A stretch of 64,000 bases of DNA from Anaerolineaceae bacterium (GTDB lineage: Bacteria; Chloroflexota; Anaerolineae; Anaerolineales; Anaerolineaceae), in contig DATKKB010000076.1 of the NCBI GenBank assembly GCA_035543095.1, positions 10,338 through 74,337 of the forward strand, given 5' to 3'. Positions 1 through 64,000 of this stretch are shown here, one piece after another (position 1 is the first letter of the stretch; every line of letters begins with the position of its first letter). Both the position numbers and the translations under genes were made by a program. The notes under the pieces are model-generated. The model had not been told where the DNA came from and did not search any database. It saw only the letters and a program-made list of their open reading frames with translations.

Positions 1-2
1 GC

Positions 3-230
3 TGGCTAATTTCGACCTTGATCATGCTCTTCGTTGGGATCGGTTTATGGGCGTTATTCATCAAGACGGTCGATTATTCCAGCGGCCAGCCCTTGCAGAG
101 TCCGATCATGTTTTTCCCCTTGCCGGCCATCCTGTTTATTCTATTATTTTGGGTGCGTTGGTGGGCATTTCACCCGGTTAGCAACTGGTTTGACCTGGTT
201 TACGAGCGCGAAAATCCTAAAATTCGATAA
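3..230 (+). CDS. C-terminal fragment of a membrane protein (frame open to the window edge)
   Basis: This frame has no stop from base 3 to the TAA at 228-230. The translated tail is two hydrophobic helices. The stop abuts the next ATG (TAAATG at 228-233). Identity cannot be determined. A two-helix C-terminal anchor would fit a GtrB/ArnC-type polyprenyl-phosphate glycosyltransferase, but that is inference from the neighbours. Confidence 0.3.
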   Translation, partial: WLISTLIMLFVGIGLWALFIKTVDYSSGQPLQSPIMFFPLPAILFILLFWVRWWAFHPVSNWFDLVYERENPKIR

Positions 231-1700
231 ATGAACCGTAACCATCGCTATTGGTTGGCTGGAATTTTGGTCCTGGCTGGTTTTATTCGGTGCCTGGCCA
301 TTTCAGTCCGGGGCATCCAATACGACGATGCTTTCAGCATTTTTCTGGCAGAACGAAGTCTGACGCAGATCATCCAGGGCACTGCAGCCGATACCATGCC
401 GCCTTTGTATTATTTTTTACTCCATTTCTGGCTGTGGGTCAGCCAGGATCTGGTGTGGCTGCGCCTCTTGAGCGTTTTGCTCAGCCTGGGAATAGTAGTG
501 TTTTTATACCTCCTGGTGCGCCAATTATTTGACGAAAGGGCCGCTCTGTGGTCGGCTTTTTTTGCAGCCATCTCGCCGCTCCAGTTTTACCACGCCCAGG
601 ATATTCGCATGTACGCTCTGCTGGCGTTTGCCCAGCTTGGATATGCCTGGTTTTTTGCCAGGATCTGGACTGGATCGCAGGCGAAACCCACCTATAGCTG
701 GATCGGGCTGGTTGTCTTTGGAACGATTGCCATGTATTCCCACAACCTGGCGATCTTTTTCCTGGTTGTGCCAGATTTCTTCTTGCTTGTAAAACGCCGC
801 TGGCAGTTGCTGGCAAAGCTTATTGCTGCCCAGTTGATAATCGGTCTTGCATCCATTCCCTGGCTGGTTCTCGTTCCAGGGCAGGTGGATAAAATCCAGC
901 GGGCTTTCTGGACCCCGGCGCCCGGCCTGGTGGATATCATTCAGGCGTTTATGATGAGCACATCGGGATTGCCTTTATCCGGCATATGGCTCTATATCGG
1001 GTTGATCCTGAGTATCGCGCTATTCTTTTTAATCCTCTACGGCTTGATATGGAATAAGAAAATATCTGATTCTCAGCTCTTGATCATCTCGCTCGCTTTT
1101 TTACCTCCAATTTTATTATTTATTGTCTCATATTTGATCCGCCCGGTATTTGTGCCGCGTGGATTCCTGGCGTCGACCCTGGCATACCTGGCATTGGCCG
1201 GTACTCTTGTCGCCTGGAGATGGTCCCGACCAATTGGAATTGGCATCACGTTATGCCTGGTGACAGCGGCTGCGATCGGGCTGCCGGCGCAGGTGAGCTT
1301 TCAGGATTTTCCGCGATCTCCTTTCTTAAAAGCGGCCGCTTATCTTGCATCTAACAAGTCGCAGGATGAGGTTGTAATTCACGATAACAAGTTGTCCTAT
1401 TTTCCGATGGAATATTACAAGCCAGATATGCCCCAGAAATTCCTGCCGGATGAGCCTGGATCGCCGAATGATACCTTTGCCCGCCCTTCCCAGGTAGCAA
1501 TGAATATTTTCCCAGAGGTTGACCTGACCTCTGCGTTAGGCGGTCATAAACACCTCTTCTTCATTGTCTTCCGTGAAACAATAGCCGAATACGAGGCGGC
1601 CGGCCAACAACATCCCCAATTGAGCCAGCTTGAAACGACCTTTCGCCAGGTTGGTCTGAAAGAATTCAACGACCTGCAAGTTTACGAGTTCAATCAATAA
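231..1700 (+). CDS. GT-C fold membrane glycosyltransferase, family 39/83-like (ArnT/PMT_2 type)
   Basis: 489 aa with many hydrophobic helices. The first loop carries an acidic motif (IQYDDAFSIF) followed by PPLYYFLLHFW, the layout of ArnT/PMT-type polyprenyl-phosphate-sugar transferases. The C-terminal ~130 aa is soluble. Confidence 0.7.
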   Translation: MNRNHRYWLAGILVLAGFIRCLAISVRGIQYDDAFSIFLAERSLTQIIQGTAADTMPPLYYFLLHFWLWVSQDLVWLRLLSVLLSLGIVVFLYLLVRQLFDERAALWSAFFAAISPLQFYHAQDIRMYALLAFAQLGYAWFFARIWTGSQAKPTYSWIGLVVFGTIAMYSHNLAIFFLVVPDFFLLVKRRWQLLAKLIAAQLIIGLASIPWLVLVPGQVDKIQRAFWTPAPGLVDIIQAFMMSTSGLPLSGIWLYIGLILSIALFFLILYGLIWNKKISDSQLLIISLAFLPPILLFIVSYLIRPVFVPRGFLASTLAYLALAGTLVAWRWSRPIGIGITLCLVTAAAIGLPAQVSFQDFPRSPFLKAAAYLASNKSQDEVVIHDNKLSYFPMEYYKPDMPQKFLPDEPGSPNDTFARPSQVAMNIFPEVDLTSALGGHKHLFFIVFRETIAEYEAAGQQHPQLSQLETTFRQVGLKEFNDLQVYEFNQ

Positions 1701-1711
1701 GTTTGTGTGCA

Positions 1712-3298
1712 ATGAAGCGAAACGAATTCGTTATCATTTTTGTCCTTGGTTTGATAGCGCTGGCAGCATCCTCTGCTTTCATTCACGTTCCCGGATATAT
1801 GGACGCAGATTACTATTATGCAGGTGGAATGCAACTTGCCAATGGAAAAGGGTTTACAGAGCCTTTCCTTTGGAATTACCTGGACGACCCGGCAGGCATT
1901 CCCCATCCTTCGCATACCTATTGGATGCCTTTGACTTCGATCCTATCCAGCGCTGGAATGGCGCTGACGGGTAAGGCCGATTTCATCTCGGCCCGGCTTC
2001 TATTAATTTTGATCGCAGCGCTGGTCCCTCCGTTAACCGCCTTCGTTTCTTGGCGCTTGAGCCGGCGCAGGTTGAGCGCCTGGCTTGCCGCCGGCCTGTC
2101 AATTTTCCCCGGTTTTTACGCCATTTACATGGGAATCACCGACACTTTCCCGGTGTACATGTTGCTTGGTACGCTTTTCCTCATTTTGGGATCGGTCGAA
2201 CTTCACAATAGAGTCCTGAAGTACTCAGGGCTGGGGTTGTTAGCCGGCTTGATGCACCTTGCTCGCGCGGATGGAATCCTCTGGCTGGCGGCTGGTTTCG
2301 GGTTAATCCTTATTGACAGCAGGCCTTTCCTGCATAATTTTAAGGGAGCAATTCTGAACATTTTTAACCGGGTATTGCCATTGAGCTGCGGGTACATTCT
2401 TGTCATGGGATTATGGTACGCCCGCAACCTGCTGATATTTGGCGCATTATTCTCGCCGGCAGGGGGCAGAGTATTATGGCTCATTAATTACGACCAGATG
2501 TTTATCTTTCCAGCCGGCCAATTAACTTTTCAATCCTGGGTATCTGCTGGCTTGGGCTCAGCTCTTTCAGTTCGTTGGGATGCGCTTGGGGCAAATTTGC
2601 AGACGGCTCTGGCCGTCCAGGGCGAGATATTCTTGTTCCCGTTAATCCTGATCGGCTGCTGGCGCTTGCGAACTGTACAAATGGTCCGGTTGGCCGGCGT
2701 CATGTATGGCGTTACATTTTTGGTGATGACGATTGTTTTTCCACTGGCAGGTGGGCGGGGGGGATTCTTCCATTCTGGCGCCGCTTTTCAGCCAGTATTA
2801 TGGACAATTGCAGCCGAGGGCTTTATAGGGGCGATAGAAGCAGGAGTGCGCCTCCGGAAAAATTGGAGGTTTGAGCGAGCCTCGAAGGGTTTTGGGGTGT
2901 TGTTGCTCTCGCTAAGTGCCGCCCTGACCCTGGCACTCTTCATGCAGCAGGTTATAAATGAGGCGCCCAATCCTTCCGCCTGGGAAAAAAGTAACAGTGA
3001 ATATAAAGCGGTAGAGAGTTCCCTTGTGGATCTCGGCGCCGGGCAAAATCAAATAGTGATGGTCAATAATCCGCCAGGCTACTACGTCGCCACCGGTCGT
3101 CCGGCAATCGTCATTCCGGATGGCGGCGTGAATTCTTTGCTGGCTGCCGCAAATCAATTTAAAGCGAGCTACCTGCTGCTGGAGCAAAACACGGTGGCCG
3201 GGTTGAGAGACCTTTTCAGTCAACCCCGAACCGTTCAAGGGCTAGCTTTTATTAGAACAGTCGACCATATTCAGATATTTAAGATTGGCGCGCCATGA
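1712..3298 (+). CDS. polytopic membrane protein, probable GT-C-like glycosyltransferase
   Basis: About 528 aa counted from the ATG at 1712 (the ORF track starts at 1703). It is very hydrophobic. The acidic/aromatic first loop is PGYMDADYYYAGGMQLANGKGF. The C-terminal part is a soluble domain. It lies 2-11 nt after the preceding GT-C gene. Confidence 0.45.
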   Translation: MKRNEFVIIFVLGLIALAASSAFIHVPGYMDADYYYAGGMQLANGKGFTEPFLWNYLDDPAGIPHPSHTYWMPLTSILSSAGMALTGKADFISARLLLILIAALVPPLTAFVSWRLSRRRLSAWLAAGLSIFPGFYAIYMGITDTFPVYMLLGTLFLILGSVELHNRVLKYSGLGLLAGLMHLARADGILWLAAGFGLILIDSRPFLHNFKGAILNIFNRVLPLSCGYILVMGLWYARNLLIFGALFSPAGGRVLWLINYDQMFIFPAGQLTFQSWVSAGLGSALSVRWDALGANLQTALAVQGEIFLFPLILIGCWRLRTVQMVRLAGVMYGVTFLVMTIVFPLAGGRGGFFHSGAAFQPVLWTIAAEGFIGAIEAGVRLRKNWRFERASKGFGVLLLSLSAALTLALFMQQVINEAPNPSAWEKSNSEYKAVESSLVDLGAGQNQIVMVNNPPGYYVATGRPAIVIPDGGVNSLLAAANQFKASYLLLEQNTVAGLRDLFSQPRTVQGLAFIRTVDHIQIFKIGAP

Positions 3299-3332
3299 GA
3301 ATTCCGGAACTGAAAAGGATACATAACAACAA

Positions 3333-4838
3333 ATGATCTCAGGCGCGGCGCAGAAGAAACCCTGGTGGGTTCTGGTCGTTTTTCTGGCCGTTTTGATTTG
3401 TGTGGGTTATATCCTCACCAGCCAGGTTGTATTTGGCATCGGGTTTCCATTGGATGACGCCTGGATCCATCAGACCTACGCCCGCAACCTGGCTCAGTTT
3501 GGCGAATGGTCCTTTATTCCGGGGCAGCTTTCGGCAGGGTCAACGGCTCCGCTCTGGTCTGTGCTGTTGTCCATCGGATATTTGTTGGGCCTGGCTCCTT
3601 ATTGGTGGACCTACCTCCTGGGCGCACTTTGCCTGGCAGTCCTGGCGATCACCGGTGAAAAATGGTCGCGCATTTTGGATGGCAGTTCCCCGCGGATTTT
3701 CCCCTTGGTCGGAATATTTCTGTTGGGCGAATGGCACCTTGTGTGGGCGGCGGCTTCCGGCATGGAAACGATTCTTTTCGGCCTGGTGATCCTCGCTGTA
3801 TTCCTTTTTCTTGCCGTGCGCCGGCGGGATTGGATTACCGGAGCGTTGATCGGTTTGTCGATCTGGATTCGTCCGGATGGCTTAACTTTGCTCGGCCCGG
3901 CGCTATTTCAAACCTGGCTTGAATCGAAATCCTGGCTGGAGCGGATAAAGCGAACTCGTGATATCGGTTTACCCTTTTCGATTGGCCTGGCAGCTTACCT
4001 TGTTTTCAACCAGCTCGTTTCTAATACCTGGCTTCCCAATACCTTTTACGCAAAACAGACAGAATACGCGGTTTACCAGCACCTTCCTTTCCTGGAACGA
4101 TTCTTTTCTTTATTTTCCTTACCGATGGTTGGAGCCGGCATCTTCCTCCTGCCCGGATTTGTTTACTTTATTTGGAAATCAATCAGGAATCGCAACTGGA
4201 ACGTGCTGGGAGCTTCGATGTGGTGGGCCGGGTATACTCTGATTTACATTCTGCGTCTACCGGTTGTTTACCAGCATGGGCGCTACCTGATTCCGGCAAT
4301 GCCGGTGTTTTTTGTTCTCGGATTGGCCGGCCTTTTCGACAGCATACCCAAGCTTCGATGTTTTCCAGCCCAGCCAACCAATAAACCTGGTCTCTTAAAA
4401 CGGTTGCAGCGCAGCCTATCGGTCGGGTGGGCAACTGGCGTTGGCTCGCTATGGTTGGTCATGCTTTTTATAGGGGCGTTTACCTATGCCCAGGATGTAG
4501 CAATTATCCAGACGGAAATGGTGACGACTGCAAGATGGATTTCCCAAAATACCCCCCAGGATGCTTTAATTGGCGCTCACGATATCGGGGCATTAGGGTT
4601 TTTTGGAAATCGTAAGATCCTCGACCTGGCCGGCTTGATCTCACCGCAGGTTATCCCCATTATTCGCAATGAACCAGCCCTCAAGGTATTTTTGGATCAA
4701 AACAAGGCGGATTACCTGATGACTTTCCCATCATGGTACAGCGAACTGGCGAAAGGCGCGACGCCGGTGTTTACGACGAGTGGAAAGTTTTCTCCAGATG
4801 CTGGCGGAGAAAATATGACTGTGTATAAATGGCCTTGA
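3333..4838 (+). CDS. polytopic membrane protein, probable GT-C-like (arabinofuranosyl/mannosyl-transferase-like) enzyme
   Basis: 501 aa and multi-pass. The N-terminal loop motif GFPLDDAWIHQTYARNLAQFGEWSF...GSTAPLW resembles the DDAxI...YARNL...PLW loop I associate with a GT-C subgroup. It is the third consecutive gene of this kind. Confidence 0.45.
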   Translation: MISGAAQKKPWWVLVVFLAVLICVGYILTSQVVFGIGFPLDDAWIHQTYARNLAQFGEWSFIPGQLSAGSTAPLWSVLLSIGYLLGLAPYWWTYLLGALCLAVLAITGEKWSRILDGSSPRIFPLVGIFLLGEWHLVWAAASGMETILFGLVILAVFLFLAVRRRDWITGALIGLSIWIRPDGLTLLGPALFQTWLESKSWLERIKRTRDIGLPFSIGLAAYLVFNQLVSNTWLPNTFYAKQTEYAVYQHLPFLERFFSLFSLPMVGAGIFLLPGFVYFIWKSIRNRNWNVLGASMWWAGYTLIYILRLPVVYQHGRYLIPAMPVFFVLGLAGLFDSIPKLRCFPAQPTNKPGLLKRLQRSLSVGWATGVGSLWLVMLFIGAFTYAQDVAIIQTEMVTTARWISQNTPQDALIGAHDIGALGFFGNRKILDLAGLISPQVIPIIRNEPALKVFLDQNKADYLMTFPSWYSELAKGATPVFTTSGKFSPDAGGENMTVYKWP

Positions 4839-4933
4839 ATTCAACGTGTGTCTTAGGATGTAATAGCAATAATTGGATGATTCCTCAATCAGGGGCAAGC
4901 CTTGCATTTTTGTTGAGAAATCCAAAGATTTGT

Positions 4934-4961
4934 TTGAATACCTGGATGGATTAGTTATAGT
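4934..4961 (+). promoter_or_regulatory. candidate sigma-70-type promoter (TTGAAT-16 nt-TATAGT)
   Basis: TTGAAT at 4934-4939 and TATAGT at 4956-4961, in the AT-rich 283-bp gap upstream of the histidine kinase gene. Sequence pattern only. Confidence 0.25.
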
Positions 4962-5121
4962 ATACTTAAACGATATATTTGAAATGAAATCCTTTTTTAG
5001 CGCTTATTCGAAAACGTCATCAGGACTGTTTCCCTCGAGACCTGAGTCTCGAAGGAATGGATCAATTTAAAATTCGGATAAATTATTACCAATCAGGATT
5101 ATTCGTTCAGGAGAGATTGAC

Positions 5122-6192
5122 ATGCCTTTGAATGTCGAGCCTAAATCTGATGTAGCAAGTTTGCCAAAGTTGGTAAAAGAGGATCTCGATCAATCACAGC
5201 GAACTTTACAGGAGATTACGATGATGATCGAGCAAAGTCAGGCAGAGCTTGCCAGGCTGACCCAAAGGAACGCGTCGATTACGGGCAATTTGCAGACGAT
5301 CCTATCTCAAATTGAGACGGTTCCCCGCTCTGATATTCGTGCGGCCTACTCCAGTGCGATGGATGCCCAGCAACGCCTGTTGATGATGCGCGGGCAGTTG
5401 GATAAACTGCAAGGCGATCAGAATTACCTGCAAAAATATATCCAGATGCTCGAAAAGGTCGAGCAGGTTGTAGGCGATGACGATACGATCAGTGGTACTG
5501 GTCCGCGCAAAGGACAGGGATCGGCCATTCTTGAGATGGTCGTTAAGGCCCAGGAAGCCGAGCGCTTTAGATTGTCCCGTCAGATGCACGATGGACCAGC
5601 TCAGGCGCTCTCCAATTTCATCGTTCAGACTGAGATTGCCTCCCGCCTCTTCGAGCTCGACCCTAATCGGGCAAAGGACGAGTTGAGTAATTTAAAACAG
5701 GCGGCTATGACCACATTTCAAAAGGTGCGAACTTTTATTTTTGAGCTGCGCCCGATGAGTCTGGATGATCTTGGCCTGTATCCCACTATCAAGCGCTACG
5801 CCGAAGCATTTAAAGAACAGACCGGATACGATGTCACGTTGACCTTGACCGGCCAGGAACAACGTTTTGAATCCTTCGTCGAAGTTCTTGTGTTTCGTGC
5901 CCTGCAGGAATTAATGGGCAATGCGGCCCGCCATAACCTGGATGCTCCCTCGAAAGTTCAAATTACTGTTATTATTATGGTTGAAGATAACCTCATCAAA
6001 GTCAGTGTCAGCGATAACGGAAAAGGTTTTGATCCAGCCATACTGGTAAACTCTGAAGGAATAGGCCTTAAACTGATCCGAGAACGCGTGGAAATGCTTG
6101 GCGGTTACATGGATATTGATGCGGTTCCTGGCCAGGGAAGCAAGATTTCTTTCCAAGTTCCTTGCATTGAGCCTGGTGGAATGACGCAATAA
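5122..6192 (+). CDS. cytoplasmic sensor histidine kinase, HisKA_3 type (DegS/NarX-like)
   Basis: 356 aa with no TM segments and a coiled-coil-like N-terminus. H-box RLSRQMHDGPAQALSN. HATPase motifs ELMGNAARH, DNGKGF and GIGLKLIRERVEMLGG. AGGAGA RBS before the ATG. Confidence 0.8.
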   Translation: MPLNVEPKSDVASLPKLVKEDLDQSQRTLQEITMMIEQSQAELARLTQRNASITGNLQTILSQIETVPRSDIRAAYSSAMDAQQRLLMMRGQLDKLQGDQNYLQKYIQMLEKVEQVVGDDDTISGTGPRKGQGSAILEMVVKAQEAERFRLSRQMHDGPAQALSNFIVQTEIASRLFELDPNRAKDELSNLKQAAMTTFQKVRTFIFELRPMSLDDLGLYPTIKRYAEAFKEQTGYDVTLTLTGQEQRFESFVEVLVFRALQELMGNAARHNLDAPSKVQITVIIMVEDNLIKVSVSDNGKGFDPAILVNSEGIGLKLIRERVEMLGGYMDIDAVPGQGSKISFQVPCIEPGGMTQ

Positions 6193-6216
6193 ATTTATTC
6201 ATTTTTTGAGGTGTAA

Positions 6217-7386
6217 ATGTCTAAGACGATCGGTCTCTTAACAGGTGGAGGCGATGTACCTGGCCTCAATCCATGCATGAAAGCAGTGGTTCTCAGCGCC
6301 CTGGAAATTGGCTACCGGGTCATAGGAATTCGAAAGGGGTGGGGAGGCCTCCTCAATTACAACCTGGATGAGCCCTCGACCCATGATTATTACATCCGGA
6401 ATTTGACCAAGGAAGACGTGCGTACCATTGATCGCACCGGCGGAACTTTCCTCCATACCTCCCGGACCAATCCCCAAAACGTCGGGGTCGAGAAAACGCC
6501 GGATTTTTTGAAGAATTCCGATCTGGGCAAGCCGGTAGACGACAAAGGGACGATGGATTATACCAAGCATGTCCTGAAAGTATTAAACCATCTCGGAATC
6601 GACGTAATGGTCCCGATTGGCGGCGACGATACTTTGAGTTACGGCGTGCGCCTGCACAAAGAGGGATTCCCGGTTGTTGCTATTCCAAAAACGATGGATA
6701 ATGATGTTTTCGGCACGGATTATTGCATCGGCTTTTCGACCGCCATCACGCGCAGCGTCGATTTTATTACCAACATGCGTACGTCCGTCGGCAGCCACGA
6801 ACGCATCGGAATAGTGGAATTGTTTGGGCGAAATTCAGGAGAGACCAGCCTGATTACGGCTTATTTGGCATACGTCGATCGCGCCATCATCACCGAAGTG
6901 CCGTTTAACATCCATAAGCTGGCCGAGTTCCTGGTTGAGGATAAGCGCAATAACAGTTCAAATTACGCCTTGATGACCATCTCGGAAGGTGCAATCGTTG
7001 AGGGATTAGACGTGGTTGAAACGGGAGAAGCTGATGCCTTCGGCCATCGTAAGCTTGGCGGCGTTGGGGAAATTGTCGCCGATCAAATAAAGCTCTTGAC
7101 AGGACAGGACATTATGTACCAGCAGCTTGCTTACCTTATGCGTTCCGGCGCTCCGGATTCGTTGGACCGCATGGTAGCCATGTCGTTTGGACACCTGGCC
7201 ATTCAGTTGATTCGCCGGAATGAATACGGCAAAATGGTTGGCCTGCACGGCGGTAAGTACACTACCGTTCCAGTTGAGATGATTTTAGCCGGTAAGAAAC
7301 GGGTGGACGTCCCTAGCTATTATGATATTGAGACTTACCGGCCAAAGGTGCGCGATTTCATGGGTGTACCCATGTTCTTGAGCTGA
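6217..7386 (+). CDS. pfp: 6-phosphofructokinase, predicted pyrophosphate-dependent type
   Basis: 389 aa with [23 protein letters not shown] and IPKTMDNDV. The GGDD and PKT motifs (Asp and Lys where E. coli PfkA has Gly104 and Gly124) are the residues reported to mark PPi-PFKs. Confidence 0.8.
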
Positions 7387-7412
7387 TCGAAAATTAATCG
7401 CACTGAATGAAA

Positions 7413-7467
7413 AGAATGCGGTGTTGTGTGTGGTCAGAATTTGTCCACACCGAAGACATCGCATTCT
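7413..7467 (+). terminator. imperfect hairpin downstream of pfk
   Basis: AGAATGCG (7413-7420) pairs with CGCATTCT (7460-7467). An inner GTGTGG/CCACAC stem is also present. There is no strong U-tract. Confidence 0.3.
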
Positions 7468-7497
7468 GCTTAATAGAAATTTATCAATTGGAAATCT

Positions 7498-8001
7498 ATG
7501 CCAAAAAGTGACCAGGGTGTTTTTTCTGACCGGTACCAGGTTATTCCTCGTACTCTGATATTTTTAACTCGGGGAGAGCAAGTTTTACTTTTAAAAGGAG
7601 CTCCTGAAAAGCGACTGTGGGCTAACCGTTATAACGGCATCGGCGGCCACATTGAACGAGGGGAGGATGTCTTAACCGCGGCTGAAAGGGAGCTACGAGA
7701 AGAAACGGGCCTTACGGCCTCGAAATTAATACTTTGTGGAACCTTGATAGTAGATGCCAGCGATCAGATCGGAATTGCGATTTATATCCTGAAAGGCGAA
7801 TTCGTCAGCGGCATAATAAAATCCTCGCCCGAGGGAATGCCGGAGTGGGTGCCGTATTCAGAGATCCACAATATTTCCCTGGTAGAAGACCTTGCGGTTT
7901 TACTCCCGAGAATCCTTGACTTACGGGAGGAAGATCCGCCGTTTAATGCCCGTTCCTATTATGATGAGCAGGACAGGTTACAAATAATCATCAGGAATTA
8001 A
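7498..8001 (+). CDS. NUDIX hydrolase
   Basis: Canonical Nudix box GHIERGEDVLTAAERELREETGL (GX5EX7REUXEEXGU). Confidence 0.8.
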   Translation: MPKSDQGVFSDRYQVIPRTLIFLTRGEQVLLLKGAPEKRLWANRYNGIGGHIERGEDVLTAAERELREETGLTASKLILCGTLIVDASDQIGIAIYILKGEFVSGIIKSSPEGMPEWVPYSEIHNISLVEDLAVLLPRILDLREEDPPFNARSYYDEQDRLQIIIRN

Positions 8002-8021
8002 ATTCTATTTGGTTTTTTTTC

Positions 8022-8750
8022 CTAAAAGAACAAGTCTTTGGTTTGGGCAGGTTCCAGGGAATAACGAACGATCTGCGACATTTCTTCTAGAATTTCCGTT
8101 TGGCGGCCGCTTATATAGCTTTTCAGCTGGTGTGCCTGTTTATCGTTAGGGTAAGTCTCAATCCCTAACGATATCATGGCAGAATTTCCAAGCTGATCGA
8201 TCCTGGCGATTCTACCGCTCAAAGCCAGGGGCATTTTCGATCCCGGCAATCGCAGGCCCGTCTGGATAGATTGTTTAACCTGGATATTTAGCCCTTTATT
8301 GGCCATGCCATAAATCAATAATCCAATGCCGTTAACGGAAATATCAGCAATGCTGGCCGAAATCGACCAATGCGCGATCGACAGTACCGCCCGCAGGGGT
8401 TGCTTAGGTTGAACGCGATCGCCTTTGCGTTGTTTCCAACAATGGTCGATGTAGCTGAGATGTGTGGAAGTAACCAACCCGGTCGCCAGGTCCATTGCGG
8501 CGACGGAAGTGACAACCGATTTCAATAAGGAGTCGTGATGGATATAAATTTGCAGTTCAGGTTTGACGCAGCATATTTGGTGCGGAGGCATGAATTGAAC
8601 ACGATCCTTCTTAAATTCAATGTGTGAAACTCTTTGAGATAGGAATACCCCTTTGTAGATCGTGGTCATTTCAACTTTCTCCCCTTTTTCAGCGAGGCCG
8701 ATTAAAGTCTGCTGGATGTCAAAAAAATCAGATGCATTAGGAGAAAGCAT
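8022..8750 (-). CDS. PilZ domain protein (putative c-di-GMP receptor)
   Basis: 242 aa. RKGDR (RxxxR) is followed about 25 aa later by DISVNG (DxSxxG), the PilZ c-di-GMP binding signature. Confidence 0.6.
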   Translation of the reverse strand: MLSPNASDFFDIQQTLIGLAEKGEKVEMTTIYKGVFLSQRVSHIEFKKDRVQFMPPHQICCVKPELQIYIHHDSLLKSVVTSVAAMDLATGLVTSTHLSYIDHCWKQRKGDRVQPKQPLRAVLSIAHWSISASIADISVNGIGLLIYGMANKGLNIQVKQSIQTGLRLPGSKMPLALSGRIARIDQLGNSAMISLGIETYPNDKQAHQLKSYISGRQTEILEEMSQIVRYSLEPAQTKDLFF

Positions 8751-8874
8751 TGTTATGACCCTTTCTGTAGATAATAAACCGCGACCCCTGAGGTAAAGAG
8801 TCGCGGATGCCTTAGGAGTTCAAAAGCTGCAATGTAATTCAGACGAAATGAATGCTCATTGTTTAAAATTCACT

Positions 8875-8891
8875 TTATCACGATGTGATAA
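8875..8891. promoter_or_regulatory. perfect 7-3-7 palindrome TTATCAC-GAT-GTGATAA (candidate operator)
   Basis: Seen directly about 125 bp upstream of the PilZ gene start, in the 182-bp gap after rsmD. Confidence 0.25.
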
Positions 8892-8932
8892 CCATTACAA
8901 GATAGTTTTTATCAAGTTAGGATTAAGATTTT

Positions 8933-9508
8933 CTAAGAATCCTTATTTACAGCTGATTTATCGTAAAAAACCAGGATTGTGCTTCCATATGTTCTCGTAT
9001 CGAATTCTTCGAAATTTTTAAACAAGATATGTTCGTATTCTACGGGGTCGATTTGCGTGATGATCCAGGCATCTGGGGCAAGCCAGCCTGGATATTGATC
9101 CAGCAGTTCGAGCGCCTTTTGCCACAGGTTCTTATACTGTGGAGGAGCGATATAAACATAATCAAACTGGCGATCCGGTTTTTGTTTCAAATAGATGAAT
9201 GCATCGCTCTGAATTACGTTTGCATTTTCTTCCAGCCGGGTGTATTTTAAGTTGGCCTGGATCGTTGTTACTGCTGGCCGGTTGAGGTCAATGAAACGGA
9301 CATACCCTGCTCCCCGGCTGAGAGCTTCAATTCCCACGCTTCCGGTGCCCCCGAATAGATCTAAAACTTGTGCACCTTGAATATCCGCTCCGAGGATATT
9401 AAATAACGCTTCCTTGACGCGGTCGGTGATCGGCCTGGTAATATCCCCCGGAACAGGCTTGATGCGCATGCCGCGGGCCTTACCGGCAATAATGCGCGGA
9501 TTGCTCAA
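8933..9508 (-). CDS. rsmD: 16S rRNA (guanine966-N2)-methyltransferase RsmD
   Basis: 191 aa. N-terminal RIIAGKARGMRIK, SAM motif LDLFGGTGSVGIEALSRGA and IYIAPPQ (DPPY-like). TTG start. Confidence 0.85.
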   Translation of the reverse strand: MSNPRIIAGKARGMRIKPVPGDITRPITDRVKEALFNILGADIQGAQVLDLFGGTGSVGIEALSRGAGYVRFIDLNRPAVTTIQANLKYTRLEENANVIQSDAFIYLKQKPDRQFDYVYIAPPQYKNLWQKALELLDQYPGWLAPDAWIITQIDPVEYEHILFKNFEEFDTRTYGSTILVFYDKSAVNKDS

Positions 9509-9616
9509 GGAAGGCCTAGCTCATTTACACAGCAGCGCGCCGCCATAAGATTGCCATAAGGCGCGGTAATTGGAACCACGCAGGCAGTCCCAAGGATAAG
9601 CTTTTTGCCTGACGTT

Positions 9617-9832
9617 CTAGCCATGTAGATGCACCATGTTGGCCCACAGAGATTGAACTGATTGGTAGGATGCCGTTGCTGCCGCCAATCCTTCAGGAGT
9701 CTGGTCATCCACCGGGAAATGGCGCCACAAAACAACCGGGATCCTGTCTGGGACCTGGTTTCCAACTACCTTTTCGATGCGTTGGCGGTGGGTCAGCGTT
9801 TCGTTTTCCAAACTTCTTTCTCCAGGTTCCAT
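9617..9832 (-). pseudogene. truncated remnant of a uroporphyrinogen-decarboxylase (URO-D)-family gene
   Basis: The 71-aa ORF carries LTHRQRIEKVVGNQVPDRIPVVLWRHFPVDDQTPEGLAAAT, which matches the N-terminal ~50 aa of URO-D-like proteins (normally ~340 aa). It then runs into a stop. Only about 280 bp lie between the TPR gene and rsmD. Confidence 0.4.
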
Positions 9833-10173
9833 TCGCCTGTTTTTATCTGGTTCAAATGGCCATGCGCAAGCCTGGATAGCATCACAGCGCGCTGGTGGTC
9901 TTCGATCGCCGTCAAAGCAGCATCTATTTGACTGAAGACCGCAACAGCCTCTTGAGATTTCCCCAGCGCTTTTAGAGTAAGCCCAAGGGCATACAAAGCC
10001 TCCACATCGGTTGGCTCTCGTTGTAGCACGAAGCGAAAATCAGCTTCAGCCGATTCGTAATTCTTGTGGGAGTAGAATAACCACCCCCGTTCCATGAATT
10101 CGGATGTCTCTTTAGGATTCAACTGCTGCGGATCGGTCGCTGGTTGAGCTGGATTGTCAGGACGTTTGGGCAT
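9793..10173 (-). CDS. small TPR-repeat protein
   Basis: 126 aa. TPR-like helices include WLFYSHKNYESAEADFRFVLQREPTDVEALYALGLTLKALGKSQEAVAVF. Confidence 0.55.
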   Translation of the reverse strand: MPKRPDNPAQPATDPQQLNPKETSEFMERGWLFYSHKNYESAEADFRFVLQREPTDVEALYALGLTLKALGKSQEAVAVFSQIDAALTAIEDHQRAVMLSRLAHGHLNQIKTGEWNLEKEVWKTKR

Positions 10174-10194
10174 ACTTGCTGCTCCGAAAGAGAA

Positions 10195-11412
10195 TCATTT
10201 CTCGAATTGCCCTATTGCATCGATCGCGATTTCCAGCTCTTTATCCTCTTCGGATCGCTCCTCGATGTACCGGGCCATGAATGCTGATCGCCTTAGCCTG
10301 AGCGCCATTGGCGCCACAATTCGAATGTCGCCCAGGTCTACTGTAGTTCTCCCGTCTGCGGCAGCATAGGCGCGGGCGCTTTCTAGAAGTGTAATCTCTG
10401 CCCTGAGAGAATCGATCCCATATTTGCGGATCAAATCGATGCTGATTGCTGCGATTTTGTCAGACAGCTCGACATCCTGTAGCCGCCTACGCGCCGCCTG
10501 GATCTCTTCAAGCGCAATTTCTGTTTCGGCTTCAAATTGGCTTAGCAGCAGGCGGGGATTTTTCTGATACGTCCGCACGCGCCGGTAAACTTCAAGACGT
10601 TCAGTGGGGTCTGTCAGGCCTTGCACGACCACCCGCAAGCCAAAACGATCTAAAATCTGCGGCCGTAAATTACCTTCTTCTGGATTCATCGATCCAATCA
10701 ATGTGAAGCGGGATTTATAAGTGGCCGAAGTTGGCCCGCGGCTGACCGTATAGCTGCCCTGCGAGGCAGCATCCAGCGTCGCATTAACGATCTCGTCAGC
10801 CAGCAGGTTTACCTCATCGATAAAAAGGATATTTTGATCCGCCTCGGAAAGCAAACCCCTTTTCAATCTCAAACGCTCGTGCACGAGGGCTCGTTCATCC
10901 AGGCCGCCTATGACATCCTCGAGTTTTGCGTTTAAGGGCAGTTCTACCAGGCGAACCCGATCAGGGTGCGTAAGCGGTTCCCCTCGGCCAAATTTCCTGG
11001 CACAGTCTGGGCAGACAGCGTCGATTCCGCCCGTTTCGATGTCTTCTTCGACGCAGCCATAAAAGCAGGCGCTGCGACGGATTTCTGGTAACAATTTGAG
11101 CAGGCTGCGAACCGCCGTCGTTTTGCCCGTTCCGCGCGGCCCGATTAATAACACCCCCCCAACATTGGGGTTGATTAAAGCCAGCAGGAGGGCCAACTTC
11201 ATCTCTTTTTGCCCGACGACTGCCAGGAAAGGAAACGGCAAATTTTCAGCCAGCCCGGCGTCTTCTTGCGCATAAGCATCCTTGAGGTTTCGCCCTGTTA
11301 CCAGATCGATCAGTTCTCGCAGCGATCGAACCTGGACTTGCGGTTCTCCGGATTCCGGGAGAGGTATGGCGCTTTTATTTTCTGCAGCTTCGGATGGATT
11401 GGACTCTTCCAT
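10195..11412 (-). CDS. ChlI/BchI-family AAA+ ATPase (Mg-chelatase subunit I-like), orphan
   Basis: 405 aa. FPFLAVVGQKEMKLALLLALINPNVGGVLLIGPRGTGKTT, Walker B ILFIDEVNLL and GSMNPEEGNLRPQILDRFGL. A Cys4 insert, CFYGC...CPDC, follows the Walker A region. Confidence 0.8.
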   Translation of the reverse strand: MEESNPSEAAENKSAIPLPESGEPQVQVRSLRELIDLVTGRNLKDAYAQEDAGLAENLPFPFLAVVGQKEMKLALLLALINPNVGGVLLIGPRGTGKTTAVRSLLKLLPEIRRSACFYGCVEEDIETGGIDAVCPDCARKFGRGEPLTHPDRVRLVELPLNAKLEDVIGGLDERALVHERLRLKRGLLSEADQNILFIDEVNLLADEIVNATLDAASQGSYTVSRGPTSATYKSRFTLIGSMNPEEGNLRPQILDRFGLRVVVQGLTDPTERLEVYRRVRTYQKNPRLLLSQFEAETEIALEEIQAARRRLQDVELSDKIAAISIDLIRKYGIDSLRAEITLLESARAYAAADGRTTVDLGDIRIVAPMALRLRRSAFMARYIEERSEEDKELEIAIDAIGQFEK

Positions 11413-11428
11413 AATTAATCTTCGGCGG

Positions 11429-11890
11429 TCAATTCACATCATTATAAGTCCAAACCCGGTTTACAAAAAAATTCCAGAACAGGATCAGGATGATAACGAA
11501 TGCCAGGGACAGGTTATGTCCTACCGAAACAGGCGTAATGATGAAATTAGAAGGCAAAACGAGTTTGGCCAGGGAAACCATGGCGTCTTCGATTCGACCA
11601 AAAATCAATGTCCGGATTCCGAGTCCGATCAGGCTTACCACGACAAATTGCATAAGCTGCCGTGCGATTGGCTTATTCCGTGAGTCAGGATAGGTCCAGA
11701 GCCGGTTCCAGGTGAAATTACTGATAACTGCAACTGAAAACGATATTACCTGGGCGCTTAAGGCGACGAAATTAAATACCTGGATCAGTAAATTAAAAAT
11801 GCCGAAATCGATCACCGCTCCAATCGTTCCAACCACTGCAAACCTTATGAAACGATTGACTTCTTTCTTATTCGAGATCATTGACGTCAT
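11429..11890 (-). CDS. GtrA-family membrane protein
   Basis: 153 aa with 4 TM segments. [20 protein letters not shown] and NRLWTY/NRVWTY motifs typical of the GtrA family. It overlaps the upstream gene by 4 nt. Confidence 0.75.
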
Positions 11891-12846
11891 ACTAATCCCA
11901 TTTTTTGTTTGAAATAAGGAATGGTGCGTTCAATCCCTTCTCTTAGAGGAATCTTGGGGCTCCAATTTAAAATCCTTTGGGCACGCGTGATGTCAGGACG
12001 CCGTTGTTGTGGGTCGTCACCCAGCCGTAAATCCGGTTTGAAAATGATCCCACCTTCATTTCCAGCGATCTGGTTGATCGTTTGGGCAAAATCCAGAATG
12101 CTGGTCTCGGCCGGATTTCCTATATTGACGGGGTAGTGTTCTTCGGACATCAGCAGCCGGTAAATCCCTTCCACGAGATCATCCACATAACAGAAGCTGC
12201 GCGTCTGTCCGCCATCCCCGTAAACGGTGAGCGGTTCGCCCCGCAAAGCCTGCTGGATAAAATTCGGTACCACTCTGCCGTCGTCCAGCCGCATCCGTGG
12301 ACCGTAAGTATTAAAGATGCGAACGATGCGAGTATTGATGCCGTGATAGCGGTGGTACGCCATCGTCAAAGCTTCGGCGAAGCGCTTGGCTTCATCGTAA
12401 ACAGAGCGCACCCCGATCGGATCGACATGGCCGAAATAAGTTTCGGATTGGGGATGCACCAGCGGATCGCCATAAATTTCGCTGGTTGACGCTAACAGGT
12501 AGCGCGCTTTATGCTCCCGGGCGACTCCCAGGGTGTTGTGCGTGCCCAATGCGCCGGCTTTCATGGTCTGAATGGGCAGGTTTGTGTATCCATAAGGCGA
12601 AAGCGGGTTCGGGCTGGCCGGAGACGCAAAATGCATGACTGCATTAATTTTACCGGGCACAAAGATAAAATTTGATACATCGTGACGGATAAAGAGGAAA
12701 TTCTCGTTGCCAGCCAGGTGCGCCAGGTTGTCGGGGCTGCCCGTAATGAAATTGTCCAATCCTATGACCTGATGTCCCTCTTTCAGGAGGCGTTCGCACA
12801 AATGAGACCCTAAAAAACCTGCTGCTCCTGTAATTAAAACGCGCAT
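11887..12846 (-). CDS. UDP-glucuronate decarboxylase (UDP-xylose synthase)-like SDR
   Basis: [29 protein letters not shown], the YDEAKR catalytic motif and [10 protein letters not shown]. The start is placed at the ATG at 12846, preceded by GAGGGA (the ORF track extends to 12870). Confidence 0.8.
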
Positions 12847-12860
12847 AGTTCCCTCGTTCT

Positions 12861-14477
12861 CTATTTCCAATCGATCCGGCTGATTAATCCGTCGCCGGTT
12901 ATTTGCTGGACCTGGCCGGTTGCCGGGTCAAGTAAATATAAGTTCCCCTGGTAAATCAAAGCCAGCCACAGCGGACTTGAATCGGCAGGCAGCGGCGACC
13001 AGACTACCTCTTGTGGTTCTAACCCCGGGCTGCCTTCCGGTGGAAATACAATCCGGCGATTCGAGCCATCCCGCTGTTCGATGACCAGGCGATACCGGCT
13101 GGTATCACTCCGGTCAGGAAAAATTGCCTGCAGAGAGGCCAGCCAGAATCGCTTCGTCGGCAGCATAGGCGAAGTCGATGGATAAGCAAACATTCCGGAC
13201 TGGGAAGCCAGGTCGACTGCAATACTTTTATCGACTGCAATTGCACTCAAGTTGAATACAGGCGATGATTCTACTGAAGACAGGCCAGATTTTGTTGGGT
13301 GAGTCACAGTATAAATAATCTTATTGTCCGGCGAAAGGCTCACCCCTGGCACCCAGGCCCAATCACCGCGTGGTTGATAAGGAAGGACGTCGATGATCGG
13401 GACGAGTTCCTTCTTGGCCAGATCCACCAATCCAATGCTGTCGGGCCGGGCGTAAGCCAGTGTTTTCCAATCCTGAGACCACGAAAAAATAGTGCCCCAC
13501 CAGCCATAGATCCCGCCAGAATTAGCCTGGAGGATTTCTTCGTTGCGAACGTAAGTGCCGGTTGAAGCAAACACAAGGCGCTGCAAATCATTATTAGCCT
13601 GCCAGCCTGGCGCCGTGAGGCGCGGCTCAACTGTTGAATAGATGACCGTATTCGGGGCGCCGGCAACCCAATCTGCAAAGTGTACGATATTTGAAACCTT
13701 GAGATTGATCGGGTTTGCGTTTTCAGTCTCGGTATCGATCACCCATAACGAGTTTATTTCCTCGGATGCCGGCCTGGTCGATTTGCGAGTGTAGAGCAGC
13801 CATTTTCCATCAGGCGATAGGGAAAATACGTGCCCATCCACGTCACCGGAAGACACGACCGGTTTCCTTTCGCCAGTCGACCTCTGCATGACCCAGGCAT
13901 TCCCGGCCGTCAGGTAGGCCAGTTTATGCGTGATCGTGACCGACGTAAACGGCGTTTGAACCCCCACCATGATGATCTCGGGTTTCGGCTCGGTGATTAT
14001 TACATTTTTGACGGGGGTTTGTGAAACCTCTATTCCGTCCTCAAAGACGTGCCGGTATGTCACCTGTTGGACACCATTCGATCCGGCCTGGATCAGGAGC
14101 GTCTGGCCTTGTGGCAGGCTTTCGTTTTTTACCTGCTGCTGGCTAAACGGAATAACCTGTTCTTCGATCTGGAATGTCTCTTTCACCCTTGTGACTTTGA
14201 CGGTTGCGGCACCGGTAATCAATGTATAAGTGGGCGGATCGACCCGGTCCAGGTTGGATAAGGTGATCCCGGCTGAATCAAGGGCGCTCTGGATAGTTGC
14301 GCCGGCCGGTACCTGCGTATTGACCTGGCGGCTATCTACCGCAATCGTAATTTTCACCAGGCCTTCGGTGGCAGTCGAGGTATTGCAGGCAGTGAGAATC
14401 AAAATGCAGCCGATCAGCGACCCGAAAAGTAACAACAAATTCACGCGCCCGGCGCGGGTAAAGGTATTTTGCCCCAT
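12861..14477 (-). CDS. secreted/anchored protein: DUF348-G5-like N-terminal module plus PD40/TolB-like beta-propeller
   Basis: 538 aa with a signal/anchor helix. The N-terminal region (ITIAVDSRQ...[10 protein letters not shown]...[18 protein letters not shown]...IIMVGV) resembles the DUF348+G5 modules of RpfB/YabE. The C-terminal part has [11 protein letters not shown] and [10 protein letters not shown] repeats. Confidence 0.55.
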
Positions 14478-14507
14478 TTAGATTCTTGTGCCAGCCTTGT
14501 CCATACC

Positions 14508-15077
14508 TTATTTTCTTTTTAATTCAATCAACATCGTCCGGTTGGTGATCGTGATACTTTCAACCTGGAAATTCACGTCGGTCTGGTTCAGGTTATTCGT
14601 GATCGCGTTATCGATCATTTCATCGATGCGGGTGAGCAGTTCGGTCGGTATGTCGATTCCCCCAACTTTCGCTGAAAGAATATCAACCTTCGGCATATGG
14701 TTGGCGTCAACGCTTACGGTTGCAACGATATTTCCGGGAGCATTGATCACGTCTGCGTCAACCTGTCCGGTCAGCAGGACCTGATTGTTCTCAAATAAGA
14801 CCTGGGCATTTTTAATGATCGGGTTCGGATCCTGGTTGAGCTGGTAAGCCACATATGAAGTGATTTGTGCTTCTGTGATCTTAATAGTTGCGACATTCCC
14901 CTGTGAATTAAGCGTTGGTTTTTGGAAGGAGTCTTGAAAATCCAGAGCGGCCTGAGTTGAAACAGGCACCGTTCTTTGGGGTGTCGGAGCAGGTCCTGTT
15001 GCGCTGAAAAGGCAGGCAAGGTTAGCGGCTAATAAGATAACAATAAGTGTTAGAATTGGAGCTAGGTTTTTCTTCAT
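14508..15077 (-). CDS. secreted hypothetical protein
   Basis: 189 aa with an N-terminal signal-like helix. No family recognised. Confidence 0.4.
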   Translation of the reverse strand: MKKNLAPILTLIVILLAANLACLFSATGPAPTPQRTVPVSTQAALDFQDSFQKPTLNSQGNVATIKITEAQITSYVAYQLNQDPNPIIKNAQVLFENNQVLLTGQVDADVINAPGNIVATVSVDANHMPKVDILSAKVGGIDIPTELLTRIDEMIDNAITNNLNQTDVNFQVESITITNRTMLIELKRK

Positions 15078-15139
15078 TATATTTAAACTCTCAATCTACG
15101 TGAAACACAAAATTTTCCAGGAGGCAGGCTTATTATAGC

Positions 15140-15709
15140 ATGAGTGATCAGGGCGAACATACTTCGCTGCCAGACTTGGGAGCGTGCCTCGAGGTCCTCT
15201 TATTCGTAGCGGCTGGGCCTGTTTCAATTGCCCAACTTGCAGAAGCGTTGGATCGCAAGCCGGTTGAGATCGAGCAGGCCTTGAAAGATCTGGCCTTAGG
15301 ATACTCCCAACGCGGAGCCCTGGCCATCCAATGGCATGCCGGCAAGGTCCAGCTTACCACATCTCCCCAAATGGCTTCCCTGGTAGAGAGGTTTTTAGGG
15401 ATGGAAACCGTCTCGCGCTTGAGCCGGGCAGGCCTTGAAGCCCTGGCAATTATAGCCTATCGCCAACCGATCACCCGCCCTGGGATCGACGCCATTCGAG
15501 GGGTTAGCAGCGATGGCGTTTTGAAGAGCCTCTTAAGCAAGGGCCTTATCCAGGAAGCTGGCCGCGCTGAAGGCCCGGGCCGGCCTATACTTTACGAGAC
15601 AACCAGTGATTTCTTGCAGCATTTTGGGCTGGCGAGCCTGGACGAGCTGCCGCCGTTCGAGCTGGAAGAGCTTGAAATTGAAAAGAAAGATAAATTATTA
15701 AAGGATTGA
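15140..15709 (+). CDS. scpB: segregation and condensation protein B
   Basis: 189 aa. LEVLLFVAAGPVSIAQLAEAL and EALAIIAYRQPITRPGIDAIRGV winged-helix repeats typical of ScpB. Confidence 0.85.
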   Translation: MSDQGEHTSLPDLGACLEVLLFVAAGPVSIAQLAEALDRKPVEIEQALKDLALGYSQRGALAIQWHAGKVQLTTSPQMASLVERFLGMETVSRLSRAGLEALAIIAYRQPITRPGIDAIRGVSSDGVLKSLLSKGLIQEAGRAEGPGRPILYETTSDFLQHFGLASLDELPPFELEELEIEKKDKLLKD

Positions 15710-16468
15710 TTGATAATGGAAGAACGCTTACAAAAAATCCTGGCCCAGGCCGGGTACGGCTCACGCCGCTCCTGTGAAGAAATAATTACTGCTGGCCGGG
15801 TCAAAGTAAACGGTAAAGTAATCAAGCTGGGTGACAAGGCTGATTCTGCCAAGGATACGATTGCCGTCGATGACACGATAATTCTGCACAGGTCTCCGTT
15901 TATTTATATCGCATTGTATAAACCACGCGAAGTTCTCTCAGACATAGATCCGAAAGATCAACGCACGACCGTGCGCGACCTGGTCAAAGTTCCCGGGCAT
16001 CTCTTCACGGTTGGCCGTTTGGATTTTGATAGTGAAGGACTGATCCTGCTGACCAATGACGGCGAGCTGGCCAACCGACTGACGCATCCGCGTTATGGAC
16101 ACGAGAAAGAGTACCGCGTTCTGGTTGATTCGCGACCTGACGAGGAACAAATTTCCATCTGGCGCCGGGGTATGGTGCTTGAGGATGGCCACCGCACCCT
16201 CCCGGCCAAAATCTCGATCGAGGGCATTGCTGGAAAGGGGGCCTGGCTGCGGGTAGTTTTGAAAGAAGGCCGGAAACGCCAGATCCGTGAAATGGGAAAA
16301 CAAACCGGCTTACACGTCTCGCGCATCATCCGCGTGCGTATTGGGAGACTCCTTCTGGGAGATCTCAAGCCCTCTGAATGGCGTTACCTGAGCCGCGAAG
16401 AAGTGCTCAAGTTGAAAAGCATAAAACAAGAGGATTCCCCTGCTGGAAAAAAAACCGGGACTGCATGA
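15710..16468 (+). CDS. rluB: pseudouridine synthase, RsuA/RluB family
   Basis: S4 domain (RLQKILAQAGYGSRRSCEEII) plus the catalytic GRLDFDSEGLILLTNDGEL. Confidence 0.85.
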   Translation: MIMEERLQKILAQAGYGSRRSCEEIITAGRVKVNGKVIKLGDKADSAKDTIAVDDTIILHRSPFIYIALYKPREVLSDIDPKDQRTTVRDLVKVPGHLFTVGRLDFDSEGLILLTNDGELANRLTHPRYGHEKEYRVLVDSRPDEEQISIWRRGMVLEDGHRTLPAKISIEGIAGKGAWLRVVLKEGRKRQIREMGKQTGLHVSRIIRVRIGRLLLGDLKPSEWRYLSREEVLKLKSIKQEDSPAGKKTGTA

Positions 16469-16486
16469 GCAGTCCCGATCTTTTTA
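16457..16486. terminator. hairpin terminator between convergent genes
   Basis: CGGGACTGC-ATGA-GCAGTCCCG followed by ATCTTTTT and preceded by an A-run. It overlaps the rluB stop codon. Confidence 0.5.
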
Positions 16487-17215
16487 AACGATGGATTCCT
16501 CTGGCAGGAATTGTTGAAATCGCCGAACCGGGTCGACCGAATCGGGATCCTTTACATCTGCGCGGTAGATATTTTCCTTGGCCTGCTTGCGAATAAAATC
16601 TTTCAGCTTCTCGATGTGCATCGCCGGTACGGGCGAGTCTTGCGCCTGGACGGTCGATTTGTCGCTTAAAAACACCATTGCCACCTGCGGCGAAGGCAGG
16701 TTTGGAATGCTCACCTCTTTCGAAATGTATTTTTGCATGTCCTGGTAAAGGTTGTATACTTCCTGGTCAGGGCGCCCCAGCCCTTCCTGGCCGAATAATT
16801 TCATAATGAAATTACCGCCCTTTTGGCTCCACCGCTTCCGGTCCGGGTTGTAGGTGATGGCGCCGCGCTGGGTAAACGTGGCCAGGATCCAGATTCCGGC
16901 CGGCCCTACCAGCAAGTGAGGAACTACGGTCATGTAATTGTAAAGGGTATATTTATCCTCGAGGCCTTTCAACCCCGCTGCCAGAACTTCATCCGGACGC
17001 GGCGACCGCCCCCACCGGTTTCCAAAATAAATTCCAACCTGCGATAATGCAAATCCAATGACCAGTGCCAGTAACGACCACCCAAACAATCCTGGATTCG
17101 ATGTATCGAGCGAAATAATAAAGCCGATCACCAGGATTGCCAGGCTGGCAATCGTTGTGTACTGGCCGATCTTTTTGTTGCGCCGGATGTACTTTTCATT
17201 AGTGACGATTTTCAT
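16484..17215 (-). CDS. membrane-anchored protein with a possible NERD-like domain
   Basis: 243 aa. Two N-terminal TM helices are followed by a soluble part whose pattern (KYTLYNYMTVVPHLLVGPAGIWILATFTQRGAITY) resembles NERD domains. Weak call. Confidence 0.35.
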   Translation of the reverse strand: MKIVTNEKYIRRNKKIGQYTTIASLAILVIGFIISLDTSNPGLFGWSLLALVIGFALSQVGIYFGNRWGRSPRPDEVLAAGLKGLEDKYTLYNYMTVVPHLLVGPAGIWILATFTQRGAITYNPDRKRWSQKGGNFIMKLFGQEGLGRPDQEVYNLYQDMQKYISKEVSIPNLPSPQVAMVFLSDKSTVQAQDSPVPAMHIEKLKDFIRKQAKENIYRADVKDPDSVDPVRRFQQFLPEESIV

Positions 17216-17216
17216 T

Positions 17217-18239
17217 CTATTTTCCTGGTGGAACCACTTGTGGTTTGATCATTCTTTCCTGGATGGCCTTGCTGATGTGCCCCAATAGATCTGCCCGGAC
17301 GGCCAGAACAGCGGTACCGATAGCGCTGGTAATAGCGTGGGCATTCGACCGGCCGTGTCCTACGAAAACCAACCCGTTCACGCCTAAAAGCGGAGCGGCG
17401 CCAACCTCTGATGGGTCGACTTGTTTCAATACTTTTTTGAGAGCGGGCTTAACCATTAACCCGCCCAGGCTGCTGACAAGTGAAGATTTAATCCCTTCGG
17501 AAATCAAATCTTTCATCAAGCTGGCTACTGCTTCGCTTGATTTTAACATGATATTGCCCGTAAACCCGTCACAAATGACCACATCCGCCGCTCCTCCGAA
17601 TAAATCTTTTGGCTCGACGTTTCCGATAAAATTCAATCCGCTCGTTTCCATCAACGGGTAAGCGCTTTTTACAAGCAAGTTCCCTTTGCCCTTTTCTTCG
17701 CCGTTGGCAATCAGGCCAACCCGAGGGTTTTTCACCCCCAAAACTTTTTCGGCGTAAATGCTGCCCATGATTCCAAATTCGGGAAAGAATTCAGGCCGGC
17801 AGTCGGCGTTTGCGCCGATGTCGCACACCACGACGCGGCCTTTTCGGGTCGGGAAGATGGCTGTCAGAACCGGGCGCTGGACGCCTGCCATACGTTTCAG
17901 GGTAATCGCGGAAACGAACAAAGCGGCTCCTGTATTTCCAGCCGTCACGAAGGCTGCTCCCTCGCCGGACTTAACCAACTCCATCCCGATTGCCATGGAG
18001 TTGTGAGGCTTTTCCTTGGCGCTGGCGACGGCTTTGTCGCCCATCTCGAGCATTTCTGGGGCTTGTACGAGGCTCACCGGCAAATTCCTTGTATTTAACG
18101 CCTTCAAGCGCGGCTCAACCAGGTCGCTTTTACCGACCAGGATTATTTTTTCGCCGTACAATTCTGCGGCCTCCAATGCACCTGTGACTTCCGGCTCCGG
18201 AAAGAGATCGCTGCCCATGGCGTCCAGGATAATGGTCAT
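17217..18239 (-). CDS. plsX: phosphate acyltransferase PlsX
   Basis: 340 aa. IILDAMGSD, FVTAGNTGA and VCDGFTGN motifs. Confidence 0.9.
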   Translation of the reverse strand: MTIILDAMGSDLFPEPEVTGALEAAELYGEKIILVGKSDLVEPRLKALNTRNLPVSLVQAPEMLEMGDKAVASAKEKPHNSMAIGMELVKSGEGAAFVTAGNTGAALFVSAITLKRMAGVQRPVLTAIFPTRKGRVVVCDIGANADCRPEFFPEFGIMGSIYAEKVLGVKNPRVGLIANGEEKGKGNLLVKSAYPLMETSGLNFIGNVEPKDLFGGAADVVICDGFTGNIMLKSSEAVASLMKDLISEGIKSSLVSSLGGLMVKPALKKVLKQVDPSEVGAAPLLGVNGLVFVGHGRSNAHAITSAIGTAVLAVRADLLGHISKAIQERMIKPQVVPPGK

Positions 18240-18311
18240 GCTTCCTCCTATTAACTTTCTTTAACAATTCCTTGACAACCAATCAGACCCGATTATAATT
18301 GGCATGCTCTG

Positions 18312-18393
18312 GCGCTGGTGCTGGAACTGGCAGACAGGCATGGTTGAGGGCCATGTGCCGCAAGGCATGGGGGTTCAAGTCCCCCCCAGCGCA
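18312..18393 (+). tRNA. tRNA-Leu (anticodon GAG), type II with long variable arm; CCA not encoded
   Basis: Acceptor stem GCGCTGG/CCAGCGC with discriminator A. Anticodon stem CATGG/CCATG with loop TTGAGGG. Variable arm TGCCGCAAGGCAT. T arm GGGGG-TTCAAGT-CCCCC. Confidence 0.85.
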
Positions 18394-18397
18394 TATT

Positions 18398-18431
18398 GGA
18401 AGGGGACAGGTAAGAAATGACCTGTCCCTTC
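18398..18431. terminator. hairpin between tRNA-Leu and the convergent polyprenyl synthase gene
   Basis: GAAGGGGACAGGT-loop-ACCTGTCCCTTC followed by TGGTTT. Confidence 0.45.
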
Positions 18432-18444
18432 TGGTTTACCGATC

Positions 18445-19416
18445 TCACACTTCGCGGGCAACGATATAATTAGCCAGGTCCTCCAGGGATTGCCGCTCTG
18501 GATTGGCAGGAAGCTTCCGCACGCTATTGAGACCGCGCTCGACGTATTGGAATGCTTCGTGCCGCGCCTCTTTGATTGCCGTGCTTTTTTGAATGGATCC
18601 GATCAAGCGGTTGATCTGCAGTTCAGAGCTGATGCAATTTCCAGCGATCAAATCCTGCACTTCCCTGTCTTCCGGATGCTGCTCGGCGTAATAGATTGTC
18701 GGGAGTGTAACCAGGCCCTGGCGCAAGTCACTCCCGACCGGTTTGCCCAACGTTTCCTGTTCTCCGGTAAAATCCAGGATGTCGTCGATGATCTGGAATG
18801 CCATTCCGATCTCGTATCCAAATCTGCGCAGGGCTTCCACTGTTGCCGGCTCGGCGTCGCTGATCATAGCTGCGGTGGCAGCGGACGTTTCGAACAGCGA
18901 GGCAGTTTTGGCGTAAATCCTTTTTTGATATTCTTCACGATTGATCTGGCAGCGGCTGGTGAATAATTGGGTGATTTCTCCGTTCACAATAACCGTTAAC
19001 GTCCGGGAAAAGAGATGCATGACCGGGAGCGAATTCGTTTCGGAAGCCAGCTTGGCCGCGCTGGCAAACAGATAATCGCCGGTCAGGACAGTTGCTCCAG
19101 GGGACCAGTGAGAATTGAGCGTGGGCATTCCTCGCCGGAGCAAGGACCCATCAATTAAATCGTCGTGGACGAGGGTTGCGGTGTGGAGGAGCTCGATCGC
19201 GGCAGAAAGCGTGATCAATCGCAGAAAATCAGCGCCTAACATCTTCCCAACCAGTAAGGTCAGGGTTGGGCGAATGCGTTTCCCACCGGCGGAGAGCAAT
19301 AAATCTAAAGCTGCGCCCAGGTCAGGATGCCTTCCATCCGCCTGGGCTCTGATCAAATCTTCTACCGCTCGGATATCCTCTTGAACCGGGATAAAAAATG
19401 AAACACTAAGGTTCAA
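18445..19416 (-). CDS. trans-polyprenyl diphosphate synthase (hepta/octaprenyl type)
   Basis: First DDxxD motif LVHDDLIDGS and second motif FQIIDDILD. 323 aa. Confidence 0.85.
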   Translation of the reverse strand: MNLSVSFFIPVQEDIRAVEDLIRAQADGRHPDLGAALDLLLSAGGKRIRPTLTLLVGKMLGADFLRLITLSAAIELLHTATLVHDDLIDGSLLRRGMPTLNSHWSPGATVLTGDYLFASAAKLASETNSLPVMHLFSRTLTVIVNGEITQLFTSRCQINREEYQKRIYAKTASLFETSAATAAMISDAEPATVEALRRFGYEIGMAFQIIDDILDFTGEQETLGKPVGSDLRQGLVTLPTIYYAEQHPEDREVQDLIAGNCISSELQINRLIGSIQKSTAIKEARHEAFQYVERGLNSVRKLPANPERQSLEDLANYIVAREV

Positions 19417-20222
19417 TCGTCAGCTCTCCATCCAAAAAATCGGTTTGCATTATGCGTAGTAATCGCTGCTGTTTCCGAAAAAGTGATTTTTTTTAGTTCA
19501 GCGATTTTTTCAGCAACGTACACAACGTATCCCGGTTCGTTTCTGCGACCACGAAAGGGGGAAGGTGTCAGATAAGGAGCATCAGTCTCGATCAAAATGT
19601 TCTCCAGAGGAAGGCGGCTGACAACGGCCTGGCGATCCATTGCATTTTGAAAAGTCACCGGTCCGCTTACGCCGATAAAAAAACCGAAGCTGATTGCCTG
19701 TAAGGCCGTATCAAGATCGCCTTCGTAGGAATGCAGCACGCCAGGATGGCTAGCAATCCCTATCTGATCACCAACAAGTTCCTGTTGCCAGGATAACAGG
19801 ATTTGCCAGAGATCCTGCAGAGATTGGCGAGAATGGATGATGACCGGCTTTTGAACCTCCTTTGCCAGGCTCAATTGAGCCAGGAAAATCTCCATCTGGA
19901 GGTGCCGCGGGGAAGAATCGCGGTAATAATCAAGCCCAATTTCACCGATTGCAACCACTCCGGGCTTAAGCGCCAGTTCTTTCAGCTCGGATAGGCTGTC
20001 TTCATTCCAGGTTGCAGCATCGTTTGGATGAATGCCGACTGCAGCAGACAAAATCGGATATTCTTTACTGAGCTGCACAGCCCGGCGGCTCGATTCCAGG
20101 TCGACGCCTGGAACGAGGATGCGGGCTACGTCTCGTTGAATGGCGCGATCAAGGACCTCTGGTAAATCGTTTTCAAATAAGTTAAGGTTCAGATGGCAAT
20201 GACTGTCGACAAGAACGTCCAC
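19413..20222 (-). CDS. tatD: TatD-family metal-dependent hydrolase
   Basis: VDSHCHL, GEIGLDY and the ETDAPYLTP motif. Confidence 0.85.
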   Translation of the reverse strand: MDVLVDSHCHLNLNLFENDLPEVLDRAIQRDVARILVPGVDLESSRRAVQLSKEYPILSAAVGIHPNDAATWNEDSLSELKELALKPGVVAIGEIGLDYYRDSSPRHLQMEIFLAQLSLAKEVQKPVIIHSRQSLQDLWQILLSWQQELVGDQIGIASHPGVLHSYEGDLDTALQAISFGFFIGVSGPVTFQNAMDRQAVVSRLPLENILIETDAPYLTPSPFRGRRNEPGYVVYVAEKIAELKKITFSETAAITTHNANRFFGWRADD

Positions 20223-21644
20223 TTAAGAAAGTCCTGCAATCTTCAACCCGTCCCGTAACAAGCCCTGGACTCGGTCATTGGATGTTGTTTCACAATACAC
20301 ACGCATGATGGGTTCGGTTCCGGAAAACCGGATTAAAAGCCATCCCCCGTCTTCTAGTAAAAACTTGTAGCCATCCAAAGAATTCAGACCAAGCACTTTG
20401 AGCCCGCCGATCGTTGCCGGGTGGGCGGAAAGGATCATTTCTTCGCGCACTTTGCGATCGCCGGTAAAGCTGCGGTCGACCCGGTCATAATAATGTGGTC
20501 CCACCTTCGAAAAGAGTAGATCAAGCAACTGCGAAGGTTTGAGGTTAAGCTTGACCATCATGTCCAGGATATAAAGCCCCGCCAGGATGCCGTCGCGCTC
20601 GGGCACGTTACCGCGGAACGCATACCCGCCCGACTCCTCTCCTCCGATCATGGCGTTGGTTTCGAGCATTTTGGGTGCAACGTATTTGAAGCCGACCCCG
20701 GTCTCGTACACGGGGACGTTAAAGAGCTTTCCTAATTCTTCGAGCATGCTCGTGGTGGACAACGTTTTAACAATCGGGCCCCGTTCTCCACGGACTTCCA
20801 GCAAATATAACGCGAGTAAGGCATAGACCTGGAGCTGATTGATAAATCGTCCGTTTTCGTCGCCAAGGCCCAGCCGGTCTGCATCTCCATCGGTAACCAG
20901 CAGTACGTCTGCTTTCAAATCAACAGTTGATTTCAGGCCGACGTTGATATTGGGAGGGATTGGTTCGGGCCGGAGCATTTCCGGAAAAATCGGGTTGCGT
21001 TGATTGTGGATCTCGTAGACTTCTGTTTTATCACCTTCCAGTAAGCGCGGGAACCAGCCGGCTCCATTACCCCACATCGGATCGACCATGATCTTTAACC
21101 CGGCTTTGCGCAGGGGATCGAGGTCGATCAAATCATGTAAATGTTCGATATAATTCGGGGCTGGATCGAATTTAACCAGCAAACCGTTCGATTGCGCCTG
21201 TGAAGCCTGCATTCGTTTCACCGGGCCCTCCGTGTCCGGAATCAGGCTTTCAATTTCCGATAGACCTTCGGGAGGAATTGCTCCGCCGAATTCGTTGCGG
21301 ACTTTGTAGCCGTTATCAACGGGTGGGTTGTGGGAGGCAGTGATATTGAGCGCCCCAGCGGCATTTTTATCTACGACAGAATATGCAATCACAGGTGTGG
21401 GTGTGGCGCCATCTGTCAGAAAAACGTGGAGACCATTGCCTGCCAGAACTTCAGCCGCAGCGCGGGCAAAATGCTCGCTCAGAAAGCGCTTATCGTGGCC
21501 GACGACGATCCATTCACCTTTTTTCCCGTGGTTTTTGAGGTAATCGGCGAAACCTTGAGTGCAGCGGCGCACATTTGTGAAAGTGTAATCTTCTGCGATC
21601 GCTCCGCGCCAACCATCAGTGCCAAAATGAATGATCTGAGCCAT
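20223..21644 (-). CDS. phosphoglucomutase/phosphomannomutase family protein
   Basis: FGTDGWRG, active-site TASHNPP, DGDADR and GGEESGG. The start is placed at the ATG at 21644, after GGGAGA. Confidence 0.85.
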
Positions 21645-21769
21645 GGTGTCTCCCAATGTGATATTCCTAACAAGCACTGCTATTATATCAGGGGATTGGT
21701 TTACGGAGAAGTTTGATCGTTCTACAACATGCTATAATAAAAATTCGAAATGATCGAGGGAGCATTAAC

Positions 21770-22945
21770 ATGAATATTGGTACAGATCAGCCCGTTTACC
21801 TGGATTATGCAGCAACTACTCCCGTAGATGAGCGCGTTTTAGCCGTAATGTTGCCTTATTTTACAGATTTCTACGGGAATCCCAGCTCAATTCATTATTT
21901 TGGCCAACAGGCCGAACGCGCCCTGGAGAACGCCCGCCGGGTGGTTGCCGAATGCTTGAATGCCCGCAACGACGAAATTATTTTTACTGCCTGCGGAACG
22001 GAAAGCGACAACCTGGCGCTGCGTGGGGTGGCTTTCGCCCAACGCAAGCTCAAAAATGCGAATCATATCCTGATCAGCCCGGTTGAGCACCATGCGGTTG
22101 CGAATACGGCTCGCCAATTAGCCGAAGAATTTGGCTTTGAGGTTGAGTTTTTGCCGGTCGATGAGTTTGGCCGCGTAGACCCGAATGACGTCACGGCCAT
22201 GATTAGGCCGGAAACTGCCCTGGTATCCGTTATTTACGCCAACAATGAAATCGGGACGATCAATCCGGTTTCCCAGATTGGATTGATTTGCCATCAAAAG
22301 GGCATTCCATTTCACACGGATGCTGTCCAGGCCGCCGCCCACTTACCCATAGACGTGCAGGCCGATCTAGTCGACCTGCTGTCCGTCGGAGGGCACAAGC
22401 TTTACGGACCCAAAGGAGTCGGCGCTCTGTACGTGCGCCGCGGAACCCCGATCATGCCGGTTGAAACGGGTGGCAAGCAGGAAGGCGGACTGCGAGCCGG
22501 CACTCAGAACGTACCTTATATCGTTGGTATGGCGGAGGCTTTTCAATTGGCACAAATTGAACGCCAGTCCAGGGCTGGGCAACTGGTGCCACTACGCGAT
22601 CACCTCATCGAGCGAATTTTGGCCGTCGTTCCAAGGGCTCGCCTGACCGGGCATCCAGTGGAGCGCCTTCCAAACCACGCCAGCTTTGTTTTTGAAAAAG
22701 TAGACGGGAATTTGTTACTGATGTTGCTGAATGAAGCCGGTTTTGCCTGCTCTTCTGGATCCGCCTGCAAGGTCGGGGCGCCGGAGCCTTCCGAAATCCT
22801 GACTGCGATCGGCCTCTCGCGCAACTGGTCCCTGGGGTCGCTCAGATTAACTCTAGGTCGCCAGACAACCCTGGAACATGTTGACCGGCTGATCAATGTT
22901 TTGCCTTCCCTGGTTGAAAAGACCCGCACTTTACAGGTAACTTGA
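21770..22945 (+). CDS. cysteine desulfurase (NifS/IscS class V aminotransferase)
   Basis: YLDYAATTP, PLP-lysine motif SVGGHKLYGPKG and SSGSAC active-site Cys loop. The start is the ATG at 21770, after GAGGGAG. It overlaps mnmA by 4 nt, a known functional pairing for sulfur relay to tRNA. Confidence 0.85.
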   Translation: MNIGTDQPVYLDYAATTPVDERVLAVMLPYFTDFYGNPSSIHYFGQQAERALENARRVVAECLNARNDEIIFTACGTESDNLALRGVAFAQRKLKNANHILISPVEHHAVANTARQLAEEFGFEVEFLPVDEFGRVDPNDVTAMIRPETALVSVIYANNEIGTINPVSQIGLICHQKGIPFHTDAVQAAAHLPIDVQADLVDLLSVGGHKLYGPKGVGALYVRRGTPIMPVETGGKQEGGLRAGTQNVPYIVGMAEAFQLAQIERQSRAGQLVPLRDHLIERILAVVPRARLTGHPVERLPNHASFVFEKVDGNLLLMLLNEAGFACSSGSACKVGAPEPSEILTAIGLSRNWSLGSLRLTLGRQTTLEHVDRLINVLPSLVEKTRTLQVT

Positions 22946-24018
22946 TGATCGTCTTACCCAAAGTAGCTGTAGCAATGAGCGGCGGGGTGGACAGCTCTGT
23001 CGCCGCAGCGTTGCTTGTGGCTGAAGGCTATCCTGTTATCGGGATCATGCTTCGCCTGTGGAGCGAGCCGGGCGCTGAAAACGAGAATCGCTGTTGCACG
23101 CCCGACGCCATGGCGCAAGCGAGACGCGTAGCGGCCCAACTGGGCATCCAGTTTTACGCTATCGATGCGCGCCAGCGCTTCCACGATACTGTTGTGCAGA
23201 CGTTCCTTTCTGGTTACGTCCAAGGCCTAACCCCCAATCCATGTGTGGTCTGCAACCGGCTGATCCGCTGGGGCCTGCTGCTGGATACGGCGTTAGCCAT
23301 GGGCGCTGAAAAAATGGCCACCGGCCATTATGCACGCCTGCGAACGTTGGAGGACGGTACGGTTCAACTCTTGAAAGGGATCGATCCACGCAAGGACCAG
23401 TCATACATATTAAGCAGCCTGAGCCAGGACCAGTTAAACCATGCGCTTTTACCATTGGGTGAATACCAAAAATCGCAGGTGCGCGAGCTTGCTCGTAATT
23501 TCGGGCTGCCTGTTGCCGAGAGGTCCGAGAGCCAGGATTTGTGTTTTCTGGCCGGGCAGGATTATCGCCAGTTTTTAGGACGCCACGCGCCGGAAGCGCT
23601 CAAGCCCGGACCAATCGTCGACCGCCGCGGATCCATTTTGGGAGAACACCGGGGATTGGCCTTCTACACGGTGGGGCAACGTAAAGGGATTGGGATTGCA
23701 TTTCCGGAACCCCTGTACGTCCTGAACAAGGATATGCACACCAACACATTGGTAGTTGGCCCGGTCTCCGAATTGGGTCAGGATACGCTGCAGGCGCACC
23801 ACGTGAATTGGACTTCCGGCAGCGTTCCCCAGGGTCCATTTCCGGCTGACGTAAAGATCCGCTATAAAGCTGAGCTGGCGCGGGCAACTATATTTCCGCT
23901 GGAGGGCGATCAGGCCAGGCTCGTTTTCGAACATCCCATGCGGGATATTACTCCCGGCCAATTAGTCGTGTTTTATAATAATGAGATGGTAGTAGGCGGC
24001 GGCTTGATCGCAAGGTAG
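22942..24018 (+). CDS. mnmA: tRNA-specific 2-thiouridylase MnmA
   Basis: PP-loop VAMSGGVDSSVAA, NPCVVCN and KDQSY motifs. Confidence 0.9.
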   Translation: MMIVLPKVAVAMSGGVDSSVAAALLVAEGYPVIGIMLRLWSEPGAENENRCCTPDAMAQARRVAAQLGIQFYAIDARQRFHDTVVQTFLSGYVQGLTPNPCVVCNRLIRWGLLLDTALAMGAEKMATGHYARLRTLEDGTVQLLKGIDPRKDQSYILSSLSQDQLNHALLPLGEYQKSQVRELARNFGLPVAERSESQDLCFLAGQDYRQFLGRHAPEALKPGPIVDRRGSILGEHRGLAFYTVGQRKGIGIAFPEPLYVLNKDMHTNTLVVGPVSELGQDTLQAHHVNWTSGSVPQGPFPADVKIRYKAELARATIFPLEGDQARLVFEHPMRDITPGQLVVFYNNEMVVGGGLIAR

Positions 24019-24037
24019 AAAAATTGGGGAGGAACGA

Positions 24038-24316
24038 ATGCTAACCATTGCCAGTGTATTATTTGGCCTGATCGTATCCACATTGCTGGGCGCTTTACTC
24101 CATTTTTGGCGAGGAGGAGGTTTGGGGCGGTTGATTTATTACGTGTTCATAAGCTGGATCGGATTCTGGGCCGGGCATTTTGTAGGAGCGTCCTTAAATT
24201 GGACCTTTCTGAATGTTGGCCCGCTTAATCTTGGCATGGCTCTTCTGGGTAACATGCTCACGCTTGCCTTTGGGTATTGGCTCAGCCTCGTCCGTACGGA
24301 GCAAAATACAAGATGA
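24038..24316 (+). CDS. small membrane protein (3 TM segments)
   Basis: A 92-aa hydrophobic ORF that fills the gap between mnmA and trmI. No family recognised. Confidence 0.4.
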   Translation: MLTIASVLFGLIVSTLLGALLHFWRGGGLGRLIYYVFISWIGFWAGHFVGASLNWTFLNVGPLNLGMALLGNMLTLAFGYWLSLVRTEQNTR

Positions 24317-25182
24317 CCTGGAATCTGCGCGGCACCACGGCTCGCGAAGGCGATCTGGCTGAGCTGGTTGGATTGAAGCACAAGCATTTTATTGTTTCCT
24401 TGAAACAGGATGGTGAGCTGCACACTCACCGCGGAATTTTGAGGCACAATGATTTGATCGGCAAGGCCTGGGGCAGCCAGGTCTTCAGTCACAACGGAAG
24501 CCCGTTCTTTCTGCTGCAGCCCGCCCTGGCAGATTTGCTGCGCAGCCTGCCTCGTGTGACCCAGATCCTGTATCCAAAAGACATCGGATTCATCCTCGTG
24601 ACGATGGGCGTGGGTGAAGGCATGCACATTCTGGAAGCCGGCACAGGTTCCGGCTCTTTGACTTCAGCATTTGCCTATGCAGTAGGCAAGGAAGGCCACG
24701 TCACATCCTACGAAGTTCGGCCTGAGATGCAGGAAATGGCGGTAAAAAACATCACACGCCTCGGCTTGCAGGATCGAGTAACCTTTAAGCTGGGCGACAT
24801 CGGTAATGGCTTTGACGAAACCGGCGTTGACGCAATTTTTCTGGACCTGCCGAATCCTTACGATTACATTCTTAAAGTTAAATCGGCGCTCAAGATGGGT
24901 GGCTTTTTCGGCTGTATCCTCCCGACGACGAACCAGGTTACGATTTTATTACGCGAGCTGCGCCGTAGCCAGTTTGCATTCATTGAGGTTTGTGAGCTCG
25001 TCCTGCGGTATTACAAGGCGGAGCCCGACCGCTTCCGCCCAACCGATCGGATGGTTGCGCACACCGGTTTCCTGTTATTCGCTCGTCCAATTGTTATGGC
25101 AGACGAAAATGCGGTCAGCAACGAGCTCATGCAAGAAGCCGGCATTCCGGAAATAGACATTGAAGATGGGGTTGAAGAGTGA
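24313..25182 (+). CDS. trmI: tRNA (adenine58-N1)-methyltransferase TrmI/GCD14 family
   Basis: SAM motif ILEAGTGSGSLT, DAIFLDLPNP and the overall GCD14 layout. The start is placed at the ATG at 24313, overlapping the preceding stop. Confidence 0.75.
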   Translation: MTWNLRGTTAREGDLAELVGLKHKHFIVSLKQDGELHTHRGILRHNDLIGKAWGSQVFSHNGSPFFLLQPALADLLRSLPRVTQILYPKDIGFILVTMGVGEGMHILEAGTGSGSLTSAFAYAVGKEGHVTSYEVRPEMQEMAVKNITRLGLQDRVTFKLGDIGNGFDETGVDAIFLDLPNPYDYILKVKSALKMGGFFGCILPTTNQVTILLRELRRSQFAFIEVCELVLRYYKAEPDRFRPTDRMVAHTGFLLFARPIVMADENAVSNELMQEAGIPEIDIEDGVEE

Positions 25183-25784
25183 ATCAACTTTGGGATAAAT
25201 GTGGTAGTTTGACGATTGAGTCGGTTCAGGCCAGGCTGGCTGAAATCCAGGATCCGGCCTGGTATGGAGAATCGAGCATTTCTCTGCGCGAAGCAGCCGT
25301 CCTGGTGCCGTTGGTATGTGAGGATGGCATTCTTCATTTATTATTTACTCGCCGGACAGATCTCGTCCATGACCACAAGGGACAGGTCGCTTTTCCAGGA
25401 GGTTCCGTAGAGCCACAAGATTCGTCTTTGGAAGATACCGCCCTGCGCGAAACCTACGAAGAGATCGGCATACTCCCCGCGGAGATTCGTGTCCTGGGAA
25501 TGTTGCCCCTATTCAACACCATTACCGGATTCCTGATCCGTCCGGTCGTGGGCGTGATCCCCTGGCCTTATGACCTGCGTCTTTCTACCCAGGAGGTCAG
25601 CCGCGTCTTCACGATTCCGATGGCCTGGCTGGCAAATCCGGCCAACCGGATCGAAAGGAAAATGATTTTGTCGGACGGGCGCAACGAAAAAGTCGTTTTT
25701 TTTAATACTTACGATGGCGAAACCCTGTGGGGAGCGACCGCCCGCATCACGCTCAACTTTTTAGATATCCTCGTTTCAGAATAG
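25179..25784 (+). CDS. NUDIX hydrolase, CoA pyrophosphatase subfamily
   Basis: LLFTRRTDLVHDHKGQVAFPGG (NuCoA motif LLTxR...HxGQxxFPGG) followed by ALRETYEEIGI. Confidence 0.7.
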   Translation: MNQLWDKCGSLTIESVQARLAEIQDPAWYGESSISLREAAVLVPLVCEDGILHLLFTRRTDLVHDHKGQVAFPGGSVEPQDSSLEDTALRETYEEIGILPAEIRVLGMLPLFNTITGFLIRPVVGVIPWPYDLRLSTQEVSRVFTIPMAWLANPANRIERKMILSDGRNEKVVFFNTYDGETLWGATARITLNFLDILVSE

Positions 25785-25825
25785 GATTGTACTTTTCTTT
25801 GAAGGCGGATTATTTTTCTGACAAT

Positions 25826-25859
25826 AAAAAAAACCCCGAAGAAATTCGGGGTTTTTTTT
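25826..25859. terminator. bidirectional rho-independent terminator
   Basis: A8-CCCCGAA-GAAA-TTCGGGG-T8, between a convergent NUDIX gene and rplY. Confidence 0.75.
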
Positions 25860-25878
25860 AATCGAAATTGGAAGAAAT

Positions 25879-26538
25879 TTACTTCTTGGCTTCTTCTTCG
25901 CCTTCCTCTTCTTCCTTCTTGCCCTTCTCAATTACTTCTGGTTCTTCGGTAGCAGCAACCTCGGCCACAACCTCTTCTTCTTCGGCTGCCTGGGCAGTCA
26001 CAATTGCGATCATTTCATCCGGATTATCCAGAATCTGGACATTTTCGGAGAGCTGGATATCGCGCACATAAATACCGTCGCCAATTTTCGCCAGACGGGC
26101 AATATCAACCACAACCCGCTCCGGCAGGTACTGCGGCAGGCATTCTACTTCCACCCGGTCCATGCCGGTGACGACCACCCCGTTGAAGTCCTTGACGGCT
26201 GGCGATACACCTTGCAGTTCGATCCCAACTTTGGCCCGGATTTTCTCGGTCAGCGAGACGACCTGGAAATCGACGTGCTTGAGGGTGCCGAGTATGTAAT
26301 CGCGCTGTTTTTCGCGTACCAGGGCTGCGTGTTCCTTGCCATCCAGTTCGATCGTGACCAGGCTCGAGCTGGTCAATCCGCTCAGCATCCGGGTGGCATC
26401 GCGCAAGTCGAGCGAAATTGAAGTGGAATCGATGTTATGTCCGTACATGATTCCTGGTAGCTTACCTTCCCGCCGCAGGGCATTCACCTGTTTCCCGGTT
26501 ACTGTGCGGTGGGTTGCGTGCAGTACTGCTTTTTCCAT
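25879..26538 (-). CDS. rplY: 50S ribosomal protein L25/Ctc with an acidic C-terminal tail
   Basis: LRREGKLPGIMYG, the Ctc-type two-domain length (219 aa) and an E/K-rich tail. Confidence 0.85.
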   Translation of the reverse strand: MEKAVLHATHRTVTGKQVNALRREGKLPGIMYGHNIDSTSISLDLRDATRMLSGLTSSSLVTIELDGKEHAALVREKQRDYILGTLKHVDFQVVSLTEKIRAKVGIELQGVSPAVKDFNGVVVTGMDRVEVECLPQYLPERVVVDIARLAKIGDGIYVRDIQLSENVQILDNPDEMIAIVTAQAAEEEEVVAEVAATEEPEVIEKGKKEEEEGEEEAKK

Positions 26539-26618
26539 TCTTCCATCCTTTGAGCGCCTCTCACCTCTCTAAAAAGGTTACCCTCGCTCGATTGTAAAAT
26601 TTCGGCTCACGCCGATAA

Positions 26619-27158
26619 TCAACGAACCTTTATTAATCGGAACAGGCTCATCACGAGCCCCAAGGCCATTCCGGCTGCCAGACCAAAAAGAGCCACGCTG
26701 CGCTGATCGACAACCGTCTCGACCGGGGCGTGAGTATCACCGGCGATCATGATGACCGCTTTGATCTTGCCGCCATGAACTTCGCGGCTCACCACAAGCC
26801 CCGTCTGGCCTTCACCTAACGTGGCTGATTGGCTGATCAGCATCCCAACGTTTCCATTGACCGTGGCCTCATTTGAGCTTGCCACACCGATCCCGCCGTT
26901 TGTAAAATTGATCGCATTGGAGGACGAGATCAGCACGCCGCTGTTTCGGACGTTGATGTTTTGACCGTGGGCGGTTTGGATCACGCCGTTATTAAAATCA
27001 ATGCTTTCCGCCGTAACCTGGTTGACAGAACACTGGCTCAAGCGCACCACCTCAGCTTCAACGCAGTTAACCGGCGCGTTAGCCAGGTTGTACGCCTCGT
27101 TTTTCGTGGGTTCTGGATTACTTTGATTTGATTCGCTGCTCATTTCAGGTTCACTCAT
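26619..27158 (-). CDS. hypothetical protein with a beta-helix-like repeat region and a C-terminal TM anchor
   Basis: 179 aa. Gly/Asn/Val-rich repeats are reminiscent of bactofilin-type beta-helices. A hydrophobic tail (LFGLAAGMALGLVMSLF) ends the protein. Confidence 0.35.
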   Translation of the reverse strand: MSEPEMSSESNQSNPEPTKNEAYNLANAPVNCVEAEVVRLSQCSVNQVTAESIDFNNGVIQTAHGQNINVRNSGVLISSSNAINFTNGGIGVASSNEATVNGNVGMLISQSATLGEGQTGLVVSREVHGGKIKAVIMIAGDTHAPVETVVDQRSVALFGLAAGMALGLVMSLFRLIKVR

Positions 27159-27243
27159 GGCGGCCCTCCGTGGCTAATCTTGCAGAAAGCCTGCAAGCAA
27201 GTAACGTTTGATTTTATCCGCCTTGAACCCATTCGTCAAGGAA

Positions 27244-28419
27244 TCATTTTATTTTACCGACCAGGTCGCCGGGTGTGAATGGTCCGGGTTCGGCGATCAA
27301 AGTGCGAGCTGCATCAACCTTTTGCCAGGTATTCCAAAGCAAAACGCCTCTCACCCTCCCGTCTCGGGTGTAATACAGCACGCCTTTCCGGAAGGGCTCC
27401 TGCCAATCCTCGACAATTTCAAAGGCGGGATCTAATTCGCCTACTGCTTCATAGCCCAGGTCGAACAGGTCTGAGTAAAAAAATGACAGTTGGCTATATG
27501 GCGAAAGGTGTCCTGCCATCCCCTGGCCTGCCAGCATGCCTGAAACGTTGGCGTTATCTTCGTGTTCGACGCGCAAGCGCGTGTTCAGAGCCGGGCTGAA
27601 ATACGAGATCACGTCGCCGGCTGCGAAAATATCGGGCTTACTGGCGCGCAGGTACTCATCTACGACGACCCCGTTTTCAATCGCGAGTCCGGCCTGCTGC
27701 GCCAGCGCCACGTTCGGGCGAATCCCCAATCCTGCCACGACTGCGCCGGCATGGATTTCTGCGCCGGATTTTGTTCGCACCGTGAATTCATCCCCCTGGC
27801 TTTCAACTGCGGTCACCGATTGGTTCGGCAGGACGTCCACGCCGCGTTTGCGGTAATAATCGTTCAGGAAAAATGCGAGCTGGGGCGGAAAAATCCGGGC
27901 GCCAATTCCTTCTTCCATGAATAGAATGGTGACCTTTTTGTGCAGGTTCGCCAGGGCAGCCGCGATCTCAGAGCCAATAAACCCACCCCCAATGATCGTG
28001 AAATTTTGCTTAATTTCCGCCGCCTGGCGTAGCTTTTGGTAGCTTCGTAATGTACGAAAATAGATAATGTTTCCCGGCAACCCCGGCAGCCGGATCGGAT
28101 CGCCGCCGGTTGCCAGCAGCAGTTTTTCGTAAGAGTATTCGCGGCCCTGATCATCGAAGACGCGGTGTCGCTCCGGCTCGATCTGCTCGATCTTGCACGC
28201 AAGGTGGATCTCAGCGCCGAGGTCCACCGTTTTGCGCCAGATCCGTTCGAGCGGCCGTCCCTTCCAAAGGCCTTTTGAAAGCGGTGGCCGGTCGTAGGGA
28301 GGGTCCTTTTCAAGGCTGAAGATCCCGATGGAGCCTTTTTCATCTATTTTCCGTATACCTCGCACAGCGGCATCCGCAGCCATTCCGCCGCCAACGATCA
28401 GGTATCTATAGCCTGCCAT
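27244..28419 (-). CDS. FAD-dependent pyridine nucleotide-disulfide oxidoreductase (ferredoxin-reductase/AIF-like)
   Basis: YLIVGGGMAADAA (FAD), IIGGGFIGSEIAAAL (NAD) and AAGDV motifs. Confidence 0.75.
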   Translation of the reverse strand: MAGYRYLIVGGGMAADAAVRGIRKIDEKGSIGIFSLEKDPPYDRPPLSKGLWKGRPLERIWRKTVDLGAEIHLACKIEQIEPERHRVFDDQGREYSYEKLLLATGGDPIRLPGLPGNIIYFRTLRSYQKLRQAAEIKQNFTIIGGGFIGSEIAAALANLHKKVTILFMEEGIGARIFPPQLAFFLNDYYRKRGVDVLPNQSVTAVESQGDEFTVRTKSGAEIHAGAVVAGLGIRPNVALAQQAGLAIENGVVVDEYLRASKPDIFAAGDVISYFSPALNTRLRVEHEDNANVSGMLAGQGMAGHLSPYSQLSFFYSDLFDLGYEAVGELDPAFEIVEDWQEPFRKGVLYYTRDGRVRGVLLWNTWQKVDAARTLIAEPGPFTPGDLVGKIK

Positions 28420-28445
28420 AGAACCTCCTGTTCGATTAAAACCTG

Positions 28446-29429
28446 CTACAGGGTGACCACCTGGCCCGTGTGAGCCGATTCCAACAGCGCCAGCAACGTC
28501 GAGATATTTTGTTGGCTTTCTTCCAGCGATAGGCGAGGGGATTTGCCATCCAGAATCGCAGATTCCATGTCCTCGATTTCACCTTTGTATAATTCCATTT
28601 CAGGGAAAAAGAACCTCTCTTCGTGATTTTCGGATCGCAAAATGACCGGGACTTCCGGATTGCCGGGTTTGAAAGGACTCAACACGGTTATCGTGCCCTT
28701 TGTGCCTCTAATCTCCATCAGGGTCTGGTAGGGCAGGCCAAAGCTGCAGTAAAACTGGGCCATGATCCCGTTTGGGTATTTCATGTGACCGCTGAAGGTC
28801 AAATCTACCCCTGATTTTGAGAATAACTGGAATCCGTGCATGTGTGTCGGGGCAAAACCTGCCACCATATTGCTGTATGAGACCGGGTAACAGCCGATAT
28901 CCCACAGGCTTCCGCCGCCGTTTTCAGGGATCCAACGGATATCCTCCGGCCGGTTAAGCGTGAACGAAAACATCCCATTGATAAAAAGGACTTCCCCCAC
29001 CTGGCCGGAATCGACCAAATCCTGTACTTTCAAAGTCTGAGGGTGATGCCTGTACATGAAGGCTTCAGCAACGACGCGTTGGCTGGTGATTGCAGTATCC
29101 CTGATGGCCTGGACTTCGTCGGAGGTAATTGCCAGCGGCTTTTCCAATAAAACGTGCTTGCCGGCTTTCACAGATTTGATCGCCCATTCTGCATGCAGGT
29201 GATTCGGCAGTGGGATATATATGACGTCTACGCCTGGGTCGTTCAATAATTCTTCGTAAGATCCGTGCACCCTGGGAATGCTCCACTCCCGGGCAAACTT
29301 CCTGGCATGGTCAAGCGACCGGCTGCCGACTGCAACCAGCTCGCTCCGTCTGGCAGCCAGGATTCCTGGGATCACGCTGCGGTTGATGCGAGCGGTGCTC
29401 AATAAACCCCATCTGATTTTTTCGGCCAT
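28446..29429 (-). CDS. Gfo/Idh/MocA-family NAD(P)-dependent oxidoreductase
   Basis: N-terminal Rossmann fold (IRWGLLSTARI) and the EKP motif (VLLEKPLA). Confidence 0.8.
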   Translation of the reverse strand: MAEKIRWGLLSTARINRSVIPGILAARRSELVAVGSRSLDHARKFAREWSIPRVHGSYEELLNDPGVDVIYIPLPNHLHAEWAIKSVKAGKHVLLEKPLAITSDEVQAIRDTAITSQRVVAEAFMYRHHPQTLKVQDLVDSGQVGEVLFINGMFSFTLNRPEDIRWIPENGGGSLWDIGCYPVSYSNMVAGFAPTHMHGFQLFSKSGVDLTFSGHMKYPNGIMAQFYCSFGLPYQTLMEIRGTKGTITVLSPFKPGNPEVPVILRSENHEERFFFPEMELYKGEIEDMESAILDGKSPRLSLEESQQNISTLLALLESAHTGQVVTL

Positions 29430-29446
29430 CTTGCCCTTCCTTTTAT

Positions 29447-31759
29447 TTATTCAATTAATTGATCAGGGCTGGCGCGCATAAAGTAAGATCGAAATGCGGC
29501 CGTTTCTTGTAACAGGGCAATTAATTCTGATTCAATTTTAACCAAATTGATCTGGTTTTTCGAGCCTCCCTGGACCAGTGAAAAGACCATTTCCGGCTCT
29601 TCTGTGTATTGAATTTCGCCCTGGGCCGTCCACCACTCGATGCCTTTTCGAACGGTCGTTTCGCGCTGCGCGGTCGACGCTGCCAGATCCTGGATCGAGA
29701 CCTGGCCCTGGCGTTTATTGATTGCGAACCGGACCAGGCCTGCCAGGCGAGTCAGGAATTCCCCTGGCTTATCCTTTGCGGATAGGATCCCGAAAAAAGC
29801 AACCCGGGCCGGTTGAGCAACAGACAGGATGCCGCGCAGCTCCGATAAGCCGGGCGGAATGTTCCATAATGCCAGCGTGCTGGCCAACCGGAGATGAAAC
29901 CGGTCCAATCCGGAAACACTGTAGAGCCTTTCGCCCTCCTGCCAGATCAGAGTGTCGCTCGATTTTACAAGCTGTTCCAGCACTTTTGCCGGTTCTGCGT
30001 CATTTCTAAAATCTAAAAGCTCGACCTGTGGGCGGCTGGAGCGGATTTTCGTTTCTTCCTGGATCGGGCGGGCGTGGACCCATTCGATTTGAATGCTGCG
30101 CTCGCCGCGATAATTACTGGCGCGTACCGAATAAGCCAGGTCAAAACGCTCTTCGGGTAAGGGAAAGCCTGCGCCCTGCCACCAGATCACTTTACGGGTG
30201 GCGCCGGTTGGATCCTCGACTATAAGCTGCAAGTGCTCTCCGCCTTTGCCGATGGGAGAGAAGCTGCGCAAGACCAAATTGCGCGTAGCCAATATAAGCG
30301 ATGGGTTGCCAGGTCCAAACGGCGCCAGGCGGTCGAGCGTCTCAACCAGCTCCATGGTCAGGCTCTCCAGCGGAAGGTAGGCGTCGATGGCAATCTGGTG
30401 AAAGCCTGGCATTTCTTGAGTTGTGGATTTCACAGCGCTGATGATGCCCGCCCGGAATTTTGGAATCTTATCGGATTCGATTGAGAATCCTGCCGCCATT
30501 GGATGCCCGCCGTAAGTGATCAGCAGATCTTGGGTACTTTCAAGGGCGGCGGTGATATCGATGCCTTCAACCGACCGGGCCGACCCTCGCCCCGGCAAGT
30601 CAGGCGGGTTGGCAATTAAAATGGTCGGGCGGTTGTACAGCTCGACCAGCCGGCTGGCGGCAATGCCGATCACGCCGGCCGGCCAGTTTGGATGGCTTAG
30701 AACCAGAACGGGATTGGACAGCAGAGTGGGATCACCATCCAATTGCGATTGGGCTGCCTGGAATACCTGGTCGCACAGCAGTTTACGTTGAGTGTTCAAG
30801 GCTTCAATTTGCAGGGACAGGTTTCTGGCCTCACCGATGTCGCGGCTCAATAAGAACGGAACAGCCGGGTTAGCGTCCGAAAGGCGTCCAAGCGCATTCA
30901 AGCGCGGCGCCAGGATAAAGCTGATGTGCTCCTCGGTCAATTGCGTGTAGTTAATTGCAGCCTGCTCCAGGATTGCCTGGATTGCCGGCCTGGGATGGCT
31001 GCGGATTAGCCTGACCCCGCGTTGAACGAAAAACCGGTTTTCGCCGGTCAGTCTTGCCAGATCGGCGATTGTCCCAAGTGCAACCAGGTCCTGGTATTCC
31101 AGAGCCTCCTGGGGTTGCTGGTAATAATCGAAGAGACCCTCGACCAGCTTATAGGCGCATCCCACTCCGCACAATGGGTTCAAAGGATGTGAAACGGGTA
31201 ATCGCTGGGGATTCACTACAGCCAGTGCATTAGGCAGCTCCGGCGGCAGGGTATGGTGATCGGTAATCACAACGTCGATACCTTGCCCTTGGGCGTACTC
31301 GACTTCCAAGTGCGCAGAAATGCCTGTATCGCAGGTCAGTAACAGCCTGACACCTTTATCAACAAACGCCTGCAATCCGCCGATCGTTATCCCGTGCGAT
31401 TCTCTCGCTCTGACGGGGATGTAATAAGATACATTTGCACCCAGTTTATTCAATGCTGCATACAGCACTGCCGTGGCGGTCTGTCCGTCGACGTCGAAAT
31501 CGCCCCAGATGCCGATGTGTTCTCCAGTTGATATTGCTTTTGCCAATCGCTCGACGGCTTGCTCCATATCCGGCATTTCCGTTGCCGGTGCAGGAAGGTA
31601 TTTATTGGGATCCAAAAATGCCTTGGCTTGCTCGCTCGTTGCGATGCCGCGGCGCGCCAAAGCCTCTGCCAGCATTCGGTCGTCCCCGGCAAGCTGGAGC
31701 AGGGATGGCGCGACTTCAACCGGTTCAGGCTCTCGCCATATTATCTCTTCCGCCCTCAA
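29447..31759 (-). CDS. recJ: single-stranded-DNA-specific 5'-3' exonuclease RecJ (long form, 770 aa)
   Basis: DHH-family motifs GDFDVDGQT, LLTCDTG and VITDHH, plus the DHHA1 motif GGHPMAAG. The TTG start overlaps the upstream stop (TTGA). Confidence 0.9.
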   Translation of the reverse strand: MRAEEIIWREPEPVEVAPSLLQLAGDDRMLAEALARRGIATSEQAKAFLDPNKYLPAPATEMPDMEQAVERLAKAISTGEHIGIWGDFDVDGQTATAVLYAALNKLGANVSYYIPVRARESHGITIGGLQAFVDKGVRLLLTCDTGISAHLEVEYAQGQGIDVVITDHHTLPPELPNALAVVNPQRLPVSHPLNPLCGVGCAYKLVEGLFDYYQQPQEALEYQDLVALGTIADLARLTGENRFFVQRGVRLIRSHPRPAIQAILEQAAINYTQLTEEHISFILAPRLNALGRLSDANPAVPFLLSRDIGEARNLSLQIEALNTQRKLLCDQVFQAAQSQLDGDPTLLSNPVLVLSHPNWPAGVIGIAASRLVELYNRPTILIANPPDLPGRGSARSVEGIDITAALESTQDLLITYGGHPMAAGFSIESDKIPKFRAGIISAVKSTTQEMPGFHQIAIDAYLPLESLTMELVETLDRLAPFGPGNPSLILATRNLVLRSFSPIGKGGEHLQLIVEDPTGATRKVIWWQGAGFPLPEERFDLAYSVRASNYRGERSIQIEWVHARPIQEETKIRSSRPQVELLDFRNDAEPAKVLEQLVKSSDTLIWQEGERLYSVSGLDRFHLRLASTLALWNIPPGLSELRGILSVAQPARVAFFGILSAKDKPGEFLTRLAGLVRFAINKRQGQVSIQDLAASTAQRETTVRKGIEWWTAQGEIQYTEEPEMVFSLVQGGSKNQINLVKIESELIALLQETAAFRSYFMRASPDQLIE

Positions 31760-32610
31760 AATTCGATCTCCCCAATTTGCTCGAACCCCTGGTCCGTGTC
31801 CGGAAACACTGCGGCTTCCTGTTCATCTTCCTGGTCTGATGCAGAGCCTGCCTTCTCGCCGCGATCGCACAGGGATCGAAAATTGCAGAAAAGACATTTT
31901 TTCACGTCTGGCGTGAGGGTAAAGCGACCTGGCTCGTGTTGCGCGATTTCCTGGATCAATTCCTCCAGGTGTGCCTTATCTTCAACGTACATCTTTTCAT
32001 TATATTTGAAGGTTTCCGGCTCTGATGGAGCTTCGGCAAACCAGTACACCATTTCAACCTGTTCGGGCGCCAGAATCTGGCCTCCGTTCAGGTACGCGCC
32101 TGCTGCGACGAGCAGGTAACGGTACACTCGCGTTTGCAAGCGAGTCTTTAAAGCATTCCGGGCGGGTTTGCGAGCTGAGGTTTTCCAATCCACAATCACG
32201 GCTCTCTTCCCGGGCTCGATCGCAATTAGATCAAATTGAGCCGCAATCCGGTACCCTGCCAGAGGCGCCGATAGATAAATTTCGGCCCAACGACTGGAGG
32301 GCAGGCTTGCCAGCGGTTCAGCCTGCAAAAAATTGTCCCACCAGTGGCTCACATCTGTATCCGGCAAGGTCTCCCGGATCTGCTCCGCCTCGATCCCAGC
32401 CACGTATTGTTGGACCATCTGGTGGAACTGCCTCCCGGCTTCAATCCGTTGTTCTTGCTCGATGACGGGCTCGCTATCCAGGGCCGGCCATTCAAGGCGC
32501 TGAATATAGCGCAGCTCGAACCGCCGCGGGCAGTCGAGGTAATCCTGCAAATTGTTCTGGCTGAAATGAAAATCAGGTTTCAAGCCCATCGTCGTCCGGT
32601 TTTCGCTCAT
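31756..32610 (-). CDS. stand-alone PD-(D/E)XK nuclease with a Cas4/AddB-type four-Cys cluster
   Basis: 284 aa. The N-terminal Cys lies in LQDYLDCPRRFELRY. The catalytic core is FDLIAIEPGKRAVIVDWKT (D...D-x-K). QTRVY gives QxxxY. The C-terminus has CLFCNFRSLC (CX2CX5C). Confidence 0.8.
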   Translation of the reverse strand: MSENRTTMGLKPDFHFSQNNLQDYLDCPRRFELRYIQRLEWPALDSEPVIEQEQRIEAGRQFHQMVQQYVAGIEAEQIRETLPDTDVSHWWDNFLQAEPLASLPSSRWAEIYLSAPLAGYRIAAQFDLIAIEPGKRAVIVDWKTSARKPARNALKTRLQTRVYRYLLVAAGAYLNGGQILAPEQVEMVYWFAEAPSEPETFKYNEKMYVEDKAHLEELIQEIAQHEPGRFTLTPDVKKCLFCNFRSLCDRGEKAGSASDQEDEQEAAVFPDTDQGFEQIGEIEF

Positions 32611-34851
32611 TTATACACCCACCTGGTCGATTTCATCCTTCCAAAATTCGCATAGGTGTTGAAAAGCCAGGGCAGGATGAAGGTCATTATTGCGGCCTGA
32701 ATTCCAGGATATGTGCAGCTCTCGCTTGGCGCGCGTGATGCCGACGAACAGTAATCTCAAACGCTCACGGGCATAATCCAGTCTGGCTTCGCGCGTTGCA
32801 AAACCCGGCTCCAGGTTGATACCGGCCAGATCCTTTGCCATCAGCGCCTTCAATTGGGACAGAGTCTCCGCTTCCAGATTCAGTCTGCCGCGGATGTACC
32901 ATTTTTCCGCAATGTAATGGTCCCCATCCTCGCCAGCAGGAAAGTCATAGTTATTTGCGGAGAGCAGGTAGACTCGATCCCATTCCAGCCCTTTCGCTTT
33001 GTGAAGCGTGGCAATCACAACTTTTCCCTTATGCTGCTCCGGGTCGAAACCCTGGTCTTCCTCTCCGAACCCCAGGAACTTCCGCTCGTTGCGGATGATC
33101 GTTTGGAGCTCCTCATTAAATTCCGGCAGGTGCCATTCTGGATGAGCCCTGGCCGCCTGTTCCAGCGACACGGCCAATTTGTGCGCCAGGGCCAGGTCGG
33201 ACGGCCGCTCGAAAACGTCTTGCGCAATGGTGATGATGAGCTGGTCAATCGGCAGCAGGGTTGCCTGCTCCCAGGACTTAATTTGAGTGCGAAAGTCCCC
33301 TAAAAGGTACAGCAGGGTCGCCGAAGTCCCTCCGGCTCGTAAACCTGCCAGATAATCGCGGCCGGCCAAAGGCCACAGAAATTCCTCAACCCTCTGGCAT
33401 TTACGCAGCAGGCTGGCGCCTTCCAAGATCAGGTCTATTTTTTGCAGGTCCTCTTCTTTTTGATGGAGATTGCGGAAAGCATTCGTCAATTTGGCGATCG
33501 AAGTGGGGTCCGAAAGATATTGAAGAATGCTTGAGATCAAGTTGATAGCCTGACGGGTCGAGCTGGTGCTGTTTAACAGCTCGACCGGCTGGATGCCTAT
33601 TTTCTTGAGCTCTACCGCAATTTCTGAGCCGCGCTTGTTGCGTGGATCCAGGACGGCGATCGTTTCCTCAGGGTGGTCGGGCAGCCAGCGTTTGATTGAA
33701 TTTACGACAGCCTGTACTTCATCAGACGGCGTGAAGCTACGTTCGGACAGCACCAGCGCCCGCGGGTTATCTTTCGGATTGGGCTGTGAATCTCCATAAA
33801 GGGTGGGTTCGATCAACGGCTCGGTCAATGCGTTCCGCAGAGCTTCATTCGGGTGTTCGAATTCGGTCCAGCGGATCAGCTCGTTGGCCAACCGGATAAT
33901 GGAATGCGTCGAGCGGCCTGATTGCGGTAGCGGCAGGCTGAGCACGCCTGGGTTTTGCAGGAACTGTTTAAGATATTCTGGGCTGGCAGTCGTGAAAGTC
34001 TCGTAAATCGCCTGGTTTGGATCGCCTACTCGCACCCAGTTGCCGTCCTCGCCTGCCAGCAGCCGCAGGATTTCTTCCTGCAGGCGGCTTGAATCCTGCG
34101 CTTCGTCTTCGAGGATATATGGCCAGCGCCTTTTAAGCCTTTGCAGGTATTCCGGGTCCGTTTGCAGCGATTGCAGGGCGTACCGGATCAAGTCGTCGAA
34201 ATCCAGCGCGCTGCGATAATTGAGCGCCCTCTGGTAGCTGGCATAGATCTCGATCCCCATCTCGAGCAAGGGGTAATATGACCGGAGTGCCAATAATTGA
34301 GTTTGAAGCGCATCCGGCGCAACCTGGTAGTCTTTTGCCAGCCGGATGAAGCTTTTTGCCAGTGAAACGACCAGCAGCGGCCAGTCTTTGCGGGCAGAAT
34401 TGATCCGGTATGGTTCCAGGTCGGGATCGGTCAGCATGTCGAGCACATCCGGCCGCGTCCGCAGCCAGGCCAGGGCCGCGTCTCTGAGGATCTCGTCCGA
34501 ATCGCGTTCGTCTGCAATTACGAACCGGTCCGAAAGTCCGGCCAGATCGGGTCGTTCGCGCACAATGTCGTAAGCCAGGCCATGCAAAGTCCGCACCCGG
34601 TAGCCGAATTGGGCAGGCAGTCCTTTGCTTTTCATTTCTACGTCGATCCTGCGCCCGAAATTATCGACAGCCGAATTGACCAGCGTGACGATCAGAACTT
34701 CCTGGTCATCGTCCAACAATCCTCCGGATACCAGCCCGGCTGCCATGCTGGAAAGCGTCTGGGTTTTACCGCTCCCGGGCACGGCCGAAACGCCCATCCA
34801 GCCGTGGTTGTACTCGAGGATACGCTCCTGGTGCGGCCTGGGCCTAAACAT
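32611..34851 (-). CDS. UvrD/Rep-type SF1A DNA helicase (no nuclease domain)
   Basis: Walker A AVPGSGKTQT, Walker B ILEDEAQD, motif III VGDPNQAIY, motif V TLHKAKGLEWD and motif VI VGITRAKREL. The protein ends about 30 aa after motif VI. The start is placed at the ATG at 34851, 4 nt after the upstream TAG (the ORF track extends to 34917). Confidence 0.85.
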   Translation of the reverse strand: MFRPRPHQERILEYNHGWMGVSAVPGSGKTQTLSSMAAGLVSGGLLDDDQEVLIVTLVNSAVDNFGRRIDVEMKSKGLPAQFGYRVRTLHGLAYDIVRERPDLAGLSDRFVIADERDSDEILRDAALAWLRTRPDVLDMLTDPDLEPYRINSARKDWPLLVVSLAKSFIRLAKDYQVAPDALQTQLLALRSYYPLLEMGIEIYASYQRALNYRSALDFDDLIRYALQSLQTDPEYLQRLKRRWPYILEDEAQDSSRLQEEILRLLAGEDGNWVRVGDPNQAIYETFTTASPEYLKQFLQNPGVLSLPLPQSGRSTHSIIRLANELIRWTEFEHPNEALRNALTEPLIEPTLYGDSQPNPKDNPRALVLSERSFTPSDEVQAVVNSIKRWLPDHPEETIAVLDPRNKRGSEIAVELKKIGIQPVELLNSTSSTRQAINLISSILQYLSDPTSIAKLTNAFRNLHQKEEDLQKIDLILEGASLLRKCQRVEEFLWPLAGRDYLAGLRAGGTSATLLYLLGDFRTQIKSWEQATLLPIDQLIITIAQDVFERPSDLALAHKLAVSLEQAARAHPEWHLPEFNEELQTIIRNERKFLGFGEEDQGFDPEQHKGKVVIATLHKAKGLEWDRVYLLSANNYDFPAGEDGDHYIAEKWYIRGRLNLEAETLSQLKALMAKDLAGINLEPGFATREARLDYARERLRLLFVGITRAKRELHISWNSGRNNDLHPALAFQHLCEFWKDEIDQVGV

Positions 34852-36952
34852 TTTCGCTCTCCGTTGTAAGCGGGATGCGGCGGAAAATGCTCTGCACTGC
34901 CTGCAGCAGCGGTCCACGCTGGTCGTCTCCCTGCTCGTTCATCCGGTTCGTGAACAAAAAGATGCCCTTCCGGCAGCGTCGTATCAGGCCTGTGGTCAGG
35001 CGGGCCAGGGCGGCCTGGTTAGCTGAAACTTCGTCGGCGTCGGTCCATACCCGCCCCTTGGGCCAGTTACGCGTCAGCACATATGGGTGTGTCAGCGGTT
35101 GGTACAGGCGTTCCCACCAGCCCTGCGATCCCAGGTCCAGCCAGAACTGGTAATCCACCGCCCGGTTAGCCGATAGGAAGGTAAAAGCAGGCGAAATAAA
35201 TACGGCATCCGAAGGCCGTTCCTCCCAATTGACCAGGTATTGGGCTGCCACCACGCCTTCTTCCACCATGCGGATGTATTCCATCCCATGGGATTGTCCG
35301 GCCTTACGGATCGACTCGCCCGTTGCCCAGCGGAATTTCTTAATCGACTCTACTAGCCTGGCCGCGACTGCGGCCGCATCGAAGTTATCGTGGAAGCCAA
35401 ACCCGGGCTGTGAAAGCAGTTCGCCGAACAGGCGGCTGATGAAAATATCCAGCTCCGGAGCCGGGTTGGTTCGGTAGTCTTGCAGCCAATTCCGCAGGCG
35501 TTCAAACTTTTCTCCCAGGGCATACGTGATCCGTTCCTGCTGGTCCGGGAGGATTACGTCGAACGAGCCCATCCCTTCGGCGAGGATTTTTTTGGGCCGG
35601 AAAACGATCTGCGAAAGCAGGTCGGCCCGCACCAGGTCCATTCCGGCGATCGCCTGCATTAAGGCTGTTCTCACATCGTAATGCGTGCAGGTCAGTCCCC
35701 ATTCCGGGTGCGCCAGGCGTGCCAGGGTCAGCAGGCACAGCGTCGCCGGTTCTTCGCGCAGGCTGCGTGAAGGCCGGTGAGAGCGGGTGGGAATGGACCG
35801 CTTCTCGAGGCTGCTCGCCAGCGTAAATCGCAGCGCATCCGAAAGAAATGGGGCCAGGATGCTGATTTCACCCGGCAGCGTACCCTGGTTTTGGACCAGG
35901 TCAGCTACCTGGTCTGCCACCTCCTCCACCATTTCCGGCAGGTAGCGGCTGCCGTTGTACGTGACGGTGTCCCGAATTCCCGGCTCAATTACGGGCGGCG
36001 TAGAATGGACCAGTTTTGCTGTCAATGCCTGCCTGAAATCCTCCAGGGTGCGAGGAACGATATATGATTCTGTAAAAGTAATGACCTCGCTGCAACCGGC
36101 CTGCAGGGCCAAACCGCTCTGCGGATCGGCTCCCAAAAAAGAACGGTAGCCCCCATCGCTGTCATAGATCAACAAGGCCGATTCAAACGACGGCAGCCAC
36201 TGCTGGATAATGTCATGAGCAACTGGAACATCTTCCTCGACATTGTCGTAAATTAAATGGCGGTAAGTCGCCGACAGGTACTCCCTGCACAGGAATGACG
36301 GCCAGAGATCTTTCGCGAAGACCTCATACTGGAGTGAAAAGTCGAGCAAATTGTTTTGCAGGCAAAACTTGCGGAAAAGCGTAGCGCATTCCTGGGCTTC
36401 GTCATAAACATGCTGCTGCGCCGGCTCGCCAACCCAGGCTGCTTTAAGCAGCTCTCCGATGTCGGTGTAAGGAATTCCAATGGCAGCAGCCTTATTCAAG
36501 TTGTCGATGATCTGGCTGAGCAGGCGGTTGCGATCGATCTTGATGCTTTGAAAGTAACCTTTTTCCAGCAAGGGCCTGACCAACTGCGCCAGGTAGTATT
36601 GGGCCGTCTCGAGAGTCAGGAAAGTGGGAGGTTGCCGTTTCTTACCGAATCCCGCCCTTCGGCCAATTAACGGCCAGAACAACGAGATCATGCGCTGCCC
36701 CAATCCTCCCAGCGTTACAATGGTAGGATTTCCGCCAGGCATCCTATCAGGCCGGGCCAGGGCGTCAAAATAAGGCCTGGCCAGCGTGCGCTGCGGAACC
36801 AGGATCAAGATCTGGCTGGCAGGGATACCTGCGTCCACCAGGGCCTGGTATCGTCCGACTCCAGCTGTAGTTTTACCGGTGCTTGCTGGCCCCATCAAGA
36901 ACAAGCGCGCATCGAGAGGAGCCCGGATCACCTGGTCCTGTTCATTACTCAT
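34844..36952 (-). CDS. degenerate SF1 helicase-like protein (AddB/RecC-like candidate)
   Basis: 702 aa. The Walker A is intact (MGPASTGKTT). IYDNVEED stands where DExQD is expected. A weak motif III-like YDSDGGYRSFLGADP is present. I could not find a TxHxxKGxE or TRA motif. Confidence 0.55.
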   Translation of the reverse strand: MSNEQDQVIRAPLDARLFLMGPASTGKTTAGVGRYQALVDAGIPASQILILVPQRTLARPYFDALARPDRMPGGNPTIVTLGGLGQRMISLFWPLIGRRAGFGKKRQPPTFLTLETAQYYLAQLVRPLLEKGYFQSIKIDRNRLLSQIIDNLNKAAAIGIPYTDIGELLKAAWVGEPAQQHVYDEAQECATLFRKFCLQNNLLDFSLQYEVFAKDLWPSFLCREYLSATYRHLIYDNVEEDVPVAHDIIQQWLPSFESALLIYDSDGGYRSFLGADPQSGLALQAGCSEVITFTESYIVPRTLEDFRQALTAKLVHSTPPVIEPGIRDTVTYNGSRYLPEMVEEVADQVADLVQNQGTLPGEISILAPFLSDALRFTLASSLEKRSIPTRSHRPSRSLREEPATLCLLTLARLAHPEWGLTCTHYDVRTALMQAIAGMDLVRADLLSQIVFRPKKILAEGMGSFDVILPDQQERITYALGEKFERLRNWLQDYRTNPAPELDIFISRLFGELLSQPGFGFHDNFDAAAVAARLVESIKKFRWATGESIRKAGQSHGMEYIRMVEEGVVAAQYLVNWEERPSDAVFISPAFTFLSANRAVDYQFWLDLGSQGWWERLYQPLTHPYVLTRNWPKGRVWTDADEVSANQAALARLTTGLIRRCRKGIFLFTNRMNEQGDDQRGPLLQAVQSIFRRIPLTTESENV

Positions 36953-36956
36953 TTGC

Positions 36957-37631
36957 TTATTTTAGTCCAGGATCAGGTCGTGTGCCAGTAATTTTTTTCC
37001 GCGCCTGGGAGACCCCAACGGTCGCAAAATTAAAGCGGTGGTTGCTGACCCAACGGCGTACAGGCGGCAGGCGCATCACTAAGAGAAAAGCCAAAATGCT
37101 CCCATAAAGAAGAGGCTGGCGATAATCTGCCTTGACTGACCAGATGTAATGGATCACTGCTAAAAGGCCGATCAGATAGGAAAGGCGGTGCAGCCGCTGC
37201 CAGTTCTTGCCGAGGCGTTTCATCGAAAGGCGGGTTGAAGTGATTGCGAGTGGAATGATTAACAACAGGGCTGAAAAGCCAACAATGATAAACCGTTTTT
37301 GACCGTAATCAGCCAGGATCCAGCTGATATTTAGCTTGTAATCGATAACAAGGAACGTCAGGAAATGGAGGCACACGTAAAAGAAAGCGTATAACCCGAG
37401 CGCCCGCCTGACTTTTAAAACCTGGCGAAAACCGGTCAGGGTGTTGATCGGCGTGACCGCCAGCGAGAGCAAGATCCAGATGATAGCATATTGGCCGGTG
37501 CGCTGCTCGACGGCCTGGACCGGATTAACAGTTAAATCGGCATTCAGCCAATCGAAGATCAACACTGCCAGCGGAATCAAGGACGCAGCGTGAACGAAAA
37601 GCTGGAAGCGTGAGAAGCGCAGGTATTTCAA
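36957..37631 (-). CDS. msrQ: protein-methionine-sulfoxide reductase heme-binding subunit MsrQ (YedZ)
   Basis: 224 aa, a 6-TM ferric-reductase-like protein with conserved His in the helices (CLHFLTF, AVIHYIW). It overlaps msrP by 4 nt. Confidence 0.8.
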   Translation of the reverse strand: MKYLRFSRFQLFVHAASLIPLAVLIFDWLNADLTVNPVQAVEQRTGQYAIIWILLSLAVTPINTLTGFRQVLKVRRALGLYAFFYVCLHFLTFLVIDYKLNISWILADYGQKRFIIVGFSALLLIIPLAITSTRLSMKRLGKNWQRLHRLSYLIGLLAVIHYIWSVKADYRQPLLYGSILAFLLVMRLPPVRRWVSNHRFNFATVGVSQARKKITGTRPDPGLK

Positions 37632-38599
37632 AAATTTTGCTTCAAATCCATACCGTCATACAGGCTTGAAACCTGGGAATAGCCGTTGAATTTCAAAGTC
37701 GGGCGCCTGCCAGATCCGATCCGCAGCTCGGTCGATTGCGACCAGCGCGGATGGGGAACCTCGGGGTTGACGTTGGCATAAAAACCGTATTCATTCCGTG
37801 CGGCGAGCATCCAGAGGCTTACGGGCATTTCCTTAACCAGATCGATCTTGACTATGGCTTTAATATTTTTAAAGCCATACTTCCATGGCACCACCAGGCG
37901 CACGGGTGCCCCATCCTGGTTCGGCAGCGTTTTACCGTAGAGGCCGGTCGCCAGGAGGGTCAGGTCATTCATGGCCTCGTCCACCCGCAGCCCCTCGACG
38001 TAAGGCCATTGAAAAAAGGTGTCATTTTGGCCCGGCATTTGCCTGGGGTCGTAGACCGATTCAAACCGCACGTATCTGGCGTCCGATGTTGGTTGGACTT
38101 CTGCCAGCAGCTTGTTGAGCGCGAAGCCCTCCCACGGAATAACCAGGGACCAGCCTTCAACACATCGCAGCCGGTAGATGCGTTCTTCCTGCGTAAATTT
38201 CTTACGAATATCGTCGATGTCGTAGGTCTTTGGATTGTTGACCAATCCGCCCACCTTTACCTGCCAGGGTGACGTGATGAAATTTTGGGAGAGCGGCGCC
38301 ACGCCCGCCTTATCCGTGGTGAACTCGTAGTAATTGTTGTAATTTGTGATGTCCTGGTAACTGTTAGCAGGATCGCTCAGCTCGTCCTTCAGCCCTGCCG
38401 CCGAGGGCGCCGCGCCGGAGCTCGCCGCACCAGGCGTGGAAAATCTTGGAGTGCAGGCCGCTAAAACGGCGGCCGTTGTCGTCCAAAATGCGCCCTTAAG
38501 AAACCGGCGACGGTTGAAATAAACATGCTCGGGCGTAATATCTGAGGATTTGAAATTTTCCATTAACGATAGCCTGTAATTCTCATAATCGAGCGTCAT
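37628..38599 (-). CDS. msrP: protein-methionine-sulfoxide reductase catalytic subunit MsrP (YedY), Mo-molybdopterin, Tat-exported
   Basis: Twin-arginine signal NRRRFLKGA, plus YNNYYEF, RLRCVEGWS, PVRLVVPWKYGFKNIKAIVKI, EYGFYANVNP and HPRWSQ. Confidence 0.9.
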   Translation of the reverse strand: MTLDYENYRLSLMENFKSSDITPEHVYFNRRRFLKGAFWTTTAAVLAACTPRFSTPGAASSGAAPSAAGLKDELSDPANSYQDITNYNNYYEFTTDKAGVAPLSQNFITSPWQVKVGGLVNNPKTYDIDDIRKKFTQEERIYRLRCVEGWSLVIPWEGFALNKLLAEVQPTSDARYVRFESVYDPRQMPGQNDTFFQWPYVEGLRVDEAMNDLTLLATGLYGKTLPNQDGAPVRLVVPWKYGFKNIKAIVKIDLVKEMPVSLWMLAARNEYGFYANVNPEVPHPRWSQSTELRIGSGRRPTLKFNGYSQVSSLYDGMDLKQNF

Positions 38600-38658
38600 T
38601 TACTGATAAGTACGAACCAAATGGAATTTCTCCCAATACCTGTAGAAATTTCATCGTT

Positions 38659-38667
38659 ATTATAGCA
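38659..38667 (-). promoter_or_regulatory. candidate extended -10 element (TGCTATAAT) upstream of msrP
   Basis: The reverse complement of 38659-38667 reads TGCTATAAT, about 60 nt upstream of the msrP ATG and just downstream of a terminator hairpin. No convincing -35. Confidence 0.3.
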
Positions 38668-38725
38668 ATAAATACATTAAAGGTGCATTATGTCTTATTA
38701 CAAAAGTCTTACACTTTTTTATAAG

Positions 38726-38773
38726 AAAAGGGACAGTATTGGGCTTTGGAGCAGCCCAATATTGTCCCTTTTC
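38726..38773 (-). terminator. rho-independent terminator after the exonuclease gene
   Basis: A 16-20 bp stem, GGGACAGTATTGGGCT / AGCCCAATATTGTCCC (one G-U pair), flanked by A/T runs. Confidence 0.55.
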
Positions 38774-38794
38774 TCTTTCAAATCTTACATTGAA

Positions 38795-39370
38795 TTAACT
38801 TGCGCCCGCAATATACAGCAGCAGTTCTCTTGCCAGGAGCGTATCCGCCAGGGCACGGTGGGCATTTGGCAGGGATATTGCGCTGGCCGTTCCTGCTTCC
38901 TCCAGAGTGTAGAACTTCCATGACTTGCGCGCCGGATCCCACACGCCCCGGAATTGAGCGTAAAGTTTTAGCAGGTCGTACGAGTGCAGGCTTTCGCGCC
39001 AGGGCAGCCGGTAGCGGTCGTGGGACTGCTGCATCATGCGGAGGTCAAATTCAGTATTATAGGCAACGATCACCTTCCCTGTGAGAATGGGCCGGATTTG
39101 CTGGACCCACAGGATGGGCCACGTCGGCGCTCCCTGCACCATCTCATTCGTAATATTGTTGATTCTGGTTGCATCTAGCGGGATTGGCTGGCTCGGGCGG
39201 ACAAACGAATCTACCAGCACCTGGCCTTCCGAATCGACGATGGTTATTTCAACGATCTCGTCTGACCGGTTCAGACCGGTCGTTTCGGTATCCAGGTAGA
39301 CGGGTTTTACTTCCAATACCTTGCGCGCCGTTTGAATGGCCTGTTGGCGGGCCGTAGTTGAATTGAACAT
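38795..39370 (-). CDS. DEDDh 3'-5' exonuclease (DnaQ-like, stand-alone)
   Basis: 191 aa. Exo I YLDTETTGL, Exo II AYNTEFDLRMM and Exo III HRALADT. Confidence 0.8.
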   Translation of the reverse strand: MFNSTTARQQAIQTARKVLEVKPVYLDTETTGLNRSDEIVEITIVDSEGQVLVDSFVRPSQPIPLDATRINNITNEMVQGAPTWPILWVQQIRPILTGKVIVAYNTEFDLRMMQQSHDRYRLPWRESLHSYDLLKLYAQFRGVWDPARKSWKFYTLEEAGTASAISLPNAHRALADTLLARELLLYIAGAS

Positions 39371-39379
39371 GTCAGTTGT

Positions 39380-40246
39380 TTAGCCTAAATCCCAATAAGC
39401 AATCGCCGTGCATGCGTAGCTGAAATTGATTGTCTTTTTGCCGGTAATGAACAATCCGAAGGTGCCTTGATTTTTATACGTGCTGTCTGTGATTTCTTCC
39501 AGCGGTTTTCCGTTGGCGTAAAGCGCAACCTGATTATCCCGGACCATGATCCCCAGCCGGTTTGTCTGGTGGGCGCCAGCCAGGATAGCGCTGCCCTGCC
39601 TGGCCTTGATTAATTCTACCAGTGCGCTCGCTTCGCCGGCGCGCAGGTTGTACCGCCCGTCGCAGGTAACGCCGAACCAGTATCCGCTGGCATTATCCGG
39701 CGAGCGGAAGATCAAGCCGTACAGGTCGCTTCCGGAGCATTCTTTCACTTCCAGGGTGGCTTCCAGGTAAAAATTCTTGGGCTTCCGGTTGGATACCTGC
39801 CACCAGCCTAACCAGCCGTCTGCCAGAGCGCTCGTCAGAACCATGGCCCCATTGCTTATTTCCACCCGCGTGTGGCCGTCGTCGTACGGATTTTCCAATC
39901 CCCAATTACTGGGCTTGTCGAAAGCTCCTGTCCAGGTCGGCTTTCCCAGCGAAGCTTTTGGATCGGTTGATGCAGTCGTGGCTGAGGCCTCTGCGGTGGC
40001 CGAAACCGTGGGCAGAACGGTGGGCGTGATCGTTGCTGTGACCGCCGGGAGGGTTGCCGTCGGCCTGGGCGTGGTTGCCTGGACGGTTGGAATGGCTGGC
40101 GCAACGGTGTTCGTCAGGTCCACCGCCACGCGCGTGGCCAGGAAGTCAGGGGTGGGTGTGGCGGCCTGGAAAGGCAGGTTGCAGGCTGTCAGGAGCGGAA
40201 GGATAAGAGTGAGTATTCCGAGTGTTTTTCGCATAGCCAAATTCAC
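39380..40246 (-). CDS. lipoprotein with a Thr/Pro-rich linker and a C-terminal jelly-roll/lectin-like domain
   Basis: Lipobox LLTAC, then TPxP low complexity, then a ~190-aa beta-rich domain. No family certain. Confidence 0.45.
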   Translation of the reverse strand: MNLAMRKTLGILTLILPLLTACNLPFQAATPTPDFLATRVAVDLTNTVAPAIPTVQATTPRPTATLPAVTATITPTVLPTVSATAEASATTASTDPKASLGKPTWTGAFDKPSNWGLENPYDDGHTRVEISNGAMVLTSALADGWLGWWQVSNRKPKNFYLEATLEVKECSGSDLYGLIFRSPDNASGYWFGVTCDGRYNLRAGEASALVELIKARQGSAILAGAHQTNRLGIMVRDNQVALYANGKPLEEITDSTYKNQGTFGLFITGKKTINFSYACTAIAYWDLG

Positions 40247-42165
40247 GACCTCCGAAATTCGTTTAGCGTTTCCAGGTAATAATCCGGCAGGCCGATATCG
40301 AAGCGCCTCCCGTTCATGACCAGGCCGGTGAACCCATCTGTCTGGCGCAACTTATCCAGGGAGCTGGTCAATTGGAATTCACCCCGTTCGCGCACGTTGT
40401 TCTTGATGTTGACTTCGAGAAAGTCGAAGATCTCTGGCTTCAATATATATTGCCCGAACACGGTCAGGTATTCACCAGGATTGAGACCTTTGACCTGGAG
40501 GTTGCTGCGGGCATATTCGAGGTTGGGCTTTTCAGCAAATTCCGTGATGCTCAACAACCGGTTTTGCTCCAGCCAGACCCCGGTTGCCGTTCCGAAATTA
40601 GCGATTTTTTCTTCTGGCGTTACGCGCAGGCCGACGATGCTGGTGTTTTGGCGTTGGTATGCTTCCACCAGTTGTTGAGCACAGGATGCATCGCCATTGG
40701 ACCGATAAATGTGATCGCCCAGCATCAATAAAAATGGCTCGTTTCCAATTGCGTCTCGGGCCGTGTATACGGCGTGCCCGAAACCTTCCTGGGAGGTCTG
40801 GATCACGAACTTCACCCGTTGGCCCATCTCGATGATCCGGCGCGCGTATTCCTGGAACTGGGGCGACAGCTTGTTGAAATTTTCGATCGAAATTTGGGTC
40901 GTGAAAAAGGATCGGAATTCTTCCAAGTCGTCTTTTTGAACGATGATGATTACTTCTTCGATCCCCGCCTGGATGGCTTCTTCAACGATCAACAGGATGG
41001 CCGGTTTCGCCACCCCATCCCGGTCGATGATCGGAAAGAGCTCCTTTTTGGTCGCCTTGGTTGCGGGGAACAACCGCGTGCCGAACCCGGCAGCCGGAAT
41101 AAGGGCTTTTCGCACCTTCAATCCGGCGTGTAGGGTCAATTTCAAGCAGGGCAGGTGAAGATCCTCTTCGACGATTCGGACCACCGCTTCCTGATCCTCT
41201 GCGCTGCGGGTAATGAATTGGCCCGTGCCATCTCCCTGGGACCCAACTCCTTTTCCACCCCAAATGTGCGGAACCAATTTTTGATAAGTTAATACCCGGT
41301 GCAGGACCGGCGCCGTCAGCTCTTCCGGGCAGGCCGGGGTGGCGAACCGATCGAAATCGTTCTGGGCTTCGACCATCAATTTCCCCAGGGCTTCGCTGTC
41401 CGAGTTTTCCAGCGCAGCGATTGCCCTCTCAATATTTTTTTTATTAATCGGACCCAATAAGTTTTGAACGTTTTGTTCGAGCTCGTTTTCGGCGAACGGG
41501 AAACTACGGTTCAGACGGTTGAGAATCTCCATTGTATCTTTTTTCGAACTCAGATCGACGATTACAAAGTACATTTCCTTTCTTACGTTGAGCTCACGTG
41601 TCTCAACCCGGTCACCGTCAAAAGTCATCAGCACGGGCCGGTTTCCAAAGGCGCAGCCCTGGTCCATGCGCCCGCAGCGGGATGGGGTAGTAATTTCACC
41701 CTGGTAAGCCAGTTCCATCTCGCCGCGCACAGTCAATTTGAGGTCGTAAACCCGGTTGAACGCCCGCGCAGCCAGGACGCTGATGGCCGCGGATGAAGAA
41801 AGGCCTTTCTTGATCGGCAAATCTGTCCGGTAATTGTCGATCACCAGCCCGCGTACGTGGTAATTGATCAAGACCTGGTACGCTACCCCTGCCACGTAGC
41901 TCCAGAATCCGCCATTTTGAGCCTCATGCAGCAAGGCCTGGGACTCCATTGGAATTTCGTACGGGCCGATTTTATAATCGTCAGGTGTAATTGCGCTTAG
42001 AACCAGGGCGTTAGGATGCGGATCGACCCGGGCGTAGATGCCCTGGTTGGTTCCGCAAATGATGGCGTAGCCTTTTTCTATGTCGGCGTTGATCCGGCGG
42101 TAACCGCCGGCCCAATCCGAGTGTTCGCCAAGCAGGCAGATTCGGCCGGGGACAAAAAGGTTCAA
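40243..42165 (-). CDS. fusion protein: N-terminal GHMP sugar kinase plus C-terminal GalU-like sugar-1-phosphate nucleotidyltransferase
   Basis: 640 aa. The N-terminus has RICLLGEHSDWAGG (galactokinase-type signature) and PIKKGLSSSAAISVLAARAF (GHMP motif II). The C-terminus has ALIPAAGFGTRLFPATKATKKELFPI plus LMLGDHIY, as in UTP-glucose-1-phosphate uridylyltransferases. Confidence 0.75.
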   Translation of the reverse strand: MNLFVPGRICLLGEHSDWAGGYRRINADIEKGYAIICGTNQGIYARVDPHPNALVLSAITPDDYKIGPYEIPMESQALLHEAQNGGFWSYVAGVAYQVLINYHVRGLVIDNYRTDLPIKKGLSSSAAISVLAARAFNRVYDLKLTVRGEMELAYQGEITTPSRCGRMDQGCAFGNRPVLMTFDGDRVETRELNVRKEMYFVIVDLSSKKDTMEILNRLNRSFPFAENELEQNVQNLLGPINKKNIERAIAALENSDSEALGKLMVEAQNDFDRFATPACPEELTAPVLHRVLTYQKLVPHIWGGKGVGSQGDGTGQFITRSAEDQEAVVRIVEEDLHLPCLKLTLHAGLKVRKALIPAAGFGTRLFPATKATKKELFPIIDRDGVAKPAILLIVEEAIQAGIEEVIIIVQKDDLEEFRSFFTTQISIENFNKLSPQFQEYARRIIEMGQRVKFVIQTSQEGFGHAVYTARDAIGNEPFLLMLGDHIYRSNGDASCAQQLVEAYQRQNTSIVGLRVTPEEKIANFGTATGVWLEQNRLLSITEFAEKPNLEYARSNLQVKGLNPGEYLTVFGQYILKPEIFDFLEVNIKNNVRERGEFQLTSSLDKLRQTDGFTGLVMNGRRFDIGLPDYYLETLNEFRRS

Positions 42166-42338
42166 TTCGTCATTGCTCCTTACATCGGGAACGTAGAATT
42201 ATTGTGGCAAGTAGTTCTTGGGGTTCTTTCCATCGTAAAAACTGCATGCCAATATTTATTCTATATGTAACCCGGTGACTTAAATTTTATAAGTTATGGC
42301 ATAATTCCGCAATATAATTCATCTAGCGATTCCAAACT

Positions 42339-43838
42339 GTGAAAACAACTGTCATTAAATTGGAAGCTTTCGACGATGTGAATTCTACCCGGGATAAAAT
42401 CACCCGGTGTGGAACGGGCCGCATATTGCTGGTCTTCCCTACCGCGTACAAGATTCTGGATCGCCGCATTGACCTGATTCGCCTGATCCGAGCCTGTCAG
42501 GAACAGGGCGCCCAGCTTGCCGTCGTCAGCGATGATTCAGACGTGCAGGCGCACGCCCGCGAGATCGGTGTTCCAATTTTCACCTCTTCCACCGTCGCCC
42601 AAAAGCTACCCTGGCACCGTCCAAAGTTCATGAGGCGCTTCTTTGAGCGCCCTGGCGGTAAGCCGGGCCTGCCGGATTTGCAGGCCAACGCCAGGAAGAA
42701 CGGGCATGGCATAATCTTTGCCGAAAATCGGACGTTCCAGGTGACGGCATTTATAATCGGCGTCATTGCTGTGGTTGCCCTGGCGTGGCTCTTCATTCCA
42801 TCCGCAGTCGTAATTCTTCCTGTCGTCAGACATGACCAGGATATGGATATACAGGTATTCGCCAGCCCGAATTATGCGGCTGTCAATCCAAACGGAAAGA
42901 TACCGGCTACTATCAATTCGATCATCGTGGAACGCAGCGCCCAATCTGCCAGCACCGGCAAGGTTGTTGTGCCGGACAAAGCTGCCTCCGGAGTGGCCCG
43001 CTTCACCAATCTTAATCCGATGGCGGTGAATGTCCCCCGAGGGACGATCCTGATTGCCTACAGCGTCCAGGTCGTGAGGTTTGAGGTGACGGATGATCTG
43101 ACTGTTCCGGCCGGCTCCGGCCAGGTGGCGCTGGCAGGCATCCAGGCAGTCAAGGCAGGCAGCAGCGGCAATGTCGATGCCGGCCAGATTCGGGCCATCG
43201 AGGGGTCGCTCGGCTTGCAGCTCACCGTGACCAATCCTGACCCCACCCAGGGCGGCAGCGACCGTACTGTTTCCTCTCCAACCCAGGCAGATTATACCCA
43301 ATTGCGCCAGGGTTTGCTTAAAACCCTAGACCAGGCTGCACTGCAAGATTTTCAATCCAGGCTCCAATCGGGTGCTGCAATAATTCCCCCCACGTTGAAA
43401 CTCGATTCAATCCTGAACGAAAAAAGGGATTCGGAACCCGGTACTCCAGCCGATACGGCTAGGCTGACCATTCGAGCCGAGTACATCGCCTGGTCTTTCC
43501 TAAAAAATGACCTGGATCATCTTGCCCGAGCGGTTCTGGATACAAAACTGGATCCCGGCACCAAAGGTCTGGCTGACACACTCCTGGTGACCAATCAAGG
43601 AGATACGGTTCTTAAAAGCGGTGAAGCTCAATGGCAGATTCATGTTCACCGGCAGGCGATTCGAATATGGGATAGCCAGGAAATTTCGAATGCAATCACC
43701 GGCCAAACGCGCCAGGCTGCTTCTCAGATCCTGGTCCATAATTATGGCCTCGATCAGGCGCCGCGCATTCAAATATCGCCGGATTGGTGGCCATTTCTGC
43801 CGGCCATGTCGTTTAGAATTGAGGTAAGATCAGAATGA
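42339..43838 (+). CDS. single-pass membrane protein with a beta-rich ectodomain (possible baseplate-J-like fold)
   Basis: 499 aa with a GTG start. A soluble N-terminal ~150 aa is followed by one TM helix (FIIGVIAVVALAWLFIPSAVVIL). The segment AVKAGSSGNVDAGQIRAIEG...VTNPDPTQGGSDR...YTQLRQ recalls the baseplate J/gp47 signature. Weak call. Confidence 0.4.
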   Translation: MKTTVIKLEAFDDVNSTRDKITRCGTGRILLVFPTAYKILDRRIDLIRLIRACQEQGAQLAVVSDDSDVQAHAREIGVPIFTSSTVAQKLPWHRPKFMRRFFERPGGKPGLPDLQANARKNGHGIIFAENRTFQVTAFIIGVIAVVALAWLFIPSAVVILPVVRHDQDMDIQVFASPNYAAVNPNGKIPATINSIIVERSAQSASTGKVVVPDKAASGVARFTNLNPMAVNVPRGTILIAYSVQVVRFEVTDDLTVPAGSGQVALAGIQAVKAGSSGNVDAGQIRAIEGSLGLQLTVTNPDPTQGGSDRTVSSPTQADYTQLRQGLLKTLDQAALQDFQSRLQSGAAIIPPTLKLDSILNEKRDSEPGTPADTARLTIRAEYIAWSFLKNDLDHLARAVLDTKLDPGTKGLADTLLVTNQGDTVLKSGEAQWQIHVHRQAIRIWDSQEISNAITGQTRQAASQILVHNYGLDQAPRIQISPDWWPFLPAMSFRIEVRSE

Positions 43839-44266
43839 ACGGCAGGATACTGGCAATCGACCCGGGTGAGAAACGGATTGGAATTGCCCTATCAGATCCA
43901 ACTGGCACAATTGCCAGTCCATTCAGGGTGCTTGAACACGTCTCGCGCCTGGTGGATGCAGCACAGATAGCCGGTATCGCAACCGAAAATGGCGCCATTA
44001 AGATCATCGTGGGCCAGGCTCTGGACAGTGAAGGGCAGGCTGGTCCATCGGCACGTAAAGCCGGGCGCCTGGCAGAGGCCATCCAGGCCCAAACGCACCT
44101 TCCGGTTGAGCTGTGGGATGAAAGTTGCAGCACCGAACAGGCCCAGGACGTTCGCATTCAGATGGGCGTCAATCGTTCCCGGAGGCGGGAGCATTTGGAC
44201 GATCTTGCTGCTGCCATCATTTTGCAGTCCTACCTCGATGCGCATAGGCAAATAGAGGAAAATTGA
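43835..44266 (+). CDS. ruvX: Holliday-junction-resolvase-like pre-16S rRNA nuclease RuvX/YqgF
   Basis: ILAIDPGEKRIGIALSD and DESCSTEQA motifs. 143 aa. 4-nt overlaps on both sides. Confidence 0.85.
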   Translation: MNGRILAIDPGEKRIGIALSDPTGTIASPFRVLEHVSRLVDAAQIAGIATENGAIKIIVGQALDSEGQAGPSARKAGRLAEAIQAQTHLPVELWDESCSTEQAQDVRIQMGVNRSRRREHLDDLAAAIILQSYLDAHRQIEEN

Positions 44267-45420
44267 GCTCAAAGAATTCTGCGAGGGCTAGACGATCTTC
44301 CTGTTTGACTCCGTTGCTGGTTATTTTGCTGGGCGCGGCATGCATTTTGATCCTGGCTGGGCTTGGGGGGCTGGCAGTCGCGCCTCGCCTTGCCGAGCAG
44401 AGTTTTGGCCCGCCCTCGCCGGGCTTGGGTCAGTTTGAAAAAGCGCTTTACTCGATCCAACTACTGCTGCAGAAAAACAACCTGCTTGAACCGGCTGATC
44501 CGGCCGGTAGCGCAAAGCCTTTCACCATTGACCAGGGTGAATCGGTTAATTCAATTGCGCTGAATCTTGAAAATGCCGGTATCATACGCGACGCGGGCGC
44601 TTTCAGATTGTATCTGATTTACTCAGGACTTGATAAAGGCATTCAGGCAGGCGATCACCAGCTTAGCCCTGCTCAAACCGCGCTCGAGGTCGCCAAAGGT
44701 ATCCAGGATGCCACGCCAAGAATCCTGACTCTTCGCGTTTACGCTGGCTGGCGGACTGAGGAAATTGCAGCTGCCTTACAATCTAACGGCTTTTTGATCG
44801 ATGCGCAGAATTTCTTAACCGCCGCGGCGGAGTTGAAAGGGGAGAAAGTCTTGCTCGGGTATCCGGACATCCAAAGCGTCGAGGGGTATTTGTTCCCGGA
44901 TGACTACCGGTTCAACCGAGACGTAACTGCAGAAGAAATTCTGATGACGATGTTGCAGCATTTTGACGAAGCCGTTTCCCAGGATTTGCGTGATGCTATT
45001 CGGCGCCAGGGATTGTCGCTCGAAGATGCCGTTACGTTGGCATCCATCGTGCAAAAAGAAGCCGTCGTTCCGGACGAGCAGCCGATTATCGCGTCGGTAT
45101 TTTATAACCGCATGCAAAAAGGGATGAAGCTGGACAGCGACCCGACCGTTCAGTATGCATTGGGATTCGATCCGGTAAAAAAAACGTGGTGGAAAAACCC
45201 CCTTTCAGCAAGTGACTTAAAATTCGTTTCCCCATATAATACTTATATCAATACCGGTTTACCGCCCGGGCCGATTTCAAATCTTGGCATCTCTGCCCTT
45301 CAGGCGGTTGCATATCCGGCACAGACGCCGTATTATTATTTTCGTGCACGTTGTGATGGTTCTGGCCGTCATTTTTTCTCGGCCACCTATGAAGAGCACT
45401 TGAATAACGCTTGCCAGTAA
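44263..45420 (+). CDS. mltG: endolytic murein transglycosylase MltG (YceG-like)
   Basis: N-terminal TM segment, LASIVQKEA, the YNTY motif and PPGPISN. Confidence 0.85.
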   Translation: MSSKNSARARRSSCLTPLLVILLGAACILILAGLGGLAVAPRLAEQSFGPPSPGLGQFEKALYSIQLLLQKNNLLEPADPAGSAKPFTIDQGESVNSIALNLENAGIIRDAGAFRLYLIYSGLDKGIQAGDHQLSPAQTALEVAKGIQDATPRILTLRVYAGWRTEEIAAALQSNGFLIDAQNFLTAAAELKGEKVLLGYPDIQSVEGYLFPDDYRFNRDVTAEEILMTMLQHFDEAVSQDLRDAIRRQGLSLEDAVTLASIVQKEAVVPDEQPIIASVFYNRMQKGMKLDSDPTVQYALGFDPVKKTWWKNPLSASDLKFVSPYNTYINTGLPPGPISNLGISALQAVAYPAQTPYYYFRARCDGSGRHFFSATYEEHLNNACQ

Positions 45421-45451
45421 GATCAATACAAGTTCAATCTGGAGATGAGCA

Positions 45452-46195
45452 ATGGGCATATTGGGGATTGACATCGGTGGCTCGGGGATCAAGGGGTGCC
45501 TGGTGAACGTTGATACCGGGGAGCTAGAGACTCCCCGCTTTCGATTACCAACTCCTCCGGGTGGAAAACCAGATGAAATGGCCGAGGTCGTTCAAGATGT
45601 TGTTTCGCATTTCGATTATCGCGGTCCGGTCGGGTATGGTTTCCCGGCTGTCGTCCTTAACGGCGTCATTTATTCGGCCGCCAATATCGATAAAAGCTGG
45701 ATCGGCGTGGATGCTGCCAATCTGTTCAAAGGCTTCACGAAATGCCCATCTTATGTTTTAAATGATGCCGATGCGGCGGGGATTGCCGAAATGAAATTCG
45801 GCGTTGGTAAGGATTATCCCAAGGGAGTAGTTTTGATGTTGACCCTCGGTACCGGCATTGGCACGGCCATATTCTTAGACGGCAAGCTGGTTCCTAACCT
45901 CGAATTCGGTCACCTGGAAATTCGTGGTAAGGACGCCGAATCGCGCGCCTCCGACGCTGTCCGGCAGCAAAAGCAACTATCCTGGGAAAAATGGGCCAAG
46001 CGGCTGCAAGAATACCTCAGCACTGTAGAGCACTTGATCTGGCCCGACGTGGTCGTCCTGGGCGGCGGCGTCAGCAAAGAATGGCAAAAATTTATCCCAT
46101 ATTTAAAAATGAGAGCCAAAATATTGCCTGCCCAGTTGTTAAACCAGGCAGGTATGATCGGCGCCGCGCTGTATGCCCACGAAAAATCGCAATAA
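45452..46195 (+). CDS. ppgK: ROK-family glucokinase, polyphosphate/ATP-dependent (PpgK-like)
   Basis: 247 aa. GIDIGGSGIKG N-terminus and NDADAAG, with LGTGIGTA. The short ROK lacks the Zn Cys motif, as in actinobacterial PpgK. Confidence 0.7.
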   Translation: MGILGIDIGGSGIKGCLVNVDTGELETPRFRLPTPPGGKPDEMAEVVQDVVSHFDYRGPVGYGFPAVVLNGVIYSAANIDKSWIGVDAANLFKGFTKCPSYVLNDADAAGIAEMKFGVGKDYPKGVVLMLTLGTGIGTAIFLDGKLVPNLEFGHLEIRGKDAESRASDAVRQQKQLSWEKWAKRLQEYLSTVEHLIWPDVVVLGGGVSKEWQKFIPYLKMRAKILPAQLLNQAGMIGAALYAHEKSQ

Positions 46196-46203
46196 GGCGT
46201 TTG

Positions 46204-47664
46204 CTATCCGCCGCCTACACCTGCAATCCCGCCTTCGGTAAGTTTTCGTAGATCGCTCAATGCAACCAGGATTTCTTCCTGGCTGACCGGTTTTCCCGTA
46301 TTCCGGTTCATCAGCTTGCCCTGCTGGATCTTTTCGATGGCTATTTCGCGAATGGTAACGTTACGGCGAAGAGCCTCTTTTACGAGCGCAGCTCCGGCCG
46401 AATATCCGATGATCGGGTTCAACGCCGTCGCTACAATTGCATTTTTATCGAGCCAGCTCGCTGCCTTTTCGCGGTTGGCTGTCAAGCCACGCACGCATTT
46501 TTCGCTGAAAGCCGCGACGGATCCGATCACAACCTGCATCGCTTCGAACAGGTTGTGGGCGATGATCGGCATCATCACGTTTAGCTCTAGCTGCCCGGCC
46601 TGGGACGCCAGCGCAACGGTCGTATCGCATCCAATGACATGGAACATAGCCATGTCCAGCATTTCGGCCAGGACCGGATTGACTTTTCCCGGCATGATGC
46701 TCGAGCCCGGCTGGACAGGCGGCAGGCGAATTTCGTCGAGCCCGGTCGACGGCCCGGAGGCCAGCAGGCGGAAATCGTTCGCAATCCGGATCAGTGTGAT
46801 TGCCAGCGTACGCAGCGAGGCCGAAAAATCGGCCATGTCGGCCATGGATTGCATCGATTCGAACAAGTTATCGGATGGATAAAGCTTAAGGCCTGAAATC
46901 TCCGAAATTCGCCTGACCATGCGGGTGTGGTATTCCGGATGAGCGTTCAAGCCGGTTCCGGTGGCAGTTCCGCCGATTCCAAGCTGGCGCAATCCTTCCG
47001 CAGCCCGGCGAATGCGCTCGCCGTCTCTTTCGACAGCCAGCCCGTAGGCCCCAAATTCCTGCCCGAGCCGCACCGGAACTGCGTCTTGCAGGTGAGTCCG
47101 CCCGGATTTTACGATCTCATCGAACTCCTCTGCTTTTACGTTCAACGCATCTTTTAGCATTCCGACAGCATGTAATAACTCATCCAGCCGCCACAGACAT
47201 CCAAGTCGAATTGCTGTGGGGATGCAATCGTTTGTCGACTGCGACATATTGACGTGGTCGTTCGGATTGACGGTGTATTGCCCCAGGCTGCCCCCCAGGA
47301 GCACCGTGGCCCGGTTGGCGATCACTTCGTTGGCATTCATGTTGTGGCTCGTGCCCGCCCCTGCCTGAAACGGGTCCACCACAAATTGCTGGTCCCATTT
47401 TCCCGCCATGGCTTCAGCTGATGCCTGGGCAACCGCATCCGCCCTGGCAGCATCCAGCAGGCCGAGGTCTTTATTGACGTCCGCCGCAGATCGTTTAATC
47501 AAGGCCATCGACCAGATAAATGCTCTCCAGGGGCGCAGTCCTGAAATAGGAAAGTTATCGACTGCACGTTGCGTTTGGGCTCCCCACAAGGCGGATGCGG
47601 GCACGTTCACGTCTCCTAACGAGTCGTGCTCTATCCGAAAATTTGATTTCTCTTCACTCATCAT
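46204..47664 (-). CDS. aspA: aspartate ammonia-lyase (fumarase/aspartase superfamily)
   Basis: Signature GSSIMPGKVNPV. GAGTSHNMNANEV and NPNDHVNMSQSTND resemble AspA more than FumC (GSGTQ, SSND). However, WGAQTQR is fumarase-like, so substrate assignment is tentative. Confidence 0.6.
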   Translation of the reverse strand: MMSEEKSNFRIEHDSLGDVNVPASALWGAQTQRAVDNFPISGLRPWRAFIWSMALIKRSAADVNKDLGLLDAARADAVAQASAEAMAGKWDQQFVVDPFQAGAGTSHNMNANEVIANRATVLLGGSLGQYTVNPNDHVNMSQSTNDCIPTAIRLGCLWRLDELLHAVGMLKDALNVKAEEFDEIVKSGRTHLQDAVPVRLGQEFGAYGLAVERDGERIRRAAEGLRQLGIGGTATGTGLNAHPEYHTRMVRRISEISGLKLYPSDNLFESMQSMADMADFSASLRTLAITLIRIANDFRLLASGPSTGLDEIRLPPVQPGSSIMPGKVNPVLAEMLDMAMFHVIGCDTTVALASQAGQLELNVMMPIIAHNLFEAMQVVIGSVAAFSEKCVRGLTANREKAASWLDKNAIVATALNPIIGYSAGAALVKEALRRNVTIREIAIEKIQQGKLMNRNTGKPVSQEEILVALSDLRKLTEGGIAGVGGG

Positions 47665-47676
47665 ATAACTCCAAAT

Positions 47677-47719
47677 GGAAAAAAGAACACCTGGCAGGAA
47701 TCCCTGTCAGGTGTTCTTT
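47677..47719 (-). terminator. rho-independent terminator after the ferredoxin gene
   Basis: On the minus strand: AAGAACACCTGACAGG-GATT-CCTGCCAGGTGTTCTT followed by TTTTTT. Confidence 0.65.
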
Positions 47720-47733
47720 ATTAGCAAATAGTT

Positions 47734-48144
47734 CTATTTTGCAGCATTATACCCTGGACCCGTCTTGAAAAAGGCAACGTTGGGGCCGTAATCAGGGGTT
47801 AGATCCACGATTTCACCAGCTTTGAGAATCTTGGTAGACTCGATGTGAACCGGTTCGCCTTCATGATTCGAGCCGTCGTAAACCGTTGTGAATCCCGGCG
47901 TCCCCACTGGTTGGGCGAGTCTCTCACCGCCCTTGGCTTTGTAGGCTGAGGGAACCTCATCTTCCGGGAAAATGGCAGAAAATGGGCATTCTGGAATGCA
48001 GGCGCCGCAGTCGATGCAGGTATCCGGGTCTATGTAATACCAGGGCCATTTATCGACAGGCTTGCCGGGGACGATGCATTCAACGGGACAAACCGTAACG
48101 CATCCCCCGTCACGCAAACAAAGGCTGGTTATAACGTGAGTCAT
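47734..48144 (-). CDS. ferredoxin (two Fe-S cluster, 7Fe-type layout) with a C-terminal extension
   Basis: CLRDGGCVTVCPVECI and CIDCGACIPECP cluster motifs. 136 aa. Confidence 0.75.
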   Translation of the reverse strand: MTHVITSLCLRDGGCVTVCPVECIVPGKPVDKWPWYYIDPDTCIDCGACIPECPFSAIFPEDEVPSAYKAKGGERLAQPVGTPGFTTVYDGSNHEGEPVHIESTKILKAGEIVDLTPDYGPNVAFFKTGPGYNAAK

Positions 48145-48168
48145 AAGATCCTCCTACAGTGAGAGAAA

Positions 48169-48780
48169 TTATTGTTTCATTTCAAATCGCCGCTCGGCCT
48201 CATTCCAGTTTACCACACTCCACCAGTTTGAGAGATAGTCAGCACGGCGGTTTTGGTATTTCAAATAATAAGCATGTTCCCAGACGTCAACTCCCAACAC
48301 TGGGAAAAGCCCTTCCGAGAGGGGAGAATCCTGGTTGGCGGTCGAATGGACGACCAGCGAGCCATCCGCTTTGCGGCTCAACCAGGCCCAGCCGCTTCCA
48401 AAACGCCCCAGGCCAGCTTTTTCAACTTCCTGTTTGAACGCTGTGAAATTCCCAAAGGTGCTGTTAATGGCTGCTGCCAGCTTGCCTATTGGCTCGCCGC
48501 CTGCATTTGGCCCCATGATCGTCCAGTAGATGATGTGGTTGTAGTATCCACCGCCGTTGTTGCGGACCGCCGTCCGGATATCCTCAGGCACCTTGCTTAA
48601 GTCCATCAGGATTTGTTCGATTTTTGAATTGAATAGCTCAGGGTGTTTTTCGAGGGCGGTATTCAGGTTCTTTAAGTATGTTGCATGATGCTTGGTATAA
48701 TGGATTTCCATCGTCATCGCATCAATCGCTGGTTCGAGCGCATTGTATGCATAAGTCAAAGCCGGTAATTCAAAAGACAT
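48169..48780 (-). CDS. sodA: Fe/Mn superoxide dismutase
   Basis: [21 protein letters not shown], the DVWEHAYYL signature and GWAWL. The start is placed at the internal ATG at 48780. Metal specificity is not assignable. Confidence 0.9.
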
Positions 48781-48900
48781 TGTACACCTCCTGTAGTCTG
48801 ATTCTTGCGTTTGTATTTTTAAACAGATTAATAATACCACTAATTAGATTGAATTAGTATATATCATCTCTGCCTTGAATTAAATTCTTAAGAAATACTC

Positions 48901-49860
48901 ATGCAAAACACGAAGCTGCATGTCAATTTTTCACCGATGGTGGGCCTGGTATTTGGAATCCTGGCTGCTTCCAGTGCTTCGATATTCATTCGCTTTGCCC
49001 AGCAAGATGCGCCTTCGCTGGTGATTGCGGCTTACCGGCTAACCTTTGCTACCATAATCCTGGCTCCAATCGCAATAACCCGGAGGAGGGAGGAAATCAA
49101 GTCATTATCGAAGCGCCAGCTAGGCCTGATGGCTCTTTCCGGTGTTTTTCTTGGATGTCATTTTGCCACCTGGATTTCGTCGTTGAAATACACGTCTGTA
49201 CCCAGTTCAGCAGTGCTGGTCACGACCTCTCCGCTGTGGGTGGCGCTTTTATCCCCCTTGTTTCTGAAGGAACGGATTGGCAGGACGGTGGGGGCCGGCC
49301 TTGTGATCGCGTTGCTTGGGAGTGTCATCGTCGGTGGCAGTGAAGCCTGCCACTGGACGGATGCCGGGATGAATTGTGAGAATTTTTCGCAAGCTCTGCA
49401 GGGCAAAATGCTATTCGGTAACTTCCTGGCCCTGGCTGGGGCCTGGTTTGCTGCGTTTTACCTGGTAATTGGACGCAAAGTCCGCCCGGGCTTATCCTTG
49501 CTAAGTTATACGTTCGTAGTTTATGGAATTGCCGCCGTAACGCTTCTCTTCATGGTGGCTGTCTCCGGAGAGAACATGTTGGGTTATCATCCAACCACCT
49601 ACGCTTTTTTCCTGGCGCTGGCAGTTTTCCCGCAGCTTCTCGGGCATACGTCGTTCAATTGGGCCTTGAGATTCATCCCTGCCGCATTGGTTTCGATCGT
49701 CCTGCTCGGCGAGCCAATCTCATCGACCATCCTGGCTTTCATCATCCTTAAAGAGCCTCCAACCATGCTCGAATTGATCGGCGGTTTTTTCATCCTGGCC
49801 GGTATTTACCTGGCCTCTCGTCCCGAATCCAAGAAAACCCTGGCAGTCGCAGTCGAATGA
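48901..49860 (+). CDS. EamA/DMT-family transporter
   Basis: 319 aa with 10 TM segments arranged as two EamA-like halves. Confidence 0.75.
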   Translation: MQNTKLHVNFSPMVGLVFGILAASSASIFIRFAQQDAPSLVIAAYRLTFATIILAPIAITRRREEIKSLSKRQLGLMALSGVFLGCHFATWISSLKYTSVPSSAVLVTTSPLWVALLSPLFLKERIGRTVGAGLVIALLGSVIVGGSEACHWTDAGMNCENFSQALQGKMLFGNFLALAGAWFAAFYLVIGRKVRPGLSLLSYTFVVYGIAAVTLLFMVAVSGENMLGYHPTTYAFFLALAVFPQLLGHTSFNWALRFIPAALVSIVLLGEPISSTILAFIILKEPPTMLELIGGFFILAGIYLASRPESKKTLAVAVE

Positions 49861-49927
49861 CTTCGATTGGGTGGTGTTCTACATTCCTTTGATTTCTTTG
49901 CGTTCTTTGCACCCTTGATGGTTCAAT

Positions 49928-50126
49928 AAGCTGGCCAGCCCCGCGTAGCGGGCGGCCACGCAAAACGAACGAACGGAGTATTTTGAAAGTGCGAAGCACT
50001 TTCAAAATACTCCACCCCCTCGTATTAAAAAAGCTGGCCGGCCCCGTGTAGCGGGCGGCCACGCAAAACGAACGAAGGGAGTTTTAGAAAATGCGAAGCA
50101 TTTTCTAAAACTCCACCCCCTCGTAT
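49928..50126. repeat. two tandem copies of a ~97-bp intergenic element, each with a GC-rich head and a 17-18 bp perfect hairpin
   Basis: Copy 1 is 49928-50025 and copy 2 is 50031-50126. The shared head is AAGCTGGCC(A/G)GCCCCG(C/T)GTAGCGGGCGGCCACGCAAAACGAACGAA and the shared tail is ACCCCCTCGTAT. The hairpins lie at 49975-50013 and 50078-50114, each with a GAA loop. Confidence 0.85.
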
Positions 50127-50145
50127 CAAATAAGTAATTTTTATC

Positions 50146-51633
50146 TTACCTGCTGTAAAGATAATTAATTTCTTTGATCCTGCCTGTTAGCTCGGGTGTT
50201 ATTGCGCCAGGGAGAATTCTCCAGGACCAGTTTCCGCTGGCGCGGCTGGGGAAATTCATGCGCGCCTCCTTTCCGAGGCTGAGGAAATCTTGCATTGGGG
50301 CCAGGGCCATCATCGCAACCGATGACCATACTGCCCTGATCACGTCCCAGGCGATATCAATGCCCGGCCGGGCCAGATAACGCCGGCAGAGATCGCGTTC
50401 ATTTTCGGGCGCCGAAGCAAACCATCCAACTGTCGTATCATTGTCGTGCGTGCCGGTATACGCAACACAGTTGACAGGATAGTTGTGCGGAAAAAATGGA
50501 TCGTCCGGACCGGTCCAAAAGGCGAACTGGAAAATCTTCATTCCTGGAAACTCGAACTCATCTCTCAGAGCAACCACGTCGGGTGTAATTACGCCCAGGT
50601 CCTCAGCAATAATGGGCAGTTCGCCAAGTTCTTTTTGAATTGCTTTAAACAAGCTGTCGCCGGGCCCAGGCACCCACCGCCCGATTTCGGCGGTCGGTTT
50701 CCCGTTTCGAACTTCCCAATAACCGGCAAAGCCTCTAAAATGATCCAGGCGGACGATGTCAAATAGTTGTAAAGCCGATTTCATGCGTTGGATCCACCAA
50801 TTGTAGCCAGTCTTTTTATGAACACTCCACCGGTACAGTGGATTGCCCCATAACTGCCCGGTTGGAGAATAATAATCGGGCGGCACGCCCGCAACGACGG
50901 TCGGCAGTCCTTTTTTATTTATAAAAAATAGCTCTGGGTGGGACCAGACATCAGCACTATCATATGCTACGAAAATAGGAACGTCGCCGATAATCCGGAT
51001 GCCTTTCTGGTTTGCATATTTGTGCAGGGCATCCCATTGTTGGAAAAACAGAAATTGGCGAAATATATGCTTTTGAATTGCCCTGGAATTATTCTTTTCA
51101 AACGATTCAATATCCTCTGGAAGGCGAGATCTTAGTTCAGGCGGCCAGTGTTCCCACGAACCACCTCCATAAGCTTCTTTAATAGCCATGAACAGGGCAA
51201 AATCCTCAATCCATTGACTTTGAGCTTCTCGGAAGGCCGTAAAATCCTCCAGCAATGATTTTCGGCTTGATTTAAGAAATTTTTCAAAAGCACGGTCCAG
51301 CAATTTGAGTTTCCAGGTGATCACGTTACCGAAATCAACTTTATCACCAGGGAATTCAGGCCTGTCCGCCAGATCGATCCGTGCTAACAGGCCCTTTTCC
51401 ATTATCAACGCCGGACTGACCAGAATGGGGTTTCCTGCAAAGGCTGAAAAGCACTGGTATGGCGAATCACCGTATCCGGTCGGCCCTAGTGGCAGCACCT
51501 GCCATAAATGGCAACCGGTTTCGCTTAAAAAATCCACCCAGCGAAAAGATTCGGGTCCAAGATCACCGATGCCATCTGGCCCAGGTAAACTGGTTGGATG
51601 CAGGATAATGCCTGAAGATCGTTTATATTTCAT
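50146..51633 (-). CDS. malQ: 4-alpha-glucanotransferase (amylomaltase, GH77)
   Basis: SSGIILHPTSLPG, GDSPYQ, VRLDHFRGF, IAEDLG and GTHDNDT motifs. The start is placed at the ATG at 51633, after a GGAG RBS. Confidence 0.9.
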   Translation of the reverse strand: MKYKRSSGIILHPTSLPGPDGIGDLGPESFRWVDFLSETGCHLWQVLPLGPTGYGDSPYQCFSAFAGNPILVSPALIMEKGLLARIDLADRPEFPGDKVDFGNVITWKLKLLDRAFEKFLKSSRKSLLEDFTAFREAQSQWIEDFALFMAIKEAYGGGSWEHWPPELRSRLPEDIESFEKNNSRAIQKHIFRQFLFFQQWDALHKYANQKGIRIIGDVPIFVAYDSADVWSHPELFFINKKGLPTVVAGVPPDYYSPTGQLWGNPLYRWSVHKKTGYNWWIQRMKSALQLFDIVRLDHFRGFAGYWEVRNGKPTAEIGRWVPGPGDSLFKAIQKELGELPIIAEDLGVITPDVVALRDEFEFPGMKIFQFAFWTGPDDPFFPHNYPVNCVAYTGTHDNDTTVGWFASAPENERDLCRRYLARPGIDIAWDVIRAVWSSVAMMALAPMQDFLSLGKEARMNFPSRASGNWSWRILPGAITPELTGRIKEINYLYSR

Positions 51634-52879
51634 AGGGTAATCTCCTCGTTTGGATATATTGGCCGGTTTCAATGATGGTGGAAGAATAGTCGGCGGCGAT
51701 CACATCCGGGCCGATAGATGCGCCCGCCTGGATAATTACTCTCGGGGGGATAACCGAATTCTTCCCCACCATAGAGATCGTTGGAACTTTACTTCCTGCT
51801 TCGCCGATCAATGCTTCCTCAAGCACTTTGACATTTTTATCGAGGATTGTGCGAGCAATGACTGCGCCTCGGTTGACCTGTGAATCTGTCAGGATGATCG
51901 ATTCGGTTACGGTTGCCCCGTTACGAATGTTTACTCCCGGCGAGAGAATGCTGCGAACCACCCTTGCACCATTTTCAATGACGCATCCGTCGCAGATCAT
52001 GCTGTCCTCTACGACTGCTCCGCGGTCGATCCTCACCGGCGGTCTCTCCTCTGTGCGCGTGTGCATGACCCAGGTCCGATCGTTCAGGTTGAAAGGTGAT
52101 GGTGTATGCAATAAGTCCATGTGAGCCTTCCAGTACGACTCAACCGTTCCAACGTCCACCCAGTATCCATCGTAAGGATAGGCAATAGCGCGCATTCCAT
52201 TTCGCACCATGGATGGCAGGATGTCTTTACCAAAATCGTGGGTAGAGTCTTTTTGCTGGCTGTCATTCCACAAGATCTGGTCGAGGATCTGGCGATTAAA
52301 AAGATAAACGCCCATATTGACGAGGTTTGAAGTTGGATTTGTAGGTTTCTCGACAAAAGAAGTGACTTTGAAATCTGGATCAACGCCGATGATGCCGTAC
52401 CGTGAGGCTTCCTCAATCGGCACGCGGATTGTAGCCATGGTCAGGTCAGCCTGGTGCTGCTGGTGGTACTCGATTATTTTGGTATAGTCCATCGAATAAA
52501 CGTGGTCGCCGGATAGAATCATGACCATATCCGGGTCGCCGCGTTTGATGAACGAAAAATTTTGCTGAACTGCGTCTGCGGTGCCGATGAACCAGCTGGA
52601 GGCGCGCGATTTGTAAGGGGTAAAGATCCGAACTCCGCCGGTGAAGTCGCGATTTAGATCCCACGGGCCGCCTGATCCAATGTGTTCGATCAAGGATTGG
52701 GGCCGGTACTGCGCAATGATCATTACATCGTAAATGTTGGAATTGACACAATTGGATAATGGAAAATCGATGATACGGTATTTACCCGCGAAAGGGACAG
52801 CAGGTTTGGTTCGCTTGGCGGTTAAGACACCTAATCGAGTCCCTTCGCCTCCAGCCAGGATAACCGCGCGCGTTTTCAT
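51623..52879 (-). CDS. glgC: glucose-1-phosphate adenylyltransferase
   Basis: [41 protein letters not shown] and a C-terminal left-handed beta-helix. Confidence 0.9.
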
Positions 52880-54342
52880 TGATCTCCTTTCATGAGTTGC
52901 TGATATGTTTTAGCATAAGCGATAGCAGACTGGTGCCATGAGAAATCTTGTTTCATCCCATGTAACTGAAGTTGCCTCCACGTTTCAAGAATCAAATAAG
53001 CTTTATATACCCGGTTGATCGCTTCTACAAATGCAGGGACGGTCGGCTGATTAAATAAAAAGCCTGTGGCTTTCGCCGGAAAAGCAGCCAAATCAGAGAT
53101 TGTATCAACCAGGCCACCGGTTGCCCTGGCAATGGGCACGCATCCATATCGCATAGCCATCATCTGCGTCAGACCGCATGGTTCGTAGCGAGATGGCATT
53201 AATAGTATATCGCCTCCACCATATATACGTCGTGATAAGTTTGTATCAAACCGGATAACGGCTCGTACCCGCTCTGGCAGCTCCTGTTCTAATTCCAGGC
53301 AGGCGCGTTCCAGGTTGGGATCGCCGGCGCCCAACAGAATTGCTTGCCAATTCTGATCCTTTATTGCTCTCAAACCATCGATCGCAATATCGACACCTTT
53401 TTGGTGATCCATCCTTGAGACCAGGATGAAAATCGGTATGCCTGGGTCTGTGTTTAATGAGAATTCGTAGATCAGCGCCTTCCGATTTTCCTGCCTGGAG
53501 TCGAGCGAATTGGTAGAATAATTTACGGCAATCGCCGGATCGATCGCTGGATTCCAACTATCCTGGTCCAAACCATTCAAAATTCCTATGATTGCTTTTT
53601 TACGCCTTTTTAAAAACTGTTCGAGGCCGCATCCGTATTCGGGAGTCAGGATTTCTCTGGCATAGGTAGGCGAGACAGCCACGATCTTTTCGGCTGCCTG
53701 AAGTCCCAGGGGGAGCGGAAGGTGACGCGCCCACGAGGGCAAGCTCTTGAGGCGGCTGGGCGGTATAGCATATTCGGTCAAGGCTGCTTCGGTGCCTACC
53801 CCGAAGAAGGGAAGGTTATGCAAGGTAAGGACCGTGTGAGTGTTTTCAAAAAATGGATCTTTTTTAATTTTTAACTGGTAAATTGACAGCGCCGTATGCC
53901 AGTCATTGGCATGCAGGATGTCCGGCTTCCAATCCAATTTTTTAGCGAGCTCGAGGCTTGCCAGAGAAAAGAAGACGAACTTCGGCCCGTCGACCGCTGC
54001 GACCGGGTTATAAACTGGTCCCTCTTCGGGGATGGGCGGCCCTGCGATCAGGTACGTACGGATTCCGTTAACCTCGAGAAAAAATGCCTGAGCTTGAACC
54101 GGACCCTTAATGCTTTGTACCTCAAGATTGAACAAGTAGACCGGATTGGGTATTTTTTTTCGGATGTCTGAATGAAAAGGTAAAACCAATCTTACTTCAA
54201 CCGCATTTCCATCAATTTCATCTGGCGGTAGGTTCTCAAGGGCTTTCGGCAGGCTGCCGGAAACGTCGCCTAACCCTCCAACTTTTACCAGCGGGTCAGC
54301 TTCCGAAGCCAGGAACAAAACCCTTATGGTCTTATTTTTCAT
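52876..54342 (-). CDS. glgA: glycogen synthase (GT5)
   Basis: [15 protein letters not shown] (KxGGL motif), HANDWHT and PSRYEPCGL. Confidence 0.9.
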
Positions 54343-54376
54343 TTCTTCCCTTGTAAAGCGGAAATAAATTAATTCG

Positions 54377-56344
54377 TTAAGCCATTTCTACATAATCCTG
54401 TGAAATCGGTTCTGCGCTCGAAATCCCAAGCAGTTCGATCAATTCTGTCACCAGGCGAGATTTTTCCTCTGCGTCCTTTCGGCTCCAGGTTCTGCTTTTT
54501 ATTTCCATGAAATTTCCCAGTGCAGGTTTTTTCGTTTCATCAAGATTTATAAACACCTCGATGCCCTTGTAACTTACTTTATACCGCAAACGATCTTTTT
54601 CAATTTCACGTTCGCTGGTAGGTTTGAAATATTCTCGGTAGAATCGTAGTGTTTGGGTTGCTGGGGCAAAATAACGACTCCTCCATAGCAATACTTCCTG
54701 GGGAAAGTGTTGCTCAAAAGCCTGGCCGATCAAGGTCAGCCGAGAGCGAACCGTAGTCACCTCTCCTTTTTCGTTGACGAAATCATCCTCCCGATAGCGC
54801 AAATACCCCTGTGATGGGTCGTCGAACGAAAAATAAGTATCATATTCTCGGTAATGCCGGGTGCGCAAAATCTGGACGCTCGAAGATTTCAACGCCTGGA
54901 GGATAGCCTCGCGGTTGTCGATCCGCACTTTCATTTGGACTTCGAAGCTCTCCTCCTCGCTGGCTCCACCGATAGCCACCAGCTTGGATAAAACTGATTC
55001 CTCGCGCTGCATCAGGAATAGGTCGATCTTTCGGGCATAATCCTGGGATTGTTCCAGCAGATCTCCTTCGTTGAGCGTCTTGAGCTGGCGATCCTGCATT
55101 ACCCATTGCCCGTTAATCATCACATCGCTCACATCATTTGATTTTCCGGCATATATGATTTGGGCGTAAGGGCTTTCCGGATCGCGCCGAAAGTGCGGCG
55201 AATTATGGAGTGGTTTCAGGTCCACCAGGATCAGATCGGCTCGTTTACCTGCTTCGATCGACCCGGTGATATCTCCAATATGAAGCGCCTCGGCGCCCAA
55301 TCGAGTTGCCATCAGCAGGGCTGTTCGAGCCGGCAGCACGGTTGGATCTCCGGTGGAGCCTTTTGCCAGGAACGAGGCCAGGCGCATTTCTTCAAACATG
55401 TCCAGGTCGTTATTGGAGGCAGGTCCATCCGTCCCAATGCCAACGTTGAGACCAAGTTCTAGCATGCGCTTGATCGGCGCAATGCCGGATGCCAGCTTGA
55501 GATTGGAGGAAGGGTTATGCGCCACGCCTGCACCTGAATGCAGCATTGTACGCATCTCTCCCTCATCCACATGCACACAGTGGGCCGCCAGCACCTTAGC
55601 ATCGAATAAATTCTGTTTTTTTACGTACGGAATGACCGGCATCCCCTGCTCGTTGCGCATGTTTTCCACTTCCAGCGCAGTTTCAGAAAGGTGGATATGC
55701 AGCGGAACGTCGAACTCTATTGCCAGCGCTGCCGCAGCGCGCAGGATTTCCGGCGTGCAGGTATATGGCGCGTGCGGCGCGATTGACGGGACGATCAAGG
55801 AATGCCCTTTCCATTTTTTGATGTACTCGCGCCCCATGGCGAGCGATTCTTCATACGATGCAGCATCCGGCGTTGGGAATTTCATGACCGTTTGGCTGCA
55901 AACTGCCCGCATGCCGGCTTGCGCCGTCGCATCGGCGACATAACTTTCGAAATAATACATATCAGCGAAGGCAGTGACTCCTGACCGGATCATTTCTGCG
56001 CACGCCAGGCGTGTGCCAAGCTGAACGAATTCCGGTGAGACGAACTTTCGTTCGACCGGCATCATATAACCCATCAGCCACACGTCCAACCTCAGGTCGT
56101 CCGCCAGCCCGCGCAGCAGCGTCATTGGCACGTGCGTGTGAGCATTGATCAATCCTGGGATCAACAGCTTACCCTGGCAGTCGATAATCTCAGGCGCATT
56201 ATATTTCTGCCTGATCTCGGTTTCGTCCCCGACCGCCGTAATTTGGTCGCCGGTCACTGCCAGGGCGCCGGGGTTGAATTGGTGAAAGTCGCTGTCCATG
56301 GTCAGGACGTGCGCATTCGTTAGCAAAATATCGGCATTGATCAT
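54377..56344 (-). CDS. fusion: MtaD-type amidohydrolase (5-methylthioadenosine/SAH deaminase-like) plus C-terminal CYTH (triphosphate-tunnel, CyaB-like) domain
   Basis: 655 aa. Residues 1-~440 carry GLINAHTHVPMTLLRGLADDL, HLSET and GTDG. Residues ~466-655 carry FEVQMKVRI, YLRYRE, RSRLTLIG, KDRLRYKV...FINLDE...GNFMEIKS, matching the CYTH strand pattern. Confidence 0.7.
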   Translation of the reverse strand: MINADILLTNAHVLTMDSDFHQFNPGALAVTGDQITAVGDETEIRQKYNAPEIIDCQGKLLIPGLINAHTHVPMTLLRGLADDLRLDVWLMGYMMPVERKFVSPEFVQLGTRLACAEMIRSGVTAFADMYYFESYVADATAQAGMRAVCSQTVMKFPTPDAASYEESLAMGREYIKKWKGHSLIVPSIAPHAPYTCTPEILRAAAALAIEFDVPLHIHLSETALEVENMRNEQGMPVIPYVKKQNLFDAKVLAAHCVHVDEGEMRTMLHSGAGVAHNPSSNLKLASGIAPIKRMLELGLNVGIGTDGPASNNDLDMFEEMRLASFLAKGSTGDPTVLPARTALLMATRLGAEALHIGDITGSIEAGKRADLILVDLKPLHNSPHFRRDPESPYAQIIYAGKSNDVSDVMINGQWVMQDRQLKTLNEGDLLEQSQDYARKIDLFLMQREESVLSKLVAIGGASEEESFEVQMKVRIDNREAILQALKSSSVQILRTRHYREYDTYFSFDDPSQGYLRYREDDFVNEKGEVTTVRSRLTLIGQAFEQHFPQEVLLWRSRYFAPATQTLRFYREYFKPTSEREIEKDRLRYKVSYKGIEVFINLDETKKPALGNFMEIKSRTWSRKDAEEKSRLVTELIELLGISSAEPISQDYVEMA

Positions 56345-56380
56345 TTTTCTCGACCCATTTTAACTAATGATACTCTTATA

Positions 56381-57523
56381 TCAAATATTCCTTCGCAAAA
56401 AATCGAGTGAAGAATTTACAGCCCAGGAAAGTCCGTTTCCAGGCGCTCCGCCGTAAGTTCGTGTCTCTCCTAACCTTTTATCCGGCGTCTTTATAGCCAG
56501 GTGAAGGGTTTGTTTGGCGGTCCCAGCCTGGAATGAAACGGCATAATTAATTTCATCAGGGCCATTTTCTTCGTTTTCCAGTTGGTTTTGCAGAGCCAAT
56601 AGATCTGGAGAATCTGAGGCGGATTTGTTTTCAATAAAAAACAAGCCTGCAGCGCCCAGCCGCGCTGCGACCCGGCCCTGTACCCCATGTTCTATCATAT
56701 TCAATTTCCAGGCCTTTTTTTCGAATTTTGAAGCAATTACCTGCTCTAAGGTTTCTTCATCCTTCCCGAAAAGGTTGTCGCCGAGGCGCTTTTCGATTTC
56801 AGCTACCATTTCACTGATTTTTTGATCTGCCACCTCTTCTGAATCAGCTTTGACCGTCACGCGAATATCTACCTGGCCCGGCCTGGCAAGCAGGCCGACC
56901 GTTGGGTTAGCAAGCGTTTCCAGGTCTCCGACCCATTCGTCCACCTGGGATTCCCCAACTCCGGAAGTATGCAACACACAGGCTTTGATGATGCCGTGGA
57001 GATGGTAACGCAGGGTTAAATAAGGCAGGATTGTATTTTTGGCCAGGTATTCCATTTCTGGCGGTACGCCTGGCAGGCTAATGATTGCCTGGGTGTCCGT
57101 TTCGATGATGAATGCCGGCGCCGTACCGACCGGATTTTCAATTGCAATAGCTCCCTTAGGGATAAAAGCCTGCCGTCGGTTGTTTTCAGTAGGCGGGCGG
57201 TTATATCGTTTGAACCGTTCTTGTATCTGAGTCCATAAGTCCGGCCGAAATTCGAGCTCGACTCCTGCGGCCAGCGCAGCAGCCTGGCGGGTAGGGTCGT
57301 CGACGGTTGGACCGAGGCCGCCGGTAGTGATGATAATCTGGCAGCGCGCCAGGCTTTCTTGAATTGCCTGGGCAATACGCTCAACGTTATCCCCAACAAT
57401 TGACGTCCGGTACAGATCCACTCCGTGGTCCCTCAGCAATCGGGCCAGGTAGCGCGTGTTGGTATCCTGAATCTCGCCTAAAAGCAGCTCCGTTCCGATG
57501 GTAATGATCTCTGCTGCGGGCAT
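56381..57523 (-). CDS. cinA: CinA-family protein (MoCF-binding domain; divergent C-terminal domain)
   Basis: AEIITIGTELLLGEIQDTNTRYLA and TTGGLGPTVDDPT. Confidence 0.7.
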   Translation of the reverse strand: MPAAEIITIGTELLLGEIQDTNTRYLARLLRDHGVDLYRTSIVGDNVERIAQAIQESLARCQIIITTGGLGPTVDDPTRQAAALAAGVELEFRPDLWTQIQERFKRYNRPPTENNRRQAFIPKGAIAIENPVGTAPAFIIETDTQAIISLPGVPPEMEYLAKNTILPYLTLRYHLHGIIKACVLHTSGVGESQVDEWVGDLETLANPTVGLLARPGQVDIRVTVKADSEEVADQKISEMVAEIEKRLGDNLFGKDEETLEQVIASKFEKKAWKLNMIEHGVQGRVAARLGAAGLFFIENKSASDSPDLLALQNQLENEENGPDEINYAVSFQAGTAKQTLHLAIKTPDKRLGETRTYGGAPGNGLSWAVNSSLDFLRRNI

Positions 57524-57557
57524 AGCACCTCCGGTATTTTATTTTATCAGGGTTGGC

Positions 57558-58691
57558 TCATTGGTTGGAAGTCTTCCGGCGCAAAAATTGGCCAGGATCC
57601 AGGCAATTGTGTTCGGCGTTGCAGGCATACCTGCCTGCCAGCCCTTCGAAATTGACGGATGACGCTAATTCGTTTCGCAGCCCCTGGCGTGGGAGGACCA
57701 GGCTCGAATCGGGGCTGATCCAGGTGACATTTTTAAAGGTTTGCAGGAGCAGATTGTAAGAATCAAACGCTATCGCCGCCGTCATTTCTGGCGAATCGGG
57801 TGAAAGCTTAGCGCGCAGAATTCCCTCATCTGCGGGCAATGAATAAGTGATGGTTATCTTGCTATTTGAGATCAGCCTTTGAAAATCGGTTTTTTGTCTT
57901 AATTCCGGATCGAAAAAAACCAGGTTCAGATTTAGATGGGTTTCGGGCAAACCGGTCAGGCTGCCGGCATCTGCAGAAGACATTATGATGAATAAAGTGC
58001 TTGAGGCCGGTATTGAAATCGTTGATAAAGCGGAGAGGTCGTAATTGCCAATATCCAGATTTAAAATGATCCTGCAATCGTAGCCATACTTCTTACGTAC
58101 GTCGCAAAATTTTGTAGCAAATTCCTGGTCTGCAGGCCGATCCTCAACGACCAGGTAATCTGATAAACCTGCTGAGGGGCTCAATTTATCAATCTCTGCC
58201 GCGAGCGCGTCAATGGATGGATAAAGCGAGAACCAACCGGGTTCCAGGTTGAAATCACCCACTTGCCCAGGTGAGATCAGTGTAATTCCAGCGTCGCTGA
58301 TCATCTTTCCATAGATCTTCGCTTTGTCCTGGCAAATCGGTCCTAGAACGATCGCCAGGTCCGGGACGGCGGTCAAGGAGCTGGCCGTCTTTAGACGTTC
58401 CTGGGGGTTGCAAGGAGCATCCTGCAGGTAAAATTCGATCGGATGTCTCTCGAAGGTCGGATTGAGCGATTTGGCGTATTGTAGCCCTTCCAGAACAGCC
58501 TGGGTGATGATTTGTTCATCGCCGGTGATTGCCTTTTCGACTCCAATCAGGATAGGCTTTCCAGCCGGAATAATTATGCATCCCAGTGGATCGCCGCACC
58601 GTACAGCTTTTTGACAGCCTGCCAGCAACATCCCGGTAAGCAAAAGAATCGTGAACTTTGCCGCCAAGTATGTCGCCGACTGGTGCCTCAT
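57558..58691 (-). CDS. lipoprotein, probable type-1 periplasmic-binding-fold (LivK-like) solute-binding protein
   Basis: Lipobox LLAGC. The length and alternating pattern are consistent with Peripla_BP_6. No adjacent permease genes. Confidence 0.45.
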   Translation of the reverse strand: MRHQSATYLAAKFTILLLTGMLLAGCQKAVRCGDPLGCIIIPAGKPILIGVEKAITGDEQIITQAVLEGLQYAKSLNPTFERHPIEFYLQDAPCNPQERLKTASSLTAVPDLAIVLGPICQDKAKIYGKMISDAGITLISPGQVGDFNLEPGWFSLYPSIDALAAEIDKLSPSAGLSDYLVVEDRPADQEFATKFCDVRKKYGYDCRIILNLDIGNYDLSALSTISIPASSTLFIIMSSADAGSLTGLPETHLNLNLVFFDPELRQKTDFQRLISNSKITITYSLPADEGILRAKLSPDSPEMTAAIAFDSYNLLLQTFKNVTWISPDSSLVLPRQGLRNELASSVNFEGLAGRYACNAEHNCLDPGQFLRRKTSNQ

Positions 58692-58743
58692 TTTTTCCTC
58701 GTTTCAGCCTTTCTTTGTTATGATTAAGAATTGGGTCAATTAT

Positions 58744-59106
58744 ATGGCGAAAAATAAGAAAGAACTCGGAAATTGGGGAGAGAACCTGGCTGAATCTTAC
58801 CTGGCTGGTCGGGGTATTTCGATCCTGGGCCGGAATGTACGTACGAAATACGGCGAATTGGACATCATTGGAGCCTGCCAGGGCATGACGATTTTCTTTG
58901 AAGTGAAAACCCGGCAGTCGGAAACGTTTGGCAATCCAGAGGATGCAATATCGTCAGTAAAAAGAAGCCACCTGATTAATTCCGCTGAGTCATTTCTGCA
59001 AGACCATCCAGATTTGCCGGATCAATGGCGGATTGACGTAATCGCAATTAATCTTAAACGAGGAAAATCCCCAGAAATAGAATGGTTTGAAAATGCAGTT
59101 TCTTGA
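58744..59106 (+). CDS. yraN: YraN-family (UPF0102) endonuclease-like protein
   Basis: GNWGENLAESYLAGRGISILGRNVRTKYGELDIIG...FFEVKTR, the PD-(D/E)XK-like YraN signature. The start is at the ATG at 58744. Confidence 0.8.
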   Translation: MAKNKKELGNWGENLAESYLAGRGISILGRNVRTKYGELDIIGACQGMTIFFEVKTRQSETFGNPEDAISSVKRSHLINSAESFLQDHPDLPDQWRIDVIAINLKRGKSPEIEWFENAVS

Positions 59107-60046
59107 CAATCCCGATCCGCTCATTGTGATCGTGGGTCCAACAGCCGTTGGTAAAACAGTCCTGGCGATTGAAGTCGCCGGTCGGTTGGCCGGTGAAATT
59201 GTCTCGGCCGATTCACGCCAGTTTTACAGTGGTATGGATATCGGAACGGCCAAGCCGGGTCAGCAAGAAATGCAGACCATACCGCATCATTTGATAGATA
59301 TTGCAGAGCCTGACCAGCCTCTTAGTCTGGTCGCTTTTCAGGAGGCAGCCCGGAATGCAATTGCATCCATCCATGCCAGGAACCACCTTCCTTTCCTGGT
59401 AGGCGGTACCGGGCAGTACATCCAGGCAGTTTTGGAAGGCTGGCAGGCGCCTCAGCAGCCACCTGATCTCACCATGCGGCGCATCCTTGAAGAGTGGGGG
59501 AGAGAAATCGGGCCAGAACAGCTCTACCAGCGCTTGCGTCTTTTGGACGCCGAAGCTGCCAGTCACATCGAGCCGCGCAATTTGCGCCGGATCGTGCGCG
59601 CCCTGGAAGTTATTTTTACTACTGGTAGACCGTTCTCGCAGCAGAAGACAAGAGCTACTTCGCCATATTCACTTTGCATCATCGGCCTCAAGCTGCCGCG
59701 CCCCGAATTATATCAGAGGGTGGATGCCAGGATTGATCGGATGGTTGAAAACGGGCTGCTGGATGAAGTCAGGCTGCTCCTGCAAAAAGGTTATTCACCG
59801 GATTCTCCGCCCTTTTCAGCAATTGGCTACCGCGAAATGGTTTTCGTCATTCGAGGGGAAAAGACTATGGCTGAAGCTGTAGCATCCATGAAACGATTGA
59901 CGCGCCAGTACATCCGCCGCCAATCCAACTGGTTTAAACAAGCCGATCCCAAAATTCACTGGTTTGATGCGCGTGAAATCGCTGCGGATGACATCATCCG
60001 CTGCATCCAAAATAGCGAAAGCTGGATCAGAAAACCGGAAAAATAA
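59087..60046 (+). CDS. miaA: tRNA dimethylallyltransferase
   Basis: P-loop IVGPTAVGKT, SADSRQFYSGMDIGTAKP and the HHLID motif. Confidence 0.9.
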   Translation: MKMQFLDNPDPLIVIVGPTAVGKTVLAIEVAGRLAGEIVSADSRQFYSGMDIGTAKPGQQEMQTIPHHLIDIAEPDQPLSLVAFQEAARNAIASIHARNHLPFLVGGTGQYIQAVLEGWQAPQQPPDLTMRRILEEWGREIGPEQLYQRLRLLDAEAASHIEPRNLRRIVRALEVIFTTGRPFSQQKTRATSPYSLCIIGLKLPRPELYQRVDARIDRMVENGLLDEVRLLLQKGYSPDSPPFSAIGYREMVFVIRGEKTMAEAVASMKRLTRQYIRRQSNWFKQADPKIHWFDAREIAADDIIRCIQNSESWIRKPEK

Positions 60047-60047
60047 C

Positions 60048-60097
60048 AACTGATAAGAAAACCCCCGAAATCATTTTCGGGGGTTTTCTTATCAGTT
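60048..60097. terminator. 23-bp perfect-stem bidirectional terminator
   Basis: AACTGATAAGAAAACCCCCGAAA-TCAT-TTTCGGGGGTTTTCTTATCAGTT. It begins 2 nt after the miaA stop, and the ftsH stop codon lies within its 3' arm. Confidence 0.7.
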
Positions 60098-61990
60098 GTT
60101 ATTATTGTTCTTGTTGTTATTGTTATTGCCCGAGCCGACAGGGGTGGGTGTGTACGTCGTTTTTTTCGTTGGAGGCGGATAAATCTCCTCGAACTCTTCC
60201 CTCGAAATCGTTTCAACTTCGATCAGGCGTTGGGCCACGGCATCCAGCTTGTCGCGATGTTCGAGCAGGATGCTGCGAGCCCGGTCGTACGCTTCGCTGA
60301 CCAGGATGCGCACTTCGTGATCGATCTTTTCAGCGATTGCTTCAGAATAATCCCGCTGCTCGGATATCTCTCGGCCCAGGAAGATCAGTTCTTCCTTCTG
60401 ACCGTAAACCATCGGCCCCATTTCTTCGCTCATTCCCAGCCGGGTCACCATGTTGCGAGCCAACTGAGTCACCCGTTCTATGTCGTTGGAGGCGCCGGAG
60501 GTGATATCGTCGAAAACAATCTCTTCGGCAGCTCTTCCGCCCAGCAGGCCGATCATATCGGCAATGATTTTCCGGCGTGCAATCAGGGTGCGATCTTCTT
60601 CAGGCAATGACAGCGTGAAACCGCCCATCATCCCGCGCGCAATGATGGAAACCTTTTGGACCGGGTCCGTTTCCGGCAGGCTGTTGATGACCACGGCATG
60701 TCCTGCTTCGTGATAAGCCACAATCCGTTTTTCGGATTGGCTGATCAGCCGGCTCTTGCGCTCTGGTCCCGCAATCACCCGTTCGATCGATTCTTCGAAT
60801 TCGGATTGCATGATGATTTTCTTATTGCGGCGGGCAGCCAGGATGGCGGCTTCATTGACCAGGTTTTCCAGGTCGGCGCCGACAAAGCCAGGGGTTGATC
60901 TGGCAATAATCGAAAGGTTTACGTCAGGATGAAGTGGCTTGCCCTTCACGTGGACCTTAAGGATCGCCTCGCGACCGCGTACGTCCGGGCGATCGAGCAC
61001 CACCCGGCGGTCGAAGCGTCCTGGACGCAGTAAAGCCGGGTCGAGAATGTCCGGGCGGTTCGTGGCTGCCATGATGATGATATTCGTATCTGTATCGAAG
61101 CCATCCATTTCAACCAGCATCTGGTTGAGAGTTTGCTCGCGTTCGTCATGGCTGCCGCCCAGGCCAGCGCCGCGCTGGCGTCCGACAGCATCGATTTCGT
61201 CGACGAATACAATGCAGGGTGAATGCCGTTTGGCCTGGTCGAACAGGTCGCGCACCCGGCTCGCGCCGACGCCTACAAACATTTCCACGAATTCCGAGCC
61301 GGAAATGGAGAAGAAAGGCACGCCTGCTTCGCCGGAGACTGCTTTCGCAAGCAGGGTCTTGCCCGTTCCTGGCGGGCCAACCAGCAGAACGCCTTTCGGA
61401 ATGCGCGCCCCTAGGGCGATAAACTTCTGCGGTTCACGCAGGAATTCAACGACTTCTTTCAATTCCTCTTTCGATTCATCAACCCCGGCGACGTCTTCAA
61501 AGGTCACCGTCGGCTGGTCGCCCGAAAACATGCGCGCCCGGCTCTTACCGAAGGAAAGTGCTGCGTTATTGCTGCCCTGGGCCTGGCGAAAGATGAAGAA
61601 GAAAGCGGCTCCCAACAGGAGGAACGGCAGCACGTATCCGAGGATGGATAGGATATTAATCCACGGGCTCGGCGGCTTGATCTCGATGTTGACCTTGCTC
61701 GGCGCCAGTTGGTCCGCCGTTACACCAAGCTGGGTCAACTGCTGTACGAGCGTGGCTGAAGGCTCTTTCGTCGAAGATTTTTGAGTTCCATCCTTCATCA
61801 CAACTGTAAGGTGCGTATCGTCCTGGATACTGATCCTGGCTATCGTACTATTCTCAATGCCTGCCGCGACTTCATTGATTCCCATAGCGCTCTGGCTGCC
61901 GGTGGATGAACTGAAGTTATAGACCAACATTGCTATGATGGCAATTAATAAGAGAAGGTAAATAATATACGATTGGTTACGTGAACTCAC
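60092..61990 (-). CDS. ftsH: ATP-dependent zinc metalloprotease FtsH
   Basis: Two TM segments, Walker [17 protein letters not shown] and Zn site HEAGHA. The C-terminal tail is [11 protein letters not shown]. Confidence 0.95.
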
Positions 61991-62215
61991 GAAAACCTCC
62001 TACTTCCATCCATAAGCATTTCGCTTAATAATGTTCCTGGCATACATTCTTCAAGAGGAGGGATCGTTTTGTTTTTTGTTGGACGATGCCAGCACAAAAA
62101 ACACAACCCCCCGCTCGATAGTTATGATACTTCTAATATGATTATACCAATCAAAATGGGCAGAATCTAGCTTTTTTATAAAGATATTATAAAAAATTAA
62201 GAATACTCTTAGCTC

Positions 62216-63430
62216 TTAAACCCCACTTTTTCTAATTCGCCGCACAGTCTCAAAAGCCTGGTGGATGTGGGTTCGATCATGGGTAGAAATAAATCCTGCC
62301 AGCTCCACCAATTGAGTCGGCCCAAAAATGGTGTGCCGGGCCGGCAGTTTCCAACTTTGCTCGTCCAGATTTCCTAAAAGCTGGATCAGTTCTGTCCGGG
62401 TATCCAGAAAAAAAGCCAGGCCATTTTGTCCGTCCTGGTGCAGGTAATCCCTCTCCTCCGCCCAGATATCCGTCACAACGCCGGGTATGAATGGATTCTG
62501 GCCAGAGGACACCAATTTTATACGGGGCAAATTTACCTCACGGTCCACGTCCCTTAAATGACAGGCAATTTCAGTTAATGACCATTCGTTATCGGATGGC
62601 CTGCGACTCCATTCTTCCCTTGACAAATTTGCCGTCAGCGTTTGCAATGCAGCCGGAGTCGATTTTAGAATTGCCAGGATGGATGCCGGGGTTGAGAACT
62701 GCATATCAACCGGCTGTTTCTTGAGCGTCTTCAGCCAGGGCACAACGTCTGCCAGCCTGCCTTTTGAGCTCAACGAGTGCAGTCCGGCTGGAAGCATCTC
62801 GCGGTTTTCGCTGATCCAGAATGCTGGAATCCCTAGTTTACCCGCCGGAATAATTTCCTCTTCTAAACGATCGCCGATCATTACTGCAGGTTGGTCTGGC
62901 CATCCCATCTGGGCCAGGATTTCGGCCAGGTAGGCCGAATGGGGCTTGCTGAAATGAAATTCTTCGAATGAAGTGACGAGCTTGAAAGGATACCGCTCGA
63001 CCGGTAGGCCGGCCCAGGCCAGCCTTTGCAGAATGGCGGTTCGTGGAAAGACGGGATTCGTTGCGATCGCCACCAGATAATTTTTTTCGAACAGATACTC
63101 CATTACTCTCACGGCTTCAGGTCGAGGCGACGTCAGGCCTTGCAGCGAAGGGAATTCATCCCGATAGAAAGACTCGATTTTTTCCTTCAGAGCATCTTTG
63201 TCAACCCCCAGGCCGCGGTAAAAAACCTCGTCGAACACCTCCATAAGCGTTTTTGCGGGCGTGTTTTTCGCGATCATGGCTCTGGTGCCTGCCAGGAGCT
63301 CGTAAATAACTTTTTCTGATGGCCAATCCGGGAGGTAGTTGCTGAGTTTCTGCAAATATGCCGGGATGAACCGGTCCATGTCATTAGAAATCAGGGTATT
63401 GTCCAGGTCAATCAGTATTGTCAGGCTCAT
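62216..63430 (-). CDS. fusion: HAD-superfamily hydrolase plus DinB-like four-helix-bundle domain
   Basis: 404 aa. HAD motif I LIDLDNTL and motif IV MIGDRLEEE. The C-terminal ~150 aa (EWSLTEIACHLRDVDREV ... FISTHDRTHIHQ) matches the DinB_2 His pattern. Confidence 0.55.
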   Translation of the reverse strand: MSLTILIDLDNTLISNDMDRFIPAYLQKLSNYLPDWPSEKVIYELLAGTRAMIAKNTPAKTLMEVFDEVFYRGLGVDKDALKEKIESFYRDEFPSLQGLTSPRPEAVRVMEYLFEKNYLVAIATNPVFPRTAILQRLAWAGLPVERYPFKLVTSFEEFHFSKPHSAYLAEILAQMGWPDQPAVMIGDRLEEEIIPAGKLGIPAFWISENREMLPAGLHSLSSKGRLADVVPWLKTLKKQPVDMQFSTPASILAILKSTPAALQTLTANLSREEWSRRPSDNEWSLTEIACHLRDVDREVNLPRIKLVSSGQNPFIPGVVTDIWAEERDYLHQDGQNGLAFFLDTRTELIQLLGNLDEQSWKLPARHTIFGPTQLVELAGFISTHDRTHIHQAFETVRRIRKSGV

Positions 63431-63762
63431 TCAGGTTTTTCCACCACGATTGCTGGAAATTCATGACAGTGACCACAACCTATTTCGGGCTCCTGCACCT
63501 CTTGGTGAACTAACCTGCAAAATGCAGCCACGTGAACTCTCCGGTTGAGTCCGAGCATTTTCCGTTCAACTTTCCCGGTCAGGATCATGTTTGGACAGGC
63601 ATTGGCGCGCATGATCGCTGGCGCCGGGCATGTTTTGCACAGGGCTGGGGTCCAGTTATCAGGCGGGCGCTGTTCGCCAATCAAGCGGCATTCTTCATCT
63701 TTACGGCCGCGAAAATAATTACCGTAAAAAAAAGGGCACTCGATTCCTGCAGGGGTACGCAT
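63427..63762 (-). CDS. small Cys-rich protein (9 Cys), unknown function
   Basis: 111 aa with CPFF...ECRL...CKTCPAP...ACPN...CGHCHEF. Its stop overlaps the start of the HAD-DinB gene by 4 nt. Confidence 0.4.
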   Translation of the reverse strand: MRTPAGIECPFFYGNYFRGRKDEECRLIGEQRPPDNWTPALCKTCPAPAIMRANACPNMILTGKVERKMLGLNRRVHVAAFCRLVHQEVQEPEIGCGHCHEFPAIVVEKPE

Positions 63763-63842
63763 TCTTTGTCCGGTTTCTAAAAAAATGTCCCCAGGTCTGG
63801 GGACTTAGGTTAAATCATTAATTGATCGTCGCCAAAACTTAA

Positions 63843-64000
63843 TTATGCGGTAACGCGCGTCACGTATGTGCCGTCCCGCGTGTCGACTCGAATTACGTCC
63901 CCTTCGGAAACGAAATAGGGAACATCCACGACTGCTCCGGTCTCTACGGTTACACGCTTGGTCACACCGGTTGCGGTATCTCCGCGAACCGCTGCCTCGG
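63843..64000 (-). CDS. efp: elongation factor P, C-terminal part (5' end outside the window)
   Basis: My own translation of the minus strand gives ...[51 protein letters not shown]. This is the characteristic EF-P domain III ending. The stop is at 63843-63845. Confidence 0.8.

Follow-up and report, generated by a model that had tools for sequence, protein, structure and literature searches.

A conserved four-gene operon of the Anaerolineae as a candidate split, single-nuclease AddAB/AdnAB-like module with a dedicated RecJ

The minus strand of the window, a 64,000-nucleotide stretch of contig DATKKB010000076.1 from an Anaerolineaceae bacterium, carries four adjoining genes whose order recurs in dozens of genomes and several phyla, which is beyond chance, and the evidence supports the view that they form a single module, conserved, inherited together, and transferred together. 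Based on the motifs and predicted folds of the encoded proteins, we put forward a hypothetical mechanism in which the operon would encode a split DNA-end-processing module of the AddAB/AdnAB kind, with a single nuclease and a dedicated RecJ, all made as separate polypeptides, and we give this reading a probability of about 0.55. If it is true, the module would be an undescribed multi-protein relative of AddAB and AdnAB, the machines by which broken DNA ends are made ready for repair. A published description of the four-gene architecture was not found in the literature, where there is only passing mention of operons of an unfused UvrD and a Cas4-like protein (PMC5704561), in line with the first-pass annotation, which knew of no described three- or four-polypeptide version.

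Gene order, junctions, and distribution

The four genes lie at 29447-36952; genes 1 and 2 overlap by 8 nt, genes 2 and 3 abut with a gap of 0 nt, and genes 3 and 4 overlap by 4 nt:

Gene 1, 34844..36952, minus strand, 702 aa: predicted inactivated SF1A (UvrD-fold) helicase-like protein
Gene 2, 32611..34851, minus strand, 746 aa from ATG: predicted UvrD-like SF1A helicase without a nuclease domain
Gene 3, 31756..32610, minus strand, 284 aa: predicted stand-alone PD-(D/E)XK nuclease bearing an iron-staple cluster of four cysteines
Gene 4, 29447..31759, minus strand, 770 aa, TTG start: predicted bacterial RecJ (DHH, DHHA1, OB)

The open reading frame listing bears out the coordinates and lengths that the first-pass annotation gave for these four minus-strand frames, and the sequence read at the junctions confirms its TAAATG between gene 2 and gene 3 (gap 0 nt) and its overlap of TTG and TGA, as TTGA, between gene 3 and gene 4 (4 nt). 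The annotation also placed the gene 1/gene 2 junction correctly, but the 4-nt spacer it described there is really an 8-nt overlap, with the gene 2 ATG (34851-34849) upstream of the gene 1 TAG (34846-34844) in ATGTTTAG. The open frame of gene 2 extends upstream to a GTG at 34917, and Shine-Dalgarno-like sequences (GGAG, GGTG, and GGGGAG) precede the three internal starts by 9-14 nt. The alignments of RecJ homologues to gene 4 begin at query residues 8-20, making a start upstream of its first ATG (Met29) plausible. It should be noted that the flanking genes are packed just as tightly, as msrQ ends 4 nt ahead of the ATG of gene 1, msrP shares 4 nt with msrQ, and the gene that follows recJ begins 17 nt past it. 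The msrPQ and oxidoreductase (GFO/IDH/MocA) genes thus abut as closely as genes 1-4 do in the window, and spacing by itself is no proof of a four-gene unit. The remainder of the window consists of housekeeping genes, with no defence genes among them, and PADLOC returned only generic GajB/Cas4 similarity for the module.

Homologues of gene 1 number more than 6000, with 576 representatives at 50% clustering (E<=1e-30), and the family spans no fewer than 568 species genomes, the majority from Anaerolineae. The first-pass annotation had proposed a survey of gene order among relatives, and in a sample of 58 related loci whose downstream flank measures 8.5 kb or more, gene 2 is retained in the same order in 51, gene 3 in 45, and all four genes in 40. 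Overlaps or gaps of no more than 30 nt are seen at 45 of 67 gene 1/gene 2 junctions, at 48 of 57 gene 2/gene 3 junctions, and at 29 of 44 gene 3/recJ junctions. The same four-gene order also extends to other phyla, where it is found at 26-42% identity in five unrelated contexts:

L083: Clostridiales MAG
L085 and L086: Clostridia-like contigs, L086 with an N6/N4 methyltransferase between gene 3 and recJ
L090: Acetivibrio clariflavus
L088: Salinibacter ruber plasmid pSR56

The flanks are wholly different in these distant lineages while the four-gene order is kept; msrPQ is missing upstream in most relatives, and the oxidoreductase pair is syntenic in close relatives. All four proteins of pSR56 are uniformly 40-44% identical to those of the window, which fits transfer as one block, and next to the plasmid module lie a component of a toxin-antitoxin system, a recombinase, and a large helicase of the DEAD/DEAH type. 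The module's surroundings in Anaerolineae and A. clariflavus are housekeeping genes rather than defence islands. The module appears to be vertically conserved across the whole class Anaerolineae, and its patchy distribution elsewhere implies horizontal transfer; phage collections and IMG/VR yielded no copies. Clostridia generally carry AddAB, which would speak against a simple replacement of AddAB by the module. The linkage is not absolute, as recJ is not adjacent in roughly 30% of Anaerolineae loci and gene 1 stands alone in about 10% of them and in 4 of 9 distant lineages (Caldilineaceae, Ilyobacter, and others among the solitary cases), so that, as far as gene linkage goes, the partnership is not obligatory.

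Predicted properties of the four proteins

Gene 1 has no significant match in Pfam or NCBIfam models, none of which places it in the AddB family, so the AddB/RecC-like profile that had been expected for it did not materialize. Its AF2 model (pLDDT 87, pTM 0.84) finds full-length UvrD/Rep/PcrA matches in Foldseek (E 1e-21 to 1e-18), together with AddB (TMq 0.59-0.61) and AdnB (TMq 0.65), and the fold resembles UvrD, AdnB, and AddB about equally, with no specific tie to AddB or RecC. The earlier description of gene 1 as left with nothing but a Walker A is roughly correct. The Walker A is conserved (G21-x2-G24-x-G26-K27-T), and motif II, to which DEAQD of HelD aligns, reads D236-N237-V-E239-E240-D, with D-N-x-E-E invariant across the gene 1 family, placing an invariant Asn at the position of the catalytic Glu. 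What that description left out is that this motif-II-like D236-N237-x-E239-E240 is itself conserved, as are further motif-like blocks (YRxFLGADP, RSHRPSRSL, and GLxRRCR). The modeled structure thus describes gene 1 as a full SF1A helicase fold, predicted to be inactivated and comparable to AddB's N-terminal region, to AdnA/B, and to UvrD.

Gene 2 is by its motifs an intact UvrD-like SF1A motor that is predicted to be active. The expected Pfam families are present (PF00580, 5.5e-43, and PF13361, 2.5e-22), and the full SF1A motif set proposed earlier is conserved at 88-100% in 68 orthologues: motifs I (GSGKT), II (DEAQD), III (GDPNQ), V, and VI (TRA). The protein ends 38 aa past motif VI and has no nuclease domain. 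Its best PDB sequence matches are UvrD, Rep, and PcrA, those to AdnB and AddA being weaker, and it falls under every cut-off of the NCBIfam equivalogs, with no placement in the AddA family.

Gene 3 also matches the expected Pfam family (PF12705, 1.3e-31) and scores 28 bits against Cas4 TIGR00372, below the cut-off of 65. Its cysteine cluster, C27...C239-x2-C242-x5-C248, is 96-100% conserved along with D127, D141-W-K143, and Q159xxxY163, in agreement with the earlier assignment of a separate Fe-S PD-(D/E)XK nuclease, one such domain per module. Foldseek matches of its AF2 model (pLDDT 82) include ACE1, EXO5, Cas4, and the nuclease domain of AdnA. The last is closest by TM-score (TMq 0.60, rmsd about 5), the lowest E-values belong to ACE1, an Argonaute-associated Cas4-family protein, and the AddB nuclease is a weak match (E 1.5e-3). 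By fold and motifs, gene 3 is predicted to be an Fe-S nuclease of the AddB/AdnA/Cas4 class that stands on its own. Its C-terminal tail is disordered and acidic with a conserved tip (...FEQIGEIEF), and we speculate that this aromatic-ended tip, reminiscent of the SSB C-terminal tip, may tether RecJ or the helicase pair.

Gene 4 is, judged from its sequence, a bona fide RecJ, as had been proposed, with 507 bits against TIGR00644 (cut-off 397), Pfam DHH/DHHA1/RecJ_OB domains, PDB RecJ matches of 1e-84 to 1e-60, and DxD, DHH, and GGH motifs that are 100% conserved. A C-terminal extension of ~210 aa, whose conservation reaches the distant modules, has only marginal PF10141/winged-helix matches.

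Proposed mechanism and its relation to known systems

We propose that gene 2 is the sole competent motor, which would translocate 3'-5' in the manner of UvrD along the 3'-ended strand and unwind from the duplex end, and that gene 1 pairs with it as a non-motor partner. Like the inactive helicase domains in AddB and RecC, gene 1 would act as a scaffold and form a channel for single-stranded DNA, possibly with sequence scanning, and its binding of ATP may serve as an allosteric switch. Gene 3 would be positioned at the fork, where it would cleave the 5'-ended strand that is displaced, and RecJ would degrade the same strand processively from the ends or nicks made. The outcome would be a single-stranded 3' tail for the loading of RecA, probably via RecFOR, formed without a built-in 3'-strand nuclease; indeed, no 3'-strand nuclease is evident in the module. 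The first-pass annotation suggested that RecJ could supply degradation of the second (5') strand, an assignment we do not retain. Among four-cysteine nucleases, those nearest to gene 3 (AdnA, AddB, Cas4, and EXO5) are themselves 5'-strand or 5'-3' enzymes, those of AdnA and AddB cutting the 5' strand (PMC12094033), and hence gene 3 and RecJ probably act on the same strand. The earlier reading is upheld in part, for the conserved module and the classes of genes 1-3, and finds no support for the strand role of RecJ or for placement in the AddA/AddB families.

AddAB of the Bacillus subtilis type shares with the module one active SF1A motor and an inactivated UvrD-fold partner with a nucleotide site, an Fe-S four-cysteine PD-(D/E)XK nuclease of the 5'-strand class, and an operon in which the dead-helicase gene comes first. 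AddB itself has a UvrD-like fold of four subdomains in which motif I and the Walker-B Asp alone are kept, and it is the Chi scanner (PMC3321194). The module differs in that its 284-aa nuclease is separate and has its own gene behind that of the motor, instead of being joined to the dead helicase, in that its motor lacks a nuclease of its own, which leaves one nuclease and no evident 3'-strand cutter where AddAB has two, in that RecJ is co-encoded, and in that no AddA/AddB sequence model reaches threshold on its proteins. Nor does the arrangement fit a simply "disassembled" AddAB; the succession of dead helicase, motor, and nuclease differs from the addB-addA domain order, and this counts against our proposal. 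Mycobacterial AdnAB likewise has tandem genes for two UvrD-like subunits, and its AdnA Fe-S nuclease and AdnB give the top TM-scores for gene 3 (0.60) and gene 1 (0.65), respectively. However, each Adn subunit has a nuclease fused to it where the module has one free nuclease and RecJ, and Walker A and B are both kept in AdnA (PMC3321194) whereas gene 1 is without the catalytic Glu.

Hudaiberdiev et al. (2017) reported monophyletic solo-Cas4 in many Chloroflexi and a predicted operon of unfused UvrD and Cas4-like (PF12705) proteins, 'mostly in Clostridiales', in a non-defence context with a suggested repair role (PMC5704561). These loci are probably the same as ours, although that report mentions neither gene 1 nor RecJ ('recj' has 0 occurrences) nor an AddAB-like machine.

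Alternative explanations

The four proteins could instead form a repair operon without a stable machine, in which co-regulated members of a pathway of the RecF type (UvrD-like helicases, a flap or 5' nuclease, and RecJ) work one after another or on their own at gaps, stalled forks, or ends, and gene 1 is not an AddB-like subunit but a UvrD paralogue with a regulatory or accessory role. Such a pairing of UvrD and RecJ without a complex has been proposed for ESDSA in Deinococcus radiodurans, which has no RecBCD/AddAB and where the two would make 3' tails (PMC2806897). The RecFOR pathway of that organism shares a UvrD-type helicase and RecJ for end processing, but its genes are unlinked, with no dead-helicase partner and no Fe-S nuclease, whereas the module is one operon that has both of these additional components. 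The Deinococcus proposal also speaks for the end-processing module that we favor. The loci in which RecJ and gene 3 are unlinked from genes 1 and 2, the solitary copies of gene 1, and the greater sequence similarity of gene 2 to UvrD/PcrA/Rep than to AddA/RecB/AdnB are all consistent with this alternative. What makes it doubtful is that the Glu-less gene 1 almost always lies directly upstream of its active paralogue, often overlapping it, a pattern typical of obligate partners (AddB, RecC, and AdnA), and that all four genes moved together onto a plasmid and across phyla.

A system that limits plasmids, phages, or DNA uptake, by degrading incoming linear or replicating foreign DNA or by making guides or fragments for other immunity, is in our judgment improbable, although it is compatible with the end-processing module that we favor because RecBCD does both. 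Besides this defence face of RecBCD, a further analogy is Synechococcus elongatus, where RSF1010 maintenance and transformation increase when any one of cas4-like, uvrD, and recJcy is lost (PMC10653904), most cyanobacteria being reported to be without RecBCD/AddAB (PMC12094033). A single loss-of-function phenotype is thus common there to an Fe-S nuclease of the Cas4 family, a second UvrD paralogue, and a long RecJ paralogue (775 aa). Their likeness to the module is one of protein family; clustering is not known for these genes, and the neighbours of recJcy (Synpcc7942_0517) are unrelated. The complete module on pSR56 with its neighbours there, the patchy distribution outside Anaerolineae, and the methyltransferase of L086 point in the same direction, as do the E-values of ACE1, the lowest for gene 3, whose partner is Argonaute; no Argonaute is found at the module. 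Against defence stand the housekeeping surroundings in Anaerolineae and A. clariflavus, the apparent vertical conservation across the class, the generic nature of the PADLOC family matches, and the lack of copies in the phage collections searched.

Finally, incidental synteny of four unrelated DNA-metabolism genes adjoining in a compact genome and conserved by shared ancestry, to which the equally close msrPQ and oxidoreductase genes and the synteny of the latter in close relatives might point, is effectively refuted by the absence of msrPQ upstream in most relatives and by the cross-phylum persistence of the four-gene order in unrelated flanks.

Gene layout and spread of the module

The module consists of four consecutive genes on the minus strand at positions 29447-36952 of the window:

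Genes of the module, in order of reading (window positions)
34844-36952, minus strand: gene 1, 702 aa, inactivated helicase fold
32611-34851, minus strand: gene 2, 746 aa counted from its ATG, UvrD-like motor
31756-32610, minus strand: gene 3, 284 aa, Fe-S nuclease
29447-31759, minus strand: gene 4 (recJ), 770 aa, RecJ

The junction between genes 1 and 2 is an 8-nt overlap (ATGTTTAG) in which the gene 2 ATG (34851-34849) lies within the end of gene 1, whose TAG occupies 34846-34844. The first-pass annotation had described this junction as TAG-4 nt-ATG; its coordinates (34846/34851) agree with those read directly, but what it worded as a spacer is an overlap. The other two junctions are as it had read them, with the gene 3 ATG directly after the gene 2 TAA (TAAATG) and the TTG start of recJ overlapping the TGA stop of gene 3 (TTGA). 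A Shine-Dalgarno-like string lies ahead of all three internal starts (genes 2, 3, and 4), and because alignments of RecJ homologues to gene 4 begin at query residues 8-20, it is credible that translation starts well before the first ATG (Met29). A promoter/terminator scan gave no terminator-like site at any of the module junctions and one weak promoter-like site (9/12) just upstream of gene 1. A site of the kind associated with SOS control, GAAC-N4-GTTC, occurs once in the window, at 56042; this is a long way from the module and no more often than chance would give. It should be noted that the flanking genes are equally tight: the gene 1 ATG is only 4 nt past the stop of msrQ, which itself overlaps msrP, and 17 nt lie between the end of recJ and the start of the downstream oxidoreductase gene. 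Spacing in the window therefore does not single out genes 1-4, and the case for a module needs other genomes.

Gene 1, which NCBI annotates as hypothetical, belongs to a family with more than 6000 matches (576 representatives at 50% clustering, E<=1e-30) and is found in at least 568 species-level genomes, the best 80 of which are all Anaerolineae, cultured Anaerolinea thermolimosa among them. A protein identical to the gene 3 product is annotated in an Anaerolineaceae MAG and so assigns the window to this family. Of the related loci, 58 extend 8.5 kb or more beyond gene 1 on its downstream side; gene 2 is present in 51 of these, gene 3 in 45, and all four genes in the same order in 40. Overlaps or gaps of at most 30 nt predominate at every junction. 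The order gene 1-gene 2-gene 3-recJ is also kept in wholly different flanks, where gene 1 identity is only 26-42%:

Distant loci that keep the four-gene order
L083: Clostridiales MAG, with a spore-photoproduct-lyase gene nearby
L085 and L086: metagenomic contigs
L090: cultured Acetivibrio clariflavus
L088: complete module on the 56-kb plasmid pSR56 of Salinibacter ruber M8, a Rhodothermota halophile (NC_014028.1, record 10001-17884)

On pSR56, where the NCBI annotation reads hypothetical protein, ATP-dependent helicase, PD-(D/E)XK nuclease, and RecJ, all four proteins are 40-44% identical to those of the window, a uniformity that is the signature of transfer as one block, RecJ included. The gene order is thus conserved across phyla, although the linkage has exceptions: in about 30% of Anaerolineae loci recJ does not adjoin the rest of the module, and in about 10% gene 1 is alone. 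In four further loci none of gene 2, gene 3, and recJ lies within 10 kb of gene 1; these are from Caldilineaceae (L084), a further contig (L087), the Ilyobacter polytropus chromid (L089, 21% identity), and a Desulfolucanica-like contig (L091). Genes 1-4 are co-inherited and co-transferred.

The four proteins

Gene 1 has no significant family match in Pfam or NCBIfam, and its placement rests on the predicted fold, since searches of the PDB with phmmer and with a profile, and an hhalign comparison with gene 2, gave N-terminal, Walker-A-level similarity only. The AF2 model (pLDDT 87, pTM 0.84) has a complete four-subdomain SF1A fold, which Foldseek matches over its full length to UvrD/Rep/PcrA (E 1e-21 to 1e-18) and also to AdnB (TMq 0.65). 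An AddB/RecC-like match had been expected; no addB model matches at E<=0.01, and the likeness appears at the level of fold (AddB TMq about 0.6). Across the family (n=90 sequences), the Walker A GxGKT is 93-95% conserved and motif II reads D-N-x-E-E-D, with the Asn and first Glu at 100%; in a profile alignment this block falls on the DEAQD of HelD. All active SF1 helicases have a catalytic Glu after the Walker B Asp. As Asn follows the motif II Asp in 100% of the family, the catalytic Glu is replaced throughout. The first-pass statement that gene 1 keeps only a Walker A is hence roughly right, in that motif II is not intact, but further motif-like blocks are conserved, and these suggest a functional nucleotide-binding, non-motor protein. 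AddB has undergone the same kind of degeneration, its UvrD-like fold keeping only motif I and a Walker-B-like Asp, and there ATP binding stabilises Chi recognition (PMC3321194). Long gene 1 relatives were considered as Rosetta-stone fusions and set aside: P0239 (1419 aa), P0260, and P0295 carry no informative extra domain, their additional parts being FtsX or methyltransferase and probably gene-call run-throughs. A small SAM-methyltransferase gene overlaps gene 1 in Caldilineaceae, and the two are fused in some gene calls, such as P0295.

Gene 2 matches PF00580 (5.5e-43) and PF13361 (2.5e-22), as anticipated, and contains the full set of SF1A motifs (I, Ia, II as DEAQD, III, V, and VI), which are 88-100% conserved (n=68 orthologues); it ends 38 aa past motif VI with no nuclease domain. 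Its sequence is nearer to UvrD/Rep/PcrA than to AdnB or AddA and scores below all NCBIfam equivalog cut-offs, the best of the UvrD/PcrA/Rep models being Rep with 135 bits (cut-off 951). By sequence, it is a distinct UvrD-like subfamily.

Gene 3 matches PF12705 (1.3e-31), and the PD-(D/E)XK core and Cys cluster recognized by the first-pass annotation are essentially invariant (D127, D141-x-K143, Q159xxxY163, and C27...C239-x2-C242-x5-C248). The AF2 model (pLDDT 82) matches the Fe-S "iron-staple" nucleases ACE1, EXO5, Cas4 SSO0001, and the AdnA nuclease domain, the last with the best TM-score (0.60, rmsd about 5 Å), while AddA, RecB, AddB, and AdnB are weaker matches. By Pfam it is the only PD-(D/E)XK domain of the module, and the gene 1 model is wholly SF1 fold. 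Its best 120 relatives are all free-standing proteins of about 276 aa. Gene 3 belongs to the wider PF12705/Cas4-like four-cysteine superfamily; a CRISPR Cas4 was considered and rejected on a TIGR00372 score of 28 bits (cut-off 65) and the absence of cas genes from the module neighbourhood. After the last Cys, its C-terminal ~45 aa (window 31759-31893, minus strand) form a disordered acidic linker that ends in a conserved tip with the consensus (L/F)DF(E/D)QI(A/G)EI(E/A)(F/Y)-COOH. The last residue is aromatic in 55 of 58 orthologues, and distant tips read DWDDTPEIPY and LDDVEEIEF. This tail resembles the C-terminal tip of SSB, which recruits RecJ and other repair enzymes, and by analogy it may tether the nuclease to RecJ or to the helicases. 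No SSB gene is present in the window or in any compared locus.

Gene 4 is a RecJ as first annotated (TIGR00644, 507 bits, cut-off 396.9), with DHH, DHHA1, and OB domains in Pfam and DxD/DHH/GGH motifs that are 100% conserved. Its C-terminal extension has marginal PF10141/winged-helix matches only and no match in the PDB.

Comparison with known machines and a proposed mechanism

The module lacks the defining features of each of the three known systems. AddA is a protein of about 1200 aa with its SF1A motor fused to a nuclease, whereas the 746-aa gene 2 motor is unfused, with no C-terminal RecB-type nuclease and 65.8 bits to TIGR02785 (cut-off 707.65). The dead-helicase and nuclease parts that make up AddB are here separate, non-adjacent proteins (genes 1 and 3), and where AddAB has two nuclease sites, one per strand, gene 3 provides the sole PD-(D/E)XK. 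In AdnAB, both subunits are UvrD-like motors (Walker A and B) with a fused RecB-like nuclease; the module differs on both counts, having no fused nucleases and, in gene 1, Asn for the motif II Glu throughout. RecBCD combines RecB, an SF1A motor with a nuclease, RecC, in which both helicase and nuclease are dead, and the SF1B motor RecD; here, the recB model TIGR00609 gives 80 bits (cut-off 696), and no RecD-like SF1B gene is found in the module or window. The module should therefore not be filed under AddAB, AdnAB, or RecBCD, no canonical version of which occurs within the 64-kb window, although by analogy it plausibly works like them. Clostridia usually encode AddAB; there, at least, it is more probable that the module adds to AddAB than that it replaces it. 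The closest earlier account is that of Hudaiberdiev et al. 2017 (PMC5704561), who reported a monophyletic solo-Cas4 in many Chloroflexi and operons of unfused UvrD and Cas4-like genes, mostly in Clostridiales and possibly for repair, with no mention of the dead helicase or of RecJ. The literature that we searched contained no description of a three- or four-protein system.

The module contains a single SF1A motor that is competent, a catalytically degenerate SF1A partner whose nucleotide loop is preserved, a free Fe-S nuclease, and RecJ. From these parts and their co-inheritance and co-transfer we infer a heterodimer, strand roles, and a product. We propose that genes 1 and 2 would pair as a heterodimer in the manner of AddB-AddA or AdnA-AdnB, in which gene 2 would pull the 3' strand and unwind the duplex and gene 1 would serve as scaffold and ssDNA channel. 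Gene 3 would sit at the fork and cut the 5' strand, which is also the one cut by the nucleases of AdnA and AddB (PMC12094033). RecJ would digest the cut 5' strand processively, leaving a 3' tail for RecA loading; for Deinococcus, the formation of such tails by UvrD plus RecJ has been proposed before (PMC2806897). The first-pass annotation had RecJ supply degradation of the second (5') strand. The nuclease class of gene 3 itself acts on the 5' strand, so that RecJ probably helps to remove this strand rather than attacking the other one, and the module probably has no 3'-strand nuclease at all. With this change in the role of RecJ, the core of that annotation, a disassembled AddAB-like end-resection machine, is supported in part and made more precise: the four genes are a helicase-nuclease-RecJ module, conserved and horizontally mobile, with AddAB/AdnAB-like logic and a split, single-nuclease architecture.

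Our fullest hypothesis, to which we give a probability of roughly one in four, is that the module is the resident double-strand-break resection machine of Anaerolineae, auxiliary in some Clostridia and on plasmids, and a fourth architectural class beside RecBCD, AddAB, and AdnAB. Three of its proteins, the dead helicase, the live helicase, and the free iron-staple nuclease, would assemble into a heterotrimer acting on the 5' strand only, with a dedicated RecJ recruited via the SSB-tail-like peptide on the nuclease; the module would move as a four-gene cassette and might represent the unfused ancestral state of the fused AddAB/AdnAB subunits. RecBCD, AddAB, and AdnAB are all unrecognisable in about 12% of bacterial genomes, and little is understood of how recombinational repair begins in them. 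This widespread, unnamed module would fill part of that gap for Anaerolineae, a major environmental class, and as a naturally "exploded" machine it would allow motor, scanner, and nuclease to be studied as separate proteins, which bears on the evolution of the fused enzymes. As cultured hosts exist (Acetivibrio clariflavus, Anaerolinea thermolimosa, and Salinibacter ruber M8), the hypothesis is directly testable.

Alternative readings and neighbouring genes

The same genes could instead be a co-regulated repair operon whose products form no stable complex, a rival reading with which both the imperfect linkage and the UvrD-like, not AddA-like, sequence of gene 2 agree. A second rival, a defence or anti-plasmid role, is compatible with end resection, as it is for RecBCD. 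The copy on pSR56 points this way, since toxin-antitoxin and recombinase genes adjoin it (a SocA-type antitoxin, an XRE regulator, a recombinase, and a DEAD/DEAH helicase gene of 3.9 kb are found next to the module there), as do the patchy distribution, the ACE1 fold match of gene 3, and the plasmid-restriction phenotype shared by cas4-like, uvrD, and recJcy mutants of Synechococcus elongatus (PMC10653904). However, the module stands in housekeeping contexts, gene 1 has no relative in INPHARED phages or IMG/VR, and PADLOC gives no specific match: gene 2 matches generic GajB/UvrD models, gene 1 reaches only E about 1e-3, and neither GajA nor the cognate partner of any other PADLOC system is present. 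Incidental synteny is effectively excluded by the conservation of the four-gene order in unrelated flanks.

Several neighbouring genes deserve mention. In the window, msrP/msrQ (36957-38599, minus strand), encoding a molybdopterin oxidoreductase and a ferric-reductase-like membrane protein, lie between an RNase_T-like gene and gene 1, an insertion seen among the compared loci only here and in one other, L003. Given the 4-nt spacing, the repair genes of the window may be co-transcribed with this periplasmic methionine-sulfoxide repair system. The RNase_T/DnaQ-like gene (38795-39370, minus strand) encodes a 191-aa DEDD 3'-5' exonuclease and is preceded by a 3-keto-disaccharide-hydrolase-like gene. 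At least 14 Anaerolineae loci (L001, L002, L008, L013, L023, L026, L028, L048, L056, L057, L060, L063, L065, and others) have it immediately upstream of gene 1. It is absent from distant modules and could be a lineage-specific 3'-strand nuclease partner. Elsewhere in the window, with no link to the module, are an unusual two-domain ORF joining a HAD-like hydrolase to a C-terminal DinB_2 (DinB/YfiT-like) domain (62216-63430, minus strand), with a CinA-like gene near it (56381-57523). Two big adjoining ORFs of 531 and 501 aa (1703-4838, plus strand), with no Pfam match at E<=1e-5, lie downstream of a PMT_2 glycosyltransferase-like gene. In the metagenomic contig L085, an Exo_endo_phos (EEP, ExoIII-like) nuclease/phosphatase gene (7613-8719) is directly upstream of gene 1, and in L086 gene 3 and recJ are separated by an N6/N4 DNA methyltransferase gene (15238-16347), which hints at a restriction-like or self-marking association.
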